Shown here piece after piece: positions 1 to 64,000 of a stretch of DNA of 64,000 nucleotides. The DNA is from Alphaproteobacteria bacterium (GTDB lineage: Bacteria; Pseudomonadota; Alphaproteobacteria; UBA9219), in NCBI GenBank assembly GCA_013286365.1, contig JABDFY010000008.1, forward strand, positions 199 to 64,198, in the 5' to 3' direction. The notes under the pieces are model-generated. The model worked only from the letters and a program-made list of their open reading frames with translations. It was not told the origin of the DNA and searched no databases. Position 1 is the first letter of the stretch. Every line of letters starts with the position of its first letter. The translations under genes were made by a program, and so were the position numbers.

Positions 1-1225
<1,225 letters not shown>

Positions 1226-1407
1226 CTATTCAAGGCAAGTAGTATGTAAAAACATGTGTTAAATGCGATAAAGTCTGCTCAATACAGCTAAAAAGGTCAT
1301 CTACGCCAAAACATAATTTAAGGCGGCATTGGCACCAACGAACGAGGCCCGTTCGTGTTATTTCAGTGCCTACTTACTCATCAATTTTGACATTGAGGAC
1401 TAGCTTC

Positions 1408-1872
1408 TCACTCATTGTTGATTGCATGTAACTTAAGTACAAGTTGATGCGCGGAAAACATGCGGCGTCCAGAACCAGGGATTGGAAAGCTAATTTCCGT
1501 TGGCTCCCCTTCGGTTAAATCGCTAGGGCATATTACATAGGGTGTAAATTTACCAGGCGCTAAAGCATCTTTTCTTTCGTCCACGGAAAATGCCGCCAGA
1601 TTAATTGAAGTGATATTATCTTTCACCACGATATATTGCACACATACTGGGCTACCATCAGGATATCGAACCGGATTTCCTCGAGGATCTTGATCAAGTT
1701 TAGCATAAGAGTGAACAAAGTCTCCCGGTATCGGATCTCCAGGTACAGGTGGCGGCACGGCGGCGAGAGCACTTGTTGCCAAAGTTGCAGCTCGGGCGAA
1801 AGTCAATAATACACAAACATCTCTTGCTAAGAAGCGAATGGATTGCCGAATAAAATTTGTGATTTGAGCCAT
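1408..1872 (-). CDS. hypothetical secreted protein (ORF extends to 1893; MAQ start preferred)
   Basis: Intact ORF with a signal-like Ala-rich hydrophobic N-terminus (LLTFARAATLATSALAA) followed by a Pro-rich linker. No family recognised. Confidence 0.5.
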   Translation of the reverse strand: MAQITNFIRQSIRFLARDVCVLLTFARAATLATSALAAVPPPVPGDPIPGDFVHSYAKLDQDPRGNPVRYPDGSPVCVQYIVVKDNITSINLAAFSVDERKDALAPGKFTPYVICPSDLTEGEPTEISFPIPGSGRRMFSAHQLVLKLHAINNE

Positions 1873-2056
1873 AACTATCTTCCAAATAAACAAGCTATCT
1901 TAAAATTACCGCGTAGAATTTCTTACACTTTTTACAGCACGATGTTTATACTAACTTTAGTTTCATGGCCATATTTTTGTCGGAATGACCTCAAATAATA
2001 ATCACAAAATCATATAGTTAGCCTCCACACATTGAGAAGACCTGGATCATGAGCAA

Positions 2057-3361
2057 TTATCTTGTTTTTAGCCGCTGGCGCAAGGCTCCCCAATAATCGA
2101 GGCGTTTTTTTATTTCGCGCTCAAATCCGCGATCGGTAGGACGATAAAATTCCTTTCGCTCCATTGTATCTGGAAAATAATTTTGGCCTGAAAACGCGTC
2201 CTCGGTGTTGTGATCATATTCATATCCTTCACCGTAACCGATATCTTTCATCAACTTTGTTGGCGCATTGAGAATATGTTTTGGAGGCATCAACGAGCCG
2301 AATTCTTTGGCAGCACGCATAGCCTCGCCGAGGGCTATATAGCCCGCATTGGATTTAGGAGCCGTTGCTAAATATATAACCAACTCAGCAATAGCCAGTT
2401 CGCCTTCAGGGCTACCCATGCGTTCATATGCCTCCCAAGCCGAAAGTGCGATTGGGAGAGCTTGGGGATCGGCAAGACCTATATCTTCACTTGCAAAACG
2501 CGTGAGGCGTCTTGCAATGTAACGTGGGTCTTCGCCACCGCTTAACATGCGCGCGAGCCAATATAGCGCCGCATCACAATCCGAACCGCGCAGCGACTTA
2601 TGCAGTGCACTGATCAAGTTGTAATGACTTTCCTGGGCTTTATCATAGAGCGGACGCCTGCGTTGAACGAAGTCGGCCAATGTTTGTGGATCGAGTTCTC
2701 TCTCTTGAGGTAATGTCAGGAGTTCTTCCGCCATCGTCAAAATATAACGTCCATCGCCGTCCGCCATGGCTTTTAAGGCCGTACGCGCTTCATTATTAAG
2801 CGGCAATTTGCGTTTTGCCATCTGTTCAGCACGCGCAAGCAGCAACTCAAGGGCCGCATCATCGAGGCGGTTAAGCACCAAAACTTGGCAACGTGATAGA
2901 AGAGCGCCGTTCAACTCAAACGACGGATTTTCGGTTGTAGCACCGACTAAAACTACAGTTCCGTCTTCAACATAAGGCAATAAAACGTCCTGTTGTGCCC
3001 GATTGAAGCGATGAATTTCATCAATAAAAAGCAGCGTGCCCTGTCCTGAAGCGCGCCTACCTTGGGCGGATTCGAATATTTTGCGCAAATCGGCAACGCC
3101 AGAAGCTACGGCCGATACAGGCTCGAAATAAAGGCCAACGGCTTCGGCTAAAAGACGCGCAATCGTCGTTTTACCGCAACCAGGCGGACCCCAGAAGATA
3201 ATCGACGATAAACGTTTGCCTGCAACCATCCGGCCAATGGGCGCTGCTTGAGATAAAATGTGATCTTGTCCAACGACATCGACAATCTTTTGTGGGCGCA
3301 AACGATCTGCCAATGGCCGCGGCACAGTCTCTGAAAATAGAGATGGCGCAGCTTTACTCAC
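2057..3361 (-). CDS. rarA: replication-associated recombination protein A (AAA+ ATPase)
   Basis: 434 aa. Walker A is GPPGCGKTT and Walker B is LFIDEIHRFN. The MgsA C-terminal region reads HYNLISALHKSLRGSD...YWLARM. The GTG start overlaps the htrA-like stop as GTGA. Confidence 0.9.
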   Translation of the reverse strand: MSKAAPSLFSETVPRPLADRLRPQKIVDVVGQDHILSQAAPIGRMVAGKRLSSIIFWGPPGCGKTTIARLLAEAVGLYFEPVSAVASGVADLRKIFESAQGRRASGQGTLLFIDEIHRFNRAQQDVLLPYVEDGTVVLVGATTENPSFELNGALLSRCQVLVLNRLDDAALELLLARAEQMAKRKLPLNNEARTALKAMADGDGRYILTMAEELLTLPQERELDPQTLADFVQRRRPLYDKAQESHYNLISALHKSLRGSDCDAALYWLARMLSGGEDPRYIARRLTRFASEDIGLADPQALPIALSAWEAYERMGSPEGELAIAELVIYLATAPKSNAGYIALGEAMRAAKEFGSLMPPKHILNAPTKLMKDIGYGEGYEYDHNTEDAFSGQNYFPDTMERKEFYRPTDRGFEREIKKRLDYWGALRQRLKTR

Positions 3362-4782
3362 CCGCTGACCATGATTGTAAGCGTATTATCGCCGCGTTTG
3401 ATCTGTACGCGCCAACCTTTGGTGCTCGCGTTGACAGCCGCTAGGGCTGTGCTTACAGAATCTACTTTCTCATCATTGACAGCCGTGATGACATCACCGA
3501 TCTGCAATCCAATGCTTACGGCGAGCGTATTGTCTTTAAGGCTGATGACAACAGCCCCTCTTTCGATACTGTGAATATTCATCTCTTCGCCTAAGGCCGG
3601 CGACAAATTGGCGATCGTAGCCCCTGTTAAGGGGTTGCGTCCGCCGACAATGGTCTGCTCGCGCGGTGGATCTTCTGGAGGTGCTATGAGATTGATTTGA
3701 ATGTCTGATTTTTGCCCCTGACGCATGATACCGAGATCAGCCATTGAGCCGATGGGCAGTGTGGCTATGCGATATTGAAACGCGTCGGGCCCATCGACAG
3801 TGCGATTGTTGACGGACGTCACGACATCGCCAATGCGAAGACCCGCTTTGCGTGCCGGGCTGAGCGAATGAAGGTCGTTGACCAACATGCCGCTAGGTTG
3901 CGACATACTTAAAGAAGACGCCAACGCTGGCGTAACTTCTTGGCCCCCCACCCCTGTCCATGGCCGCACAACGGTTTTGATGCCTTGGGCGACGGCATTA
4001 ATGAGGGCGCGCACCATATTGGATGGAACGGCAAAACCTATACCGATATTGCCGCCGCTTTGCGAATAAATGGAAGAATTGATGCCTATAAGCTTGCCAT
4101 CCATCGTAACGAGCGCGCCACCGGAGTTTCCAGGATTAATGGCAGCATCGGTTTGAATAAAATAATTCAAATCATGCGTGCCGACACCGGTACGCGCCAA
4201 CGCCGAAATAATACCGCTGGTTACCGTCTGGCCAACACCAAAAGGATCACCAATAGCCAACACTAAATCGCCTACCTGGGCTTCATCAGAGTCTCTCAGT
4301 TCGATGTAAGGTAAATGCTCGCCCTTGATTTCAACCCGCAATACGGCCAAATCAGAGTGGTCATCTGAAGTTATGACTTTGGCATCAAATTCACGCCTGT
4401 CTGACAAAACAACCTTGACTTGATCGGCCCCTTGAATGACGTGATTGCTGGTTACAATGAGACCATCTGATCTTACGATGACACCTGATCCAAGAGAGTC
4501 TTGCAGCCTTTGGCGATTGAAACCGGGCGGCATGGAGCCCTCGAAAAACTGACGAAAGAACGGATCATCTAACAAGGGCGAAACGACGCGTTGCTGTATG
4601 ACTTTAGAGGCATAGATATTGACGACGGCTGGCGCCACCTGTTTGACGAGTGGGGCATAGCTGAAGGTAATCTGTTGCCGAGTTTCGGGCACTTGCTGGC
4701 TCTGAGCAAAGCTGCCGCTACTACCGAAGAGCGTTATCGCTAGTATCAGAAGGACGATACTTGTTACGTTAAGTTTCATCAT
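3358..4782 (-). CDS. htrA: periplasmic serine endoprotease, DegP/HtrA family (protease domain plus two PDZ-like regions)
   Basis: Has a signal peptide, the catalytic motifs TSNHV...DLAVL...GNSGGAL, and two PDZ-like segments. The ORF track begins at a TTG at 4809; I prefer the ATG at 4782. Confidence 0.9.
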   Translation of the reverse strand: MMKLNVTSIVLLILAITLFGSSGSFAQSQQVPETRQQITFSYAPLVKQVAPAVVNIYASKVIQQRVVSPLLDDPFFRQFFEGSMPPGFNRQRLQDSLGSGVIVRSDGLIVTSNHVIQGADQVKVVLSDRREFDAKVITSDDHSDLAVLRVEIKGEHLPYIELRDSDEAQVGDLVLAIGDPFGVGQTVTSGIISALARTGVGTHDLNYFIQTDAAINPGNSGGALVTMDGKLIGINSSIYSQSGGNIGIGFAVPSNMVRALINAVAQGIKTVVRPWTGVGGQEVTPALASSLSMSQPSGMLVNDLHSLSPARKAGLRIGDVVTSVNNRTVDGPDAFQYRIATLPIGSMADLGIMRQGQKSDIQINLIAPPEDPPREQTIVGGRNPLTGATIANLSPALGEEMNIHSIERGAVVISLKDNTLAVSIGLQIGDVITAVNDEKVDSVSTALAAVNASTKGWRVQIKRGDNTLTIMVSG

Positions 4783-4851
4783 GGCTAGGAACAAGATAGT
4801 AAGCCACAAGGCCCTTGTGAATACCGCAGGTGATAATTTTATAGGCCTTTA

Positions 4852-5136
4852 TTATCTGCCCTTACAGGAGGGCAGGCACTCCTGCAGGGAGTTCCTACAA
4901 TCAGCTGCGGCACCAACCATACCTGGGGGCATGCCCTCGATTGTTTTCTGGGCTGGATCGCTGTCCATGCAGCGTGAATAGTCGTCATTGCAGGAATGGA
5001 CACAGAGCTCGCGGTCACTCTCGATGACCGTGGTTTCGCCGGCTTTATTGGTATAGGTTTCTTCTTTGGATCCGCCAAAAGTGCACGCCGTTAAAGTGCC
5101 TAGCAGGAACAACAGGAGGCAGCGATTGACGCGCAT
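4852..5136 (-). CDS. small Cys-rich lipoprotein (94 aa), translationally coupled to rplQ
   Basis: Has the lipobox LGTLTAC and six further Cys in the mature part. Its ATG overlaps the rplQ TAA as TAATG at 5134-5138. Confidence 0.55.
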   Translation of the reverse strand: MRVNRCLLLFLLGTLTACTFGGSKEETYTNKAGETTVIESDRELCVHSCNDDYSRCMDSDPAQKTIEGMPPGMVGAAADCRNSLQECLPSCKGR

Positions 5137-5570
5137 TAAACGTGTGCCTCGTTCATTTCTTTTTCAGTCTGCTTGGTAGCAGCCTCAATGTCCTTACGGC
5201 CTTTAGCTTCTGGATCGCGATCAATAAGCTCAATAACACTCATCGCAGCCGCGTCACCATAACGGAAACCAGCTTTCAATACGCGGGTATAACCTCCGGA
5301 ACGCTTCTCGTACCGCTTTGATAAAATATCAAACAGTTTGCGTACACTTTCCTCATCACGAAGAATTGCATGCGCGCGACGACGATTAGCCAAGCCGCCT
5401 TTTTTGCCCAAGGTAATCAGCCTTTCAACAACAGGACGAAGATCTTTCGCTTTCGGCAACGTTGTGCGGATCTGTTCGTTCTGGATAAGTGCAACAGCCA
5501 TATTGGCGAACATCGCTTGACGATGGCTGCTCGTTCTGTTGAGCTTACGGCCGGCAATTGCGTGACGCAT
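5136..5570 (-). CDS. rplQ: 50S ribosomal protein L17
   Basis: Starts [21 protein letters not shown], a canonical L17 N-terminus. Position after rpoA is as expected. Confidence 0.95.
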
Positions 5571-5692
5571 AGCGTGTCCTTCCCTTTGGCTTGGCCCCTG
5601 TGATGAGTTTCATGTGAAACTTTCTTGCAGGAACCGATTAAGTATAGGCTCTAACCTGAAGTTTTACTTTGCAGTATTAGAACCCAATTAAT

Positions 5693-6706
5693 TTAAAATG
5701 GCTCTTCAAGCCTTTTAGCAAGATCTTCGATGTTTTCAGGTGGCCAGTTGGGAATTTGCATGCCCAAATTTAAACCCATTTGCGAAAGAACTTCTTTGAT
5801 CTCGTTGAGACTTTTGCGACCAAAATTTGGCGTACGCAGCATCTCGCCTTCACTCTTTTGCACCAAGTCGCCGATATAAACGATGTTGTCGTTCTTGAGG
5901 CAGTTGGCTGAACGTACAGAAAGTTCCAACTCATCAACCTTGCGCAACAGATTACGATTGAACGGTAATTCACCAACAGCTTCTTGCTGCATGGCTTGCT
6001 TGGGTTCTTCAAAGTTGATGAAGAGCTGCAATTGGTCTTGAAGAATGCGCGCCGCAACGGCGATTGCATCTTCAGGCGTGATCGAGCCATCGGTTTCAAC
6101 CGTCATCGACAATTTATCATAGTCGGTAACTTGTCCTACGCGGCTGTTCTCAACTTTGTAAGCAACTTTGCGAACTGGACTAAAAAGAGCGTCAATAGGT
6201 ATCAAGCCAATAGGCGTGTCTTCCTTGCGTAACGCGGCAGCAGGTATGTACCCGCGACCACTGTCGACGGTCATTTCCATCACCAGCTTTGCCGCACGAT
6301 CGAGTGTGCAAATGACGAGATCTGGATTCATAATTTCGATATCTGAGCTGGTCTCGATCTGTTTGGCCGTAACTTCACCAGGGCCATCTGCGCGCAAACG
6401 GATTTTACGCGGCCCCTCGCTGTGCATGCGAAGCGCCAAGGCCTTGATATTCAGAACGATGTCGGTAACGTCTTCGCGAACGCCGGGGATGCTCGAAAAT
6501 TCATGCAAAACACCCTCGATCTGGATCGATGTTACAGCGGCGCCCTGCAACGAGGATAGCAATATCCTGCGCAGCGCATTGCCGAGCGTCATACCAAAGC
6601 CGCGTTCCAACGGTTCGGCGACAACAGTTGCTACACGTTTCGGATCATCCGACGTGTGAATCTGCTTGGTTGCCTGAATGAGTGATTTCCAGTTTCTTTG
6701 CAACAC
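5693..6706 (-). CDS. rpoA: DNA-directed RNA polymerase subunit alpha
   Basis: 337 aa. Contains [17 protein letters not shown] and the C-terminal domain segment [15 protein letters not shown] start. Confidence 0.97.
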
Positions 6707-6757
6707 GGCTTACCCTCTTTCGTTCGAGAAAACAGTTAATCGTTAAAACAATACTGA

Positions 6758-7186
6758 CTACACACGCCGTCTTTTAGGGGCACGGCAACCATTGTGCGGT
6801 ATAGGCGTCACGTCGCGGATCGACGTGATCGAAAAACCGACTGCCTGCAAGGCACGTAAGGCCGATTCGCGTCCTGCCCCTGGCCCCTTAACTTCAACCT
6901 CGATGGTGCGTACGCCATGCTCCATCGCTTTACGTCCCGCATCCTCAGCCGCCACCTGCGCCGCATAGGGCGTGGATTTACGCGAACCTTTAAAGCCCAT
7001 CAAACCGGAGGATGACCAAGCGATCGCATTTCCCTGCGCATCGGCTATGGTGATAATCGTATTATTGAAACTTGCATTCACATGACACGTACCGTTGACG
7101 ATATTCTTACGTTCGCGGCGACGACGTGCGACGGGTGCTGCCGACGTCTTCTGGTCTGATGCTGCTGGTTTTTCTTGCTTAGCCAT
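6758..7186 (-). CDS. rpsK: 30S ribosomal protein S11 (with N-terminal extension)
   Basis: The S11 core reads [13 protein letters not shown]...[14 protein letters not shown]. Confidence 0.96.
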
Positions 7187-7211
7187 ATATGCGATCCATT
7201 ATCCTGTATGA

Positions 7212-7592
7212 TTATTTCTTGGTTGCAATCTTCTTGCCGGCAATCGGCTTAGCTTTACCTTTACGCGTGCGTGCATTGGTGTGCGTGCGTTGACCGCGAA
7301 CCGGCAAACCCTTGCGATGACGCAAGCCACGATAACAACCAAGGTCCATGAGACGTTTGATGTTCATCGCAACTTCGCGACGTAAGTCGCCTTCGACTTT
7401 GTAATTTTTGTCGATATCTTCGCGAATGCGGAGAACTTCAGATTCCGTCAACTGATTGACACGCTTGGTAGCGGTAACACCGACGCGTTCGCAAATCTCA
7501 AGAGCATTGGTAGGTCCAATGCCATAAATATAGCGCAACGCAATGTGCAAAGGTTTTGCTGCGGGAATATTTACACCTGCAATACGAGCCAC
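7212..7592 (-). CDS. rpsM: 30S ribosomal protein S13
   Basis: The conserved S13 start (V)ARIAGVNIP sits at an internal GTG. The 45 upstream codons of the ORF are not S13-like. Confidence 0.93.
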
Positions 7593-7867
7593 ACGTCTCT
7601 CCTTCATCCATAAAAACAGCAAACCGCCGCCCTGACGCCATCGTCCGAGGCGCCGGCGACGATAATTCCAGTTGTCGCAACCGCTTTGCGCTACGCGCAA
7701 CCGCCACTGCGATGCATCAAAAAGCACAAAAAGAAACCCTGCCCCGTCTTTGGGGCCGAGACGCGCGAGTATAGGGATGGATTGTTAACTGTCAAGCCAA
7801 ACGGCAGCTAAGAAAAACTCTAGTTTTATTTGTTATTTCAAATAGATAAAGGAAGTTTTTCACGGCT

Positions 7868-9679
7868 TTAAGCATGGATGGCGTGAATCTTAGGGTCTGA
7901 ATTTACGTTCATACTGAGAATATAGGGAATACGGATATCAAAACGTGCCCCTTGATAGAGACTTGATGAGACCTTGATCGAGCCCCCCAATAGCCTCACT
8001 TCGCGCTCAACCGCCTCCATGCCAACGCCGTGCCCCGACAACTCATTGATGTCATCACGCGTTGAGATGCCCCATGAAAAGATATGTTGAATGACCGTTT
8101 GATCGTCTTCAAACCGCCACGCCCCATTAGGATCGCTCGCGGCCAACTTGGCACGGACACGCGACGGATCGATACCATTACCGTCATCGCTGATTACAAT
8201 GCGCAGCCATTCTTTCTTTTCATCACCGATAACAATTTCGGTATGAATAGCAACTTGGCCCATGGGATCTTTGCCGCGCGCTAAACGTGTTACAGGGGCT
8301 TCGATACCATGATCGGCAATATTGCGACAGACGTGCGTCAGCGAGAATAACAAGCCCTGAATAGGTTGTGTCAGCACACGTGGATTACTGCCCGTGTAAC
8401 GGATCGGTTTCACTTGTTTACCCATGATGGCGGCAAGCTCTTGTAATTCACGGTCAAAAGAACGAAAACAATCATTGATCGGAACGGCCGCAATCGAGCT
8501 TAGAAACCGACGCACAAGTTCGGGATCTGCGTGCCTGGCTTCCATCTCACGCGCAAAATCATAAACCGTCGCTTCTTCAATTTCATGCATATTGCCGCGC
8601 CACTCATAATCGCTACCGATCAAGTCGCGCACTTCGTTCATGACACGCGCAAGGCCAGCAGCAACTTTTTGACGGCCGGCACTGAGCTCCAATTGAAAAG
8701 CTTCATCGGTAACAATCGCTTCGCTACGCAAATCTTTTTCAATCTGATTAATAATATCGCCTAGTTCTACTAAACTAAAATGTTTAACCGTTGCCTTTAA
8801 AGTGTGCAGTGAGCGTAATATAGGCGCCGCCTCTTCGCGCTTAACTTTGGGCCCTTCGGCAGCTTCTAGAAACTCGCGTAACTGAGTTAGGGTCGCGCGG
8901 AACTGATTGCGTTCCCTGAAGATGCGGCAAATCATGTTGGCAAAGTTCTGTTGTTGTTTGGCGCGTTGCTGCGCTTCATATTCTTCGGTTTGGTCGGTGG
9001 CAATGACCACGACTTGCATGAGAGATCCGTCTTTGGCCCGAATGGGACGATACATCAGACTGATGCGACGGCCTTGGCTGTGCGGGAAGAACTGAGGCAT
9101 AAAGGCGATAACGTCATCAAAACCAAGGGCATGGTTGGGCATAAACAGAACGTCCATCCAGTCCTTAAAATCAACGCGCTGAGCTTCAGGTATATGCAGC
9201 ACATCTACGACGCTTTTATCCGCCGGAACTGTTTCAAGTAAATCGATACAGGCCTGGGAATAGACCGGACCACATTTGCCTTCAATATCGAATACGAGAA
9301 ACCCCTGACCTAGACTATTAACGAGAACTTCTGTCAACCGCGCTTGTTGACTGACATGCTCATGAACACGGTAGTTCATGTAGTAAAGTCCAGCAATGCC
9401 CACAAAGGCAGCCAAGGTCATGATGACAAAAGCGAAAACCTGGTTGACAGGAGGGTAGCCAAAGACCGGCAACGCCACCGCATACAGCAACATCAGAACA
9501 ATGGCCGTCATGCCGGCAAGAGACGTATGAATGATGTCAACCTGGCGGATGGCTTCCGTCAGCACCGTTTTATTTTCGGCGTTAGCGCGCGATGGCTGCA
9601 CGTCCTTTGCCATGCCCGCGGAAGCTGAAGAAGTCTTTTTTTTGGAAGTATGGAACATGGCAGTCCATTTTTCCGCCAT
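7868..9679 (-). CDS. membrane-anchored CheA-type histidine kinase (TM-TM, PAS-like, HPt, HATPase; no CheW-like P5 domain)
   Basis: 603 aa with two hydrophobic helices near residues 55-100. The HPt-like site is LHTLKATVKHF. The CheA-type N-box is HVCRNIADHGIE, G1 is SDDGNGID and G2 is SGHGVGM. The protein ends about 45 aa after G2. Confidence 0.8.
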   Translation of the reverse strand: MAEKWTAMFHTSKKKTSSASAGMAKDVQPSRANAENKTVLTEAIRQVDIIHTSLAGMTAIVLMLLYAVALPVFGYPPVNQVFAFVIMTLAAFVGIAGLYYMNYRVHEHVSQQARLTEVLVNSLGQGFLVFDIEGKCGPVYSQACIDLLETVPADKSVVDVLHIPEAQRVDFKDWMDVLFMPNHALGFDDVIAFMPQFFPHSQGRRISLMYRPIRAKDGSLMQVVVIATDQTEEYEAQQRAKQQQNFANMICRIFRERNQFRATLTQLREFLEAAEGPKVKREEAAPILRSLHTLKATVKHFSLVELGDIINQIEKDLRSEAIVTDEAFQLELSAGRQKVAAGLARVMNEVRDLIGSDYEWRGNMHEIEEATVYDFAREMEARHADPELVRRFLSSIAAVPINDCFRSFDRELQELAAIMGKQVKPIRYTGSNPRVLTQPIQGLLFSLTHVCRNIADHGIEAPVTRLARGKDPMGQVAIHTEIVIGDEKKEWLRIVISDDGNGIDPSRVRAKLAASDPNGAWRFEDDQTVIQHIFSWGISTRDDINELSGHGVGMEAVEREVRLLGGSIKVSSSLYQGARFDIRIPYILSMNVNSDPKIHAIHA

Positions 9680-9681
9680 GC

Positions 9682-10242
9682 TTAATGCGGTTTGTTGTCG
9701 TTATGACTGGTATGCAAGGCGATATGCACCTGAAACAATTGGCCATCAAGATGAAAAGGTACGATCATGTATTTGCCGCGATGGAATTGACTGACAAAGT
9801 GCCCACGACCGGTCACCACGCTTGGAATACCAAGTTTGAGATTGTAACCGCGGCGATTTAGATCGGCTTTGACCTGACCAAAAATCATATTAGTAATTTC
9901 GCCTACAGCATCAACAGCCATTTCATGCGTAACGGAAACTGACTTACCAATAACTTGAGGCAAAATATCACGCACCGTTTCAAAGGTCAGACAGAGGGTT
10001 AAAGTACCCTCGAGATAGTTTTGGGCCATACCAATAACGCCTGAAACGTCACCAACCAAGGAGACCATTCCCTCGCCGATCTCATAGACACCGGGCGTCA
10101 CTTCGGCGGCAAAGGTCTCGCGCATAGCGTTACAAACAGCCGCTGAAATATCTTTGGCGAGCTGTTCATCTAACGCCAGATGTACATTTTGCGACATGGC
10201 TTTCCCCTGCACTTCCTGTTTAGCGTCGATGCCCTTATCCAT
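9682..10242 (-). CDS. CheX/CheC-family CheY-P phosphatase-like protein
   Basis: Contains DAVGEITNMIFGQ...PSVVTG, which matches the E-x2-N phosphatase motif and CheX layout. The start is uncertain; the alternative is the internal Met at 10197. Confidence 0.65.
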   Translation of the reverse strand: MDKGIDAKQEVQGKAMSQNVHLALDEQLAKDISAAVCNAMRETFAAEVTPGVYEIGEGMVSLVGDVSGVIGMAQNYLEGTLTLCLTFETVRDILPQVIGKSVSVTHEMAVDAVGEITNMIFGQVKADLNRRGYNLKLGIPSVVTGRGHFVSQFHRGKYMIVPFHLDGQLFQVHIALHTSHNDNKPH

Positions 10243-10672
10243 TCATAACCTGCGTCGTTTGGCGCTTGCGTTTAATCCACTCATTAATCTCAATAAGTTT
10301 TTTTCCCAAATCAGAAGGAGAAACCGGCTTAATAATATAAGAAGTCGCTCCCGCTTTAATCGCCTTCATGATGTTCTGTTGTTCAGACTCGGCCGTTAGC
10401 ATGACGAAGGCCGTGTCGGCATATTCTGGCTTGGCGCGGAAGTAACTTAGTACTTCCAGCCCAGAGATCGTTGGCATGTTCCAGTCGAGAAAAACGATGT
10501 CGTAGGACTGGTGCGCTTCATAAGCCTTTTGCACAAGGTCAATAGCTTCATTGCCATCGGCGGCCGTTTGCACATTGGTGATTTTCGATTCCTGCAAAGT
10601 ATTGCGAACAAATTGCCGGATCAAAAAATGATCGTCAGCAACTAGAACTTTAAGATTAGCTAATTGACTCAC
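10235..10672 (-). CDS. single-domain CheY-like response regulator
   Basis: 145 aa receiver domain with VADDH, the phospho-acceptor context FLDWNMP, and the conserved T (LTA) and K (KP) positions. Confidence 0.85.
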   Translation of the reverse strand: MSQLANLKVLVADDHFLIRQFVRNTLQESKITNVQTAADGNEAIDLVQKAYEAHQSYDIVFLDWNMPTISGLEVLSYFRAKPEYADTAFVMLTAESEQQNIMKAIKAGATSYIIKPVSPSDLGKKLIEINEWIKRKRQTTQVMNG

Positions 10673-10965
10673 GCTTCTTCTCCCTTATCGAAACAACTCA
10701 TCGAAGATCACATTTTTCACCCGGCTGGAAGCTAAGTGAAGAGAGGTAAGATTTGCGGCAAAAACCCCGAGCGATAGACACAAACTGCAAGCGCAATTTT
10801 TGGCATAAAAGTCTTGCCGTATGGTTAAGGATGGGCAAATGCAACAAAAGGAAGGAATTTATCACCTACAGATAAAGCTTTAATTTTAAGCTTTTCCTAA
10901 GAAAGATGATCTGATTTTTTACCAACAAAGGCAAGGGGGGCGGGGTGCTTCTAAAAACACAAGAA

Positions 10966-11625
10966 TCAGGACTTTTTAGCCATCTCAAGGATAGACTCAA
11001 TCTTTTCTTGGACTTCTTTCATCGATGCCATGCCATCGACAATATGGAGAAGGTTTTTTCCTTTATAATAAGGCAAAATGGGTGCCGTTTGCTCATTAAA
11101 GGCCTTTAACCGCGTTTTAAGCACTTCAGCATTGTCGTCTGGGCGCCTGATAAACTCCTTATTGCCACATTCATCACAGACACCTGGAACTTTTGTCGGC
11201 ATAAATTTGTCATGATAGCCAGCGCCGCACTTGGCACATATAAATCGACCGGAAATTCGTTCAATCAGAGTGGCTTCGTCAACGCTGAGTTCAATGACGG
11301 CATCCAGTTTTTTATGCCGCGAGGCTAACATAACATCCAGCGCTTCGGCCTGCGGTACCGTTCGTGGAAATCCGTCGAGAATAAACCCCCGCGTGCAAGC
11401 AGGATGCTCGATACTGACCTCTATCATTTTGATCATTAATTGATCGGGAACTAATTTTCCTTGATCCATAATTTTTTTGGCTTCAACGCCGATAGGCTCG
11501 GCGCGCCGAATGGCGGCTCTGAGCATGTCACCTGTAGCTAACTGCAACATGCCGTATTTTTCTTCTAGAAAACGGGCCTGAGTGCCCTTTCCAGCTCCTG
11601 GTGGGCCTAGAAGAATAATATTCAT
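10966..11625 (-). CDS. adk: adenylate kinase (long form with four-Cys zinc-lid)
   Basis: P-loop is GPPGAGKGT. The lid reads CAKCGAGYH...CDECG. Confidence 0.95.
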   Translation of the reverse strand: MNIILLGPPGAGKGTQARFLEEKYGMLQLATGDMLRAAIRRAEPIGVEAKKIMDQGKLVPDQLMIKMIEVSIEHPACTRGFILDGFPRTVPQAEALDVMLASRHKKLDAVIELSVDEATLIERISGRFICAKCGAGYHDKFMPTKVPGVCDECGNKEFIRRPDDNAEVLKTRLKAFNEQTAPILPYYKGKNLLHIVDGMASMKEVQEKIESILEMAKKS

Positions 11626-11650
11626 ACGATTAACTCTCCCCGACTAAGAC

Positions 11651-12994
11651 TTAGCGCCCACTGCGTAGTTTAGATTTTTTGATTAGCCCTTCGTATTGGT
11701 GGGCAATGAGGTGGGATTGGATGCGAGAAATGGTATCAATTGTAACGCTGACGACAATGAGAAGGGATGTTCCGCCAAGATAAAATGGCACGGCACCCTT
11801 TGACATCAGAAACTCAGGCAAGAGACAGATCCCCGCCAGATAGAAGGCACCGAGAACAGTGAGACGCGTCAGCACATAATCAAAATAATCCGCTGTATTT
11901 TTACCGGGACGTATACCAGGAACGAAGCCGCCGTATTTTTTGAGGTTATCCGACGTTTCCTGCGGGTTGAAAACGACGGCCGTATAAAAGAACGCAAAAA
12001 AGATAATGAGCGCGGCATAAAGGATCATAAACAGCGGTTTGCCATGGCCGAGTTCGGTGACAAGATCAGCCAAAAAGCCGCCCTTTTGTTGCACATTTGT
12101 AAAACTCGCCAACGTTAGAGGAAAAAGCAGAAGCGAGCTGGCAAAGATTGGCGGGATAACACCAGAGGTATTGATCTTAAGCGGAAGATGCGAGGCCTCG
12201 CCACCATACATTTTATTGCCGACTTGACGTTTGGGATATTGTACAAGGATGCGGCGTTGCGCCCGCTCACAGAAGACACAGACAGCCAAAACACCTATGA
12301 TCAGGGCAAGGATAAGAAAAATAAACCAGGTTGAAAGCGCGCCAGTACGCCCCAACTCCAAAGTTTGGGCCATGGCATGCGGTAAATTAGCGACAATACC
12401 TGAATAGATAATCAGCGAAGTGCCATTACCGATGCCGCGCGCCGTTATTTGTTCGCCAACCCACATGAGAAAAACCGTGCCACCTGTCAGTGTCACCATC
12501 GTACTCAAGCGAAAGAAAGCACCAGGTATGACCACGGCCGAGCCAGAAGCACCCATCATATTCTCAAGTCCAACAGCCAAAGCGTAGGACTGGACGACGG
12601 CAAAGAGCACCGTTAGATATCGCGCATATTGATTAAGTTTGACCCGGCCGCTTTCGCCTTCTTTCTTGAGCGCCTCAAAACTGGGCACAATCGCGGATAA
12701 AAGCTGAATGATAATTGACGCAGTAATATAAGGCATAACACTGAGCGCAAAAATGGTCATACGCTTAAGGGCACCGCCAGAAAACATATCAAACATGCCG
12801 AGAATACCGCCGCCATGCTGTTTAAAAAGCTCGCCAAGCGTTACCGGATCGATCCCTGGCACCGGTATATAAGTACCAATACGATAAACGATGAGCGCTG
12901 AGAGTGTGAACCATACACGGCTCTTGAGCTCTGTCGCCTTTGAAAAGGCTGACATATTTAAATTTGCGGCAAGGGATTCAGCTGGAGATGCCAT
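11651..12994 (-). CDS. secY: preprotein translocase subunit SecY
   Basis: 447 aa polytopic protein with the SecY signature RIGTYIPVPGID...GALKRMTIFALSVMPYITASII. Confidence 0.97.
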   Translation of the reverse strand: MASPAESLAANLNMSAFSKATELKSRVWFTLSALIVYRIGTYIPVPGIDPVTLGELFKQHGGGILGMFDMFSGGALKRMTIFALSVMPYITASIIIQLLSAIVPSFEALKKEGESGRVKLNQYARYLTVLFAVVQSYALAVGLENMMGASGSAVVIPGAFFRLSTMVTLTGGTVFLMWVGEQITARGIGNGTSLIIYSGIVANLPHAMAQTLELGRTGALSTWFIFLILALIIGVLAVCVFCERAQRRILVQYPKRQVGNKMYGGEASHLPLKINTSGVIPPIFASSLLLFPLTLASFTNVQQKGGFLADLVTELGHGKPLFMILYAALIIFFAFFYTAVVFNPQETSDNLKKYGGFVPGIRPGKNTADYFDYVLTRLTVLGAFYLAGICLLPEFLMSKGAVPFYLGGTSLLIVVSVTIDTISRIQSHLIAHQYEGLIKKSKLRSGR

Positions 12995-13153
12995 GGGTGG
13001 ATTTCACGATCATAATTAAGAACTAGGAAGATATAGAGACTTAGCAAGCCCAAAACAAGTTAGAGCTATGACGCAGTGCAAAAATGGCTGTTCTTCACGC
13101 GATACGAACGAACGTCGCCGAAGCCAATGTCTGCCAAAGAGGAAGCTGAAAAG

Positions 13154-13639
13154 CTAAGCAGCAGATTCTTTCTGTTTTGCTGGCGCCGTAATCGTAACCT
13201 TGCCGCCTGCTTTTTCTATGGCCGCTACAGCCGATTTAGAGGCGCCGGTAACGGTCAACTGCACTTTGGCCTTAATCTCACCCTTACCGAGCAAGCGCAC
13301 GCCATCGCAAGCCTTAGCCACAACACCGGCTTTGACTAACATTTCCTCGGTTATCGGTTGCTTGGCATCTAAGCGTCCACCTTCGATCGCGTGTTGCAAG
13401 CGACCGAGATTGATCTCGGCATAGTCCTTGGCAAATATGTTATTAAACCCACGCTTCGGCAAACGACGATAAAGGGGCATCTGGCCGCCTTCGAAGCCTA
13501 CCACCGATATACCGGTGCGCGCTTTCTGGCCCTTAACACCACGACCGCAAGTTTTGCCCTTGCCGGAACCAATGCCACGCCCAACGATCATACGTTTTTT
13601 GCGGGCGCCGGGATTATCTCTCAAATCATTCAGTTTCAT
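13154..13639 (-). CDS. rplO: 50S ribosomal protein L15
   Basis: Starts [30 protein letters not shown]. Confidence 0.95.
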
Positions 13640-13866
13640 TTGCTGCTTCCTTTTTCTTCCACCTTCACAAGATGGCGTACTTTTTCGATCATGCCACGCA
13701 CGGCCGATGTATCTTCTAATTCACGCGTCGCGCGTACTTTGCCTAAACCAAGACCGATCAAAGTCTCGCGCATCCCTGGCTTGCGGTTATATGAGCTGCC
13801 GGTCTGCGTAACAACAACCAGTCGCTTAGATCCGGCTGCGCTCTTCGTTTGTGCCTTAACTGTCAT
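13636..13866 (-). CDS. rpmD: 50S ribosomal protein L30
   Basis: Contains [25 protein letters not shown]. Lies between rpsE and rplO. Confidence 0.9.
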
Positions 13867-13886
13867 GTGACGATCCTATTGTTCTA

Positions 13887-14462
13887 TCAGGCTTCCTTCG
13901 CATCAGCCTGATCTGTCTGTTTCTTGCCTAGAATTTCATTCACTTTCTTACCACGGCGCATGGCGACCGAACGCGGACTTGCGACTTGGGCTAGAGCCGC
14001 AAAAGTAGCTTTGATCATGTTGTGCGGATTGGAAGAACCAATCGATTTGGCGACCACATCATGTAAGCCTAAAGCCTCGAATACGGCGCGCATCGGACCA
14101 CCAGCTATAATACCGGTACCCGAAGGGGCTGTACGTAAGACTACGCGGCCTGCCCCATAGCGGCCTTGAACATCATGATGGAGTGTGCGGCCTTCACGTA
14201 ATGGAACGCGGCGCATCTTGCGTTTGGCTGCATCTGTTGCTTTACGAATGGCTTCTGGAACCTCGCGTGCTTTACCCGTACCTAGGCCCACCTTGCCCTT
14301 GCCATCACCAACAATCACAACGGCTGCCATGGCAAAACGTTTACCGCCTTTGACAACTTTTGCGACGCGATTAATGGTTACGAGCTTTTCAATTAGTTCT
14401 CGGCCTTCGCGTTGGTCTTCTTTGTCCTCACCGGACTTTCTTGATTTTTCTGCTCTTGCCAT
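13887..14462 (-). CDS. rpsE: 30S ribosomal protein S5
   Basis: Contains [14 protein letters not shown]...[12 protein letters not shown]. Confidence 0.95.
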
Positions 14463-14473
14463 TTAGTGCACTC

Positions 14474-14836
14474 CTAAAACGTTAAGCCAGCTTCGCGTGC
14501 GGCTTCGGCTAATTCTTTAATCCGCCCATGATAGACATAACCACCTCTATCAAACACAACTTCCTTAATGCCGGCTTTGATCGCACGTTCGGCAACCAAT
14601 TGGCCAATAGTCTTGGCGGCCTCTTTATTGGCGCCGGTCTTAAGCTTCTTGCGCAATTCAACTTCAAGGCTGGAAGCCGAAACAAGCGTTTTACCAATGC
14701 GATCATCGATGATCTGAGCCTGAATATTCTGTCCTGAACGATGAACAGAAAGGCGCAAGCGCCCATGTGACTTCTGGGCGATTTGATAGCGGGTCCGCTT
14801 GGCGCGGCGATGGTGTAGTTCTTTTGACGACAACAT
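14474..14836 (-). CDS. rplR: 50S ribosomal protein L18
   Basis: Contains [18 protein letters not shown]...[16 protein letters not shown]. Confidence 0.95.
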
Positions 14837-14848
14837 GGTTTTTGTTCC

Positions 14849-15382
14849 TTATTTCTTCTTACCTTCTTTTCGGCGAATACGCTCGCCCTCGTATTTGATA
14901 CCCTTGCCTTTGTAAGGTTCCGGTTTTTTCAGCGCCCGAATTTCAGCAGCCACTTGACCGACTTTTTGCCGATCGGTTCCGGTTACCGAGATAAGTGTCG
15001 GTTTTTCGGCCTTGATCGTAATGCCTTCTGGCGCCAGATACTTAACTTCATGGCTAAATCCGATTTGCAGAACGAGATCCTTGCCCTGAATAGCCGCACG
15101 AAAACCAACACCTTCTATTTCAAGTAAAGTCTTAAAACCGTCGGTTACGCCTTTGACCATATTATTAATATTATTACGCGTTGTTCCCCATAACACCCGG
15201 GCCCGCGGCGTATCTTCGTGCATCGCAACAGCCACCTTACCGTCAGCAACTTTGACGTCGATTTCGTTAGGGCAAAGCAGTGACAAGTTACCGAGCTTGC
15301 CTTTAATGGCAATCGTATGACCTTTCACTTCGGCTGAAACGCCTTGCGGCAAAGCCACGGGATATTTACCGACGCGCGACAT
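14849..15382 (-). CDS. rplF: 50S ribosomal protein L6
   Basis: Starts MSRVGKYPVALPQGV and ends in KPEPYKGKGI. Confidence 0.95.
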   Translation of the reverse strand: MSRVGKYPVALPQGVSAEVKGHTIAIKGKLGNLSLLCPNEIDVKVADGKVAVAMHEDTPRARVLWGTTRNNINNMVKGVTDGFKTLLEIEGVGFRAAIQGKDLVLQIGFSHEVKYLAPEGITIKAEKPTLISVTGTDRQKVGQVAAEIRALKKPEPYKGKGIKYEGERIRRKEGKKK

Positions 15383-15399
15383 GACTTAACTCCAATTCC

Positions 15400-15798
15400 T
15401 CAAAAGATTCGACATAGCACTTCGCCGCCAACATTCTGCGCACGCGCTTCGTTATCAGACAAAACACCGCGCGGCGTGGACAGTATCGAAACACCAAGTC
15501 CGTTAAACACACGACCCAGATCCTTGATCCCTGCGTACACACGACGGCCGGGCGTCGACACCCGCTCAATTTTACGAATGGCGCCACTGCCTTCATGGTA
15601 TTTTAGTTCAATCGCCAGGATCGCTTGCGATTTACTATGCTTCACTTCGCTGAAGCCGCGAATATAACCTTCACGCTCCATAGCCTCCAGTACCCGCTTA
15701 CGAAAAGCGGAAAAAGGACATTCTACAACCGGCATATTGGCCATCTGGCCATTACGAATGCGGGTTAACATATCACCTAATGGATCACTGACGGACAT
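15400..15798 (-). CDS. rpsH: 30S ribosomal protein S8
   Basis: The internal Met gives MSVSDPLGDMLTRIRNG, the canonical S8 start. The upstream part of the ORF overlaps rpsN and is not S8-like. Confidence 0.93.
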   Translation of the reverse strand: MSVSDPLGDMLTRIRNGQMANMPVVECPFSAFRKRVLEAMEREGYIRGFSEVKHSKSQAILAIELKYHEGSGAIRKIERVSTPGRRVYAGIKDLGRVFNGLGVSILSTPRGVLSDNEARAQNVGGEVLCRIF

Positions 15799-15811
15799 TC
15801 GTGTCCCTCCC

Positions 15812-16117
15812 CTACCAGCTCGATTTGATAATGCCGGGAATCTGGCCTGATGAGGCCAGTTCACGAATCTTGATACGGCACAATTTAAACTTACGATAAA
15901 CACCGCGCGGGCGACCGGTAAGTTCACAACGATTATGTTGGCGAACTTTGGCCGAATTCCGCGGCAGTTTGGCTAGCGCCATGACAGCATTAAAACGATC
16001 TTCCATCGACGTTTCTTTGTCCATGATGGTCGCTTTTAGCTTGTCATGCTTGACCTTGTATTTTTTTGCCAAACGACGACGTAACTTTTCTTTTTCAATG
16101 AGGCAGGATTTTGCCAT
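15812..16117 (-). CDS. rpsN: 30S ribosomal protein S14 (long, non-zinc form)
   Basis: 101 aa ending in [11 protein letters not shown]. Confidence 0.93.
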
Positions 16118-16129
16118 TGGTTGTTCTCC

Positions 16130-16711
16130 TTAACCTTGGAACGGCATGTCGAAAGCCCGCAATAAAGCGCGCGCTTCGTCATCCGTCTTAGCTGTTGTAC
16201 AGATTACAATATCCATGCCGCGGATTTCGTCGATTTTGTCATAATCGATTTCCGGAAACACGATCTGTTCTTTGAGGCCTAGGGCATAGTTACCTTGACC
16301 ATCGAAGCTTTTTGGCGACACGCCACGGAAGTCGCGCACACGGGGAAGCGCTATATTGACCAGGCGATCGAGGAACTCATACATTTTCTCGCGGCGCAAG
16401 GTTACCTTGCAGCCGATGCCAAGTCCGCCACGTACTTTGAAAGTCGCAATAGCTTTACGCGCGCGCGTGATGACCGGCCTTTGACCCGCGATAAGCGCCA
16501 ATTCTTCGGCAGCATTTTTGGTCTTCTTGCTGTCATTGACGGCTTCGCCAACGCCCATATTGATGACGATCTTCTCCAACCGTGGCACAGCAAGCCCGTT
16601 CTTATAACCAAACTCCTTGACGAGTTTGGGACGAATGGTCTCCCTATAATGTTGTTCCAAGCGTGGAACGTATTTTTCTGCTTTTCTAGCTGTCATTTTA
16701 TCAATCCTCAA
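16130..16711 (-). CDS. rplE: 50S ribosomal protein L5 (start may be the Met at 16696)
   Basis: Contains INMGVGEA...[14 protein letters not shown]...FPEIDYDK. Confidence 0.93.
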
Positions 16712-17031
16712 TCAATCAATTCGCCGGAACGTTTGGCAAATCGTACTTTGCGGCCATGTTCGGCCGTTTTAAAACCAATGCGCGTTGCTTTGTTATCTTT
16801 CGGATCAACATGCGCCACGTTCGAAGCATGAATGGGCGCTTCGCGACGCACAATGCCGCCTTGTGGGTTTTGCTGTGACGGACGGGTATGACGCGCAATC
16901 ATATTCACGCCCGAAACAACCACACGGTTTTCCTGAGGCAATACAGTCGTCACTTCGCCGATTTTGCCTTTGTCTTTGCCGGTGATGACAATCACGCGGT
17001 CTTTCTTTTTAAGCTTCATTTTCGTCACCAT
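16708..17031 (-). CDS. rplX: 50S ribosomal protein L24
   Basis: Contains [19 protein letters not shown], a KOW motif. Confidence 0.93.
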
Positions 17032-17399
17032 TAGAGCACCTCTTCAGCCAAAGAGATGATTTTCATAAAACCTAGACTGCGCAGTTCGCGCGTCACGGGC
17101 CCAAATATACGTGTACCGATAGGTTCCTTATCTTTGTTGATCAGAACGGCGGCGTTGCGATCGAAGCGGATGAGGCTTCCGTCACTGCGGCGCAGGGCGA
17201 ATTTCTGGCGAACAATCACTGCTTTATGAATATCGCCTTTCTTAACTTTGCCACGCGGAATAGCGTCGCGGATCGAAACTACGATAATATCGCCAATCGT
17301 AGCGACCTTGCGCTTTGAGCCCCCCAGCACTTTGATGCACAGCACGTGCTTAGCACCGCTGTTATCGGCTACATCAAGAACTGATTCCATCTGGATCAT
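17031..17399 (-). CDS. rplN: 50S ribosomal protein L14
   Basis: Starts [17 protein letters not shown] and ends in AEEVL. Confidence 0.96.
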
Positions 17400-17434
17400 G
17401 ATACTTAACCTATCTACCTTCTAGTTCTATTCAT

Positions 17435-17668
17435 TTAATTCGTACCATAACCAATACGAAACACAGTCCTCAACAGACGGCCCACTGGCCCTCTCTCAGA
17501 TTCCGCATCTAGGCCGGAATTTCCTTGAAACCACTTCCGTTTCCCCTCGAAAGCCTCCGCCAGGGTCCCGGCTCTCGGTTCTCCCCTTCGTGCATTTTCT
17601 GGAATAAACCTGATTGCTTGCAGGCCCAAACCTGTCCTATGAGGGGATTTATAATCAGAGCTACTCAT
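17435..17668 (-). other. 77-codon ORF or structured leader RNA filling the rpsQ-rplN spacer; nature unresolved
   Basis: The ATG lies 2 nt after the rpsQ TAA and is preceded by GGAGGAG. Against a coding role, the ORF is rich in AGG/AGA/CGA/CGG Arg codons, which are rare in the neighbouring genes. The region also has several short stem-loops, for example 17500-17520 and 17527-17543. Confidence 0.25.
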
Positions 17669-17670
17669 AA

Positions 17671-17952
17671 TTAATTCTCCTCCGTTTTATTGGTCTTTGG
17701 TTTAATTTTCTTTGCCGTGTCCTCATTACTAACGAGGGCCCAACGTTTACTTTTGCTGATCGGCGCACACTCGACGATTTGCACTACATCGCCAATTTTG
17801 CGGCTATTTTTTTCATCATGAGCCGCATATTTCTTGGATGTGCGAATATATTTTTTATAAAGCGGATGCATAACGCGACGTTCGACGAGAACCGTAATGG
17901 TCTTGTCGGCCTTGTCACTGACGACCGTTCCTTGCAATATACGACGCGGCAT
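17671..17952 (-). CDS. rpsQ: 30S ribosomal protein S17
   Basis: Starts [26 protein letters not shown]. Confidence 0.95.
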
Positions 17953-17973
17953 TTTAGCTCCTCTTTATCCTTC

Positions 17974-18261
17974 CTAAGCAGATTTCTTGGCCGATTTTGC
18001 GGCCGGTTTTGCAGCTGATTTCTTGGCCGCAGGTTTTACCGTAGCTGTTCTGACAACACCCCTTTGACGTTCACCTGTGACAGCCATGATTTTGGCAATC
18101 TCTTTGCGTACATGTGTCACGCGCGCCGTGTTAGCGAGTTGACCCGTAGCTTTTTGAAAACGCAGATTGAACTGCTCCTTACGCAATTCAGTCAGGCGCG
18201 TTTCCAGCTCTTTTTCTGTCTTGAGCCTGATATCGGCTGTCTTAACTGTATTTTTTGCCAT
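17974..18261 (-). CDS. rpmC: 50S ribosomal protein L29 with Lys/Ala-rich C-terminal tail
   Basis: The internal Met directly abuts the rplP stop. Contains LRKEQFNLRFQKATGQL. Confidence 0.9.
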   Translation of the reverse strand: MAKNTVKTADIRLKTEKELETRLTELRKEQFNLRFQKATGQLANTARVTHVRKEIAKIMAVTGERQRGVVRTATVKPAAKKSAAKPAAKSAKKSA

Positions 18262-18262
18262 G

Positions 18263-18676
18263 TTACGCTGCCTCACGCTGAACAAATTTCGTTTTAATCG
18301 GCAATTTGGCTGCGGCAAGACCAAAAGCTTCTTTGGCAACTGCTACCGGCACGCCATCCATCTCAAACATGATGCGACCAGGATGTACGCGGCACGCCCA
18401 AAATTCTGGCGTACCTTTGCCGGAGCCCATGCGAACTTCGGCTGGCTTGCGCGAGACAGGCACATCTGGAAACACAAGTATCCACAATCTACCTTGCCGC
18501 TTCATAGCCCTTGTAATGGCACGACGCGCGGCTTCGATCTGACGCGCCGTGACGCGTTCTGGCTCAAGCGCCTTAAGGCCATAGGCGCCATAGCTAAGAC
18601 GGAAGCCGCCTTTGGCAGCGCCGTGAATGCGGCCCTTATGTGCTTTGCGATATTTGGTGCGTTTTGGCTGTAACAT
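18263..18676 (-). CDS. rplP: 50S ribosomal protein L16
   Basis: Starts [16 protein letters not shown]. Confidence 0.96.
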
Positions 18677-18694
18677 GGTTCTTTCCTATATCCC

Positions 18695-19378
18695 TTATGC
18701 CCGCTGCGGCTGACCTTCGAGGATACGCTTTTCTTGCGCCATCGGGTCATGATCAAGAATTTCGCCACGAAAGATCCAAACTTTGACGCCACAAGTTCCC
18801 ATCGTTGTGAAAGCTGTCGCAACGCCATAATCCACGTCAGCACGCAGGGTATGCAAAGGAACACGTCCTTCGCGGTACCATTCCATACGCGCGATTTCAG
18901 CACCGCCCAAACGGCCACCGCAATTAATACGAATGCCAAGAGCCCCAAGGCGCATGGCAGACTGCACGGCACGCTTCATGGCGCGACGAAAGGCAACGCG
19001 GCGTTCAAGCTGATTGGCAATATTATCAGCAACTAACTTTGCATCGATTTCAGGCTTACGGATTTCAACAATATTGAGACTAACTTCGGCGCTTGTCATC
19101 TTTGCCAAATCAGCGCGCAGCTTTTCTATATCCGCGCCTTTTTTGCCAATAACAACGCCAGGACGAGCCGAGTGAATGGTCACCCGTGCTTTCTTGGCAG
19201 GACGCTCAATAATAATACGGGCGATACCGGCTTGCTGACCAAGGCGTTTGATCAAGAAATCACGAATTTTCAAATCCTCATGCAACAAATCAGCATAGCC
19301 ATGTCCCGAGAACCAGCGGCTATCCCAAGTACGATTAATGCCAAGGCGCATACCGATTGGATTAACTTTCTGACCCAT
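18695..19378 (-). CDS. rpsC: 30S ribosomal protein S3
   Basis: Starts [22 protein letters not shown]. Confidence 0.96.
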
Positions 19379-19380
19379 GG

Positions 19381-19851
19381 TTAGGCTCCCGCCGCAACGG
19401 CTTGCGCCGGCGCTTTAGCTGTTTTTGTTTTTGTCGAGCTTTTACCCTTCACTTTTTTCTCCTCGGATTTCTTGTCTTCAACCTTGTCTTCCCGTTCCTT
19501 GACGACAATCGTCAGATTGCTAAACGGCTTTTCAATTCCAGCACTGCGGCCACGGCCGCGCGTTTGCATACGCTTCATAACAAAACTACGGCCAACCCAA
19601 GCCTCGGCGACATAAAGCTTGTCGACATCAAGAGCATGATTGTTTTCTGCGTTAGCAATAGCGGCTTGCAGAACTTTCTTTACGTCTTGCGCAATACGGC
19701 GTCTTTCGAAATTCAGCTGCGTCAAAGCAACGCTGGCAGCTTTCCCACGAATACTAGCTGCAACCAAATTAAGCTTCCGTGCCGATGTACGGATGGCGCG
19801 GGCCTTGGCCAGCGCCTTCCCATCAGCTTGTTTGCGTTCCGTCTTCGCCAT
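19381..19851 (-). CDS. rplV: 50S ribosomal protein L22 with Lys-rich C-terminal tail
   Basis: L22 core reads [17 protein letters not shown]...[11 protein letters not shown]. Confidence 0.93.
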
Positions 19852-19854
19852 GGG

Positions 19855-20151
19855 TTAGCTCCCTGTACCTTCTGTCTTTTCCACCTTCTTGTCGGCGACA
19901 CTGTGCGCCTTAAAGAAGCGGGTCGGTGCAAACTCGCCAAATTTATGACCGATCATGTTTTCGGTTACCGAAACCGGTAAAAACTTATTGCCGTTATAGA
20001 CGCCAAAAGTTAGGCCCACGAACTGCGGCAAAATCGTCGAACGCCGTGACCAGATTTTGATGATCTCATTGCGTGTTGAACCACGGGCTTTTTCTGCTTT
20101 CTTAAGCAGATAGCCATCGACAAAAGGACCTTTCCATACTGAGCGTGACAT
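19855..20151 (-). CDS. rpsS: 30S ribosomal protein S19
   Basis: Starts [18 protein letters not shown]; contains [11 protein letters not shown]. Confidence 0.96.
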
Positions 20152-20162
20152 CTTATCTCCTG

Positions 20163-20417
20163 TTATCCATTCGCTGCATTTTTGAAACCTGTGAAACGCT
20201 TGATAGCGTCTAATATAGGCATACGGTTAGCGCGCGGATGGAGCGGAACTACCTGCGCATCTACACCACGAGCTTGATGATGCTCCGCAGGTGGGATCAA
20301 TCTAATGCCGTCCTTGTTGATCAAGTGCCCTCCCTCATCAACCCTATTACCATTGGCATCACACCAATAGCTGTCAGGAACACCAGTCGAGAAGTCGTAA
20401 ACGTATCTATCTGTCAT
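20163..20417 (-). CDS. 84-aa hypothetical protein inserted between rplB and rpsS
   Basis: The ATG at 20415-20417 lies 8 nt after the rplB TGA. It has GAGGG as a Shine-Dalgarno sequence (cgTGAGGGCCAAGATG). Its TAA lies 11 nt before the rpsS ATG. The ORF exactly fills a 274-bp gap that is normally about 10-20 bp. Confidence 0.5.
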
Positions 20418-20425
20418 CTTGGCCC

Positions 20426-21271
20426 TCACGCTGCCTGACGATCGCGGCGCTTATTAGCGCGGCGAATAATCTGACGATCGGTGCGTTTATTCTTTCTCGT
20501 CTTGGTACCTTTGGTGCCTTTGCCCCATGGCGTTACCGGATGACGACCACCTGAGGTACGGCCTTCGCCGCCACCATGTGGATGGTCAACCGGGTTCATG
20601 ACAACACCACGAACGGTCGGCCTTACACCGCGCCAACGTTTACGACCTGCTTTACCAAGTTGTGTGTTCATATGATCGGCGTTTGATACCGCCCCAATGG
20701 TTGCCATGCATTCTTGTGGAACGATGCGCAACTCGCCAGAAGAGAGTTTAATCTGTGCAACGCCTGTGTCTCTGCCAACCAACTGCACATAGGTGCCTGC
20801 AGAGCGTGCAATTTGGCCACCCTTACCAGGACGCATCTCAACATTATGGATGATGGTGCCTACAGGAATGTTTTTGATCTGCATGGCATTGCCTGGCTTA
20901 ATATCGACTTTGTCACCAGAAATCACAACATCGCCTTTTTGCAGACGCTGCGGCGCCAAAATATATGATAGGGTGCCGTCTTGATATTTTACGAGAGCGA
21001 TGAACGCTGTGCGGTTGGGATCATACTCCAAACGCTCGACAGTTGCGGTCATATCATTTTTACGACGTTTGAAATCGACAAAGCGATAACGGCGCGCATG
21101 ACCGCCACCAATATGGCGCGTGGTAATACGGCCCTTATTGTTGCGACCGCCTGTTTTGCTCAAGCCTTCGGTTAAAGCTTTAACCGGCTTACCCTTCCAT
21201 AGTTCTGAGCGATCAACTTGAATGACCTGCCGCAGACCTGGCGTAACTGGATTATATTTTTTAAGTGCCAT
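20426..21271 (-). CDS. rplB: 50S ribosomal protein L2
   Basis: 281 aa; contains [25 protein letters not shown]. Confidence 0.97.
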
Positions 21272-21281
21272 AGCCCTACCC

Positions 21282-21611
21282 TCAGAGTCCTGTCGTCACA
21301 TCGATTGTGTTGCCTTCGACCAGCGTCACAATTGCGAATTTCACATCGCTTCTTTGACCGATACGGCCCTTAAAGCGCTTTTCCTTGCCTTTGCGGTTAT
21401 GCGTGTTCACAGCTTTTACTTTAACCTTAAACAGGGCTTCAACGGCCGACTTGATAATCGGTTTTGTCGCCTTCCGCGCAACGCGAAACGTCACCTGATT
21501 ATGTTGCGATCCATTCGTTGCCTTCTCGGTAATCACAGGCGACAAGATCACCTGATAAAATGGCGCCAAATCCGATGGCGGTGTTTTCTCTTTCTTCTTT
21601 GCCGCGCTCAT
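21282..21611 (-). CDS. rplW: 50S ribosomal protein L23
   Basis: Contains [12 protein letters not shown]...[11 protein letters not shown]. Confidence 0.93.
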
Positions 21612-22228
21612 TTCAATCTCTCCTGCAGCTGCTCAACCGCGTTCTTGGTCAACACCAAAAAGTCGCGGCGCAAAATGTCATATACATTAGCGCCTTGCTC
21701 GGGCAGCACGTCGATGTGCTTTATATTGCGCGCGGCCTTGGTAAAATTCGGATCAAGATTGGCGCCATCGATAATTAAGGCCGAGGCTAAGCCAAGCTTT
21801 TTAAATTTTCCTGCCAGCGCCTTGGTCTTGTGGTCCGTTGTTTTGGCACTATCGAGGACGATGAGCTTACCGTCTTTTTGCTTTGAAGCCAAAGCCATGC
21901 GCAGAGCTAACTGGCGCACTTTTTTCGGCATGTCATGCGCATGATCGCGCACAACAGGTCCAAAGATAATACCGCCTTTGCGGAATTGAGGAGAACGCAA
22001 GCTACCCTGACGCGCACGACCTGTGCCCTTCTGGGCCCAGGGTTTTGCCGTCGTACCACTGACATCGCTGATGCCTTTGGTTTTGTGGTTGCCAGAACGG
22101 CGTTTGGCCAACTGCCAATTGACCATGCGCGTTAAAATATCGCGGCGTGGCTCTACAGCAAAGATGGCATCGAGCAAATCAATCTCGCCAACGTCCTTGT
22201 TCTCTAGATTTTTGATCTTCGCTTTCAT
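21608..22228 (-). CDS. rplD: 50S ribosomal protein L4
   Basis: The internal Met gives [18 protein letters not shown]. Also contains [28 protein letters not shown]. The upstream part of the ORF overlaps the rplC tail. Confidence 0.93.
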
Positions 22229-22250
22229 ATCTCTTCTCGCACTCTCTTGT

Positions 22251-23018
22251 TTATGCCGCTTTTTCGGCTTTTTTCTCGGTTTTAGCTTCAGGCTTATCGG
22301 CCTTTTTCTCAGGCTTCTTTTCACCCTTACCGTCAATCTTGGGCTTAGCTACAACCTTCTTGGGCGCGCTGCCTTTAATGGCATCGCGTATTTGTACGTA
22401 AGTACCCTCAGCCCCAGGCACGCTGCCTTTAATCATGACCAAGCCCTGTTCGGCATCGACGGCCACGACTTCCAAATTCAAAGTCGTCACGCGCCTATCA
22501 CCCATGTGCCCTGCCATTTTCTTGCCCTTAAACACGCGACCAGGATCTTGGCGATTACCGGTTGATCCATGACTACGATGAGAAATGGAAACACCATGCG
22601 ATGCGCGTAACCCTTTAAAATTATAGCGCTTCATAACACCGGCAAATCCTTTACCGATACTGGTCGATGTTACGTCGACAAAATGGCCAGGCGTAAAGTG
22701 TGAAGCCAGAAGAGGTGTTCCGACTTCTAAAAGAGCATCATCGGTAACACGAAATTCTATCAACTTTTTCTTGGGCTCGGTTTTAGCTTTGGCGTAATAG
22801 CCGCGCATTGGCTTCGATACATTTTTAACTTTGGCTTTACCGCCGCCAACCTGGATCGCGGCGTAGCCATCTTTCTCTTTTGTACGCACAGCAACAACCT
22901 GACAGTCATCAAGCTTCAGAACCGTCACGGGCACATGCTCGCCATCTTTATTGAAAACGCGCGTCATGCCCAGCTTGGTGCTGATCAGTCCGGTACGCTT
23001 TGTCTGTTTCTGAGGCAT
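22251..23018 (-). CDS. rplC: 50S ribosomal protein L3 with about 45-aa Lys-rich C-terminal tail
   Basis: Contains [13 protein letters not shown]...[11 protein letters not shown]. Confidence 0.95.
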
Positions 23019-23029
23019 GATACTTATCC

Positions 23030-23338
23030 CTAAACTCTAATCTCAACGTCAACGCCAGCTGCGAGATCAATTTTCGACAAGGCGTCAATGGTTTGTGGTG
23101 TCGGCTCAAGAATATCCAGCAACCTGCGATGCGTTCTGATTTCAAACTGCTCGCGCGATTTTTTATCGACATGCGGACCGCGATTGACAGTAAAACGTTC
23201 AATCCAGGTCGGTAGCGGAATGGGCCCACGGACCTGCGCACCCGTGCGCTTAGCCGTGCTTATGATCTCGCTCACGGACTGATCCAGCGTGCGATGATCA
23301 AACGCTTTAAGGCGTATGCGTATCGTTTGTGTTTCCAT
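23030..23338 (-). CDS. rpsJ: 30S ribosomal protein S10
   Basis: Contains [16 protein letters not shown]...PLPT. Confidence 0.96.
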
Positions 23339-23545
23339 GTCTTTCTTAACTCCTAACCTAAACCTCTTTTATTCTTACAATCTTGTCTTATTCCCTCTGG
23401 TCGCATGCGCAAACCAAACGTTGGTGCATATAGTCTCCGCGTTAGCGATATTCTTTCCACTAGCAGCCATTTTGCATAATCGCTCCACATCCCTTCAGTA
23501 ACTTGATGCGAAAGCTTCTTGGCCACTATCTATCTTTCTATCTTT

Positions 23546-23579
23546 AATTCCCTCACCGCCTTGGGGAGATGAGGGAATT
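23546..23579 (-). terminator. 10-bp inverted repeat hairpin immediately after the tuf stop (possible attenuator or terminator before the S10 operon)
   Basis: AATTCCCTCA (23546-23555) pairs with TGAGGGAATT (23570-23579). No clean U-tract follows on the minus strand, so the function is uncertain. Confidence 0.35.
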
Positions 23580-23589
23580 TATTTCATTC

Positions 23590-24777
23590 TTACTCAACGA
23601 TCTTTGCCACAACGCCAGCACCTACGGTACGTCCACCCTCACGGATGGCGAAACGCAAACCTTCGTCCATCGCAATCGGCGCAATGAGGTGGATTTCAAC
23701 CGAGATGTTATCGCCGGGCATAACCATTTCTGTACCCTGCGGCAGGATCACTTCACCGGTTACGTCCGTTGTACGGAAATAAAACTGCGGACGGTAATGG
23801 GTAAAGAACGGTGTATGACGACCACCTTCATCCTTGGTGAGAATGTAACATTCGGCCTTGAATTTGGTGTGTGGCGTAATTGAACCAGGTTTCGCCAACA
23901 CTTGACCGCGCTCAACTTCTTCGCGCTTCGTGCCACGTAACAAGGCGCCAATGTTATCGCCAGCCTCGCCTTGATCTAGCAGCTTACGGAACATTTCAAC
24001 GCCGGTTACAACCGTTTTAATCGTCGGCTTTAGACCAACGATTTCGATTTCTTCGTTGACCTTGACGATACCACGCTCGACGCGACCTGTGACGACCGTG
24101 CCACGACCGGAGATTGAGAATACGTCTTCGATCGGCATGAGGAACGGCTTGTCCTTGGGACGATCAGGTTGCGGGATAAAGGTATCCACAGCTTCCATAA
24201 GTTTAAGGATCGCCTGCTCACCCAACTCGGGGTTCTTATCTTCAAGTGCGCATAGCGCCGAACCACGAATGATCGGCGTCTTATCACCGGGGAACTGATA
24301 CTTTGTCAGAAGGTCGCGAATTTCCATTTCCACGAGCTCTGCCAATTCAGGATCCGCCATATCCATCTTGTTCATGAATACAACAATGGCAGGAACGCCT
24401 ACCTGACGAGCCAGAAGGATATGCTCACGCGTTTGCGGCATAGGACCATCAGCTGCCGACACGACGAGGATGGCGCCATCCATTTGCGCGGCACCTGTAA
24501 TCATGTTCTTAACGTAGTCAGCATGACCGGGGCAATCGACATGCGCGTAATGGCGTTTTTTCGTTTCATACTCAACGTGAGCTGTCGAAATCGTGATACC
24601 GCGCGCTTTTTCCTCAGGGGCCTTATCAATTTGATCATAGGCCGTATAGGTTGCGCCGCCCGTTTTTGCCAATATCTTGGTTATGGCCGCCGTTAATGAC
24701 GTTTTGCCATGATCAACGTGACCAATGGTGCCAATATTGCAGTGAGGCTTATTACGGTTAAACTTTTCCTTCGACAT
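23590..24777 (-). CDS. tuf: elongation factor Tu
   Basis: 395 aa; contains [16 protein letters not shown]...DCPGHADY...NKMD. Confidence 0.98.
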
Positions 24778-24827
24778 CTTCCATCTCCATTCGTTGAAGA
24801 ACTGTTACGTGTTTTCTTGTTACTTAC

Positions 24828-26909
24828 TTATCCGGCCAACTTGGTCTTCACTTCTGTCGCAATTGCTTGCGGCACTTGTTCGTAATGATCAAACTCCATC
24901 GTGTACATCGCCCGACCTTGCGTCATGGTGCGCAGCTTGTTGACGTAACCAAACATGCGCTCCAAAGGCACCTTTGCATCTATTGTCCGTGCATTGCCAC
25001 GTTGATCAAGGTTTTCGATCTGTCCACGGCGACTATTTAAATCGCCGATGACATCGCCCATGTACTCTTCAGGGGTCACAACTTCGACCTTCATGATCGG
25101 TTCCAACAAAACTGGACCGCATTTGGGCAGCCCTTCTCTGAAGGCCGCGCGCGCAGCGATTTCAAACGCCAGGGCTGACGAATCCACATCATGGTAAGCA
25201 CCGTCAACCAGCCTTGCCAGAAAATCGATGGTCGGAAAGCCAGCAACAACACCATTATCGATCGAGGCTTCAAGGCCTTTTTCAACGCCTGGGATAAATT
25301 CTTTTGGCACAGAACCGCCAACAACCTTGGTTTCAAAGACAAACCCGCTTCCCGGCGGCAATGGCTCAAACTCAATAATAACGCGTGCAAACTGGCCCGA
25401 ACCACCCGACTGCTTCTTATGTGTGTAATCGATGGTCGATTTGCGTGTAATTGTTTCGCGATAGGCTACCTGCGGAGAACCAACGGTAACTTCAACGTTG
25501 TAGGGTGCGCGGCGTAAAATATCGACCTTGATTTCGAGATGCAGCTCACCCATGCCCTTGATCGTCGTCTGACCTGTCTCTGGATTGGTGGCAAGACGGA
25601 AAGATGGATCTTCCTGCACCAAGCGTAACAAAGCATTAGTCATCCTGTCTTGATCGCCTTTTGTTTTAGGCTCGATCGCCATTTCGATGACAGGCTCAGG
25701 GAATTCCATTTTAACGAGAACAATCGGTTTTACGGGATCGCACAGAGTATCACCAGTTTTGGTGTCCTTAAGAGCTGCCAAAGCGACAATATCACCAGCA
25801 TAAGCTTCTTTGATCTCTTCACGCGAGTTGGCATGCATCAAAAGCATACGGCCGATGCGTTCACGCTCGCCCCTTATGGTGTTCTGAACGTAACTGCCGG
25901 CATTGAGGGTGCCTGAATAAATGCGCGTAAATGTCAACGAGCCAACAAAAGGATCGGTCATGATCTTAAACGCCAGCGCCGAAAACGGTGCCGTATCGCT
26001 TGGCGGACGCTCATCAGGATCCTTACTGTCCACTTTAAAGCCTTGAACATTGCCAACATCAAGAGGTGACGGGAGATAATCCACGACCGCATCAAGCATC
26101 GGTTGCACGCCTTTGTTCTTAAACGAAGCGCCACAGAGGACAGGGATAAATTTACGACTGATCGTGCCTTTACGAATACATTTATCGAGCAGCTCGACGG
26201 ATGGTTCTTTGCCGTCAAGGTACGCTTCCATCGCCGCGTTATCCATTTCAACGGCTGTCTCGAGCAGCTTGTGACGATATTCTTTGGCTTTATCAAGAAG
26301 ATCAGCTGGGATTTCTTCGTCATGGAACTTGGCGCCAAGCGCTTCATCTTCCCAAACGACAGCTTTCATCCGGCGCAAATCGATGATGCCTTTAAATTCA
26401 GATTCAGATCCGATAGGCAAATTGACAACCAACATGTTGTCGCCAAAACGATCCTTGAGCATATCAAGGCATCGGTAAAAATTAGCGCCAATACGATCCA
26501 TCTTATTAACGAAGACAATCCGCGGCACATGATACTTATCGGCCTGACGCCAAACCGTTTCCGTTTGGGGTTCAACACCAGCCACGGCATCAAGCAGGCA
26601 GATAGCGCCATCGAGCACACGCAAGGAGCGCTCAACTTCAATTGTGAAATCGACGTGACCGGGAGTATCAATGATATTAATGCGGTGCTTGTTCCAGAAA
26701 GTCGTGGTCGCAGCAGACGTAATCGTGATGCCGCGCTCTTGTTCCTGCTCCATCCAATCCATCGTCGCCGTGCCTTCATGGACTTCACCGATTTTATAGG
26801 ATTTACCGGTGTAATACAGAATGCGTTCGGTCGTGGTCGTCTTACCGGCATCAATGTGTGCCATGATGCCGATATTGCGATACATCTCGATGGGCGTTTG
26901 ACGTGACAT
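24828..26909 (-). CDS. fusA: elongation factor G
   Basis: 693 aa; contains [19 protein letters not shown]...DTPGHVDF. Confidence 0.98.
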
Positions 26910-26921
26910 ACGAAAAAATCC

Positions 26922-27392
26922 TTACCAGCGAAAATGTGAAAAGGCCTTATTGGCCTCTGCCATGCGGTGCGTATCTTCGCGCTTCTTCACGGCAGCACCA
27001 TTATCGTTTGATGCAGCCATAAGTTCTGCCGCCAAGCGGTCCATCATCGTCGTTTCAGAGCGGCCACGTGCCGCTGTGATGATCCAGCGCATGGCAAGAG
27101 CAATGCCGCGCTCAGGGCGAACTTCAACCGGCACCTGATAGGTCGCACCACCAACGCGGCGCGAACGCACTTCAAGATGCGGACGGACTTTGTCGATCGC
27201 CTGCTTAAAGACATCGAGCGAATTGCCTTTGACCTTACCCTGAATTTTTTCCAAGGCGCCATACACGGTCTTTTCGGCAACCGACTTTTTGCCCTGATAC
27301 ATCAAGACATTCATAAACTTTGTAATAAGCACCTCACCGAATTTGGGATCCGGGAGTACTTCGCGTTTATCGGCTCTATGGCGACGTGACAT
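26922..27392 (-). CDS. rpsG: 30S ribosomal protein S7
   Basis: Starts [19 protein letters not shown] and ends in FSHFRW. Confidence 0.96.
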
Positions 27393-27404
27393 TTCTGATC
27401 TCCC

Positions 27405-27776
27405 TTACTTAGGACGCTTGGCGCCGTACTTCGAGCGGCGTTGTTTGCGATCCTTGACGCCCTGCGTATCGAGCGTTCCACGAATGATATGATAACGAAC
27501 GCCTGGCAGATCCTTGACGCGGCCGCCGCGGATCATAACGACGCTATGCTCTTGTAAATTGTGGCCTTCACCAGGAATGTAGCTGATAACTTCGTGGCCG
27601 TTCGTCAAACGGACGCGGGCAACCTTACGCAGAGCCGAATTCGGCTTTTTCGGCGTGGTTGTGTAAACGCGCGTGCACACGCCGCGCTTCTGCGGCGATT
27701 CCTCGAGAGCGGGAACTTTGTCGCGCGCAATTTGCGATTTACGGCCTTTGCGTACCAACTGGTTGACTGTAGGCAT
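27405..27776 (-). CDS. rpsL: 30S ribosomal protein S12
   Basis: The internal Met gives [13 protein letters not shown]. Also contains [10 protein letters not shown]. Confidence 0.96.
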
Positions 27777-28095
27777 CCTTACTCCAATCAAAAAGAACCG
27801 GGCCCCAAAACATGCGAAACCGATTCGCTACAAAAAACACAAAACCACATCGGGGCGGCGAGATCCGCGCTCCGCGTGGGGAGACATTACTTAACACCGT
27901 GCGACCCCGCTTAACTTAAACCTAGGTTTAGTTAGCCGTTTCTTCGCAGCAGGCTATGTAACTTTTGCAACATCCAGAGCCGCGTCTAGAAAGACGCGGC
28001 GAGCCAAAACGACGCGCCACGGATCTACCACCGGCCCTGAAAAGGCAGCACTTTCTATGTGTTTATTGGTCGTACGTCAAGAGATGATTGGGATA

Positions 28096-29181
28096 TTAAC
28101 CAGCTTTCGGCCGTTTTGCCTTTTTTGCAGCGCCTGCCCACCTTGCCTCGACCAAAGCCGTGCCAACAGGCCCTATTGGCCTGGCTGGCTCACGCGTTTC
28201 CCCATTTCCAACCAAACGGGCTAAGTCTCTCAAAGGCTTTCGCAAATGTTGGTTTTTGCCAACCCCATTCCCGTTCGCTAGATGGTGAATGCCCTTCGCT
28301 TTATCGGCCAATTGTTTGGCTAAGTCCGGTCTAACTTCTGCAATGTGCCCAATTGAAGTAATCAACCTTTGAGCGGCGACAACGGCATGCGCATGCTGCA
28401 AGACGCCTCGAGCTAATGTCTCATTCTTTTCCAAGGTAAAAATCAATCGTTCAATAGCAGATCGAGTAAGAGCTGAATGATTATAAGCTGCAACATCGTC
28501 AATAAAATCAAATCGCTCCGTTATATGCTCACGAGCACTAGGGGTCGTCAAAAACATAGATAGCCCGCGCCCGGTCTGCTGGCAAAATGTTGCAAAATCA
28601 TCCGCATAAACTGCTCTCGACCAAATCGTTTCACGCCGATCACGATCACCTTGTTTGCGCTCAATAATTCCTCGAAGACCTTTATTCGCTGACTCAGCAG
28701 CTGGTAATACCGGGGCTGGTTCAATGGCGCGGGCGCGCTTTGGTGCCGTTGTGCGCCTCCCTTTCACAGCATCCCGGTGATTGTCATGAACATGTGTATG
28801 CGCAGAAGAGACCAAATGAGTAATAGCTATGGCTGCGTGAGGCACGCCGGCCGTCGCTCCCAAATGTTGGCCAATCGCAACAATTCGAAGGTGTGCTAAA
28901 TACCGGTCCCAGTTATTTTCTGTCGGGCGCAACGTCGTAAGGACTTGGCGCGTCAAAGCGTCGAACGTTTCCATAAACGCGAGCCCCATAGGATAAAAAG
29001 TTTCGTCTTCATCCATCAGAGCCGGCGCAAGTGTGTAAATAGCTCTTAAGCACCGCTCCGGCGCTTGCGTTGGGGCGAGCCGGGTTATACCGTTTAAAGC
29101 TTCTGTAATATCCCGTTCTCTGCCACCGATTATCGCTTCACAGGCAATCTCAAGGGGCGATTTATCGTTCCTAGTGACCAT
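28096..29181 (-). CDS. hypothetical protein (361 aa), no family recognised
   Basis: Long intact ORF, His-rich in the middle (SSAHTHVHDNHRD), with a basic C-terminus. It occupies the position upstream of rpsL where rpoC normally lies. Confidence 0.55.
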   Translation of the reverse strand: MVTRNDKSPLEIACEAIIGGRERDITEALNGITRLAPTQAPERCLRAIYTLAPALMDEDETFYPMGLAFMETFDALTRQVLTTLRPTENNWDRYLAHLRIVAIGQHLGATAGVPHAAIAITHLVSSAHTHVHDNHRDAVKGRRTTAPKRARAIEPAPVLPAAESANKGLRGIIERKQGDRDRRETIWSRAVYADDFATFCQQTGRGLSMFLTTPSAREHITERFDFIDDVAAYNHSALTRSAIERLIFTLEKNETLARGVLQHAHAVVAAQRLITSIGHIAEVRPDLAKQLADKAKGIHHLANGNGVGKNQHLRKPLRDLARLVGNGETREPARPIGPVGTALVEARWAGAAKKAKRPKAG

Positions 29182-29332
29182 ATAATTCCTTTAACTATAT
29201 AAAATTCTGCAAATTAAAACGGGCTCTAAGTTATATGCCTAAAAGATTGCCCCTAGGGTCAAGTGCGATATTAGTTGCAAGCTCATAAACTTCTAGGAAC
29301 TATTGGATAATTTCAATAACAGCGATCAAAAC

Positions 29333-30070
29333 ATGTCTAAAGATCTCCGCCACACACAACGCCTCTTCATCGAGTGCGAACTTAGCGTCGGCAAAGCCAT
29401 AAGCCTCGACACGCCGCAAGCACATTATTTGCAGAATGTACTCCGCTTAAAAGTAAACGACATCGTGCGTGTCTTTAATGGCCGTCAAGGTGAGTGGCAG
29501 GCGGTCCTAACTAAAATTCAAAAACGCGAAACAGAACTTACAATCCAAAAACAACTTCGAGCACAATTGCCCATGCAAGACTTATGGCTCTGCGCCGCAC
29601 CCATTAAACGCGCCCATTTTGATTATATGATCGAAAAGGCTACCGAACTTGGTATCACAGATTTTCACCCTGTTCTCACTTCACGCACGCAAGTGCGAGA
29701 AATGAATGAGGAAAGATGCCAGGCGATCGCGATTGAGGCTGCAGAACAATCGGATCGTCTGAGCATTCCCAAGATCGCCAAACCACGCACCCTTGCTGAA
29801 GTTGCGGCCAGCTGGCCTCACGATCGCGTACTCATTGTTTGTGCTGAATGGGGCGAAGCCCTCTCTCTTAAAGAGGCCTTGGCCTCCAACCGAATGAGTA
29901 AGACAGCCATCATGACAGGCCCCGAAGGGGGCTTTGCTGGAGATGAGTTGGAAATACTCAAACAGATCTCTAGCGCCATTTTTGTCCGCCTTGGACCCAG
30001 AATACTGCGTGCCGACACAGCAGCTATCGCAGCTTTAAGTTGTTGGCAAGCTATGCGAGGTGATTGGTAA
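29333..30070 (+). CDS. rsmE: 16S rRNA (uracil1498-N3)-methyltransferase RsmE
   Basis: Has a PUA-like N-terminus (RLFIE...HYLQNVLRL) and the SPOUT C-terminal motif IMTGPEGGFAGDE. I prefer the ATG at 29333 over the TTG at 29303. Confidence 0.85.
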   Translation: MSKDLRHTQRLFIECELSVGKAISLDTPQAHYLQNVLRLKVNDIVRVFNGRQGEWQAVLTKIQKRETELTIQKQLRAQLPMQDLWLCAAPIKRAHFDYMIEKATELGITDFHPVLTSRTQVREMNEERCQAIAIEAAEQSDRLSIPKIAKPRTLAEVAASWPHDRVLIVCAEWGEALSLKEALASNRMSKTAIMTGPEGGFAGDELEILKQISSAIFVRLGPRILRADTAAIAALSCWQAMRGDW

Positions 30071-30156
30071 ACAGCCTGATAATAAAATTGCCGAAAGTAT
30101 TTTGCTATGCTAACAGCTCGCCTCCCTAGCAATTTATAATAGTTATTTGAAATTCA

Positions 30157-30984
30157 ATGGTTAAAACATTTTCGATTGGCGACGGTATTGCGCCCCTATT
30201 AAGTGAGGAAGTGCCAGAACTTTCAGGGTTACTCCCTTTTGATAAAGAGCGCTGGACTACTGTAAACGTACAGCGATTTTTTCCTGGCTTAAAATCTATT
30301 TTTGACCAAGCCCCAATACTCAACGAGTTTAGTTTTGAGTACTGGTACAATATGGGAACGAATTGTTATATGTACATTCTGGGTGACCGGAGCCTTTTGA
30401 TACCAAGGTTAACACTCAGAGCAAACATAGGCGCTCTGTCTGGAACCCAACTTATTGAAGATTATCGCAACATTTTTGATGTTCTCGAACAAGACGGACT
30501 GGAATTTACTGGCCATGAGTTACACTTAGAAGTTGGCTTCCGCCCCACGGCTTTATTCATATGCCGAAGGCAGGCTCATCGCCAGCAAGCTTTTTTTCAC
30601 TGGTTGAGATTAGATAAAATTATTGATCTTCAATCTGATAAAGTCCAATATGCGTGGACACAAAAGTTTGCAAATGAATTGCCGTCCAAAGTCGTTTTTA
30701 TGAATGGACTTCTTATCAATGACCCGAGCCGGATTAGCTTGAAATTTGATAATCCTCGTATCGTTATACCAAATCCTAATAGCCAAAAATTTGAGGACGA
30801 ATATAATTTTGTAGGATACTTTAATGTGCCATTGGGTTTAGTCATAAAACGCAAAGCCCTAGATCAATGCACCCAGCAGATCCGTCAGGATTACCCCCCT
30901 TATTATATGGCGGAATGGACATCGCATCTCGAAAGAAGCGGGGTATTAAAATCAGGGCAAATTGTGGTACCACAATATGGCTAA
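30157..30984 (+). CDS. hypothetical protein (275 aa), orphan
   Basis: Intact ORF, visibly AT-richer than its neighbours, with no signal peptide or recognisable motif. Confidence 0.5.
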   Translation: MVKTFSIGDGIAPLLSEEVPELSGLLPFDKERWTTVNVQRFFPGLKSIFDQAPILNEFSFEYWYNMGTNCYMYILGDRSLLIPRLTLRANIGALSGTQLIEDYRNIFDVLEQDGLEFTGHELHLEVGFRPTALFICRRQAHRQQAFFHWLRLDKIIDLQSDKVQYAWTQKFANELPSKVVFMNGLLINDPSRISLKFDNPRIVIPNPNSQKFEDEYNFVGYFNVPLGLVIKRKALDQCTQQIRQDYPPYYMAEWTSHLERSGVLKSGQIVVPQYG

Positions 30985-31004
30985 TCATTATCGGTTTATC
31001 CCAG

Positions 31005-32387
31005 ATGTCAATCCTAGCCCAAGAAACATCCGAACGTATCACTGACAAGCGTCAGTTGATTGCGTATTTTTCAAGCGCCGAAAAACCAAAAGCCAAATGG
31101 CTTATTGGTTGTGAGCATGAGAAATTTCCATTTCGCCCATCGACATTAAAGCCAGTTAACTACGACGAACCGCAAGGCTTACGCGATCTCTATACGCAAA
31201 TGCAGCGCTTTGGCTGGCAGCCAATCATGGAAAATGAAAACATCATTGGTCTGACAAGAAACCGTGCGGCGATTTCGTTTGAGCCCGGCGGTCAAGTCGA
31301 ACTTTCGGGAGCGCCGCTTGCCAATTTACACGAACTTTCTGCCGAGATCGATCAGCATCTCGAAGAAATATGTCAAATCGGCAATGAGCTTAATATTGGC
31401 TTTCTAGGGATGGGGTTTCATCCGACGGCGCGCCGCGAAGATATCGCTTGGGTTCCTAAGGGTCGTTATAAAATTATGCGCGAGTATATGCCAAAACGCG
31501 GCACGCTTGGGCTCGATATGATGCTGCGCACCTGCACAACACAAGTAAATCTAGATTTTTCCGACGAAGCCGACATGATTAAAAAATTCCGTGTCGGCTT
31601 AGCCTTGCAGCCGATCGCAACCGCCCTTTTTGCAACATCGCCGTTTAAAGAAAGTAAGCCAAGCGGTTTTGTAAGTTATCGAATGAATATCTGGTCAGAT
31701 ACCGACAATGACCGATCAGGCCCTATACCTTTCGCCTTTGATGAAAGCTTTGGCTACGAACGTTATACCGATTACGCGCTCGATGTGCCGATGTATTTCG
31801 TCTATCGCGACGGCCGTTATATAGACTGTGCAGGACAAAGTTTTAGAGATTTTATGCAAGGCAAGCTACCTGCCCTGCCCGGCGAAATTCCTAATATGAC
31901 TGACTGGGCTAACCATCTGACAACTTTGTTTCCTGATGTCAGATTAAAGAAGATCATCGAAATGCGCGGCGCCGATGTAGGACCTACCCCATCAATCGTG
32001 GCTTTGCCAAGCTTCTGGGTTGGCTTACTTTATGACGCATCAGCGCTCGATGCTGCTTGGGACATGATCAAAGGCTGGTCAGTTGAAGAAAAACAGACCC
32101 TACATGATGAGGTGCCGCGTCTCGGCTTTAATGCTGAAATTAATGGCCGCAAGGTTGTCGATATTGCCTATGAAGCGATTGTCATTGCCAAAGAGGGTCT
32201 GCGGCGGCGTGCTATTCGCACAAAAAATGGAACGGACGAAACCCACTATCTTGGTTGGCTCCTCTCTCTTACCAAAAGCCGACAGACGGTCTCTGACCAG
32301 CTGATGATGCAGGCCAAATATTCTTCAGATTTCAAAATCGCAACCGTTTTTGACAGCTTCCGGCTATTGCCACCATCAAAAACTTAA
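31005..32387 (+). CDS. gshA: glutamate--cysteine ligase, plant/alphaproteobacterial type (GCS2 family)
   Basis: From the internal Met the sequence reads MSILAQETSERITDKRQLIAYF...IGCEHEKF...GGQVELSGAP...MRGADVGP. The upstream 46 codons of the ORF overlap the previous gene. Confidence 0.88.
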   Translation: MSILAQETSERITDKRQLIAYFSSAEKPKAKWLIGCEHEKFPFRPSTLKPVNYDEPQGLRDLYTQMQRFGWQPIMENENIIGLTRNRAAISFEPGGQVELSGAPLANLHELSAEIDQHLEEICQIGNELNIGFLGMGFHPTARREDIAWVPKGRYKIMREYMPKRGTLGLDMMLRTCTTQVNLDFSDEADMIKKFRVGLALQPIATALFATSPFKESKPSGFVSYRMNIWSDTDNDRSGPIPFAFDESFGYERYTDYALDVPMYFVYRDGRYIDCAGQSFRDFMQGKLPALPGEIPNMTDWANHLTTLFPDVRLKKIIEMRGADVGPTPSIVALPSFWVGLLYDASALDAAWDMIKGWSVEEKQTLHDEVPRLGFNAEINGRKVVDIAYEAIVIAKEGLRRRAIRTKNGTDETHYLGWLLSLTKSRQTVSDQLMMQAKYSSDFKIATVFDSFRLLPPSKT

Positions 32388-32417
32388 TGCTGCAATACTA
32401 AAAACCTATAAGTCCTT

Positions 32418-33647
32418 TCAAGAACCACATACTTCAATAGCCGAAGTCGCAAGCGTTTTTGCGCATTCAATCATTTCATCGATACGTACGTGTTTTTCAA
32501 CATCATCGTCATAACCTCGTGGACCGTAAAGACAGCAAGAAATTCCGGCCCTTTGTAAATGCGCCGTATCGTTTCCACAATACGAATAAGGCAATACGGC
32601 ACCGCTTTTTGATATGTCACGGCCCGTTATGTTTTTATGATTTCTTTTAACGATATTCACGATTTCTGCATCTTGCGGCACGTTGGTTGGTGGCATGTCG
32701 GCACCACCTACTTTAAAGCGCTGTGGCGGCGGATGGTGATATTCGTATTGAAAATCCGCATCACTTTCCTTAAGGGATTCAAGAAATTGCACAAATTTTT
32801 GATCTATATCTTGTGGCGTGTAATCGCCCCCATATCTAACATCGATAATAATGGTACAGTAGTCAGATAGGTTTGATGGTCCGGCAAGATCATAATCACG
32901 ACTTCGCCCACCTATGATCGAGGCGACATTGATTTTAGGTAAGCCAGGAATATCAGCATCGCTCACTTCTAAATCCATATGCGGCAATACATTAATTACC
33001 TTGATCATCTTTTGAATGGCGTCCACCCCATATTCGCTGCGACTGGTATGAATGGACTTTCCAATAGTGCTAATTGCACACTTATGAACGCCAACACATT
33101 TTGTAATTACAACATTTGTTGAATATGGTTCCGGTACGATTGCCATGTCAGTACGAATACCCGACTTCAGCATATGCAGTGTACCTTTGCCTCCCTGTAA
33201 TTCACCGACAACACAGGCAAGAATTAAATCGCCTGTCAAAGGCACCTGTGATCGTTTGACGGCAAAGGCAGCGGTTAGAAATGCGGCTACACCGGACTTC
33301 ATATTGTGAATTCCAGCGCCCCAGAGCCGATTAGCCCCTACCCTCGGCTCATAAGGATCCCACTTCCAATCTTCTGTAAGAGAGTCGTTGTCGATATGCC
33401 CATTGAACATCAGAGAACGCCCATTACCCTGACCTGCTAGACGCCCGATGACCTGCTGACGGCCGGGTGAAACTTCTTGAAGTCGAACTTCAAAACCCTC
33501 TTTCTTCAATATCTTATGTATATAAATTGCGCATTCACTTTCAGATTCAGTTGGGCTTGGAATCCGAATGAGATCCTTGGCTACAGATAAAACTTCGTCT
33601 TCGTCTAAATGGGCAAGTACTTTTTGTGCTGCGTTGACAGCGATCAA
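32418..33647 (-). CDS. M20-family metallohydrolase (ArgE/DapE/amidohydrolase-like)
   Basis: 409 aa; contains MFNGHIDND...GAGIHNMKSG...ACVVGELQGG, the typical M20 metal-ligand layout. Confidence 0.75.
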   Translation of the reverse strand: MIAVNAAQKVLAHLDEDEVLSVAKDLIRIPSPTESESECAIYIHKILKKEGFEVRLQEVSPGRQQVIGRLAGQGNGRSLMFNGHIDNDSLTEDWKWDPYEPRVGANRLWGAGIHNMKSGVAAFLTAAFAVKRSQVPLTGDLILACVVGELQGGKGTLHMLKSGIRTDMAIVPEPYSTNVVITKCVGVHKCAISTIGKSIHTSRSEYGVDAIQKMIKVINVLPHMDLEVSDADIPGLPKINVASIIGGRSRDYDLAGPSNLSDYCTIIIDVRYGGDYTPQDIDQKFVQFLESLKESDADFQYEYHHPPPQRFKVGGADMPPTNVPQDAEIVNIVKRNHKNITGRDISKSGAVLPYSYCGNDTAHLQRAGISCCLYGPRGYDDDVEKHVRIDEMIECAKTLATSAIEVCGS

Positions 33648-33649
33648 GA

Positions 33650-34180
33650 TTAAACCTTCTCGACCTGGCTATATTCAAGCTCAACAGGTGTCGCACGACC
33701 AAAGATGGAAACCGCAACCTTCAAGCGCGCTTTATCCTCATCGACTTCCTCGACAACGCCGTTGAACGATGCAAACGGACCATCGGCCACGCGCACTTGT
33801 TCGCCCACTTCGAAGGTAACGGATGGTTTCGGATGCTCGACACCTTCCAGAACCTGGTTAAGGATGCGCTGAGCTTCAGCTTCAGAAATGGGTACCGGCT
33901 TAGCCCCACTACCTAAAAAGCCGGTAACTTTGGGAGTATTCTTAACAAGGTGCCAACTTTCGTCGATCAAATCCATCTTGATCAAAACATAGCCTGGGAA
34001 GAACTTACGTTCGGCATTGACTTTAGCGCCGCGACGCACTTCCACGACTTCTTCAGTAGGCACCAGAATTTCAGAAAAATATTCTTCAAGACCTTTTTTG
34101 ATCGCTGTTTCGCGAATGGACTGAGCCACCTTTTTCTCAAAGCCTGAATATACGTGAATAACGTACCAACGATGCGTCAT
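33650..34180 (-). CDS. nusG: transcription termination/antitermination factor NusG
   Basis: Contains [14 protein letters not shown] and the KOW segment [22 protein letters not shown]. Confidence 0.96.
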
Positions 34181-34220
34181 AGATTTATTCTCCTAAGATT
34201 TTGTAATGCAAAAGTGCGGG

Positions 34221-34439
34221 TCATGAGCTCATTCCTAATATACGGCTGATAACGAACCCAAGCAGCGAGTCGACACCGAAGAAAAACACGCTCGCAATCA
34301 GCGCCATAAGTACGATGAGTGCCGTTGTTACAGCCGTTTCTTTGCGTGTCGGCCACGTAACTTTCGATATTTCGCGCCGCGTCTCGCGGGCAAATTCCAT
34401 AATACTCAATTTAGGCTTCTGACTTTCTTCAATACTCAT
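34221..34439 (-). CDS. secE: preprotein translocase subunit SecE
   Basis: 72 aa; contains EISKVTWPTRKET followed by a single TM helix. Lies between tRNA-Trp and nusG. Confidence 0.9.
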   Translation of the reverse strand: MSIEESQKPKLSIMEFARETRREISKVTWPTRKETAVTTALIVLMALIASVFFFGVDSLLGFVISRILGMSS

Positions 34440-34461
34440 ACCTTCATTCCTTTTATAAACC

Positions 34462-34537
34462 TGGCAGGAGTGGAGGGGCTCGAACCCGCAGCCTTCGGTT
34501 TTGGAGACCGACGCTCTACCAATTGAGCTACACTCCT
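34462..34537 (-). tRNA. tRNA-Trp (anticodon CCA)
   Basis: The reverse complement folds as a cloverleaf. Acceptor AGGAGTG pairs with CACTCCT. The anticodon loop is CTCCAAA, the T-loop is TTCGAGC and the 3' CCA is encoded. There is one mismatch in the T-stem. Confidence 0.9.
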
Positions 34538-34613
34538 ATTGTTTGTCCGCTTCTAAGCGACCTTGCATAATCCTCTGCTTCAAAACCTCGCCGCCCTAAA
34601 CCCACAATATGCC

Positions 34614-34634
34614 GTCCGGCGGTTCGCGCCGGAC
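34614..34634 (-). terminator. GC-rich hairpin downstream of the TPR/GT gene
   Basis: GTCCGGCG (34614-34621) pairs with CGCCGGAC (34627-34634) around a 5-nt loop. The following U-tract is weak. Confidence 0.35.
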
Positions 34635-34757
34635 TAAGCTTATCAACTTTTATGGGATAGTGGTTTCTACCGAAGTTAAAAGCTTTTGCCAATAAAAAAC
34701 ATGGTACAGGCGATTAGTGGAAGGAAATCGGCCAATTTCAGAGGCATAGCTGCTTAT

Positions 34758-36425
34758 CTATTTGACCCCCTTCAAGGCAACGGCTTGCGGATGACGTTGC
34801 AGTATTTTCCCCTGCCAAGACGTTGGCTTTAAGACGCTCACATCATTATCAAAGAACCGCTCTACGTCGTTGCAGATTGATTGAACAACATTCGTCCAAT
34901 CGTGAGGTTTCAATTGGCGGTAAAGTTTCACTGTTTTGTACCAAATCGTATCTTCGCGCCCGAGGAGCCACCGCCAATCAGGATTAAAAGGTATCATTAT
35001 CCAAACCGGCAAGCCCATGGCACCTGCAAGATGTGCGGGTGCCGAATCTGCTGTGATCAAAAGATCAAGTTCCGCCAATAAGGCAGCGCTATCCGCAAAA
35101 TCGCTTAAATACGGTGTCGCATCATAAAGACCGGCGGCGAGACCAATTTTGCGCTCGAAACCAAATTGCAGTGATACGAGATGTGGCTTAGCCAAGGCAA
35201 TGAGGGGTGCGAGTGTTATGAGAGGTATCGAGCGGTTACTATCATTGAGATGCCGGGGACTGCCTGCCCATGCAAAGCCAATTTTTGGAGCCGGAATTTT
35301 GGCGAGCCGCTCACGCCAAGCTTTTCTTAATTCGCTATCAGCGTGCAAATAGGGAATATCCGCTACACGTGGATCAAAAGGAGCTCCCATACAATGCGGT
35401 AGCGCCGTATAAGATGAGCGCCTATTTATGCCTTGCGGTAAGTCTTCGGTAATACCAGCAGGTATCGTTACATTTCGGACATCGGTGGCAGGGTCTTTAT
35501 ATGCCATCAAAGGCATATCTGGCATACTTTGCCGTATCAGCCGCAGCAGATGATAAGGAAGGCGCATGGTAACCGAGCCAACGCGGTCACGCAAAATTTT
35601 TGCGTAACGCATAAAGTGCAACATGTCGCCATAACCCTGCTCACCATAAAGAATAAGATGCAATTTTTCGTCACGTTGCCCCTGCCAATCCGGCAACGGC
35701 AAACCTACTTCATGATAGGCGCTCGTGCTGGCTAGCAATTCAAGGCCGCGCTCAAAGGCGCCAGTGATGAAGGATGTATAGGCCTCACCAAATAAAGCCG
35801 TTTGACGAACCGATGGGTATTGTTGTGCTTCGCGGTAACATGGCACGGCTAAATCATAATATCCGGCATGGCATAAAATCTCTGCCCTAGTGATCATTGC
35901 CATTGGAGATTTTGGATCCAGCTGTAAAGCCTCGACAGTCTGCTCATAAGCTTCGCTAAGACAGTTAGATTGGCTAAGGCTTAAAGCGTAATAACTGCGT
36001 AGGGTAGGATTATTCGGGGCCAAAACGACTGCACGTTCAAAATGGCGGCAGGCATTCTGCCACTGATTAAGATCCATATAGAGATATCCGGCACAGTCCC
36101 AAGCTTCAGGCAAAGTAGGGTCAAGTTCGATGGCGCGGAGCGCTTCCGGTAACGCCTCTTCCGTTCGTTTGAGAGATTTTAATATGATGCCTTTGAGCGC
36201 ATAAATACGTGCTGCCTTCGGCGTTTCTTTCTCAGCGGCCTCGAGCCACGCGATCGCTTGTACCGATTGACCAAGCTTATGCGAGATTAGTCCCAACATG
36301 TACAAAGCATCTGGTTGGCGCGGTACAACAGATAGAATCTTCAAATACGCCTGAACAGATTCAGTTATGCGGTTGGCCTGCAAAAGAGCCAGTGCCGCAT
36401 CAAGCTGAAGTTGTATAGAATCCAT
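34758..36425 (-). CDS. TPR-repeat protein with C-terminal GT9 (heptosyltransferase)-like glycosyltransferase domain
   Basis: The N-terminal roughly 220 aa carry TPR-like repeats (AL..A.......P....A....G). The C-terminus reads IGFAWAGSPRH...ITADSAPAHLAGAMGLPVWIMIP, which matches the GT9-type nucleotide-sugar binding motif. Confidence 0.75.
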   Translation of the reverse strand: MDSIQLQLDAALALLQANRITESVQAYLKILSVVPRQPDALYMLGLISHKLGQSVQAIAWLEAAEKETPKAARIYALKGIILKSLKRTEEALPEALRAIELDPTLPEAWDCAGYLYMDLNQWQNACRHFERAVVLAPNNPTLRSYYALSLSQSNCLSEAYEQTVEALQLDPKSPMAMITRAEILCHAGYYDLAVPCYREAQQYPSVRQTALFGEAYTSFITGAFERGLELLASTSAYHEVGLPLPDWQGQRDEKLHLILYGEQGYGDMLHFMRYAKILRDRVGSVTMRLPYHLLRLIRQSMPDMPLMAYKDPATDVRNVTIPAGITEDLPQGINRRSSYTALPHCMGAPFDPRVADIPYLHADSELRKAWRERLAKIPAPKIGFAWAGSPRHLNDSNRSIPLITLAPLIALAKPHLVSLQFGFERKIGLAAGLYDATPYLSDFADSAALLAELDLLITADSAPAHLAGAMGLPVWIMIPFNPDWRWLLGREDTIWYKTVKLYRQLKPHDWTNVVQSICNDVERFFDNDVSVLKPTSWQGKILQRHPQAVALKGVK

Positions 36426-36803
36426 GTTGCCTAGGTAAGAGATAGATTGTCGAGACGCACGACATCATAAAAGAAGATCACACAAAACCAGAAGTATAAA
36501 AAAATTAACCTGGATCCGTCGCTAACTCTCGATTTAGTACCGTTTTTGAAAATCCAGCATGCACATATTTGGGTGCAGTCGTTGTGAAACCTGCAATTAT
36601 CACAGCCAGCACGCATGACCTGAGCTCGAAATCCATCCCTAAGGGAAGAATTCTGGTTTCAATTGGGTTTGCGGCAGCTTTAATCCAGGTCATGAGTAAT
36701 TATTGACCTTTATATATTACGGTTTAGTTTGCGAGGAGATACCTTTGTTTTTATCCAAAAACCATTGGATATGTTCAATGGCCTCATAACTTACCAGGTA
36801 ACT

Positions 36804-37772
36804 ATGTCGTCGATATCACGTTTAACTGAACTTGCATGCCTCGCCGCCTTTTTAATATTGGCGCCATACTCCTATTCTATGGCCGAGGATAGTGAACAAC
36901 TTAAAACCAAAACAGTTGCCGTAGGCGAGTTTTTTATTGATCGCCCCTATGCCTCAATGAAGGGGCCTACTAAAACAGAAAGTATCCTTTTAGATCCTTC
37001 ATCTAAAACCCCCTATTTATGGATTAAAAGTTTTTCTGTAGAAATTTTTGATGCTGATGGTAACCGTCAATCTTCTGAATATCTTTGCCATGCCTGGGCC
37101 CACTTGCCCACCAAAGGAAATCCTGAAAGCGCGCTTTTGACGATTTCAGAAGGGCTTCCGGAGATGCGATTTCCGGATGGCTATGCCATGAAAATACCTA
37201 ACACATCTGACGCAAAAATTATGTTATTGGGACAGGTGCGCAACGATAATCCTCATATCAGCAAGCACTTATCGATGAAGTTTACTCTCACTTATTTTGA
37301 CGATACGGAAGCCCAAAAGCTCGGTTTAGTTCCTTTAGTGAGTACGACCGTCAATACGGCCCCAACAGATGTCCTGCCAGGTAAGCACATCTATACTGCG
37401 CAAGTTCCTCAACATTCATTATTTATGCGTAATGGAAATATTTATTTCATCAAAATGCATTTACACCCCTACGGGCAATCGGTTGAACTTTTTGATGACA
37501 CGGCTCAAGCAACTGTATGGAAAGGAACGGCCGAAAATATTCCTGGTCGTGATGCTCTTGCAAGAACGGATGCCTATTCGGATAGCCAAGGCCTCAAGAT
37601 TCACAAGGACCATAAATACAAAGTTATAACGACTTACAATAACACATCGGGACATGTCATTGACGCCATGGGCGTTTTACGGGTTTATTTTGCCGCCTCC
37701 GCTGCCGATGAAGCCACGACTTCTCCCCGCTCTATGGATAAAACAGAAACCTCACTAGAATGTATGCCTTAA
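36804..37772 (+). CDS. secreted protein with HxH...M signature; possible distant Cu type-II monooxygenase-like fold
   Basis: Has a signal peptide (LACLAAFLILAPYSYS). Contains the motifs CHAWAHL, MHLHPYG and YNNTSGHVIDAMGVLRVYF. The functional call is tentative. The ORF track starts at 36729. Confidence 0.55.
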   Translation: MSSISRLTELACLAAFLILAPYSYSMAEDSEQLKTKTVAVGEFFIDRPYASMKGPTKTESILLDPSSKTPYLWIKSFSVEIFDADGNRQSSEYLCHAWAHLPTKGNPESALLTISEGLPEMRFPDGYAMKIPNTSDAKIMLLGQVRNDNPHISKHLSMKFTLTYFDDTEAQKLGLVPLVSTTVNTAPTDVLPGKHIYTAQVPQHSLFMRNGNIYFIKMHLHPYGQSVELFDDTAQATVWKGTAENIPGRDALARTDAYSDSQGLKIHKDHKYKVITTYNNTSGHVIDAMGVLRVYFAASAADEATTSPRSMDKTETSLECMP

Positions 37773-37791
37773 GGAAATTTATACAATTTTT

Positions 37792-38829
37792 TTACCACTC
37801 CGTTACGACACAAGCGCCACCCCCACCAGACCCGCCAGCGCCGGGTGGATTTGAAGTATTATTAGAGTTGGCACCACCACCACCGCCAGAGCCATAACCC
37901 CCTACACCCCCATTGCCGGGAACCCCACTATTATAATTAGCACCCCCAGGCCCTCCGCCTCCACCAGCATAATAAAGTCCGTTCCCCGTAGAATTCCCAT
38001 TAGGTCCATTGCCAGTGCCAGTGCTGTTCTTAGCGCCCAGTGCAAAAAAAGAATTACCCCCAAGGCTTGCATAACCATATACAGGAGAGCTATCAGCGCC
38101 TTTCCCCGAATATAAGGTGCCTGCAGGGGCTGCCCCGGCATAAACTAACGTCGTTTCTTGACCACCCGCACCACCCGTCGCAGATAAATATGAACCAAAA
38201 GTTGTCGTACCACCTGCACTGCCATTCGCATTTGCGGCACCTCCTGCACCACCGGCACCAATTGTAATCGTCACGGGGGTCGTAAGGGCACTAATTGAAA
38301 AGATTCCAATCGCATAATAGGCTGCGCCACCACCGTAATTATAGGTTTGGCTGTAGGACCCAGCAGTCCCAGCACCACCAGCCCCACCACCACCGCCACC
38401 CATACAAAAAACGCGCGCAACGTTATTGCCTGCGGCCGGGGTCCAACTATAGCTCCCGGGTGATGTATAAGAAGTTGTCGTGGCAGATGTGGATCCTGCA
38501 CCGCCAGTGGCCCCTGTAATCGTTGTCCAGCTGGAGCTATTACAGCCTTGGAAAATACTCCCATTCCATTGCAGCATGCCGGCATGCGTACTATTGCAAC
38601 TATCGGATGTGGCACCTAAAAAAAGCGCCGAACGTTGCCAAGTTGAACCATTGCATTGAAAAATCGTATCCCAATCAATGCCATTATTGGTGCCCGAGCA
38701 AGCCGAGCCAAAATTGGTCTGTTCATTATCAATCGATCCAGCCGACGAAGTAGCTATAGCGCTAGCGAAGAGAACGATTATCGATAAAAGAATTGGAAGA
38801 TTTTTTTTTAGCGAACGAAAAGTATGCAT
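37792..38829 (-). CDS. secreted Gly-rich protein, paralog 1
   Basis: Has a signal peptide and the Cys-loop N-domain (DNEQTNFGSACSGTNNGIDWDTIFQC...CNSTHAGMLQWNG). Core motifs are VFCMGGGGGGAGG and TPVTITIGAGGAGG. Ends in GACVVTEW. The ORF extends to 38859. Confidence 0.8.
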   Translation of the reverse strand: MHTFRSLKKNLPILLSIIVLFASAIATSSAGSIDNEQTNFGSACSGTNNGIDWDTIFQCNGSTWQRSALFLGATSDSCNSTHAGMLQWNGSIFQGCNSSSWTTITGATGGAGSTSATTTSYTSPGSYSWTPAAGNNVARVFCMGGGGGGAGGAGTAGSYSQTYNYGGGAAYYAIGIFSISALTTPVTITIGAGGAGGAANANGSAGGTTTFGSYLSATGGAGGQETTLVYAGAAPAGTLYSGKGADSSPVYGYASLGGNSFFALGAKNSTGTGNGPNGNSTGNGLYYAGGGGGPGGANYNSGVPGNGGVGGYGSGGGGGANSNNTSNPPGAGGSGGGGACVVTEW

Positions 38830-38837
38830 GCGGTTTT

Positions 38838-40103
38838 TCACCATTCTTTTATAACGCAAAAACCACTGCCACCACTGCCGCCATTGCCGCCTTTGCCGCT
38901 ACTTGCCGTACAAGACGAGCAATTGCCGCCTGCACCACCACCAGAGCCATAGCCACCATTGCCACCATTGCCGCCATTGTTGCAACTAGCGCCTCCACCA
39001 CCGCCACCTGTACCGGCATAAGGATTTGTCGAATTATTCCCATTGCCACCATTTGTAGCTGCACCTGTACATAACGATAGAACCGATGCTGTCGTTGTAC
39101 CTGCAGCTCCCCCGCTACCCCCAAAGAGAGAACCAGCAGCGACACCACCACCCGAAAAGCAGGCAGTACTAGCCGTAGCGTAATTAGACAAAGTGCCTCC
39201 AGCGCCCCCAGTTCCTGTATAATAACTCGATACATATGGCGCATTACCGGATGTTAAAGGTGCATCGCTGCAAGGAGGTCCTGAGTCGACATAAGCATTT
39301 ACATAGTAGTAGTACGTGTAATTTGGATATATGGCATTATCTGCACCACTCGGAACAGGTGCGGTATACCCTGCTCCCAATGGGGATGTACTCGTATTAT
39401 TTGCAGCTCCGCCATAGGCCTCTAAGTAAGTACCGAAAGTTGTGTTGCCACCAGGACTACCAAATTGACTGGCTCCGACGCCCCCCCCCGCACCAACCGC
39501 ACCAGCACCACCAGCCCCGATTGTTATCGTAACTGGCGTGGTCAGACTACTGATTACAAAAATACTCTCTGCGGAACTCCCACTTTCACCGCCGAATGCA
39601 GAATTATCTGTGTATTGACCGCCGGAATTAAAGGCCTGAGAGCCGCCACCACCACCGCTCCCCCCTCCTACACATAAGACATCAACGAGCGTACTATTCG
39701 TCTGTGGTGTCCATGTACCAGAAGCGGTATAATTCGTCACTGTCACGCCACCACTATAGCCGTTGGTAAAAAAAAGCCAATTAGACCCATTGCAACCTCG
39801 AACAGCCGCACCATCCCATCGGATCATGCCTGCATGGTTAGAATCGCAACTATCGGGACTAGACCCCAAAAAATAGGCCGATCTGTTCCATGTTGAGCTG
39901 CTGCACTGGAAAATTGTATCCCAATCGGCGCCGTTCTTTGTGCCGGAGCAAGCAGAGCCAAAATTAGTTTTTTCATTATCGATTGAGCCAGCCCATACGG
40001 CTTCTGATGCCGCAAAGTTGATAATGAGTGCGAACAAAACGATAAGAGGCGTACTGAAATGACGATAGAGACGATAGGTAAGAATATTTTTATTAAAGTT
40101 CAT
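38838..40103 (-). CDS. secreted Gly-rich protein, paralog 2
   Basis: Same architecture as paralog 1. Motifs are VLCVGGGSGGGGG and TPVTITIGAGGAG. Ends in GFCVIKEW. The ORF extends to 40148; the Met at 40103 gives a normal signal peptide. Confidence 0.8.
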   Translation of the reverse strand: MNFNKNILTYRLYRHFSTPLIVLFALIINFAASEAVWAGSIDNEKTNFGSACSGTKNGADWDTIFQCSSSTWNRSAYFLGSSPDSCDSNHAGMIRWDGAAVRGCNGSNWLFFTNGYSGGVTVTNYTASGTWTPQTNSTLVDVLCVGGGSGGGGGSQAFNSGGQYTDNSAFGGESGSSAESIFVISSLTTPVTITIGAGGAGAVGAGGGVGASQFGSPGGNTTFGTYLEAYGGAANNTSTSPLGAGYTAPVPSGADNAIYPNYTYYYYVNAYVDSGPPCSDAPLTSGNAPYVSSYYTGTGGAGGTLSNYATASTACFSGGGVAAGSLFGGSGGAAGTTTASVLSLCTGAATNGGNGNNSTNPYAGTGGGGGGASCNNGGNGGNGGYGSGGGAGGNCSSCTASSGKGGNGGSGGSGFCVIKEW

Positions 40104-40141
40104 ATTTTGATTATGAAAAAGTGGTGGCCTAAACATATTGA

Positions 40142-41464
40142 TTACCACTCAACAACTATACAGTAGCCGTTACCGCCATTGCCGCCAGCGCCACCCGTTG
40201 CGTTGGAGGCACCGCCGCCGCCGCCACCTGAACCATATTTTCCATTGCCACCTTTGCCGCCAGTACCCGAGCTGGCGCCGCCACCGCCACCGCCACCACT
40301 CCCTGAGTAAGGCGTTGATGTCACGTTTCCGTCGCTACCCGCACCGCCACCTGAGCTACCGCCATTACCTCCTGAAACTGCTGGTGTCGAACCACCATTG
40401 CTACCCGTGCTCCAGGAACTGCAACCGCTGGGATCTGGACATGTACAAGTTGGACAACCAGTACCATAAGGGGTACAAAAATTTCCCGTATTAAAGCAAG
40501 CGGCTTGGCCGGATTCGCATGTTTGGGTGTAGTAATCAAAAAATCCAGAACAGCAAATATCCATGACGGTACAAGTTTGGCTGCCCGCACCCGCACCACC
40601 GCCCGCCGTATAGTTTGTCGCATTACCTGACACATACTGCACGCCGTAATACATGCCACCCCCGCTAGCCCCAACCTGTGGACTAGATAAGTCTTCTGTA
40701 CCCGGCGTGTTGGCGGCTGCGGATATGCCTCCTCCTGATCCTCCCTGTGAAGTCGTTGCAGCGCCAAGAACTCCAGCTGACCCACCTCCTAGCGTCCCAG
40801 AGCTGCTACCGACAGTGCCAGCGCCACCCCCACCTCCACCATAAGTTGTCAAATAGGAGCCAAACGTTGTGCTGCCGCCATTACCGCCATTGTTTCCTGC
40901 ACTACCCCCTGTACCGCCGGTACCAATCGTTATTGTTACAGGTGTGCTGAGCGTTGCGATCACAAAAGTTTGTTCGAGAGCACTGGCACCACCACCTCCG
41001 CCGCCGCCGGTTGCTGTTGGATCACTGCCAGCACTACTGACACCACCACCGCCGCCACCGCCACCACCAACACAAAGAACATCCGCAAGCGTGCTGCCTC
41101 CCTGAGGTGTCCAGCTAGAAGTACTGGTAAAGGCTGTCAATTTGGAAGGCTGGGGGGAAGCCGTTCCTCCGCCTAGCGTTGTCCAACTTGTCGTACAGGC
41201 CTGAAAGGCAGAACCCGTCCATTGGATCATGCCTGCATGATTAGAATCGCAACTATCAGGCGTCGATCCTAAAAAGTAAGCCGTCCTTTGCCATGTCGAG
41301 CTGTTGCACTGAAAAATTGTATCCCAGTCGGCGCCATTATTTGTGCCGGAACAGGCGCCGCCGAAATTGGTTTGTTCATTATCAATCGGACCACTAGCCA
41401 AAGCCCCAACGCCCCAAGTGCATAGGAGCAGTATCAGAGTGCCAACAAAGACGCGGAATAACAT
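40142..41464 (-). CDS. secreted Gly-rich protein, paralog 3 (with Cys-rich insert)
   Basis: Same architecture as paralogs 1 and 2. Motifs are VLCVGGGGGGGGG and TPVTITIGTGGTGG. The insert reads CTVMDICCSGFFDYYTQTCESGQAACFNTGNFCTPYGTGCPTCTCPDPSGCSSW. Ends in GYCIVVEW. Confidence 0.8.
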   Translation of the reverse strand: MLFRVFVGTLILLLCTWGVGALASGPIDNEQTNFGGACSGTNNGADWDTIFQCNSSTWQRTAYFLGSTPDSCDSNHAGMIQWTGSAFQACTTSWTTLGGGTASPQPSKLTAFTSTSSWTPQGGSTLADVLCVGGGGGGGGGVSSAGSDPTATGGGGGGGASALEQTFVIATLSTPVTITIGTGGTGGSAGNNGGNGGSTTFGSYLTTYGGGGGGAGTVGSSSGTLGGGSAGVLGAATTSQGGSGGGISAAANTPGTEDLSSPQVGASGGGMYYGVQYVSGNATNYTAGGGAGAGSQTCTVMDICCSGFFDYYTQTCESGQAACFNTGNFCTPYGTGCPTCTCPDPSGCSSWSTGSNGGSTPAVSGGNGGSSGGGAGSDGNVTSTPYSGSGGGGGGGASSGTGGKGGNGKYGSGGGGGGASNATGGAGGNGGNGYCIVVEW

Positions 41465-41540
41465 TGAAAGACTGCCCTAATTAAGGTGGTTGGGCGTTCG
41501 CAGGGTCGCACGGTAGTTTGTCATTTTTTATCGACACCTT

Positions 41541-42614
41541 TCAAGGACGTTGCTGATTATTCGACGTTGGTTCAAGACATGATTGCAGAAAACGTGGTTT
41601 CTTGTCGTTCTCGCTCTGAATGATCAACGCCGCACATCGATCACCAGGGGCGGCAATAAGAATATCTTTTTCATCTGCTGAGGCCAAGGCGTAAACGAAA
41701 TGACTGGTTCGGGCAAATCCTGCCAAGACCTCACGCGATTCGTCGAGCGTACCAATAAAAGCCGGCATATTACGCCACATCACCGTTTGAGTATTGGGAG
41801 ATAACTGTCTTACCAATTCACGCAGCTTCGCAGAAAGTTTATTAGTTGCGGTTTTTTTAAAGCTTTGCTGAAAATTTGAGCTTACATCTTCACGCGCAGG
41901 CGCAGCTCCGAAAGGGCTTGGAAAGGGCTGAGAAAAAACCATATCTCGGGATTTAGCAACGACGTGACAAGCTTGGCAAGCGTCGATTTCATCCGTAGTA
42001 AGCTGCCCAGGTGCATGGTTTAGCATATAAAGACTATAAACCCAGCCATCGCGAGCTTTAGGATCGCCAGTTTTTTTCAGCATCACTTGAACACGCACGA
42101 TACGTCCGGGAATTAGACTGGAATCAAAAATAGGGTCGTGCGCCGCATGAGAACCGATTTTGGCGAAAACAGTTCCTTCAGGAAACGGATAAATACCTTT
42201 TGCTAGGGCGTCAGCCCCTATTTTATTAACATAGATAAATCGCAGTTCTTCGTTATCTGTTTTATAGCGCGTTGTGACTAATTCCCATTTGAGCCAAAAG
42301 TCTTTGAACAGTTTTGGATCAATATCTTGCGTCGAAGGTGAACTATCCATCCAAGATTGCAAGCGATCCAAAAAGGCCACGCCTGGCTGAGATATCGCAT
42401 GAGATTTTTCTGTCTGTGACGGTGTTTTGTTTATATTGGTATCGGATGAACTTTTTTCCTTGCTGACCTCCGGCCCCAGCGCATCATCACCATAGGCTGT
42501 TGTCTGCGCCCAAACATCTGCAGCTTGGGCGAGGCATACAACAATAATGAGACTTAGGATAATTGACCCTAATGCCCCTACACGCATTTTCACTGTCAAA
42601 TTTTTTATACACAT
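41541..42614 (-). CDS. secreted mono-haem c protein, cytochrome P460-like domain plus about 130-aa C-terminal extension (paralog 1)
   Basis: Has a signal peptide and a single CXXCH (DACQACHVV) following the beta-rich segment WELVTTRY...PFPEGTVFAKI...DGWVYS. It is about 70% identical to the 45733-46773 product over about 250 aa, by eye. Confidence 0.6.
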   Translation of the reverse strand: MCIKNLTVKMRVGALGSIILSLIIVVCLAQAADVWAQTTAYGDDALGPEVSKEKSSSDTNINKTPSQTEKSHAISQPGVAFLDRLQSWMDSSPSTQDIDPKLFKDFWLKWELVTTRYKTDNEELRFIYVNKIGADALAKGIYPFPEGTVFAKIGSHAAHDPIFDSSLIPGRIVRVQVMLKKTGDPKARDGWVYSLYMLNHAPGQLTTDEIDACQACHVVAKSRDMVFSQPFPSPFGAAPAREDVSSNFQQSFKKTATNKLSAKLRELVRQLSPNTQTVMWRNMPAFIGTLDESREVLAGFARTSHFVYALASADEKDILIAAPGDRCAALIIQSENDKKPRFLQSCLEPTSNNQQRP

Positions 42615-42623
42615 ACCGAGCCT

Positions 42624-44120
42624 TTAGGGGGCCAAGAATGGTAGATCACTTGCACTATAACGTGTGGCCGAGAATATTCTTGCCTGCATACTGAGATCGG
42701 GCTTTCTAAACGCGGCCTCGTCCACGGCCGGCAGTTGACAATCCCAAACTACTTTCTTGTCATTGTTTATTTCAAATATATGTCCATGAAGCGAATCCAA
42801 AATCATCGTATTACCATTTTGTAAGCGCTGAACATCGCCAACATATGACGTCGCAAAAGGCAACTCTGGACTGCCACTAAAATCCCACGTGACACTACGT
42901 GTCGTCGGATCATATTCCAAAATCCGTGAAAAATAAGAAGTCTCTTCTCCTTGTACTTTGTTATTAAGTACCTTGTTATTATTCTTCGTTAAACTTTCTT
43001 GTTTTCTTTCTTCGTCAGCCAATCCCTGATTATCGAGCAACAATATATGGCCATTTGCGAGAAATTGAGCGGAATGCTGTCTCTTCCATGGACCTAGAGC
43101 AAACCAAACGACGCTTTCTGTCTCCGGGTCGATGACAGCGATTGCGTTCATATCACGTAAGGAAACGAGTACTTGTCCTGCTTTGAACATAGGGAACTTG
43201 CTAGCAATCTTCGGTTCCAACTTCATGACAGAGTTTGAATGCAAAATATCCATACGCTGAAGGCCTCCCGGTTGATTAAGTAGAAATGCTAGGTACTGGA
43301 TGAGCGCCTGCCTAAATAATGGCGATCTGTCGAAGGCATTTAATATGGAAATTGTTTTCAATTCTTTGCCTTCGGGCGACAAGATGGCTATGTAATCAGC
43401 AAGTCCCTCCCCAAGCATAGGTTTATGAAAAATTAAACTCAGAGGTAGTGGCATATGATACAGAGTATAGATATTTCCCGTTTTATCGATATAGGCATTA
43501 TGGTGTGTGTTTTTATCATAAGTCCAAAGCACCTTGTCGGAACTTTTATTAAATTTAGCCATCCCATATCCTGTAACTGAACCGGTACCGGGGCATGTAT
43601 AAGTCGCCAACAAATCTCCATTGGGAAACGGAGTCGCTGATTTAATCAAGACTTTATCACCGCATACCGCACGGTTTGTAATATGCGTGGGATTGGGCCA
43701 AACACTGTCAAAAGGAATGTGCCACGTATGCACTATGTGGCCCTGCATATCGATAATATATACATTCTTGGAATAACGGAGCGTAAATATTGTGAAGCCA
43801 CCGTAAGATTGTGTGTCGTCATATTTAATTTTGGCCTGATTAATTAAAACATCTTCATTAATTAATGGCTTCTTGTCGACACTTGGACCTGGTTTTTCTT
43901 CACTTGGCTTTTCGCTTTTTATGACCGCACTGTTTTGTGCTGTCGGGATTGTTTGTGCTGTTGCGATTGTTTGTGTTGTCGGAATTATACGATGAGGCGC
44001 AAAATACTCGTACTTAGCCAAGGCGAAGCCTCCAGCCAAAATAATACACACACTTGCTATCAAGATGAGGCGCCGATACCGCCGAAGAGCAGAAGTGCAG
44101 AAGGACACTAAACGTTTCAT
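42624..44120 (-). CDS. membrane-anchored arylsulfotransferase (ASST)-like beta-propeller protein
   Basis: Has an N-terminal TM anchor (LILIASVCIILAGGF). The motifs THHNAYID, DILHSNSV and RQHSAQFLANGHILLLDNQG resemble the Arylsulfotran_2 family. The ORF extends to 44201. Confidence 0.6.
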   Translation of the reverse strand: MKRLVSFCTSALRRYRRLILIASVCIILAGGFALAKYEYFAPHRIIPTTQTIATAQTIPTAQNSAVIKSEKPSEEKPGPSVDKKPLINEDVLINQAKIKYDDTQSYGGFTIFTLRYSKNVYIIDMQGHIVHTWHIPFDSVWPNPTHITNRAVCGDKVLIKSATPFPNGDLLATYTCPGTGSVTGYGMAKFNKSSDKVLWTYDKNTHHNAYIDKTGNIYTLYHMPLPLSLIFHKPMLGEGLADYIAILSPEGKELKTISILNAFDRSPLFRQALIQYLAFLLNQPGGLQRMDILHSNSVMKLEPKIASKFPMFKAGQVLVSLRDMNAIAVIDPETESVVWFALGPWKRQHSAQFLANGHILLLDNQGLADEERKQESLTKNNNKVLNNKVQGEETSYFSRILEYDPTTRSVTWDFSGSPELPFATSYVGDVQRLQNGNTMILDSLHGHIFEINNDKKVVWDCQLPAVDEAAFRKPDLSMQARIFSATRYSASDLPFLAP

Positions 44121-44268
44121 GTTGTAACCAACTCGTCGTTGTCTTTGAGAATGGATCCCAGAACACAGAAACTGTAATGAGAAACTCTGGATAGAACTCA
44201 CTGTCCTTATAGAAGTATTCTGTCTATATCAGTTATTCGTTAGCATTCAAGTTCAAAAACCTGCATAG

Positions 44269-45687
44269 CTAGCGCGTGTAATGCTGGACGGATAACGAGA
44301 CGTAGACCACGGCAAGCAGTGAGAGAGAAATAATAAGCTCATATAGTGCGCCTCGCCGTTGCCAAACTTGTGACCAGTCACGGCTAAACAACAAGGTTGT
44401 ATAAGGTAGTATGGGTATAAAATATCGCCCTTGGATCATGGGCGTTATCGGATATTCGTCAATATAAATCGATAAAAGTATGAAGATAGCTGTCGCCATG
44501 ACCACAAGAATTAAAAGAACATTACCACCAATATTTTGGCGCGCGGTTAGTCTTTTACTTCCCGTCTTCGTATTAGAAACCGAGCTTTGCGATGAAATGG
44601 TGTTTTCAAAAACCAAAATAAAAGGTAATGCAATCATCAAAAAAGGCAAAACACCGAAAGGCTCAAACATCGCAAGGGGAGCCATCTTCCAAATAAACAA
44701 ACTTGTTATGAGTTGTCGCCAAAAATTCTCCTTCAAAATCAATTGACCTAAATCTTTGGCGACTAGATATGGTTGTTGCATCACTAAAAGGAGTGCCTTC
44801 TGAGGGTTTGAACTTGTCACGATGTTGGGAGAAAGAATATTGAAACTGTATGTTTCATTCAGGACGTGATGGACGTTGACGAGAGTAGCCAAGAAACAAA
44901 AGCCAATCACGGCACTAACAAACCAAGCTCGCCTTTGAGATGAAGCAAACTTGTTTGGTGAAATTAAAAGAATGGTAAAAATAAGGGGAAAATACACAAC
45001 TTTGCTTATCGCCAAAACAGTGCCTACCGCGGTAAAGCCCATCCCCTGCCGCCAATCAAGCGTCCGCTTCGTATAGAAAGCACGTATGAGAAGCACAAAA
45101 TAAAGACAGGCCGCTATGGTCACGACGTAATCAGGATATTGTTGAATTTCTATGATCCAAAAAGTAGGTAACAATAAAAGAACCATAATCTGCACATGGT
45201 AAACCGGCAGAAGGCGAAGAATTAAAAAACCAAACACAATCCCTAAGGACAAACAGAGCAGACGCGCCAGGTAGTAGATCGATACAGGCTTAAGATCAAA
45301 AGCCTGGCCAAGAGAGCCCGCAATAATCTGCGGGATGTAGTCAATCGCGGGATAGCGGACTACTTTCTTATCGGATACGTAAGGCTGCCGTTTTGTCGAA
45401 TCAAGAAAAATATCTTGCGCTCTAAAATTGAGATCTCTTTTAGCGTTCGTATTATTAATTCGCCGAGCCAAGAAATTATTTTCGGTTGTAACATCGGTGA
45501 ATTCAATAATACTTATGGGCAAGGTGCCGTCTTTATAGAGCGCGCTAAAGGTCAAGCCACGCAGAAAATGCTGTCCTTCGTGTGCGTTGTTTAAAGGGGC
45601 GTACGAAAAAAACAACGTCACAGCGATGAGCAATGACGCCAAAGCGTAAAGATTAGCATAGAACTTAGGTGACAAGGGAGCGTTCAC
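44269..45687 (-). CDS. polytopic membrane protein, DUF2142/GT-C-like (possible lipid-linked-sugar transferase)
   Basis: 472 aa with at least 10 hydrophobic segments. It has an early periplasmic loop after TM1 and the C-terminal motif MIQGRYFIPILPY, as in DUF2142-type proteins. Called from memory of the family, not from a search. Confidence 0.45.
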   Translation of the reverse strand: MNAPLSPKFYANLYALASLLIAVTLFFSYAPLNNAHEGQHFLRGLTFSALYKDGTLPISIIEFTDVTTENNFLARRINNTNAKRDLNFRAQDIFLDSTKRQPYVSDKKVVRYPAIDYIPQIIAGSLGQAFDLKPVSIYYLARLLCLSLGIVFGFLILRLLPVYHVQIMVLLLLPTFWIIEIQQYPDYVVTIAACLYFVLLIRAFYTKRTLDWRQGMGFTAVGTVLAISKVVYFPLIFTILLISPNKFASSQRRAWFVSAVIGFCFLATLVNVHHVLNETYSFNILSPNIVTSSNPQKALLLVMQQPYLVAKDLGQLILKENFWRQLITSLFIWKMAPLAMFEPFGVLPFLMIALPFILVFENTISSQSSVSNTKTGSKRLTARQNIGGNVLLILVVMATAIFILLSIYIDEYPITPMIQGRYFIPILPYTTLLFSRDWSQVWQRRGALYELIISLSLLAVVYVSLSVQHYTR

Positions 45688-45732
45688 AACAAAACTCGAT
45701 GAGTAACTGCGGTTAAGTAAACGTTAGATTTT

Positions 45733-46773
45733 TTATTGGTTTTGGTCGGGACAAATGCTCCATGTGCGCTGAAACTTTTTATCTTGAGCATCATCTTCAT
45801 AGAAAGAAGTTAATGCCACGCAGTTATCCTGAGGTGCAGCAATAAGAATGTTCTTCTCATCCTCTGAGCCAAGAATATAGACGGCGTTCTGTTTATGGGC
45901 AAAACCGGCTAAGACTTCCCGTGATTCACCAAGCGTGCCGATAAAGGAAGGCATAGTAAGCCGCTGCACGGATTTGGCCTCCGGCGCCAATTTTTTGACG
46001 AGATCTCGGGTATGCGATGGCAGTTGATCAATCGACATTTTTTTGAAGCTTTGCTGAAAAGAATTATCACCAACTTCGCGAGCCGGGGCTGCGCCAAAGG
46101 GGCTAGGGAAAGGTTGCGAAAAAACCATATCGCGCGATTGCGCCACAACATGACATGCCTGACAGGCATCAATTTCGTTTGTCGTCAGATGAGACGTGAG
46201 TTTTGTATCGTAAACAGGTACGAGGCTATACACCCAACCATCTCGGGCTTTAGGATCATTGGCTTTCTTGAGCATGACTTGAATGCGAATGATGGAGCCA
46301 GGAATAAGGCTGGAATCAAAAATAGGATCATGCTCAGCGTGGGCAATAATTTTGGCAAACACTGTCCCTTCCGGAAACGGGTATTGGCCTTTTGCTAAAG
46401 CTTCAGCACCAATTTTGTTGGCATAGACGAAACGTAACTGCTGACCCTCCGGCTTATAACGTGTCGTAACCAATTCCCACTTGCGCCAAAAATCTTTAAA
46501 TAATTTTGGATCGATATCTTGAGTTTCCGTGACATTATCGAACCAGTTTTGCAATGGAACAATCGAGCTGGAACTTGGCTGGGCAGCCGCGTTCGGTTCA
46601 GGTGACGTGGGATTAAGCGCATCTGGTGTGCCATCGACTTTTGAAAGGGTGACATCATAATTGTTAGAGAGGTTTGTATCCGTGTTATTCCCGGAATGGC
46701 TTAAAGTCACGAAGCCAAACGCGCTTATGAGCGCAACGACAAAAGCGAGACAAAAAGAACGACCACTTAACAT
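45733..46773 (-). CDS. secreted mono-haem c protein, cytochrome P460-like domain plus C-terminal extension (paralog 2)
   Basis: Has a signal peptide, the same CXXCH context (DACQACHVVAQSRDMVFSQPFPSPFGAAPARE) and the same C-terminal extension (IGTLGESREVLAGFA...ILIAAP). Confidence 0.6.
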   Translation of the reverse strand: MLSGRSFCLAFVVALISAFGFVTLSHSGNNTDTNLSNNYDVTLSKVDGTPDALNPTSPEPNAAAQPSSSSIVPLQNWFDNVTETQDIDPKLFKDFWRKWELVTTRYKPEGQQLRFVYANKIGAEALAKGQYPFPEGTVFAKIIAHAEHDPIFDSSLIPGSIIRIQVMLKKANDPKARDGWVYSLVPVYDTKLTSHLTTNEIDACQACHVVAQSRDMVFSQPFPSPFGAAPAREVGDNSFQQSFKKMSIDQLPSHTRDLVKKLAPEAKSVQRLTMPSFIGTLGESREVLAGFAHKQNAVYILGSEDEKNILIAAPQDNCVALTSFYEDDAQDKKFQRTWSICPDQNQ

Positions 46774-47136
46774 TGGACATTATAAAGTTGGCCGACATTA
46801 AACGGCAACTGAGCCGAACTAAAAGAACAACGAAGCCGCACGCATCCTCATTTCTGCGACAATGCACCGCCGCTTTATTTGGATAGAGAAATTGTATGGT
46901 CTATACAAGTGGTTTCAACAAAATTGAAAGCATTGGCTCATCATCATGTGTTGCGAGCCAGAAAAATAAATAAGTAGCTGAAGAATATTTGATGACAAAA
47001 GAACCACGGCAAAATTGTGCAATTTAGCACTTACTATTTTTCAAGTCTCGCCAAACAAAGCACTACATAGTTTTTTGCAGCACTTCCCATGCAATCGGTT
47101 TAAATAGAATTCGACACTGCAAAAAAAAGAAATGAA

Positions 47137-47210
<74 letters not shown>

Positions 47211-47353
47211 ATGGGAGCACTCTAACATAATTTTAGATGCTGAATAGTCGTGGATAGGGAGCCAAAAACACAACTGTCATCGAGAAATTAGTGACCATAA
47301 CGTATCACGACATGACTAGGTGAGTTGCAAATTGGGTTTTTTAGGCTCTTTTA

Positions 47354-48007
47354 TTAGGCTCGAAGAACGGCAGTGTTGGTCGCGACCTTTTGGCCGGCTA
47401 GAGCCGCATCACGCAGCACCTCCTGACGGCTTTTGCGCGTAGGCTCCTCACCTGCAGGCTTTGGCCATGCATCTCTATATTCCCCCAGACGAGGAGCTTC
47501 ATGTTCTCTGATCCTTCTTACTAGGGTTTGCCCCACGTGAGCTTGACTTACCAGAGCTTGCCCTGGCGGAAGTCTTTCGAGCCCCAGCCGTTCTTCAAGA
47601 CTGGCAACCGGTACGGCTTCACCCTTGGCTGCGTCTTCAGCTGCATGTTCCGCTCGCATGAGCAAAATTGTTTCTACGATTTTATCGACCGTGATACCCC
47701 TTGGGTATCCCTTATCTTCTTTCAATTGCTGCGCAAATTCCTGTAGGGTTGGTTCTCCAGGTGCCCGTGCGGCATTAGCTTTTTCCAAAGCATCAGCAGG
47801 AAGTGTAAAGGCTTCCCTTGCTGCCTTATGCTCTGCCAAGATGTGTGCTTGAAGCCGGCGTCTATTTTTTGCATCTTCAGCCGTGGCTTCTGCCGCTTCG
47901 CGTGCCGTTCGCTGGTCTTTTGTCTCTTTAAGGAACCGAAACCCTACCGACGTATTGACGCGGTTGGGACGCGTGTATCTTCTGTCTCGACTACGGCCAA
48001 ATGACAT
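47354..48007 (-). CDS. hypothetical protein (217 aa), Ala/Glu/Arg-rich
   Basis: Intact ORF, visibly more GC-rich than its surroundings, with no recognisable motif. Confidence 0.45.
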   Translation of the reverse strand: MSFGRSRDRRYTRPNRVNTSVGFRFLKETKDQRTAREAAEATAEDAKNRRRLQAHILAEHKAAREAFTLPADALEKANAARAPGEPTLQEFAQQLKEDKGYPRGITVDKIVETILLMRAEHAAEDAAKGEAVPVASLEERLGLERLPPGQALVSQAHVGQTLVRRIREHEAPRLGEYRDAWPKPAGEEPTRKSRQEVLRDAALAGQKVATNTAVLRA

Positions 48008-48237
48008 GTAACCTCACTGTAAAAATGCAGTGCAGCGATTCTAACGTCCTTTAGCTAAATGACGTTTTCGGTGACCGTCAATGACGAATCGGTGTTGTTT
48101 GGCCAACAATACAAAAATTGTGTTAGTTTGTGACAGAAGCGACACCAAACAGATTATTAAAATATACAAACATTAAAATGATGATTTAAGGCACTTCTAG
48201 AAAATCCAGTTTCAGATCAGACGGCCGCTTAAGTATC

Positions 48238-49263
48238 TCATTGGCGGGAGCGTGTCTCTTGCCAATCAAGATATTGGTCGATCAATCCTGTCGCCGTCAG
48301 AGGATCCGTTTCAGGAAGCACGCGCGATGGGTTTGGAGTCCAGAATTCTATGACAGCAGCATCAGGGAGTGGCCAATTTCCGCTCTCAAATTGCTTAAAA
48401 TGAGAGACGGCACTCGCTATCCAAGCGCTATCTGTTTTGTCTTGCCCATTGCCGTTATAGATAATTTGTAAGGGTATACCCTTGGCGCGCAGAAGCCGAG
48501 CTAGCGCCGGCATATTCTCGGCAAACCTTTTAGTCCACCAGGCGTCGATACGAAAGAACGCCAATTTTTCACCAGTCGCCGCTTCATAAGAATCAAACCA
48601 TGTAGATAGATCGGCGAGCCATACGCCGTTCTTGAACCATGGATCGTTGTCCGCGAATGACATAGGCTCGACATCACCAAATTTTACGCCAGGATACACA
48701 GAGCGGACCTGGTGGACTGTATTGGCAACATCTCGAGCTATTTCGGCAATTGAGGCGTGGCAACCATGCTTGCCATCCGGCGATCCAAAGGCGTGCCCAA
48801 AATAAAGCGGTTCATCCATACCGAAGAACTCCGCATCAGCCCCGAGAGCCTTCGCTCGCTTTGCTACCGCAAGCGGCTGTGGTCCGCCATATCCTTCCAC
48901 GTGATAGGCGCAATTGGTGGGGCCCCGTTGCCCTGGTGCTGTTAATGGCTCTATCCCGATTTCGAGATTGATATGACGGCGCTTTAGATCGCTGAACATA
49001 TTCCGTAAATCCATCTCGGCTATAAAGTCTGTTTGAGGTTGGCCTAATATTGTATGACCTGAGATTTCAAACACCTTCACATGTGCAGCCGCACGCTGCC
49101 AAGGTGAATTCGGCTGAAACAAAGCCATATAGTCCTTCGGCCCACTGCTGGCAGACCATGGTGAAAACCACACTTCTTGCGCCGTAGCGCCTCTTGCCGT
49201 AAGCACACCAAAAGCTAGTAAAGCTAAGACAAGCTGCAAGTGACGCAACAAACGATTGTACAT
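48238..49263 (-). CDS. hypothetical secreted protein (341 aa)
   Basis: Has a signal peptide (LVLALLAFGVLTARGATAQ). No family recognised. Confidence 0.55.
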   Translation of the reverse strand: MYNRLLRHLQLVLALLAFGVLTARGATAQEVWFSPWSASSGPKDYMALFQPNSPWQRAAAHVKVFEISGHTILGQPQTDFIAEMDLRNMFSDLKRRHINLEIGIEPLTAPGQRGPTNCAYHVEGYGGPQPLAVAKRAKALGADAEFFGMDEPLYFGHAFGSPDGKHGCHASIAEIARDVANTVHQVRSVYPGVKFGDVEPMSFADNDPWFKNGVWLADLSTWFDSYEAATGEKLAFFRIDAWWTKRFAENMPALARLLRAKGIPLQIIYNGNGQDKTDSAWIASAVSHFKQFESGNWPLPDAAVIEFWTPNPSRVLPETDPLTATGLIDQYLDWQETRSRQ

Positions 49264-49360
49264 TAGCCTACCTCCGTGTCTCGGTTCGAGATAGGATGTT
49301 AGCCGAAGGCCTTACGGAAAAACAGCTGATATCTCATTGAAAACGAAATAGAAAAATCAA

Positions 49361-49446
49361 TGGTGGAAGGGGAAGGATTCGAACCTTCGTACGCTCGCGC
49401 GGGCAGATTTACAGTCTGCTGCCATTAACCACTCGGCCACCCTTCC
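49361..49446 (-). tRNA. tRNA-Tyr (anticodon GUA), long variable arm
   Basis: The reverse complement is GGAAGGGTGGCCGAGTGG...CTGTAAA...long variable arm...GGTTCGAATCC...CCCTTCCACCA. Confidence 0.93.
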
Positions 49447-49525
49447 ACAGGCGTTCAAACAGATAGGAAACGCTGGCAGTACGGAATTTGCTTGCGCTTG
49501 TCAATCGCACGCGTTTTATAACGGT

Positions 49526-50458
49526 ATGAAACAGAGCTATCGCCATAAACGACCGCCCGGAAAGTTCCAAGACAAGGCTGAAAAGCCAACCTCAAAAAAG
49601 AATTTTCGCGCAGCTTCGCGTCCGTCTCGTGAAGATAAAACGCGCGAAGACAGAACTCGTGAAGATAGAAATCGTAAATCTAAACCCGAGGGTCCCACAC
49701 TCGTTCGCCAAAAAGATACGGCTCTGATTTGGGGCCTCCATGCCGTTCGTGCAGCATGGCTCAATACGCAACGCCGCTGTTTGCAATTATGGCTTACCGA
49801 AGCCGGCGAAGCTATCTTCGAAAAAACTTTATTAGAATCAACAGAAATTGGTCTTGCACGTCCTTCCCCTAAACGCGTTGAGCGTTATGAACTTGATCGC
49901 TTACTTCCCTCTGGTAGCGTTCATCAAGGCATTGTCCTCGAAACATTGCCCCTGCCCGAGCCGCAGTTACACGAAGTTATAGATGCTGATACGCCACCCG
50001 ATCTACTCATTATGCTTGATCAGGTGACCGACCCTCACAATGTGGGTGCTATACTTCGCTCGGCTGCTGCCTTGGGTGCTGGTGCTGTTATCATGACCGA
50101 ACGTAACGCTCCCAGCACGACAGGTGTATTGGCAAAATCTGCCTCAGGCGCCATCGAATACGTCCCTCAGATCCATGTCGTCAATTTGGCGCGCGCTATC
50201 GATGATTTACAGGAAGCTGGCTATTGGTGCGTTGGCTTGGCTGAAGAAGCGAAACAAGATCTAAGTGCCCTTGATTTATCTGGCCGTACAGTCCTTGTCC
50301 TCGGCGCAGAAGGCGAAGGGCTACGCCATTTGACACGACAGAAATGCGATGAACTTGCTCACCTACCGACGGGAGGGCCAATTGGTAGCCTCAATGTATC
50401 GAATGCGGCTGCCGTTTCCCTTTACGAAGTACGTAGACAAAAAAATAAATTTACCTGA
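49526..50458 (+). CDS. rlmB: 23S rRNA (guanosine-2'-O)-methyltransferase RlmB (SpoU/TrmH family) with basic N-terminal extension
   Basis: SPOUT motifs are DQVTDPHNVGAILRSA, LVLGAEGEGL and SLNVSNAAAVSLYE. The N-terminus carries REDKTREDRTREDRNR repeats. Confidence 0.85.
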   Translation: MKQSYRHKRPPGKFQDKAEKPTSKKNFRAASRPSREDKTREDRTREDRNRKSKPEGPTLVRQKDTALIWGLHAVRAAWLNTQRRCLQLWLTEAGEAIFEKTLLESTEIGLARPSPKRVERYELDRLLPSGSVHQGIVLETLPLPEPQLHEVIDADTPPDLLIMLDQVTDPHNVGAILRSAAALGAGAVIMTERNAPSTTGVLAKSASGAIEYVPQIHVVNLARAIDDLQEAGYWCVGLAEEAKQDLSALDLSGRTVLVLGAEGEGLRHLTRQKCDELAHLPTGGPIGSLNVSNAAAVSLYEVRRQKNKFT

Positions 50459-50465
50459 GATTTTA

Positions 50466-51062
50466 TTAGGCGTGCCCAACTTCGCCCGACAGCATAGCCG
50501 ATGTTATACCAATTTTAGCCAGCGCCCGGTCGTACTTCGTTTCGATGTCACTGCCAAACAAAATATCCTCATCAGCTGGTGCCGTAAGCCAACCGTTCGC
50601 CTGAACTTCTGCATCGAGCTGCCCGGCACCCCAGCCTGTGTAGCCTAGCGCCATAAGAAGGCGCTCCGGACCTTGACCTTGAGATATGGCTTCAAGAATC
50701 TCTACAGTAGCGCTGAGAGCAACATTGTCGTCGATTCGCATGGTGCCTTCGCGTAAATAGTCGGTCGAATGCAGGACGAAGCCACGTCCAACTTCGACGG
50801 GGCCGCCAAAATGCACTGGCACTTCAGGGGTCTCTGCGGCAAGTTTAAGATTGAGTTGGTGCAAAAGCGCCTGAAAACTGATCTCGCCATAAAGCCGATT
50901 GACGACCAAACCCATGGAACCACCATCGCCGTGAGAACAAATATAAACAACCGACCTTGCAAAGCGCAAATCGGGCATCGTCGGCATGGCGACTAAAAGT
51001 TGGCCTGTAAGCCGGCCCGAATCTATAAAAAATCCGGCATTATACATTTTATCCGACTCCAT
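50466..51062 (-). CDS. YqgE/AlgH family protein (UPF0301)
   Basis: Contains LTGQLLVAMPTMPDLRFARSVVYICSH...GSMGLVVN and GYTGWGAGQLD. Confidence 0.85.
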   Translation of the reverse strand: MESDKMYNAGFFIDSGRLTGQLLVAMPTMPDLRFARSVVYICSHGDGGSMGLVVNRLYGEISFQALLHQLNLKLAAETPEVPVHFGGPVEVGRGFVLHSTDYLREGTMRIDDNVALSATVEILEAISQGQGPERLLMALGYTGWGAGQLDAEVQANGWLTAPADEDILFGSDIETKYDRALAKIGITSAMLSGEVGHA

Positions 51063-51170
51063 AACCTGAGCCTTTCATGACTTTAGCCTTTCGGGTCGAC
51101 TTTTACCTTTCTTCATAGGGTCAGTTTATTGCATCATGGCCGGAATCGGAAGGGTTGAATTAATCATCAA

Positions 51171-53282
51171 ATGAAGCTGTCTCGCCTCGTCTTTATAATA
51201 ATTTTATTACTGACTGTTGCCGTACCCTCTAACGCTCGCGCTTTAAGCAGCAGTTGGGAACAGGATGGCACGGCCGCCATGCGCATTGTCTCGGGCGTCG
51301 ATGGCGTCGGCGATGAGAAAGCCATTCTGCTTGGTCTTGAAATTCAACTGGCGCCGGATTGGCACACCTACTGGCGATCACCAGGCGAAGCCGGACTACC
51401 GCCACAATTCGACTGGAAAAACAGCCTCAATGATACTGGTAATTTACAAACGGCAACAATTTTATATCCAGCGCCCAAGCGCTCGATGACTTTTGGCATC
51501 GAAACCATTGGCTACAATGAGCATGTCTTGCTTCCGATTTATGCCCAGCTACGCATGCCTGGCAAACCTTTATCGCTCGATATAACGGCCGACATTCTGG
51601 TGTGCAGCGATATTTGTGTTCCTAAACACTTTGTCCTGAAACTCGTCATACCCAAGGGGCCTGCTGTGGAAAGCGCTGAAGCGTCACTGATACGCAAATA
51701 TAGAAATCTAGTGCCCATTGATGACGATACCGCCGGTATGCATGTTAAAAATATAACGCTGTCCAGTGATGCTCAAAGTTTGACTATCGATGTCACGTCG
51801 AAGGATGAGTTTACGGCGCCTGATATCTTCATCGAAACCGAAAAAAATATCGCCTTTTATCCTCCGGTTATGAGCTTGGGGGCGGATAAACATAACGCCG
51901 AATTTAACGTCAAACTAGCGGGCCAGCAGGTATTGGAAGGTAATGGTTTGATCAACTTACCGCTGACCATTACCATAACTGACGGCGATCATGCCGCCGA
52001 ACAGAAAGAAATTGTCCCGCCACCTTCAAAAGTACTGCCGCCTCCTTTGCCTTCGCTACCTACATTGCCCCTTGGTATCGTCATTTTATTTGCCATTATC
52101 GGCGGCTTTATTCTCAATCTTATGCCCTGCGTACTACCTGTTTTATCGCTTAAAATATTAAGCGTAGCCAGCCACGGCGGTGGCGAGGCTAAAACGGTGC
52201 GCCATAGCTTTTTGACAACCGCCGCCGGCATCCTGTTCTCCTTTTTGGTTTTAGCTGGCGTAACGATCGTCATGAAAGAAACAGGACTTACGATCGGCTG
52301 GGGCGTGCAGTTTCAACAACCCATTTTCCTTTTGTGCCTGGTCATATTACTTACCTTCTTCGCCGCAAACTTGTTGGGTTTGTTTGAAATCAAGTTGCCT
52401 CAACTTCTTGCAGACACGCTAAGCGATACGGCCTACCACCCAAAGTTAGCCGGCGATTTCGCCACCGGCGCCTTTGCAACTCTCTTGGCCACGCCATGCA
52501 CGGCGCCATTTCTTGGCACAGCCGTTGGCTTTGCGCTGGCTTCAGGGCCACGCAACATATTAATCATTTTTTGCGCGCTTGGATTTGGCATGATTTTACC
52601 CTATCTCGCTATTGCCCTGTGGCCCGGCATGGCAACGGCACTGCCAAAACCTGGAAGATGGATGGTTATCTTGCGCCACCTGCTTGGTTGGGCGCTGGCC
52701 TTAACGGCGGCGTGGCTTATTTGGGTTCTGGCTGCCCAGTTATCGCCTCGCGTCGCCATCGTCATAGCTCTATGCATGACGGGGGTTATAGGCCTACTCG
52801 GCTTGCAAAAAATAAATCCGCAGCGACGTTTTTTAAATTACGCTATTGGCGTTTTTATACTATCGGCTTTCTGCCTCACCATACTTGAGCCATATGCGCC
52901 AGAGGCGCCAGCTGAAGTTGATACGAGTTGGCAGGCTTTTGATGAAACCGCAATTTCTCAGGATGTCATGGATGGCAAAACGGTTTTTGTCGACGTTACG
53001 GCTGACTGGTGCTTGACATGCAAAGCAAATAAAAGATTTATTCTGTCTCAAGACGATGTAAAGCAGCGGCTGTTTCATACCGATATCGTTGCGATGCAGG
53101 CCGATTGGACAAATCCAAATCCCACCATTGCCGCTTTTCTGCAAAAATACCGTCGTTACGGCATACCATTTAATGCTGTGTTTGGTCCCGGTGCACCGCA
53201 AGGTATTGTGTTGCCTGAACTATTAACACATCATGCCGTGCTTGAGGCACTCGATAAGGCAGCTAAACCAGCAAAACACTGA
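51171..53282 (+). CDS. thiol:disulfide interchange protein, DsbD/ScsB family
   Basis: 703 aa with a signal peptide and a periplasmic N-domain. The DsbD-type TM core reads LNLMPCVLPVLSLK...ATPCTAPFLG. The C-terminal thioredoxin motif is WCLTC. Confidence 0.88.
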   Translation: MKLSRLVFIIILLLTVAVPSNARALSSSWEQDGTAAMRIVSGVDGVGDEKAILLGLEIQLAPDWHTYWRSPGEAGLPPQFDWKNSLNDTGNLQTATILYPAPKRSMTFGIETIGYNEHVLLPIYAQLRMPGKPLSLDITADILVCSDICVPKHFVLKLVIPKGPAVESAEASLIRKYRNLVPIDDDTAGMHVKNITLSSDAQSLTIDVTSKDEFTAPDIFIETEKNIAFYPPVMSLGADKHNAEFNVKLAGQQVLEGNGLINLPLTITITDGDHAAEQKEIVPPPSKVLPPPLPSLPTLPLGIVILFAIIGGFILNLMPCVLPVLSLKILSVASHGGGEAKTVRHSFLTTAAGILFSFLVLAGVTIVMKETGLTIGWGVQFQQPIFLLCLVILLTFFAANLLGLFEIKLPQLLADTLSDTAYHPKLAGDFATGAFATLLATPCTAPFLGTAVGFALASGPRNILIIFCALGFGMILPYLAIALWPGMATALPKPGRWMVILRHLLGWALALTAAWLIWVLAAQLSPRVAIVIALCMTGVIGLLGLQKINPQRRFLNYAIGVFILSAFCLTILEPYAPEAPAEVDTSWQAFDETAISQDVMDGKTVFVDVTADWCLTCKANKRFILSQDDVKQRLFHTDIVAMQADWTNPNPTIAAFLQKYRRYGIPFNAVFGPGAPQGIVLPELLTHHAVLEALDKAAKPAKH

Positions 53283-53361
53283 GCATAACTTGCTGTTCAA
53301 GCGATAAAGCCGTAATGTCCCCCTGCCCCCAGGGTTAATTCAACAAAACAGGAGATCGGCC

Positions 53362-53859
53362 ATGACCATCAAAGTTGGTGATAAGATCCCAGCCACTAAT
53401 CTTAAACAGTTGACCAGCGATGGAATGCAAGATCTATCCACAGCTAGCGTCTTTGAAGGCAAGAAAGTCGTCATGTTTGCCGTACCTGGTGCCTTTACAC
53501 CGACTTGTTCAGCCAAACATTTGCCGGGCTATGTACAAAACTTAAGCCAGTTTAAAGCCCAAGGCATTGATGTCGCCTGCCTATCCGTCAATGATGCTTT
53601 CGTCATGTCAGCTTGGGCAGATGGCCAAAAAGCCAAAGGCATCACAATGCTCGCCGACGGCAATGGCACCTTCACAAAGGCTCTCGGGCTCGAAATGGAT
53701 GGCACAGGCTATGGTCTTGGCTCTCGCTGCCAGCGTTTTGCACTTTATGCTGAGAATGGCGTGATTAAGTCTTTGGCGATCGAAAAGCCAGGCGCCTTCG
53801 ATGTATCCAGTGCCGAGGCTATGCTTAAGGCCGTTAGCGAGAAAAAAGCCGCTGCTTAA
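53362..53859 (+). CDS. peroxiredoxin (Prx5-type, AhpC/TSA family)
   Basis: Contains VPGAFTPTCS, the peroxidatic Cys context. 165 aa. Confidence 0.9.
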   Translation: MTIKVGDKIPATNLKQLTSDGMQDLSTASVFEGKKVVMFAVPGAFTPTCSAKHLPGYVQNLSQFKAQGIDVACLSVNDAFVMSAWADGQKAKGITMLADGNGTFTKALGLEMDGTGYGLGSRCQRFALYAENGVIKSLAIEKPGAFDVSSAEAMLKAVSEKKAAA

Positions 53860-53880
53860 TAAGCATCTAAGTGTATGAAT

Positions 53881-53911
53881 AAAAAAATAGGGCGGGATAA
53901 AATCCCGCCCT
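53881..53911 (-). terminator. rho-independent terminator for carD (minus strand)
   Basis: The stem AGGGCGGGA (53889-53897) pairs with TCCCGCCCT (53903-53911). On the minus strand it is followed by a run of seven T (A-run at 53881-53887 on the plus strand). It lies 42 nt after the carD stop. Confidence 0.7.
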
Positions 53912-53952
53912 AAAAGGCTATAGACAGTCAAAGAAAATATTTAGCCGGGACT

Positions 53953-54468
53953 TTAAGCAGCCCTCTTCTCGCGTTCACGAAGCAATACGGTTTCCAACTT
54001 CTGCGTCGCTTTCAGCTGATCAATCTTCTCAACAGCAGCAAGCTCGCGTGCTAAGCGCTCAAGCGCCGCCTGATAAATCTGGCGCTCGCTGTATGATTGT
54101 TCGGGTTGATCTGTACCGCGATGAAGGTCACGCACGACCTCTGCAATTGATACTGGATCGCCTGAATTAATTTTTGATTCGTATTCTTGTGCACGGCGAC
54201 TCCACATCACGCGGCGAACTTTCGAGCGACCTTGCAGCGTTGACAGAGCTTCCTTGATACGATCGCGCGAAGAAAGACGACGCAAACCGGACGTCTTGGC
54301 TTTACTAACCGGAACCTTAAGGCGCATTCGATCTTGTTCAAAGGCGATCGAGTACAGCATCACGTCCTGACCGGCGACAGAGTATGTGTCCACACCCTCA
54401 ACACGTCCCACGCCATGCGCGGGATATACGACAAAATCACCTTTTTTGAATTCCAACTTCTCGGCCAT
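53953..54468 (-). CDS. carD: CarD-family RNA polymerase-binding transcription regulator
   Basis: From the internal Met the sequence reads MAEKLEFKKGDFVVYPAHGVGRVEGV, the Tudor-like RID domain. The upstream 21 codons of the ORF are not conserved-looking. Confidence 0.88.
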   Translation of the reverse strand: MAEKLEFKKGDFVVYPAHGVGRVEGVDTYSVAGQDVMLYSIAFEQDRMRLKVPVSKAKTSGLRRLSSRDRIKEALSTLQGRSKVRRVMWSRRAQEYESKINSGDPVSIAEVVRDLHRGTDQPEQSYSERQIYQAALERLARELAAVEKIDQLKATQKLETVLLREREKRAA

Positions 54469-54879
54469 GACTGCTGATCTCCTGCGCTCTTGTTGGTCGT
54501 AACAGCAAACTATGACAAAATATGGGCTCACAAGTCCTGGTGGCTACCTTCGTCCTCTTTCATCTCTTCCTAGATGCACAAAACCCACACTCGAGCCTAT
54601 CTGAGCATAAGCGTCGCACAATTAACTAGCTGATGAAGCTGGATGGTAGTCCAGGTCTCTGCCATATCCGCCGGAATGACTGCCCGACATAGGGAACTAT
54701 ATACCATTTGTTAGGTATTATGGCAAAACTTTCATTATATATTTTGAATTACATTTGTATATCAATGAGATAGATGTTTATGCAATTAATATAAATAGTT
54801 AATAAATATTAATAAATGACCAACTTTATCAGAATCGATGTGGCGTCAAGCCTCCACTTACCGCACCTGCGAAGCAGAA

Positions 54880-55212
54880 TTACTTGCCAGGCTTGTCACT
54901 GAAGTTCTCCGCAAACTTCCCACTTTTGCCTTTCCATTCATCGGCATCTGGTGGGGCGTCTTTCTTGCGGGTGATGTTAGGCCATTTGGTGCCATATTCT
55001 CGGTTAAGCTCCAGCCATTTAGCCGCTTCAGGATTGTTATCAGGAATAATTGCCTCCGCCGGGCATTCCGGTTCGCACACACCGCAATCGATGCATTCAT
55101 CGGGATTGATGACAAGCATGTTCTCGCCTTCATAAAAACAATCAACCGGACATACTTCGACGCAGTCGGTGTATTTGCAGCGAATGCAGGCTTCAGTAAC
55201 GACATAAGGCAT
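54880..55212 (-). CDS. fdxA: 7Fe ferredoxin (FdxA type)
   Basis: Starts [29 protein letters not shown] and contains [12 protein letters not shown]. Confidence 0.93.
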
Positions 55213-55285
55213 AAGGGGCTCCCTGTTTTGTGTCGGTTAACATTTTGTGATAGAGATGGCAAGAAACAAGAGCATTTGAGGATTT

Positions 55286-55717
55286 ATGGCATCACGGCTT
55301 GAGAAAGTATGCGCCGAGCGTGGTTTGAAGATGACCGAGCAGCGCCGCGTTATTAGCCGCGTGCTGTCGGACGCGCATGACCATCCGGATGTCGAGGAAG
55401 TATACCGCCGTGCCAGCGAACTTGATCCCAAAATCAGCATTGCCACGGTTTACCGCACCATGCGGCTGTTTGAGGAAGCCAATGTCATCGAACGCTTGGA
55501 TTTCGGCGATGGCCGGGCACGTTACGAGGAAAGCCGTGAAGAACACCATCATCATTTAATAGATCTTAACTCCGGCGAAGTTATCGAATTCAAAAATGAA
55601 GAGCTTGAACAATTAAAAGAAAAAATTGCCAGGGAGTTAGGCTATGATTTGATCGGTCACCGGTTAGAACTTTATGGCGTGAAGCGTGGCACGCCATCAA
55701 ATCGTAAAAAAGAATAA
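55286..55717 (+). CDS. irr: Fur-family regulator, Irr-like (iron response regulator)
   Basis: Lacks the CxxC pairs. It has an EHHHHLIDL His cluster and the C-terminus IEFKNEELEQLKEKIARELGYDLIGHRLELYGV, as remembered for alphaproteobacterial Irr. Confidence 0.7.
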   Translation: MASRLEKVCAERGLKMTEQRRVISRVLSDAHDHPDVEEVYRRASELDPKISIATVYRTMRLFEEANVIERLDFGDGRARYEESREEHHHHLIDLNSGEVIEFKNEELEQLKEKIARELGYDLIGHRLELYGVKRGTPSNRKKE

Positions 55718-55950
55718 TGTCTAAAAAATATATGCCACAGCACAAAAAACAAACAACAGCCATTTGCATTGGCGATTGCTGTCAAGACGCTGTCAAACGC
55801 GCCTATAAGGAAATGCAAAGCCAGGACGTGCCAGACTTATTCGCCCTTGACGCGGCTCTCTCTGTTTTTCACTGGTATCATCCAAATGTTGCAACGTCAG
55901 AAGCCGAACAGATCGTTTCACACTGGGTCTATGATGGTGCCGTCCATTAG
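55717..55950 (+). CDS. 77-aa hypothetical protein translationally coupled to the irr-like gene
   Basis: Its ATG overlaps the irr TAA (TAATG). Contains a CIGDCC motif. Confidence 0.4.
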   Translation: MSKKYMPQHKKQTTAICIGDCCQDAVKRAYKEMQSQDVPDLFALDAALSVFHWYHPNVATSEAEQIVSHWVYDGAVH

Positions 55951-55993
55951 TTGACGGGACAAGATTGAACCTTTAAAGCATCCAGGAGATACC

Positions 55994-56068
55994 GCCGTTG
56001 TAGCTCAGCGGTAGAGCAGGGCTTTCGTAAAGCCAAGGTCGGGGGTTCAAATCCCTCCAACGGCACCA
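55994..56068 (+). tRNA. tRNA-Thr (anticodon CGU)
   Basis: Sequence is GCCGTTGTAGCTCAGCGGTAGAGC...TTCGTAA...GGTTCAAATCC...CAACGGCACCA, which forms a cloverleaf with one mismatch at the base of the anticodon stem. Confidence 0.9.
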
Positions 56069-56354
56069 CTCGTACCATTACCTTATGGTAATGCTTACTC
56101 CCAAGACGATGAGTATAATGATTTTTCTCTAGATGCATGACGCTAATGACGAACAATGGCACCTTTTTGTTAACCATAAATTCTGAAGGCCATGGAGAAA
56201 CAAATGAGACCTATTGCTTATTAGTTTCAGAGATATGCGTTATATATTTTGACGAGTTTAAAAGGAAGCGCATCATTGCAGTCTTATAAAAAGCAGTATT
56301 GAATTAAAACGCACTTATATGATTTCTTTGGATTGAAACTTACATTATTAAATT

Positions 56355-57536
56355 ATGCTTAAATTTCCACCTTCGCGTTTTAACGCTCGTCCCTATTTTT
56401 ACGACGAGTTTTCTCCTGCGGAATTGGCGCCTTATGCCGATCTTATTCGCTGCGCATGCGAACTTGAGTGTGAAAAACTTACCAGTTTACTTTCTCAACG
56501 TACAGAGCCTGTACCGCAACGGATTGCCACGGCACTTTTTATGCGTGTGCATCGCTTTGCCGAGATGCAAAAGAATCGTGAAAAATTTCATCTTGTGGAG
56601 GGTAACCCTATAGATCAAGAAGCGGTTTATTTAGTCTCGAACCAGCTTATTCTCGCCGGCGCCAATCCTTTCATAACGCTGTCCAATCGAAGAATGGGGA
56701 ATAAGGCCGAACGAATAAAGCTTAGCCTCACTCTACTGCCGCCGGGCGTTAAGGCCGAAGATAATGGCTACACTCTGGCTCACGCCCTTTGCACGTGCGA
56801 AGAATTCGTCGACGAAATATTGCCGGTTCTTTGCGAATTCAGAATAGATTTTAACAGTGTTCCTCGCAATCCAAAATACGCTGTCCTTGGCACAGCCCTT
56901 CATTTGATTCTTGCTTACGAACATTTTGATACAGCTTCCACCTATCTGGAGGTCACGCGCGGTAAACTGGATCTCTCAATCACGGACGGCGAAAGAAAAA
57001 CCATCCCCATCCTTGCCGCCAAATTGGGGGCTGAGTCTATACTAATACAACTCGCTCGGCTTTACCCAGGCCAACTGTCGCTTACTGCGCAAGACAACGA
57101 AGGACGCACTGCAGCGCATTATTGTTTCATTCTTGGTCTTGAGCGGGCCATCCCTTTTTACATGAATGCGGATGTACAAAATATTAGAGATATTTATGGT
57201 CGGACACCTGAGGATTATTTAAAAATACCGGACGCGAGGGAGGAAATAAGTCGTGTTCTCTCTTCCATTGAAATAGATTCAAGCCGTGATGCCGGCGCTT
57301 TTTTTAATGCCGTAGCCGGCAACAGAAGCGGCAGATCGATAATCATCCAAGGCGAAGCTCGAACAACAGTAAGAGAAAATTTTACGGATGATTTGAAACG
57401 AGCCGCTCATGCTGCGTTTGGTGACACCGGTCTCGCGTATATCGAACGGCAATTCCAGCAATTACGCGGAAAATCTCTTTTGCAAGAAATTATCGAACGC
57501 CGTTCGGCGCTTGCCGCCGCCTATACCCCGGGTTGA
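56355..57536 (+). CDS. ankyrin-repeat-like protein (393 aa)
   Basis: Shows ANK-type periodicity and motifs (GYTLAHALCT, GTALHLILAYEH, GRTAAHYCFILG, GRTPEDYL). It has no signal peptide and sits in AT-rich flanks. Confidence 0.6.
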   Translation: MLKFPPSRFNARPYFYDEFSPAELAPYADLIRCACELECEKLTSLLSQRTEPVPQRIATALFMRVHRFAEMQKNREKFHLVEGNPIDQEAVYLVSNQLILAGANPFITLSNRRMGNKAERIKLSLTLLPPGVKAEDNGYTLAHALCTCEEFVDEILPVLCEFRIDFNSVPRNPKYAVLGTALHLILAYEHFDTASTYLEVTRGKLDLSITDGERKTIPILAAKLGAESILIQLARLYPGQLSLTAQDNEGRTAAHYCFILGLERAIPFYMNADVQNIRDIYGRTPEDYLKIPDAREEISRVLSSIEIDSSRDAGAFFNAVAGNRSGRSIIIQGEARTTVRENFTDDLKRAAHAAFGDTGLAYIERQFQQLRGKSLLQEIIERRSALAAAYTPG

Positions 57537-57564
57537 GGGCTCAGAAGGATTTTTCCGTTAATAA

Positions 57565-59712
57565 CTAGGCTGCAACGGCCGGTAGTGCGCTACTAACTCC
57601 TAATCTTTGCCCCAGAACAACCTCACGACCTAAAGCTGATCCGTCGTTGGCCGCCTGACGCCATTCAAAATATTCATTAATCGGACGTTGAAGAATAACT
57701 TCTGCATCTGTATGTCCACCTCCGCCATGAAGGGATACGACATGGTCATTTCCTTCACGTTTGTAATCGACTACAAACATCCTTTCGCGTCGTTCGGGAG
57801 GTATAGCGGGATCAAACGGAGTAACTGTTATCCAACCTCTACTTAAAAATTCCCGCAGCGCGTGAATATCCGCTGCCTTGGCAACTGCTCCAGGTTGAGT
57901 TCCAGGTACCTGTAATGCACCCCTGACAAAAAACACTGCCCTTGGTCTGAAAGGTTCATTTGGCATATTGTGGCAAACTTCGATGAATTTTCTCTGCGCT
58001 TCGTCATCAGTCATGCCCTGAGGTACTTGCACCACGGCAATGGGCATATGTTCGTGGCCTCTCGGGTCATGAGCTACATTTTCCATAACCAAGCCAAGTT
58101 CAGCCAATCTTTTCATCGGAACACCAAAGGCCCAAGACTGAAAACCAACGTTATCCAATGGACCTGTTATGTCGCTGGAACTGCACTTAACACCTTTTTC
58201 ATTCCACACTGTGTTGTCGCGTCCATCATGAACTAAGACCAGTTTTATTACGTCTCCAACTCTAACTTCTTCTCGATGAGCGAGATCGTGGCTGATCCAC
58301 CAGCGCCTTCCTTCAGCATCATTGTAGTAATCTTCATGATCATCGGTGTGCGCATAACAGTCGCCCTCCATAACTTGGACATGGATGACGCCTTGTTGAC
58401 CAGTCCCAGCAATTTCTTCACCGACGTAATCGGGGCTAAAACGTACCCCAGGATCTTCCGCCTTCATTAATTTGATACATTGTCCAGGAAGAACTTCGCC
58501 AATTGAGCGCAAGGTAGAATTGTGGCGCACTTCTTCCACAGATTGGCCTGTTATATAGACCATACCTTCTGACGACCCGTAGGCTTCCTGAAGCGGAATG
58601 CCGAACACTTCGAAAAACTTTGTTCGCGTAGCAAGCGGTAGCTTGTCTGCACTTGAAAAGAACCGTGCATCGCGTGCCTGCAGTACAGACTTCAAACCAG
58701 CACGCTGCCAGCCGTCCATTTCTTTCTCAACATATTGAATAAGCTGTGTATATTGAAAAGGTACGAGCGCGTGATGAGTGGTATCATTTTCCAGTATTAT
58801 TTTAAGATAGGCCTTAGGATCAAATCTTGGCGTCATAACCATCTGTGCGCCCGTAAGGCCACAGCATGCCAGAAAACGCATAATGCCATTGGCGTGCGCC
58901 AAATCCAGAACACCAAGGAATTTGCTCTTGGGTCCAAGCTCCATATGTGCAGCCATGGCAGCAGCATTTGAGGCGTATTGATATTGCCTGTTACGTACGA
59001 ATTTAGCCCCTCCTGAAGTTCCTGTTGTGGCAATCGTTACGACATAACCGAGGGGAGGAACACGCGCAGCTGGTGGAAGACCTACCTCGTCTGCAGCAGC
59101 CTCAAAAAAATGGCGCGGTTGTGGATCTCCGGCTTCAATAAAATTGTTGAAAAGCTCTCTTATGACTTCGGGAATTCTATAATCACTTGTTGCGACTAGG
59201 AGTTTATTAGCTGAATTGCCACCATTTCCTAGCAAATCGAGTCGATTTTTGATATCAGTCTTTACCGCCGCCATATCACCCGGGGTTGGCGATTTTCTGA
59301 TAGAACGAACGGGAGCATGGTTGGTGCCTGTAAACCAGCTTGCGATATGCAAGAAAGCCGTAAGAGGGGAAAAAGGCGTAGCAGAAATTAATGTGTCGCC
59401 AGGATTTAATCCTCTGCGACGTATCTCCTCACACATTTCCGCGACAATCTGCCGCATCCGTCCGAACGAATATTCATCAACTGATCCGTCGGGATGGATG
59501 AATTTGAGGCCAGTCTCTTGCAATCTGCCTTCATGCGCACGCCCCCATAATGTGGACATCGGTGCCGCAGGTACGCCGGCGGCCTTAAAAGCAGCAAGTG
59601 GATCACCACTTTGAGGTTTTACCCTTAAAATTTCTTCGGTTAATGCCGCTTCGTCCCAAGATCCATCAGCATTTACGTTGTTTATAAGATCAAACGGCAC
59701 AACCTTCTCCAT
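57565..59712 (-). CDS. divergent adenylate-forming enzyme (AMP-dependent synthetase/ligase superfamily), 715 aa
   Basis: Degenerate core motifs are TTGTSGGAKF (A3-like), EAYGSSEG (A5-like) and HDGRDNTVWNEKGVK (A8-like). It has large insertions and a roughly 100-aa C-terminal extension. Confidence 0.55.
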   Translation of the reverse strand: MEKVVPFDLINNVNADGSWDEAALTEEILRVKPQSGDPLAAFKAAGVPAAPMSTLWGRAHEGRLQETGLKFIHPDGSVDEYSFGRMRQIVAEMCEEIRRRGLNPGDTLISATPFSPLTAFLHIASWFTGTNHAPVRSIRKSPTPGDMAAVKTDIKNRLDLLGNGGNSANKLLVATSDYRIPEVIRELFNNFIEAGDPQPRHFFEAAADEVGLPPAARVPPLGYVVTIATTGTSGGAKFVRNRQYQYASNAAAMAAHMELGPKSKFLGVLDLAHANGIMRFLACCGLTGAQMVMTPRFDPKAYLKIILENDTTHHALVPFQYTQLIQYVEKEMDGWQRAGLKSVLQARDARFFSSADKLPLATRTKFFEVFGIPLQEAYGSSEGMVYITGQSVEEVRHNSTLRSIGEVLPGQCIKLMKAEDPGVRFSPDYVGEEIAGTGQQGVIHVQVMEGDCYAHTDDHEDYYNDAEGRRWWISHDLAHREEVRVGDVIKLVLVHDGRDNTVWNEKGVKCSSSDITGPLDNVGFQSWAFGVPMKRLAELGLVMENVAHDPRGHEHMPIAVVQVPQGMTDDEAQRKFIEVCHNMPNEPFRPRAVFFVRGALQVPGTQPGAVAKAADIHALREFLSRGWITVTPFDPAIPPERRERMFVVDYKREGNDHVVSLHGGGGHTDAEVILQRPINEYFEWRQAANDGSALGREVVLGQRLGVSSALPAVAA

Positions 59713-59837
59713 ATAATTATAATTATGAAATAATGCGCAACACTCTATCGCTACAATCTACCCCAGGCAACGCTTTTAAGAGTAAAGTGTTAATTTGAAC
59801 CCCCGGTGCCAACCTTGTTGTTCTAAGTCTGTTAAAA

Positions 59838-60138
59838 GTGCAGCACTCATTTTACTTCACCATTAATGCTGGTGGATTGAATGCTGTCGTGCTTGATATA
59901 AAAGTTATTACCTTTTTGGCAAGAAATTCTTTAGTTACGTGCCTTAAACTAGGTTAACCGATTGGAAATGATGCCCATTCTAGGAAACCCCTCAAATGGC
60001 TTCGCTCAGGGTTGGTTGCTTAACCAATTACTTCACAGATCAGGTCCAGATGTTGACCTACTTGAGCGTAAGAAGATGATGCAGGAATGGGCCAACTATC
60101 TCGACAGTGTTTTGACAAAAACCATCCCTCAATTGTGA
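59838..60138 (+). pseudogene. C-terminal remnant of a P4-type tyrosine integrase (frameshifted, N-terminus missing)
   Basis: One frame reads HSFYFTINAGGLNAVVLDI, ending at the stop at 59955-59957. A second frame (59968-60138) reads ...DLLERKKMMQEWANYLDSVL*. This resembles the conserved integrase tail (HGFR...LEERR.MMQ.WADYL). Confidence 0.55.
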
Positions 60139-60370
60139 CCGTGACAAGAAATCTTGTGAAGGATTAAATTTCCGGTCTTATTGTTTGCTTGTTTGCGTGT
60201 TGAGCAAAAGCTGCAAAACTACGATGCTCTACGCCGAAGATATCTGTGGGCCGTCCAGACATGCCTTTGAGATGGAACTTAATATAAAACTGCCTTCCAT
60301 CACCAATAACTGCGCGTTTATAGATCTTTTCAACGAGTGAATGTACAATGCTTATCTTATTTGAATGAGG

Positions 60371-60907
60371 CTATATAGGTTTGCATTGGGCATACGTATA
60401 ATATCCAGTATCATTCCCGGCGCTCCCGATATCACACCCGGCCTGTTCGCAAGCACTCAGATGCGTAACTGGATCAATAACACCAGCTCTAGTTGGACAT
60501 GTACCCGATTCCGAAGGGGTGAGCCAGCTTGTACAGTACATATTTATTAAACCTGCTGGACAGTCGAGATAATTCACATGGTCTTTTTCAAACGGAAAGG
60601 TCGTGAGAACGACTCTGCTGTTTGCATCAAAAGGGGTAATACTAAGTAGTCGAGGTGATATGCCCGGCGCATTTCCTATTCCCGGGCTAAACACAAGTTT
60701 ATATTTATCAGCCCCCGGAAATCGGGGGTCGATGCTGAACGGCGCGACGGGGCCGTTTGCCGGTGGGACCAGAGGTCCAACTGTTACCTGATTAGGACCC
60801 GGTGTTGAAGTAACTGAAGATTGGTTATTCGGTGAAGCTGTGGCCGAAAAAGCGTATGCAAAAATGCATAAAGAGAGAAAAAGAAATGTAATATTATTAA
60901 ATTTCAT
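60371..60907 (-). CDS. hypothetical secreted protein (178 aa), Pro-rich N-terminal half and Cys-rich C-terminal half
   Basis: Has a signal peptide (ITFLFLSLCIFAYAFSA) and six Cys in the last 75 aa. Confidence 0.55.
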   Translation of the reverse strand: MKFNNITFLFLSLCIFAYAFSATASPNNQSSVTSTPGPNQVTVGPLVPPANGPVAPFSIDPRFPGADKYKLVFSPGIGNAPGISPRLLSITPFDANSRVVLTTFPFEKDHVNYLDCPAGLINMYCTSWLTPSESGTCPTRAGVIDPVTHLSACEQAGCDIGSAGNDTGYYTYAQCKPI

Positions 60908-61325
60908 GATGTATGCCCCAGTGAATATCGCCTATTTAAAAATTACATTTTTTACATCATCACATAACTAAATGTTTTTTTTATGAATTGGATGAACTCT
61001 GGGAAAGCCAATTGGTGGATGTAAAATTAGGACAATATTTTATTATCGATTTTTTAAGCATACTTTCGTGTCTACTACCCCAAGTCACGTTTGATACAAA
61101 ATTATTTTTTAGGGACAGCCAACAATATGAGTGGGTTATGGGTTGATCTTATTTAAATGTTCGTAGCCCATAGAATCATTAAAATTTGTATCAAAATCTA
61201 ACCAAACAACTTCTTCCATGAATGAATTGAAATAAGCCAAGAATTTAAGAGTGAGTAAATTAGTAGTACGGTATTAATTTATTTCTGGTAACAATTTAGC
61301 ACGCACATCGTGCGGAGTGGTGACC

Positions 61326-62711
61326 ATGAGCTTTTATGACTATATGCGGTTTGCATCCGTCATCGCTGTAAGCGTGATACTGGCATCCGCTCCTGCGCAT
61401 GCCGCAAGTACCACACCCAACAATATACAAATGCTGCCGCCGTTGCAGTTATCAGGGGCTCTTGGGGCAACGACAACATCGATTTGTCCAACCATTGGTT
61501 CGGGTGATGCTCAAGTCTTGGCCTGGGATGGTCAAAATGCGCTGAATTGCGTCAGTGGACTTTTGGTCAATCCAGAATCCGGTTCAATAAACTCAAAAAG
61601 CCTTATTGCTAGCGATGTGGGTTTCACGGCGCCAGCCAACGTCGTTAATCCAGCAAGCTGGACAAGTTTTATTCCTACCGGCATTACGTTTTTTGGTTCT
61701 AATACCTATAGCTCGATTGGTCCACTTGGTTTTAATTTCGACTACACTTCAGTCGCAGGATCAGGTGTTGTGCAATTAGACGGCGTCAATGGTCAATTCA
61801 AAATTCAGGGCACTGCTGCCAGCGGCATAGATATTAATGGTACTAATTTTAGTATCGATGGCACGGGTGATGTAAGCACGACTGCCGGTAATTTTACGAC
61901 GAAGTCTGGTTTTATCCAAACGACGTCAGGGAATATCGAAACATCAACAGGCGATGTGGGCGGCACTACTGTTACGATTAATGGCGTCAAATTGGATCAA
62001 GACAGTGCAACGACACTCAACAATATTGTAGGCCAACCGACAGGTTGTATACTTACAAAAACAAGTCCGACAACCTTCAGCTGCACAACAATGCCGGTGA
62101 CACCTGCGCCTGTTCCCACTTGTGCCGCTAATCAGATCTTGGGTTATGATGCCAGCGGGCATTTGAATTGCATTAATCAAACGCCACCCGGCGCGTCCCC
62201 ACTCTATGTTAGAAATGCTGCAACTCTTGGCGTCGATTCTGGAGGAGTAGCTTACGGTGGTGCGACACTCATGGGTTGGAATCAAGCGATGGCGGCTTAC
62301 TACGCCACATGTGTTGCTGCCCAAGGTGTAGCAACGTGTGCCCCTTATGCCGATGCTTGCGTGTTCTATCCTGGTGGTTCCAGTGACGGTAATGGCTCGA
62401 ACTTGTCGGCAACACAGTTACCTTCAGACACGTCCGTTCCGAGTTATTCCGGTACTTACACCAGTCCTGTAACAGGCGACCAGATCGCTACCCCAGTGGA
62501 TTTGCCCTCATTACAGCAAGATTATCATAATAAAGTTTACAGCGTGACTTGTGAACAATGGATGTGTCAGGGCGTTACAGGCAAATATGCTGCCCTTGCT
62601 TTTATTGCCGGTACATGTGCACCTGGGCAAACGCCCAGCAATACACCAAATCCCAGCTGCGATCCCAATGGGCGGCCAGTTGTCTCTCTCAATTGCCTAA
62701 GCACCTATTAG
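61326..62711 (+). CDS. hypothetical secreted Thr/Gly/Ser-rich protein (about 461 aa), fibre/adhesin-like
   Basis: Has a signal peptide ending AHA/AS. It carries two Cys-loop motifs (CPTIGSGDAQVLAWDGQNALNC and CAANQILGYDASGHLNC) and low-complexity beta-rich repeats. The ORF track starts at a GTG at 61317. Confidence 0.6.
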   Translation: MSFYDYMRFASVIAVSVILASAPAHAASTTPNNIQMLPPLQLSGALGATTTSICPTIGSGDAQVLAWDGQNALNCVSGLLVNPESGSINSKSLIASDVGFTAPANVVNPASWTSFIPTGITFFGSNTYSSIGPLGFNFDYTSVAGSGVVQLDGVNGQFKIQGTAASGIDINGTNFSIDGTGDVSTTAGNFTTKSGFIQTTSGNIETSTGDVGGTTVTINGVKLDQDSATTLNNIVGQPTGCILTKTSPTTFSCTTMPVTPAPVPTCAANQILGYDASGHLNCINQTPPGASPLYVRNAATLGVDSGGVAYGGATLMGWNQAMAAYYATCVAAQGVATCAPYADACVFYPGGSSDGNGSNLSATQLPSDTSVPSYSGTYTSPVTGDQIATPVDLPSLQQDYHNKVYSVTCEQWMCQGVTGKYAALAFIAGTCAPGQTPSNTPNPSCDPNGRPVVSLNCLSTY

Positions 62712-62813
62712 GCAAAGCAATCCAAGCCCCCACGTGGGAATGCCCCCTGGGTTGTCACATTACAGGCCATCACACTCTTAGATTGATCTCCCAACGATTA
62801 GTCGTTACTAGCT

Positions 62814-63443
62814 ATGTAGTTGGCCATATTCCTTAGAAGTCATCAGCAACACATATCCGCAAGTAATGCGGATCGAGAAGAGCGTAAGCGTGAGCCATTG
62901 AGTACGCATACACCGCTAAAACTCTCGCCCAGCCTTGTGCTTGCGGCACTTGGTATTGTGTTTGGAGATATTGGCACAAGCCCACTCTACACATTTAAAA
63001 CTGTTATCAGTCTTTCAGGCGGGGCGCCATCAGCTGAGGCTATGCTTGGACTTTTATCTCTAATTATTTGGGCCTTACTTATCACGGTATCGATAAAGTA
63101 CGTAACTTTCGTTATGCGTGTTGATAATGACGGCGAAGGTGGGATTTTAGCCTTGATGTCCCTTCTCGGCGTAAAAAAAAGCAACCGCCCAACCATTATT
63201 GCCATTGGTCTGTTTGGTGCAGCTCTTATTTACGGTGATGGCGCCATAACGCCGGCTATCTCCGTTCTTTCGGCTGTCGAAGGTTTGCAAATCGCAACAC
63301 CTTCTTTAACGCATGACATTCTTCCTATCTCCGTCGTCATTTTGTTGTGCCTGTTTTTTTCGCAGTCTCAAGGAACAGCACGCATCGGCTGGGTATTCGG
63401 CCCGGTCATGAGTTTGTGGTTTTTCGTTATAGGTATTCTTTGT
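62814..63443 (+). pseudogene. kup: kup (K+ uptake) N-terminal fragment, about 208 codons
   Basis: Contains LGIVFGDIGTSPLYTFK...DNDGEGGILALMSL...YGDGAITPAISVLSAVEG...FGPVMSLWF. Similarity ends near 63440. An in-frame ATG-TAG (62814-62819) immediately precedes the TTG-initiated ORF. Confidence 0.7.
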
Positions 63444-64000
63444 GTCGTCGTACGCGTTAAAAAATACGGCTGTGCCGGGAACCCGTGGTGTCTTACTGGC
63501 CGCAACCCACTGCATAAAAGAATCAACCGGCTCGACTTGAGATGTGAGCTGTTGCGATACAGCAAGCACGCCCCGGTGCCACACGGCCATAATGACATAG
63601 ACCAGCGCGGCCAGAGCAATGGGTACCCAGCCACCCTCAAATATTTTCAGTAGATTTGCCGAAAAAAATGCTAAATCTATCGTAAAGAATGCACCAGCAA
63701 CCAATAAACTTGGCAGCAACTTCCATCCCCATACCTCACGCATCGCCACAAACAAAAGGCAAGTTGTCAGCAGCATGGTGAATGAAACGGCAACACCGTA
63801 AGCTGCGGCGAGGCTGTCGGAGCTGCCAAAGGCGATTGTAATGCCTATGGTGGCGAACATCAGCATCCAGTTAACAGTACCAACATAAATTTGGCCATAA
63901 CCAGCTGAAGATGTCTGGGTGATACGCATGTGCGGGAACCAACCAAGCAGCATAGCTTGGCGTGTCATTGAAAAAGCGCCGCTGATGATCGCTTGGCTAG
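63441..64000 (-). pseudogene. kup: kup internal fragment in inverted orientation (roughly the Kup region SQAIISGAFS...PGTAVF); continues past the window end
   Basis: Minus-strand translation reads ...SQAIISGAFSMTRQAMLLGWFPHMRITQTSSAGYGQIYVGTVNWML...AAAYGVAV...GGWVPIA...RVPGTAVFF. It abuts the plus-strand fragment at about 63440-63450. Confidence 0.7.

Follow-up and report, generated by a model that had tools for sequence, protein, structure and literature searches.

An ORF fills the rplB–rpsS spacer

No gene order in bacteria is regarded as less prone to change than that of the ribosomal protein operons. In the source genome, rplB and rpsS of the S10 operon are separated by 274 nt (20152..20425, minus strand), and this gap consists almost wholly of one co-directional ORF, named here ORF84. 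All positions refer to the 64,000-nt stretch of DNA analysed (the window).

Upstream of the gap, rplB (L2, 281 aa) occupies 20426..21271 of the minus strand in the ORF list and ends with a TGA at 20426-20428. The Shine–Dalgarno-like GAGGG of ORF84 (20423..20427, minus strand) overlaps this stop and lies 5 nt upstream of the ATG at 20415-20417. ORF84 itself (20163..20417, minus strand) comprises 84 codons plus a TAA at 20163-20165, and its predicted product has a mass of 9.3 kDa and a pI of 6.9. The TAA is followed at a distance of 11 nt by the ATG of rpsS (20149-20151), with an AGGAG (20157..20161, minus strand), the Shine–Dalgarno sequence of rpsS, in between; rpsS (S19, 98 aa) is listed at 19855..20151 of the same strand. 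Read 5' to 3' on the minus strand, the spacer is GGGCCAAG ATG ACA GAT ... AAT GGA TAA CAGGAGATAAG. The original prediction placed the stops, the starts, GAGGG, AGGAG, the 274-nt gap and the 84-aa product correctly to the base, and its description of a non-random ORF with proper translation signals, sited within the S10 transcript, also holds.

The source assembly is a fragmented draft of 1.95 Mb in 75 contigs, 81% complete and probably metagenome-assembled, and it is the only member of its genus in our sample of the family. Its flanking genes are well conserved: rplB is 78–86% identical to that of 49 family members and rpsS is 82–95% identical across the family. Family members that lack an insert usually have GGAGATA(A/G) as the rpsS leader.

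Coding potential of ORF84

On the sense strand, the insert has one stop in the frame of ORF84, against seven and nine in the other two frames. Among 5000 dinucleotide-preserving shuffles, 0.22% contained a start-to-stop ORF of at least 84 codons (P = 0.0022) and 3.6% any open stretch of that length (P = 0.036). Coding potential was scored with a three-periodic Markov model trained on 713 long ORFs from the source genome. With +0.023 bits per codon, ORF84 has the top score of the six frames and is exceeded by only 3% of 1258 shadow ORFs; nevertheless, real genes do better, with 94.5% of their 85-codon windows scoring higher, which places it near the 5th percentile. GC contents at the three codon positions (0.576/0.424/0.447) are close to those of the genes of the genome (0.573/0.426/0.469). 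The codon adaptation index (CAI), calculated with the cluster's ribosomal genes as reference, is 0.623, compared with 0.48 and 0.52 in its own off-frames. This value corresponds to the 15th percentile of ordinary gene windows (0.678 +/- 0.055) and lies below that of every ribosomal gene in the cluster (0.70–0.79). ORF84 is unlikely to be a chance ORF. Considering the stop, coding-score, codon-position GC and CAI results, the stretch looks coding-like, yet it resembles a weakly adapted or young gene, unlike its neighbours.

Translation of ORF84 is very likely, because its Shine–Dalgarno sequence and ATG are placed at the very point at which ribosomes on an abundant mRNA complete rplB. Neither a sigma-70-like promoter nor an intrinsic terminator was detected in the insert, and the S10 operon appears to be continuous through it.

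ORF84 is an orphan

As the original prediction suspected, the product belongs to no recognisable family: Pfam, PHROGs and NCBIfam gave no match, and neither did the RHS and YD profiles of Pfam. A word-indexed search of 5.8 billion protein clusters retrieved no relative but ORF84 itself, in a cluster with one member from one contig. No homologue was detected in a six-frame search of 60 related genomes (best E = 0.016) or in back-translated scans of metagenome and viral contigs. The protein is not conserved in the 54 other species of the family, nor in the samples of the order and the class, and the six frames of the source genome contain no second copy. The original prediction had called for a search for homologues at the same junction and named a frame that is not conserved in relatives as an outcome that would refute it. 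The rplB–rpsS junctions of the family genomes were checked, and no ORF84 homologue was found there. Formally, this outcome refutes the prediction; yet it arises because no relative has the ORF84 sequence at all, and no broken frame was seen.

One match was retrieved by an exhaustive phmmer search of 1.84 billion representatives (E = 3.6e-12, 62 bits). This protein, P0002, is a 779-aa acidic repeat protein encoded on an ENA metagenome contig. The 62 bits add up from nine alignments, in each of which residues 2-40 of ORF84 pair with a copy of a single repeat; the best single copy reaches 14.8 bits and an HMM of the repeat 21.6 bits. In a library of 2.4e11 residues, about 44 bits are needed for a single unit to be significant. 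Because one unit stays far below this value and the repeat copies are not independent, P0002 was set aside as a homologue and is treated as a hint. What the match leaves is a weak hint of a beta-hairpin motif in ORF84, in agreement with the structural model described below. P0002 contains at least nine copies of a YD-like repeat of about 40 aa ([ST]DGYYYAVSSV..Y.DANG..VDE.GYLLDDEGN.L) in which no family was recognised, and which may be an undescribed beta-hairpin repeat.

AlphaFold2 (AF2) was run on the single ORF84 sequence and returned a model with a mean pLDDT of 58.5, confident only at residues ~16-40 (pLDDT ~77-83). The model consists of short beta-hairpins in this region, a short helix at residues 68-75 and an otherwise disordered chain. 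Residues 16-40, encoded at 20298..20372 of the minus strand, are the sole part predicted to fold, and they resemble a single unit of the P0002 repeat, at a score that by itself is not significant. Foldseek searches with this low-confidence model retrieved nothing at E < 0.35.

A variable slot at the rplB|rpsS junction

Both rplB and rpsS were located in all 55 species-level genomes of this uncultured alphaproteobacterial family, and the gap was measured in the 50 in which they lie on one contig. The original prediction expected a spacer of 10–20 nt, which is indeed the normal state: the gap is 11–24 nt in 36 of the 50 genomes, and 52 nt in one more (G061). The remaining 13 (26%), including the source genome, carry inserts of 210–1109 nt. 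Besides the 274 nt of the source genome, these measure 724 nt in G003, 1109 nt in G008 and 217 nt in G009, as well as 282 and 468 nt in the two species of genus g8 and 303 and 283 nt in the two species of genus g12. In genus g7, five of 19 species have inserts of 210–520 nt, and the other 14 have a short spacer (11–52 nt). Outside the family, an insert of about 210 nt is present in two species (G046 and G048) of genus g27 in the neighbouring family f3.

Adjacent junctions served as controls. The rplW–rplB spacer never exceeds 35 nt in the 46 genomes measured, none of which has an insert, and the rpsS–rplV spacer exceeds 73 nt in just one of 50. That genome, G016, is the sole family member with an insert at this position, of about 480 nt between rpsS (24193-24471) and rplV (23272-23694) on contig C202. 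A second control covered the other alphaproteobacterial families, with one genome per family and both genes on one contig; a 106th family (G096) has them on separate contigs. None of these 105 families has an insert between rplB and rpsS, and the distance between the two matches is at most 55 nt in 104 of them. The single enlarged spacer, in G170, measures about 117 nt between the matches. Since both controls are nearly free of inserts, these results show that the inserts are specific to the rplB|rpsS junction in this family. Our literature searches found no paper describing inserts at this junction.

The contents of the slot vary, and its architecture is nearly constant. The filling is nearly always a single co-directional ORF that ends shortly before a fresh Shine–Dalgarno sequence for rpsS. 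In 13 of the 14 inserts of relatives, the ATG is located 0–14 nt past the rplB stop and behind a Shine–Dalgarno sequence. The same architecture as in ORF84 recurs, with other ORFs, within the family (12 other species) as well as in the neighbouring family. Slot ORFs range from 64 to 238 codons, with one ORF per slot except in G008, which has two. On a tree of rplB and rpsS the filled state requires at least nine changes, a count to be read with the poor resolution of that tree, in which 7 of 46 branches are well supported. With the same limit, the source genome is basal to the clade that contains most carriers.

Unrelated genes occupy the slot in relatives

One slot family is shared by G065, G071, G072 and G073 of genus g7 and by G023 of genus g8 (blastp E-values of 1e-6 to 1e-26). 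An HTH-like motif, T-[LM]-x-E-I-x-x-x-T-G-L-S-P-D-Q-V-R, is present in its members, most of which have W-x-P-G-[VI]-x-F at the C terminus. From the alignment of this family, AF2 predicted a winged helix preceded by a long helix at the N terminus (pLDDT 73.7). The top Foldseek matches of this model were winged-helix domains (RPC39, TFE-alpha, MarR/ArsR), none of them significant (E >= 0.06). In G073 the slot gene (contig C9, 40630-41150) has a frameshift that splits the N-terminal helix from the HTH part, and is either a pseudogene or affected by an assembly error. The 52-nt spacer of G061 (contig C239, ~9600-9657) retains only the last seven codons of this gene (R-E-P-G-V-D-F) and its stop; the slot gene was therefore once present in this species and was later deleted.

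The slot ORFs of the two g12 species gave sub-threshold MarR/ArsR matches and E-values of 0.03–0.06 to the HMM of the g7/g8 family, and they look like weak winged-helix proteins. No mutual similarity, either in protein or in DNA, was detected among the slot ORFs of G007, G066, G009, G003, G008 and the source genome, and none of the six resembles the g7/g8 family. Unrelated fillings occur even within genera, since G007 belongs to the same genus as G023, and G066 to that of the g7 carriers. The slot proteins of the source genome, G072 and G003, the three that were queried, are all singletons in the collection of 5.8 billion clusters.

Two further fillings stand out by their composition. In G046 and G048 the slot ORFs encode proteins of 64–66 aa with a pI of about 12, conserved between both species, and these are the best candidates among all fillings for an RNA- or ribosome-binding protein; the slot protein of G007 has a pI of 11.1. 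The largest filling, the 1109 nt of G008 (contig C36, 33057-35299), contains two highly charged, low-complexity ORFs, one of 112 aa with a pI of 4.5 and one of ~132 aa with a pI of 9.9, with untranslated gaps of more than 100 nt. This filling may carry its own signals.

ORF84 and the g7/g8 gene share an identical slot and identical coupling signals and differ in their predicted products, beta-hairpins and disorder in the former and a long helix with a winged helix in the latter. We considered whether ORF84 could be a diverged or frameshifted version of this gene. The family HMM gave no signal in any of the three sense frames of the insert (E >= 12), blastp retrieved nothing, and neither the HTH motif nor any DNA similarity to other inserts was detected, so a winged-helix relationship was rejected.

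Constraint and turnover of slot genes

Homologous slot genes could be compared in two pairs of species. In the comparison of G072 with G073, dN is 0.34 for the slot gene and 0.039 for the flanking rplB, with omega values of 0.32 and 0.056, respectively. For G046 and G048, dN is 0.42 for the slot gene (omega = 0.24) and 0.031 for rplB. When dS is taken from the flanking genes instead, omega of the slot genes is about 0.5. By dN, slot genes in these two pairs evolve approximately 10 times faster than rplB. These contrasts in omega and dN indicate that homologous slot genes are real and under weak-to-moderate constraint. Slot genes are also easily lost, and the predicted winged-helix gene of g7 and g8 has often been deleted.

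What ORF84 is likely to be

The reading that we favour, and hold to be somewhat probable, is that the S10 operon of this lineage has a variable slot for small genes between rplB and rpsS, which in the source genome is filled by ORF84. Most probably, ORF84 is an orphan that can be dispensed with and whose translation is coupled to that of rplB. It would be transcribed on the S10 polycistronic mRNA, and ribosomes finishing rplB would re-initiate at its Shine–Dalgarno sequence and ATG. The product would be a small, neutral and largely disordered cytoplasmic protein, a young or fast-evolving orphan and not a component of the ribosome. Part of the selection on ORF84 may be for the open frame alone, since an untranslated gap of 274 nt would uncouple rpsS and risk polarity downstream. 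An open frame would keep ribosomes on the mRNA, and rpsS and the nine ribosomal genes downstream of it would thereby escape polarity.

The original prediction went further and suggested, from its placement, that ORF84 may be a lineage-specific ribosome-associated factor, produced in stoichiometric amounts with L2 and S19. The location within the S10 operon with coupled translation signals is what such a factor would have, and very basic slot proteins exist in some relatives (pI ~12 in f3 genus g27 and 11.1 in G007). ORF84, with its pI of 6.9, contrasts with the flanking ribosomal proteins (10.0–11.2), and its CAI of 0.62 is lower than that of any ribosomal gene of the cluster (0.70–0.79). Neither the 54 other family genomes nor the samples of order and class contain ORF84, the slot of relatives being empty or occupied by unrelated genes, and no RNA-binding family or known ribosomal fold was found in it. 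A ribosomal role is unsupported given the neutral pI, the below-average CAI and the lack of conservation, and we consider it improbable.

More serious, although still unlikely, is that ORF84 is filler or a relic, leftover or neutrally evolving DNA whose frame is kept open to spare the operon uncoupling and polarity, or has simply not been broken yet, and whose peptide, if made, has no function of its own. Its orphan status in every search, its coding score and CAI at the low end of the range and the mostly disordered AF2 prediction all fit this idea. So does the fate of slot genes in relatives, which are frequently deleted without consequence, as indicated by the short spacers of 14 of the 19 g7 species and the remnant in G061, and which in G073 are frameshifted. 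However, homologous slot genes in relatives have an omega of approximately 0.24–0.5 and not 1, and the frame of ORF84 has gene-like GC contents at the three codon positions and is clearly better than the off-frames. Furthermore, deletion of the insert is evidently easy, as G061 illustrates, so a useless insert should be lost rather than maintained.

Two further readings were considered. Autoregulatory RNA structures are common in the long spacers of ribosomal operons, and the insert could be a regulatory or structured non-coding RNA (an internal leader, an attenuator or a small RNA) with an incidental ORF. Yet Rfam gave no match at E <= 1 in positions 15000-25000 of the window, the folding energy is no better than that of shuffled sequences (z = -0.24), the insert has no promoter- or terminator-like site and shares no conserved sequence with other inserts, and the asymmetry of stops between frames indicates coding; this makes an RNA spacer highly improbable. 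We give equally little credence to a mobile-element scar or cargo, which the original prediction named as an outcome that would refute it, or to an assembly artefact. Here the observations in favour are a 9-nt imperfect direct repeat, AAGATG(A/T)CA, at the starts of ORF84 and rpsS, and the fragmentation of the draft into 75 contigs. The repeat was tried as a target-site duplication of the rpsS start and rejected, because start contexts from the same genome match no better (4.2/12) than those from different genomes (4.0/12). The ends of the insert lack inverted repeats, neither the 274 nt nor the encoded protein has a second copy in the 1.95-Mb assembly, and the composition of the insert matches both the genome and the surrounding DNA. 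As for an artefact, the insert lies in the middle of a 64-kb contig, between intact flanking genes in the expected order.

Alternatively, the variable slot may be one instance of something more general. The rplB|rpsS junction would then be a recurrent expression slot in distant lineages, at which small proteins are born or captured, are coupled to translation at the levels of ribosomal proteins and are soon replaced or lost, and ORF84 would be a de novo or newly captured gene at an early stage. This broader scenario is rather unlikely in our judgement. Some occupants could graduate to ribosome- or nucleic-acid-binding factors, with the pI-12 proteins of f3 genus g27 and the winged-helix family as candidates.

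Comparison with known systems

Like ORFan genes, ORF84 is short, free of homologues, restricted to one lineage and less well codon-adapted than the neighbouring core genes. ORFans evolve fast, and so do slot genes where relatives could be compared. ORFans are, however, usually described from islands or the vicinity of mobile elements and with promoters of their own, whereas ORF84 has no transcription signals of its own, is wedged inside one of the most conserved operons and would depend on translational coupling. The slot also resembles the integration hotspots of pangenomes, in which one interval between core genes, empty in most genomes, receives varied cargo and the neighbouring intervals are invariant. 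It differs from them in that the cargo is a single ORF of 64–238 codons (two in G008) rather than a multi-gene island, in the lack of an integrase, a tRNA, att-like repeats or a compositional shift, and in its position inside an operon of essential genes. Lineage-specific ribosomal proteins such as bTHX, bS22 and bL37 are small like ORF84; their genes, too, lie among or close to those of other ribosomal proteins, and model organisms lack them. They are, however, highly basic and conserved across the whole of their lineages, in contrast to ORF84, which has a pI of 6.9, occurs in one genome and is poorly codon-adapted.

The main interest of the locus is the rplB|rpsS slot rather than ORF84 itself. 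In an operon type known for its fixed gene order, a tight junction has become the specific gene-turnover site of this family, filled in 26% of genomes, whereas 0–2% have an insert at the adjacent junctions and none of 105 other families has one between rplB and rpsS. It offers a natural system in which to study how new small genes come to be expressed by riding on essential mRNAs, how much additional translation an essential operon can bear, and whether lineage-specific ribosomal or nucleic-acid-binding proteins begin in this way. For annotation, such ORFs should be treated as real features, and their position alone is no ground for giving them ribosomal-protein names.

Other features of the ribosomal protein cluster

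A second long spacer, of 271 nt, separates rpsQ from rplN (17400-17670 of the window, minus strand) and contains a 77-codon ORF (17435..17668). This ORF looks non-coding: its coding score is -0.073, its GC contents at the three codon positions (0.54/0.54/0.45) are atypical, and its CAI of 0.50 equals off-frame values. RNA folding of the spacer gave z = -0.49, and the spacer is probably the boundary between the S10 and spc operons. Within the cluster (16700-23340 of the window), L3, L22 and L29 have tails rich in Lys, Ala and Glu. The rplD ORF as listed overlaps the tail of L3, and its true start is probably the internal MKAKIKNL at about position 22228.

Follow-up and report, generated by a model that had tools for sequence, protein, structure and literature searches.

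What function could unite two P460-like haem proteins (hereafter P460L1 and P460L2), a DUF2142 membrane protein, a sulfotransferase-like protein of the ASST type and three Gly-rich secreted paralogues, whose genes lie together between tRNA-Trp and tRNA-Gly in an uncultured alphaproteobacterium? We analyzed this locus in a 64,000-nt stretch of DNA (the window), in which all nine ORFs of an initial annotation were recovered at unchanged coordinates (Table 1). That annotation had assigned the nine genes to one pathway, in which exported low-complexity Gly-rich fibre or matrix proteins are glycosylated (by the DUF2142 and TPR/GT9 proteins), sulfated (by the ASST-like protein) and oxidatively cross-linked (by the two haem proteins and a Cu monooxygenase). 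Pfam searches reproduced its family calls (P460 twice, DUF2142, ASST, Gly_rich_2 three times and TPR), with GT9 and one Gly_rich_2 match below threshold. As it had also claimed, no characterised pathway is known to combine these genes, none having matched the set in Pfam, NCBIfam or PHROG, and the full combination was found on one contig only. The locus is real and unusual; a single modification pathway is not demonstrated.

Table 1. Features of the locus and its surroundings (positions in the window)
Feature	Position	Strand	Basis or remarks
nusG	33650-34180		after tRNA-Trp/secE
secE	34221-34439		after tRNA-Trp
tRNA-Trp(CCA), proximal boundary	34462..34537	-	ARAGORN + Rfam
Cytoplasmic TPR protein with GT9-like C-terminal domain	34758..36425	-	strong TPR matches; GT9 sub-threshold (19.6 bits, cut-off 22)
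Convergent secreted protein, uncharacterised family	36804..37772	+	conserved His/Met residues
Gly-rich paralogue 3, last gene of run	37792..38829	-	PF21722, E 4e-11; phrog_863, 2e-21; phrog_2295; phrog_454 tail fibre
Gly-rich paralogue 2	38838..40103	-	PF21722, E 6e-5, sub-threshold (23.6 bits, cut-off 24.3); phrog_863, 7e-15
Gly-rich paralogue 1	40142..41464	-	PF21722 Gly_rich_2, E 5e-11; phrog_863, 1.5e-17; phrog_6202
P460L2, directly upstream of Gly-rich trio	41541..42614	-	PF16694, E 9e-21
ASST-type (PAPS-independent) sulfotransferase-like beta-propeller	42624..44120	-	PF14269 Arylsulfotran_2, E 2e-22; PF05935, 1e-7
18-nt x3 repeat in ASST-like gene	43934-43987
DUF2142 polytopic membrane protein, candidate GT-C-type glycosyltransferase	44269..45687	-	PF09913, E 5e-17, 62 bits (cut-off 30)
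P460L1, first gene of run	45733..46773	-	PF16694 Cytochrome_P460, E 5e-20
Non-coding region (363 nt), tRNA-Gly to P460L1; likely promoter region of seven-gene run	46774..47136	-	two sigma-70-like matches (46918-46891 and 46808-46779), 10/12 positions each
tRNA-Gly(UCC), distal boundary	47137..47210	-	ARAGORN + Rfam

Seven of the nine ORFs form a run on the minus strand, spaced by about 9 to 145 nt or overlapping, depending on the start codon chosen, and no terminator-like sites were found in the intergenic gaps of the run. The shared strand and short gaps count in favour of a single pathway and would be consistent with co-transcription, although most of the window is encoded on the minus strand, which makes the common orientation weak evidence; counts of promoter-like and terminator-like sites showed no excess over shuffled sequences. 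A hydrophobic N-terminal signal or anchor segment is present in every product except the TPR protein, which bears out the proposed extracytoplasmic location and again suits a common, periplasm-facing pathway. Genes for outer-membrane secretion or anchoring are absent from the locus and, as a result, exposure of its products on the cell surface is no more than putative.

Comparison with a relative (L021/L022; NusG 87% and SecY 86% identical) showed how much of the locus is accessory. There, tRNA-Gly(UCC) and tRNA-Trp are 2.3 kb apart, compared with 12.6 kb in the window, and the interval holds only a TPR/GT9-like gene, so the remaining eight genes of the window are accessory. The relative's protein has the TPR/GT9 architecture and is 29% identical over residues 19-524, and its gene likewise lies beside tRNA-Trp; the TPR/GT9 gene, which had been counted as part of the pathway, is therefore probably a resident neighbour of tRNA-Trp/secE outside the accessory block. 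The view of the locus as an insertion thus holds as regards its accessory status, but no integrase, transposase, or flanking or att-like repeats were found that would mark an insertion event. The supporting argument, that the tRNA array here is normally contiguous, is weaker than claimed: two ORFans also intervene between tRNA-Tyr and tRNA-Gly, and downstream of nusG lies an M20 peptidase gene rather than rplK. Taken as a whole, our best explanation, which we advance tentatively and at somewhat below an even chance, is that positions 36804-46773, about 10 kb in all, make up a lineage-specific accessory locus for envelope or surface proteins, in which the P460-like haem proteins are partners of the adhesin-like Gly-rich proteins, and the ASST-like and DUF2142 proteins probably modify these or the envelope glycans.

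Whether the convergent gene belongs to this block is uncertain. Its product matched nothing in Pfam, NCBIfam, PHROG or the PDB, including a profile search of PDB sequences, which leaves its earlier description as Cu-monooxygenase-like unsupported, and a single-sequence AF2 model (pLDDT 42) was too low in confidence for use. The family comprises 587 representatives with near-invariant C95, H96, H214, H219, H221, H270 and M289, and 6 of 10 long members carry a fused prolyl isomerase of the cyclophilin or FKBP type, suggesting that the family acts on proteins, as the single-pathway model would have it.

The putative cargo of the locus would be the three tandem, diverging Gly-rich paralogues (345-440 aa; paralogues 1 and 2 about 50% identical in paralogue alignment A2). 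All three combine a signal peptide and a conserved N-terminal module with four Cys, probably disulfide-bonded, with a domain of a phage tail-fibre family; in paralogue 1 this Gly_rich_2 domain carries a Cys-rich insertion and is followed by a C-terminal CxVxEW motif. It is because of this architecture that the proteins look like adhesins or receptor-binding-type proteins. The Pfam and PHROG matches extend over 150-260 residues, with variable inserts framed by conserved Gly blocks, and point to folded domains in place of the low-complexity substrates envisaged earlier. Tyr (3.0-5.2%) and Ser (12.2-12.6%) residues are available that could conceivably be covalently modified. Conserved Gly-rich blocks alternating with variable segments are also typical of phage gp38-type adhesins (PMC3157838, PMC12032242) and of the Gly_rich_2/phrog_863 families, to which the likeness is at the HMM level. 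Unlike those adhesins, the window proteins are encoded by cellular genes, bear Sec signal peptides, have an extra N-terminal module rich in Cys, lack phage neighbours and gave no Pfam GP38 match at E <= 0.1. A degraded prophage or tailocin of which the tail-fibre genes alone are left would account for the PHROG matches, and for the S74 chaperone domains in P460L-linked fibre proteins of relatives, but we regard it as highly improbable given the signal peptides, the intact state of all three paralogues, the lack of other phage genes, integrase or att-like repeats, the failure of BLAST to match any of 50,697 phage records and the absence of relatives on viral contigs.

The two P460L proteins are 55-64% identical (64% over 79% of the length of P460L2) and belong to a rare family of periplasmic haem proteins with two domains, with 22 clusters among 5.8 billion. 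P460L1 consists of a signal peptide, a disordered linker, a P460-fold haem-c domain and a C-terminal alpha/beta domain of about 110 aa. Its AF2 model (built on A1; pLDDT 72) matched cytochrome P460/cytochrome c'-beta in Foldseek (PDB 6hiu, TMt 0.74; PMC11928373), with which P460L shares an invariant CxxCH (C204, C207, H208), the cross-linking Lys (K141, equivalent to McP460 Lys78) and the capping Arg (R114, equivalent to Arg50); P460L2 keeps the CxxCH and the Lys. In contrast to those cytochromes, which need a carboxylate (Asp102/Glu96) for hydroxylamine oxidation (PMC11928373), P460L has an invariant Gln (Q165) at the Asp102 position. From these residues the haem looks competent for cross-linking and not catalytic for hydroxylamine, which weighs against an oxidative role based on known P460 chemistry; it would most likely be a redox or small-ligand site. 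The conserved C-terminal domain and the long N-terminal linker are further departures from cytochrome P460, and the generic P460 genes found on plasmids do not encode the extra domain. No structural match suggestive of binding was found for the C-terminal domain, which we nonetheless consider the part most likely to bind surface proteins.

The genes adjoining P460L encode surface proteins and not, as for cytochrome P460, nitrogen metabolism. On the same strand and 0-86 nt away there is a gene for a large exported protein, in four types of arrangement: S74 fibres (L002/3, L004, L005/6, L009 and L010), DUF1554-type proteins (L011 and L012), a DUF7948/SBBP protein (L016) and the Gly-rich trio of the window. 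P460L sequences of the four types are 38-60% identical to one another, and in several pairs the stop codon of one gene and the start codon of the other sit close together or overlap. The S74-linked genes belong to a single clade whose synteny is conserved, extending to an AMP-binding gene (73-92% identical among them), and thus count as about one observation; in L017 no fibre gene was found upstream of P460L. Gene order varies, P460L lying downstream of the large gene in most relatives and upstream in the window and L016. In L011, the gene for a 1286-aa DUF1554 adhesin lies 9 nt upstream of P460L, and this protein is a mosaic: it opens with the four-Cys module of the Gly-rich proteins (tblastn match to the paralogue 2 module, 3.5e-5) and has another module in common with the S74 giants. 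Adjacency to a large exported surface protein is the sole recurring linkage of the locus and, persisting through four arrangements at such divergence, speaks for a link that is specific, at least between P460L and the adhesins.

The ASST-like and DUF2142 genes sit between the two P460L genes. The ASST-like protein has an N-terminal membrane anchor (residues 19-37) followed by a linker of PTAQTI-type repeats, and its family profile matched sulfotransferase 9kf6 (2e-8) and E. coli AssT (PDB 3elq, 1e-4), although phmmer, at so low an identity, gave no match to AssT. It resembles periplasmic AssT (PMC13426309) in its beta-propeller family, its site outside the cytoplasm and its intact catalytic His (H349 of an invariant Q348-H349, aligned to His436), a point in favour of the single pathway; it differs in having a helical anchor in place of the N-terminal beta-sandwich and in not being accompanied by dsbL/dsbI. 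The DUF2142 protein (8-9 hydrophobic 19-mer segments) had no relatives in the PDB or on plasmids. Such proteins occur in Gram-positive loci for rhamnose cell-wall polysaccharides (PMC9746298), with which it shares Pfam family and polytopic topology, but here the host is a Gram-negative bacterium, and the neighbourhood lacks GT2, flippase, sugar-nucleotide and polyprenyl-phosphate-sugar synthase genes. On the periplasmic side, the two enzymes would probably glycosylate and sulfate either the adhesins or the glycans of the envelope.

The initial annotation had made its model depend on the families being neighbours elsewhere. P460L does adjoin exported surface proteins, but ASST-like homologues, in five contexts, were never beside DUF2142, P460-like or Gly-rich genes, and no P460L relative sampled adjoins DUF2142 or ASST. 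With the enzyme genes so placed nowhere else sampled, no sugar-donor or flippase gene near the GT-C-like gene, and the TPR/GT9 gene and Cu monooxygenase lost to it, we judge the nine-gene pathway improbable. Somewhat less doubtful, though still unlikely in our view, is a patchwork of unrelated modules accreted at a rearrangement-prone spot: adhesins with P460L, a DUF2142/ASST pair acting on LPS or glycans, and an independent convergent gene, P460L being a periplasmic haem protein for NO or small ligands with no specific tie to adhesins. In its favour, this lineage has a scrambled gene order around nusG and the tRNAs, the diverged P460L copies bracket the enzyme pair as if it had been inserted, NO binding is documented for generic P460 and c'-beta proteins (PMC11928373), and the ASST-like homologues keep envelope or sulfur contexts (next to an EptA-like gene, or in Sulfotransfer_3 arrays adjoining kdp). 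The recurrent P460L adjacency speaks against it.

An accessory surface-protein locus has a close architectural likeness in the mosaic adhesive trimer (MAT) fibres of Bdellovibrio bacteriovorus (PMC10769870), which likewise form a multi-paralogue family; each exported protein pairs a signal peptide and an unvarying N-terminal domain with phage-like tips that can be exchanged. Like the P460L-linked proteins, they are mosaic and include S74 and non-S74 types; the window Gly-rich proteins, by comparison, are short and have neither a long beta-helix nor an S74 domain, and a P460-like partner has not been reported for MAT fibres. No partner is yet known for the N-terminal domain of MAT fibres (PMC10769870), and the window locus raises the same question; P460L, for its part, may be a dedicated partner of large exported surface proteins.

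ORF calling reproduced the nine genes proposed in the initial annotation, and every family that had been named there from the raw sequence was recovered by Pfam (table below). The run contains two copies of a two-domain P460-like haem protein, hereafter P460L, and every product of the locus other than the TPR protein begins with a signal or anchor segment. Seven co-directional genes, from the first P460L to the third Gly-rich paralogue, are separated by short intergenic gaps, none of which holds a terminator-like hairpin. The short gaps make an operon of these seven genes plausible, but promoter and terminator scans of the locus gave counts not above those of shuffled sequences, and the minus strand dominates the genes of the window generally. 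Two ORFans also lie between tRNA-Gly and tRNA-Tyr, one with a charged, Ala-rich product lacking a signal peptide and the other with a signal peptide; they may be additional accessory cargo of the same spot.

Features of the locus and its boundaries, with window positions and family assignments
Feature	Position (strand)	Assignment
secE	34221-34439	After tRNA-Trp, then nusG
tRNA-Trp(CCA)	34462-34537	One boundary of the run
TPR/GT9-like protein	34758-36425 (-)	Pfam TPR; GT9 under threshold
Convergent HxH..M protein	36804-37772 (+)	No Pfam family
Gly-rich paralogue 3	37792-38829 (-)	Pfam Gly_rich_2 (one of the three marginally below cut-off)
Gly-rich paralogue 2	38838-40103 (-)	As paralogue 3
Gly-rich paralogue 1	40142-41464 (-)	As paralogue 3
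P460L copy 2	41541-42614 (-)	Cytochrome_P460, E 9e-21
ASST-like protein	42624-44120 (-)	Arylsulfotran_2, E 2e-22; Arylsulfotrans, E 1e-7
DUF2142 protein	44269-45687 (-)	Pfam DUF2142, E 5e-17
P460L copy 1	45733-46773 (-)	Cytochrome_P460, E 5e-20
tRNA-Gly(UCC)	47137-47210	Other boundary of the run
ORFan	47354-48007	No match in Pfam or PHROG
ORFan	48238-49263	No match in Pfam or PHROG

To our knowledge, the only functions described for cytochromes P460 are hydroxylamine oxidation and ligand binding in nitrogen-cycle bacteria, and what they do in non-nitrifiers has yet to be explained. The two P460L proteins of the window scored 72.5 and 75 bits against PF16694 (cut-off 27). The family is rare: it comprised 22 clusters at 90% identity among 5.8 billion, and a profile scan of 185,579 species genomes retrieved three loci, as did a scan of the metagenome set, most of them short. 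P460L was absent from viral contigs, and tblastn searches of plasmids returned only generic P460-domain matches of at most 33% identity, without the extra domain. In all members a signal peptide and a disordered linker precede the P460 domain, and a further conserved domain of ~110 aa lies at the C-terminal end. An AF2 model for which the family alignment was the input (pLDDT 72 overall, about 85-90 in both domains) matched Methylococcus capsulatus P460 (6hiu) in Foldseek with an E-value of 1.6e-8 and a TMt of 0.74, in keeping with the P460/c'-beta beta-sheet fold, while for the C-terminal domain neither PDB nor BFVD gave a significant match. The haem-binding candidate motif CxxCH (C204, C207, H208) is invariant in 22/22 members, the invariant K141 aligns in the profile alignment with the cross-link position Lys78 of 6hiu, and R114 occupies the position of its capping Arg50. 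At the position of McP460 Asp102 (NeP460 Glu96), P460L has an invariant Q165, and the distal carboxylate is thus missing. In McP460, Lys78 forms the haem cross-link; NH2OH oxidation requires the distal carboxylate (Asp102 in McP460, Glu96 in NeP460), and P460 proteins lacking it are inactive on NH2OH (PMC11928373, Table 2). With CxxCH, Lys and Arg kept and Gln in place of the carboxylate, P460L is probably competent to form haem P460 and probably not a hydroxylamine oxidase.

Analysis of the genomic context of P460L showed that it adjoins a gene for a large exported surface protein in four types of arrangement, the window included, with sequences 38-60% identical. In the first type (contigs L002/L003, L004, L005/L006, L009 and L010), P460L lies 0-26 nt after, or overlaps, a giant fibre gene whose product terminates in a Peptidase_S74 chaperone domain, and is followed on its 3' side by an AMP-binding ligase gene and then a small ORF. 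Within this S74 clade, identity is 73-92% among the AMP-binding genes and 47-59% among those for P460L; as the synteny is common to its members, the clade should count as roughly one observation. In the second type, P460L is found 9 nt (L011) or 86 nt (L012) after the gene for a secreted DUF1554-repeat protein. The L011 DUF1554 protein begins with the four-Cys module of the window's Gly-rich proteins (motif C-x4-[AK]G-x-[ILMT]-[RQ]-[YWF]-[NTD] ... C-x1-2-[ST]-x-W), with 4/4 Cys aligned and tblastn E-values of 3.5e-5 and 2e-4, and it has a fibre repeat in common with the S74 giants. In a further arrangement (L016), P460L lies 26 nt upstream of a gene for a DUF7948/SBBP repeat protein, and the exception is L017, where an unrelated ORF stands upstream of P460L. 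This adjacency of P460L and surface-protein genes is the sole recurring linkage of the locus, and we found no paper tying P460 proteins to adhesins or fibres.

Some further features of the S74 clade were observed. The P460L stop overlaps the start of the AMP-binding ligase gene (L004 4201-7367; L005 2965-6203; also L008, L009 and L010), which suggests translational coupling, and the small ORF after the ligase gene is conserved at 107-136 aa. The S74 fibres beside P460L (L005 205-2964; also L002 and L004) carry a hydrophobic helix beyond the S74 chaperone domain, and in that of L005 an N-terminal signal peptide is not evident; such a topology is unusual for a fibre that is exported.

The three Gly-rich proteins had been taken for low-complexity substrates. 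They are ~50% identical by alignment. Behind the signal peptide, an N-terminal module of ~75 aa containing four Cys is almost unchanged among the three; a middle region in which they diverge follows, and the C-terminal end has conserved Gly blocks and the motif C-x-V/I-x-E-W. PF21722 (Gly_rich_2) scored 43.9 and 43.4 bits for two of them and 23.6 bits for the remaining one, against a cut-off of 24.3. They also matched phrog_863 (E 2e-21 to 7e-15), phrog_6202 and phrog_454, and the matches to phage tail-fibre families span 150-260 residues of the Gly-rich part. A homologue search with one paralogue was swamped by low-complexity words, returning only weak Gly_rich_2 matches and missing its own paralogues. 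Paralogue 1 has a Cys-rich insert at residues ~320-375 with ~14 Cys (CTVMDICCSGFFDYYTQTCESGQAACFNTGNFCTPYGTGCPTCTCPDPSGC), absent from the other two. In place of low-complexity substrates, the tail-fibre matches and the Cys module led us to read the Gly-rich proteins as putative cellular, exported proteins of receptor-binding, adhesin-like type. Tail-fibre similarity might also be expected of a phage remnant, but this is highly improbable here: the locus has no hallmark phage genes, no phage genes lie near the Gly-rich genes, tblastn with the Gly-rich proteins found no match in phage records, and no relatives occurred in viral contigs.

Among described systems, the Gly-rich proteins resemble gp38-type adhesins, in which variable segments are framed by Gly-rich motifs (PMC3157838); membership of the GP38 family itself had no Pfam support. 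The best architectural analogue is the MAT fibre family of Bdellovibrio, which carries swappable phage-like tips and an invariant N-terminal domain whose partner its authors state is unknown (PMC10769870). Both comprise several paralogues in which a signal peptide and a constant N-terminal domain precede a variable tip, a likeness of architecture only. MAT fibres have a beta-rich N-terminal domain of ~130 aa and a trimeric beta-helix shaft (PMC10769870), whereas Pfam detected neither shaft nor S74 domain in the Gly-rich proteins of the window.

The ASST-like protein scored 80.8 bits against PF14269 (cut-off 27) and 31.9 bits against PF05935 (cut-off 24.2), and its family profile matches the solved sulfotransferase 9kf6 (2e-8) and Escherichia coli AssT 3elq (1e-4). 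An invariant Q348-H349 aligns with Q435-H436 of 3elq, so that the catalytic histidine, His436 in EcAST (PMC13426309), is kept. The family also has an invariant H206 and H294-x-N296 and a nearly invariant R322; HMMER left these unaligned to AssT, and it is by pattern, not by direct alignment, that they fit its active-site His252, His356, Asn358 and Arg374. Unlike AssT-type enzymes, which are soluble in the periplasm and have an N-terminal beta-sandwich, the protein is membrane-anchored through an N-terminal helix followed by a repeat linker, and no Dsb genes corresponding to the dsbL/dsbI partners are adjacent to its gene. The linker, of PTAQTI type, is encoded right after the membrane anchor by three copies of an 18-nt unit (43934-43987).

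The closest ASST-like homologues are 35-42% identical. On three contigs, 2-3 paralogues stand in an array next to kdp that also includes a small ORF and a Sulfotransfer_3 gene; other homologues neighbour an EptA-like gene or follow two genes for unknown membrane proteins. The arrays next to kdpABC (L019 2117-7462; L020 6152-10591; a contig of JGI 3300050046) come from three independent contigs and may represent a conserved sulfation module. The DUF2142 protein scored 62.3 bits against PF09913 (cut-off 30.1) and is polytopic, with 8-9 hydrophobic segments; DUF2142 is a polytopic GT-C-type family that has been described in Gram-positive cell-wall polysaccharide loci (PMC9746298). No genes for a GT2 synthase, a flippase or lipid-linked sugars were found among the nine locus genes or in the scanned flanks, and the sugar donor genes could be encoded elsewhere in the genome. 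Plasmids gave no tblastn match to the DUF2142 protein. The initial annotation had proposed that the locus encodes a single modification pathway, an idea to be given up if its families were never neighbours in related genomes. While the pairing of P460L with surface proteins does recur, the enzyme part fails on this point, since none of the sampled ASST-like homologues lies near DUF2142, P460L or Gly-rich genes; a single pathway is unlikely. That the locus is a patchwork of unrelated modules is an explanation we regard as somewhat unlikely.

The convergent protein had been called Cu-monooxygenase-like, a call that comparison by sequence did not bear out. Its family, with 587 representatives, is uncharacterised and has no match in Pfam, NCBIfam or PDB sequences: 0/38 members match Pfam at E <= 0.1, Cu2_monooxygen and Cu2_monoox_C included, and the family profile found neither PHM nor DBH among all PDB sequences. 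Nearly invariant residues are C95, H96, H214, H219, H221, H270 and M289, of which H219-x-H221 together with M289 would be compatible with a CuM-like site, but the N-terminal half has only C95-H96 and no HH...H. We take HxHxxG ... DxM to be a PHM-like motif resemblance and do not advance it as a claim. An AF2 model made without an alignment had a pLDDT of 42 and its fold was not readable, and tblastn against plasmids gave no match. Six of the ten long family members carry a prolyl isomerase of the cyclophilin or FKBP type as fusion partner, which hints that the family acts on proteins; HTTM, AhpC/TSA and VanZ domains also occur as partners. Fusions were noted among the relatives P0086, P0114, P0144, P0157, P0163 and P0207.

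The genomic position of the locus was compared with that in a relative (L021/L022), whose NusG and SecY are 87% and 86% identical to those of the window organism; NusG cluster names place the host among uncultured Alphaproteobacteria. There the order is tRNA-Gly(UCC), TPR gene, tRNA-Trp, secE, nusG, and the distance from tRNA-Gly(UCC) to tRNA-Trp is 2.3 kb, compared with 12.6 kb in the window. Since this relative, which lacks the locus, has beside tRNA-Trp a TPR gene whose product is 29% identical and has the same domain layout, the TPR/GT9-like gene is excluded from the accessory block, and since the TPR gene stands alone between the tRNAs there, the other eight genes are accessory. The block is absent from the same site in the relative, but no integrase or recombinase genes occur among the ORFs, and the repeat search detected neither att-like nor flanking direct repeats, nor any noteworthy inverted ones. 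A tRNA-integrase island was rejected, as no hallmark genes were present. Both tRNA-Gly and the TPR gene are oriented differently in window and relative, synteny past tRNA-Gly is lost, and GC3 is at most slightly low (0.38-0.45 in the locus, 0.37-0.53 in flanking genes). Together with the differing nusG neighbours, these observations weaken a simple insertion model, and by sequence comparison the region appears as a rearrangement-prone spot and not as a demonstrable insertion. In the window (32418-34180) the gene after nusG encodes an M20 peptidase, and in L021 (10001-12844) secY-adk comes next; rplKAJL-rpoBC is not 3' of nusG in either, and the classical transcription/ribosomal operons are scrambled in this lineage.

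Of the initial interpretation, the locus itself and the link between P460L and surface proteins stand, but not the enzyme linkage that a single pathway would need. The whole is best described as a predicted locus for adhesins and a haem-protein partner that is novel and recurs elsewhere. Tentatively, and at somewhat less than even confidence, we propose an accessory surface-protein locus in which three adhesins are made with dedicated P460L partners. Three diversifying adhesins of tail-fibre type would be produced alongside these partners, the C-terminal domain of P460L would be the route of partnership, its haem would serve as a redox or ligand site, and the two periplasm-facing transferases, ASST-like and DUF2142, may add groups to the adhesins or to envelope components. 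A more far-reaching version, to which we assign a low probability, is that the P460L proteins form a functional class not yet described for the P460 fold, periplasmic haem proteins that are dedicated partners of exported adhesins or fibres, and that the adhesins are both sulfated by the ASST-like and glycosylated by the DUF2142 protein extracytoplasmically; as a partner, P460L could act in anchoring, in maturation or cross-linking by haem-driven oxidation, or in NO- or redox-gated display. The support for a role of P460L with adhesins comes from gene neighbourhood in uncultured organisms.

Should the Gly-rich proteins be substrates of the ASST-like and GT-C-like enzymes, the locus would provide an example of bacterial periplasmic protein sulfation. 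P460L is a rare two-domain branch that retains the cross-link Lys and has no catalytic carboxylate, and it is genetically tied to large exported adhesins or fibres in several uncultured Proteobacteria. It is a candidate partner for the conserved N-terminal modules of phage-like bacterial fibres, and its tie to adhesins gives a testable role for P460 proteins in non-nitrifiers.
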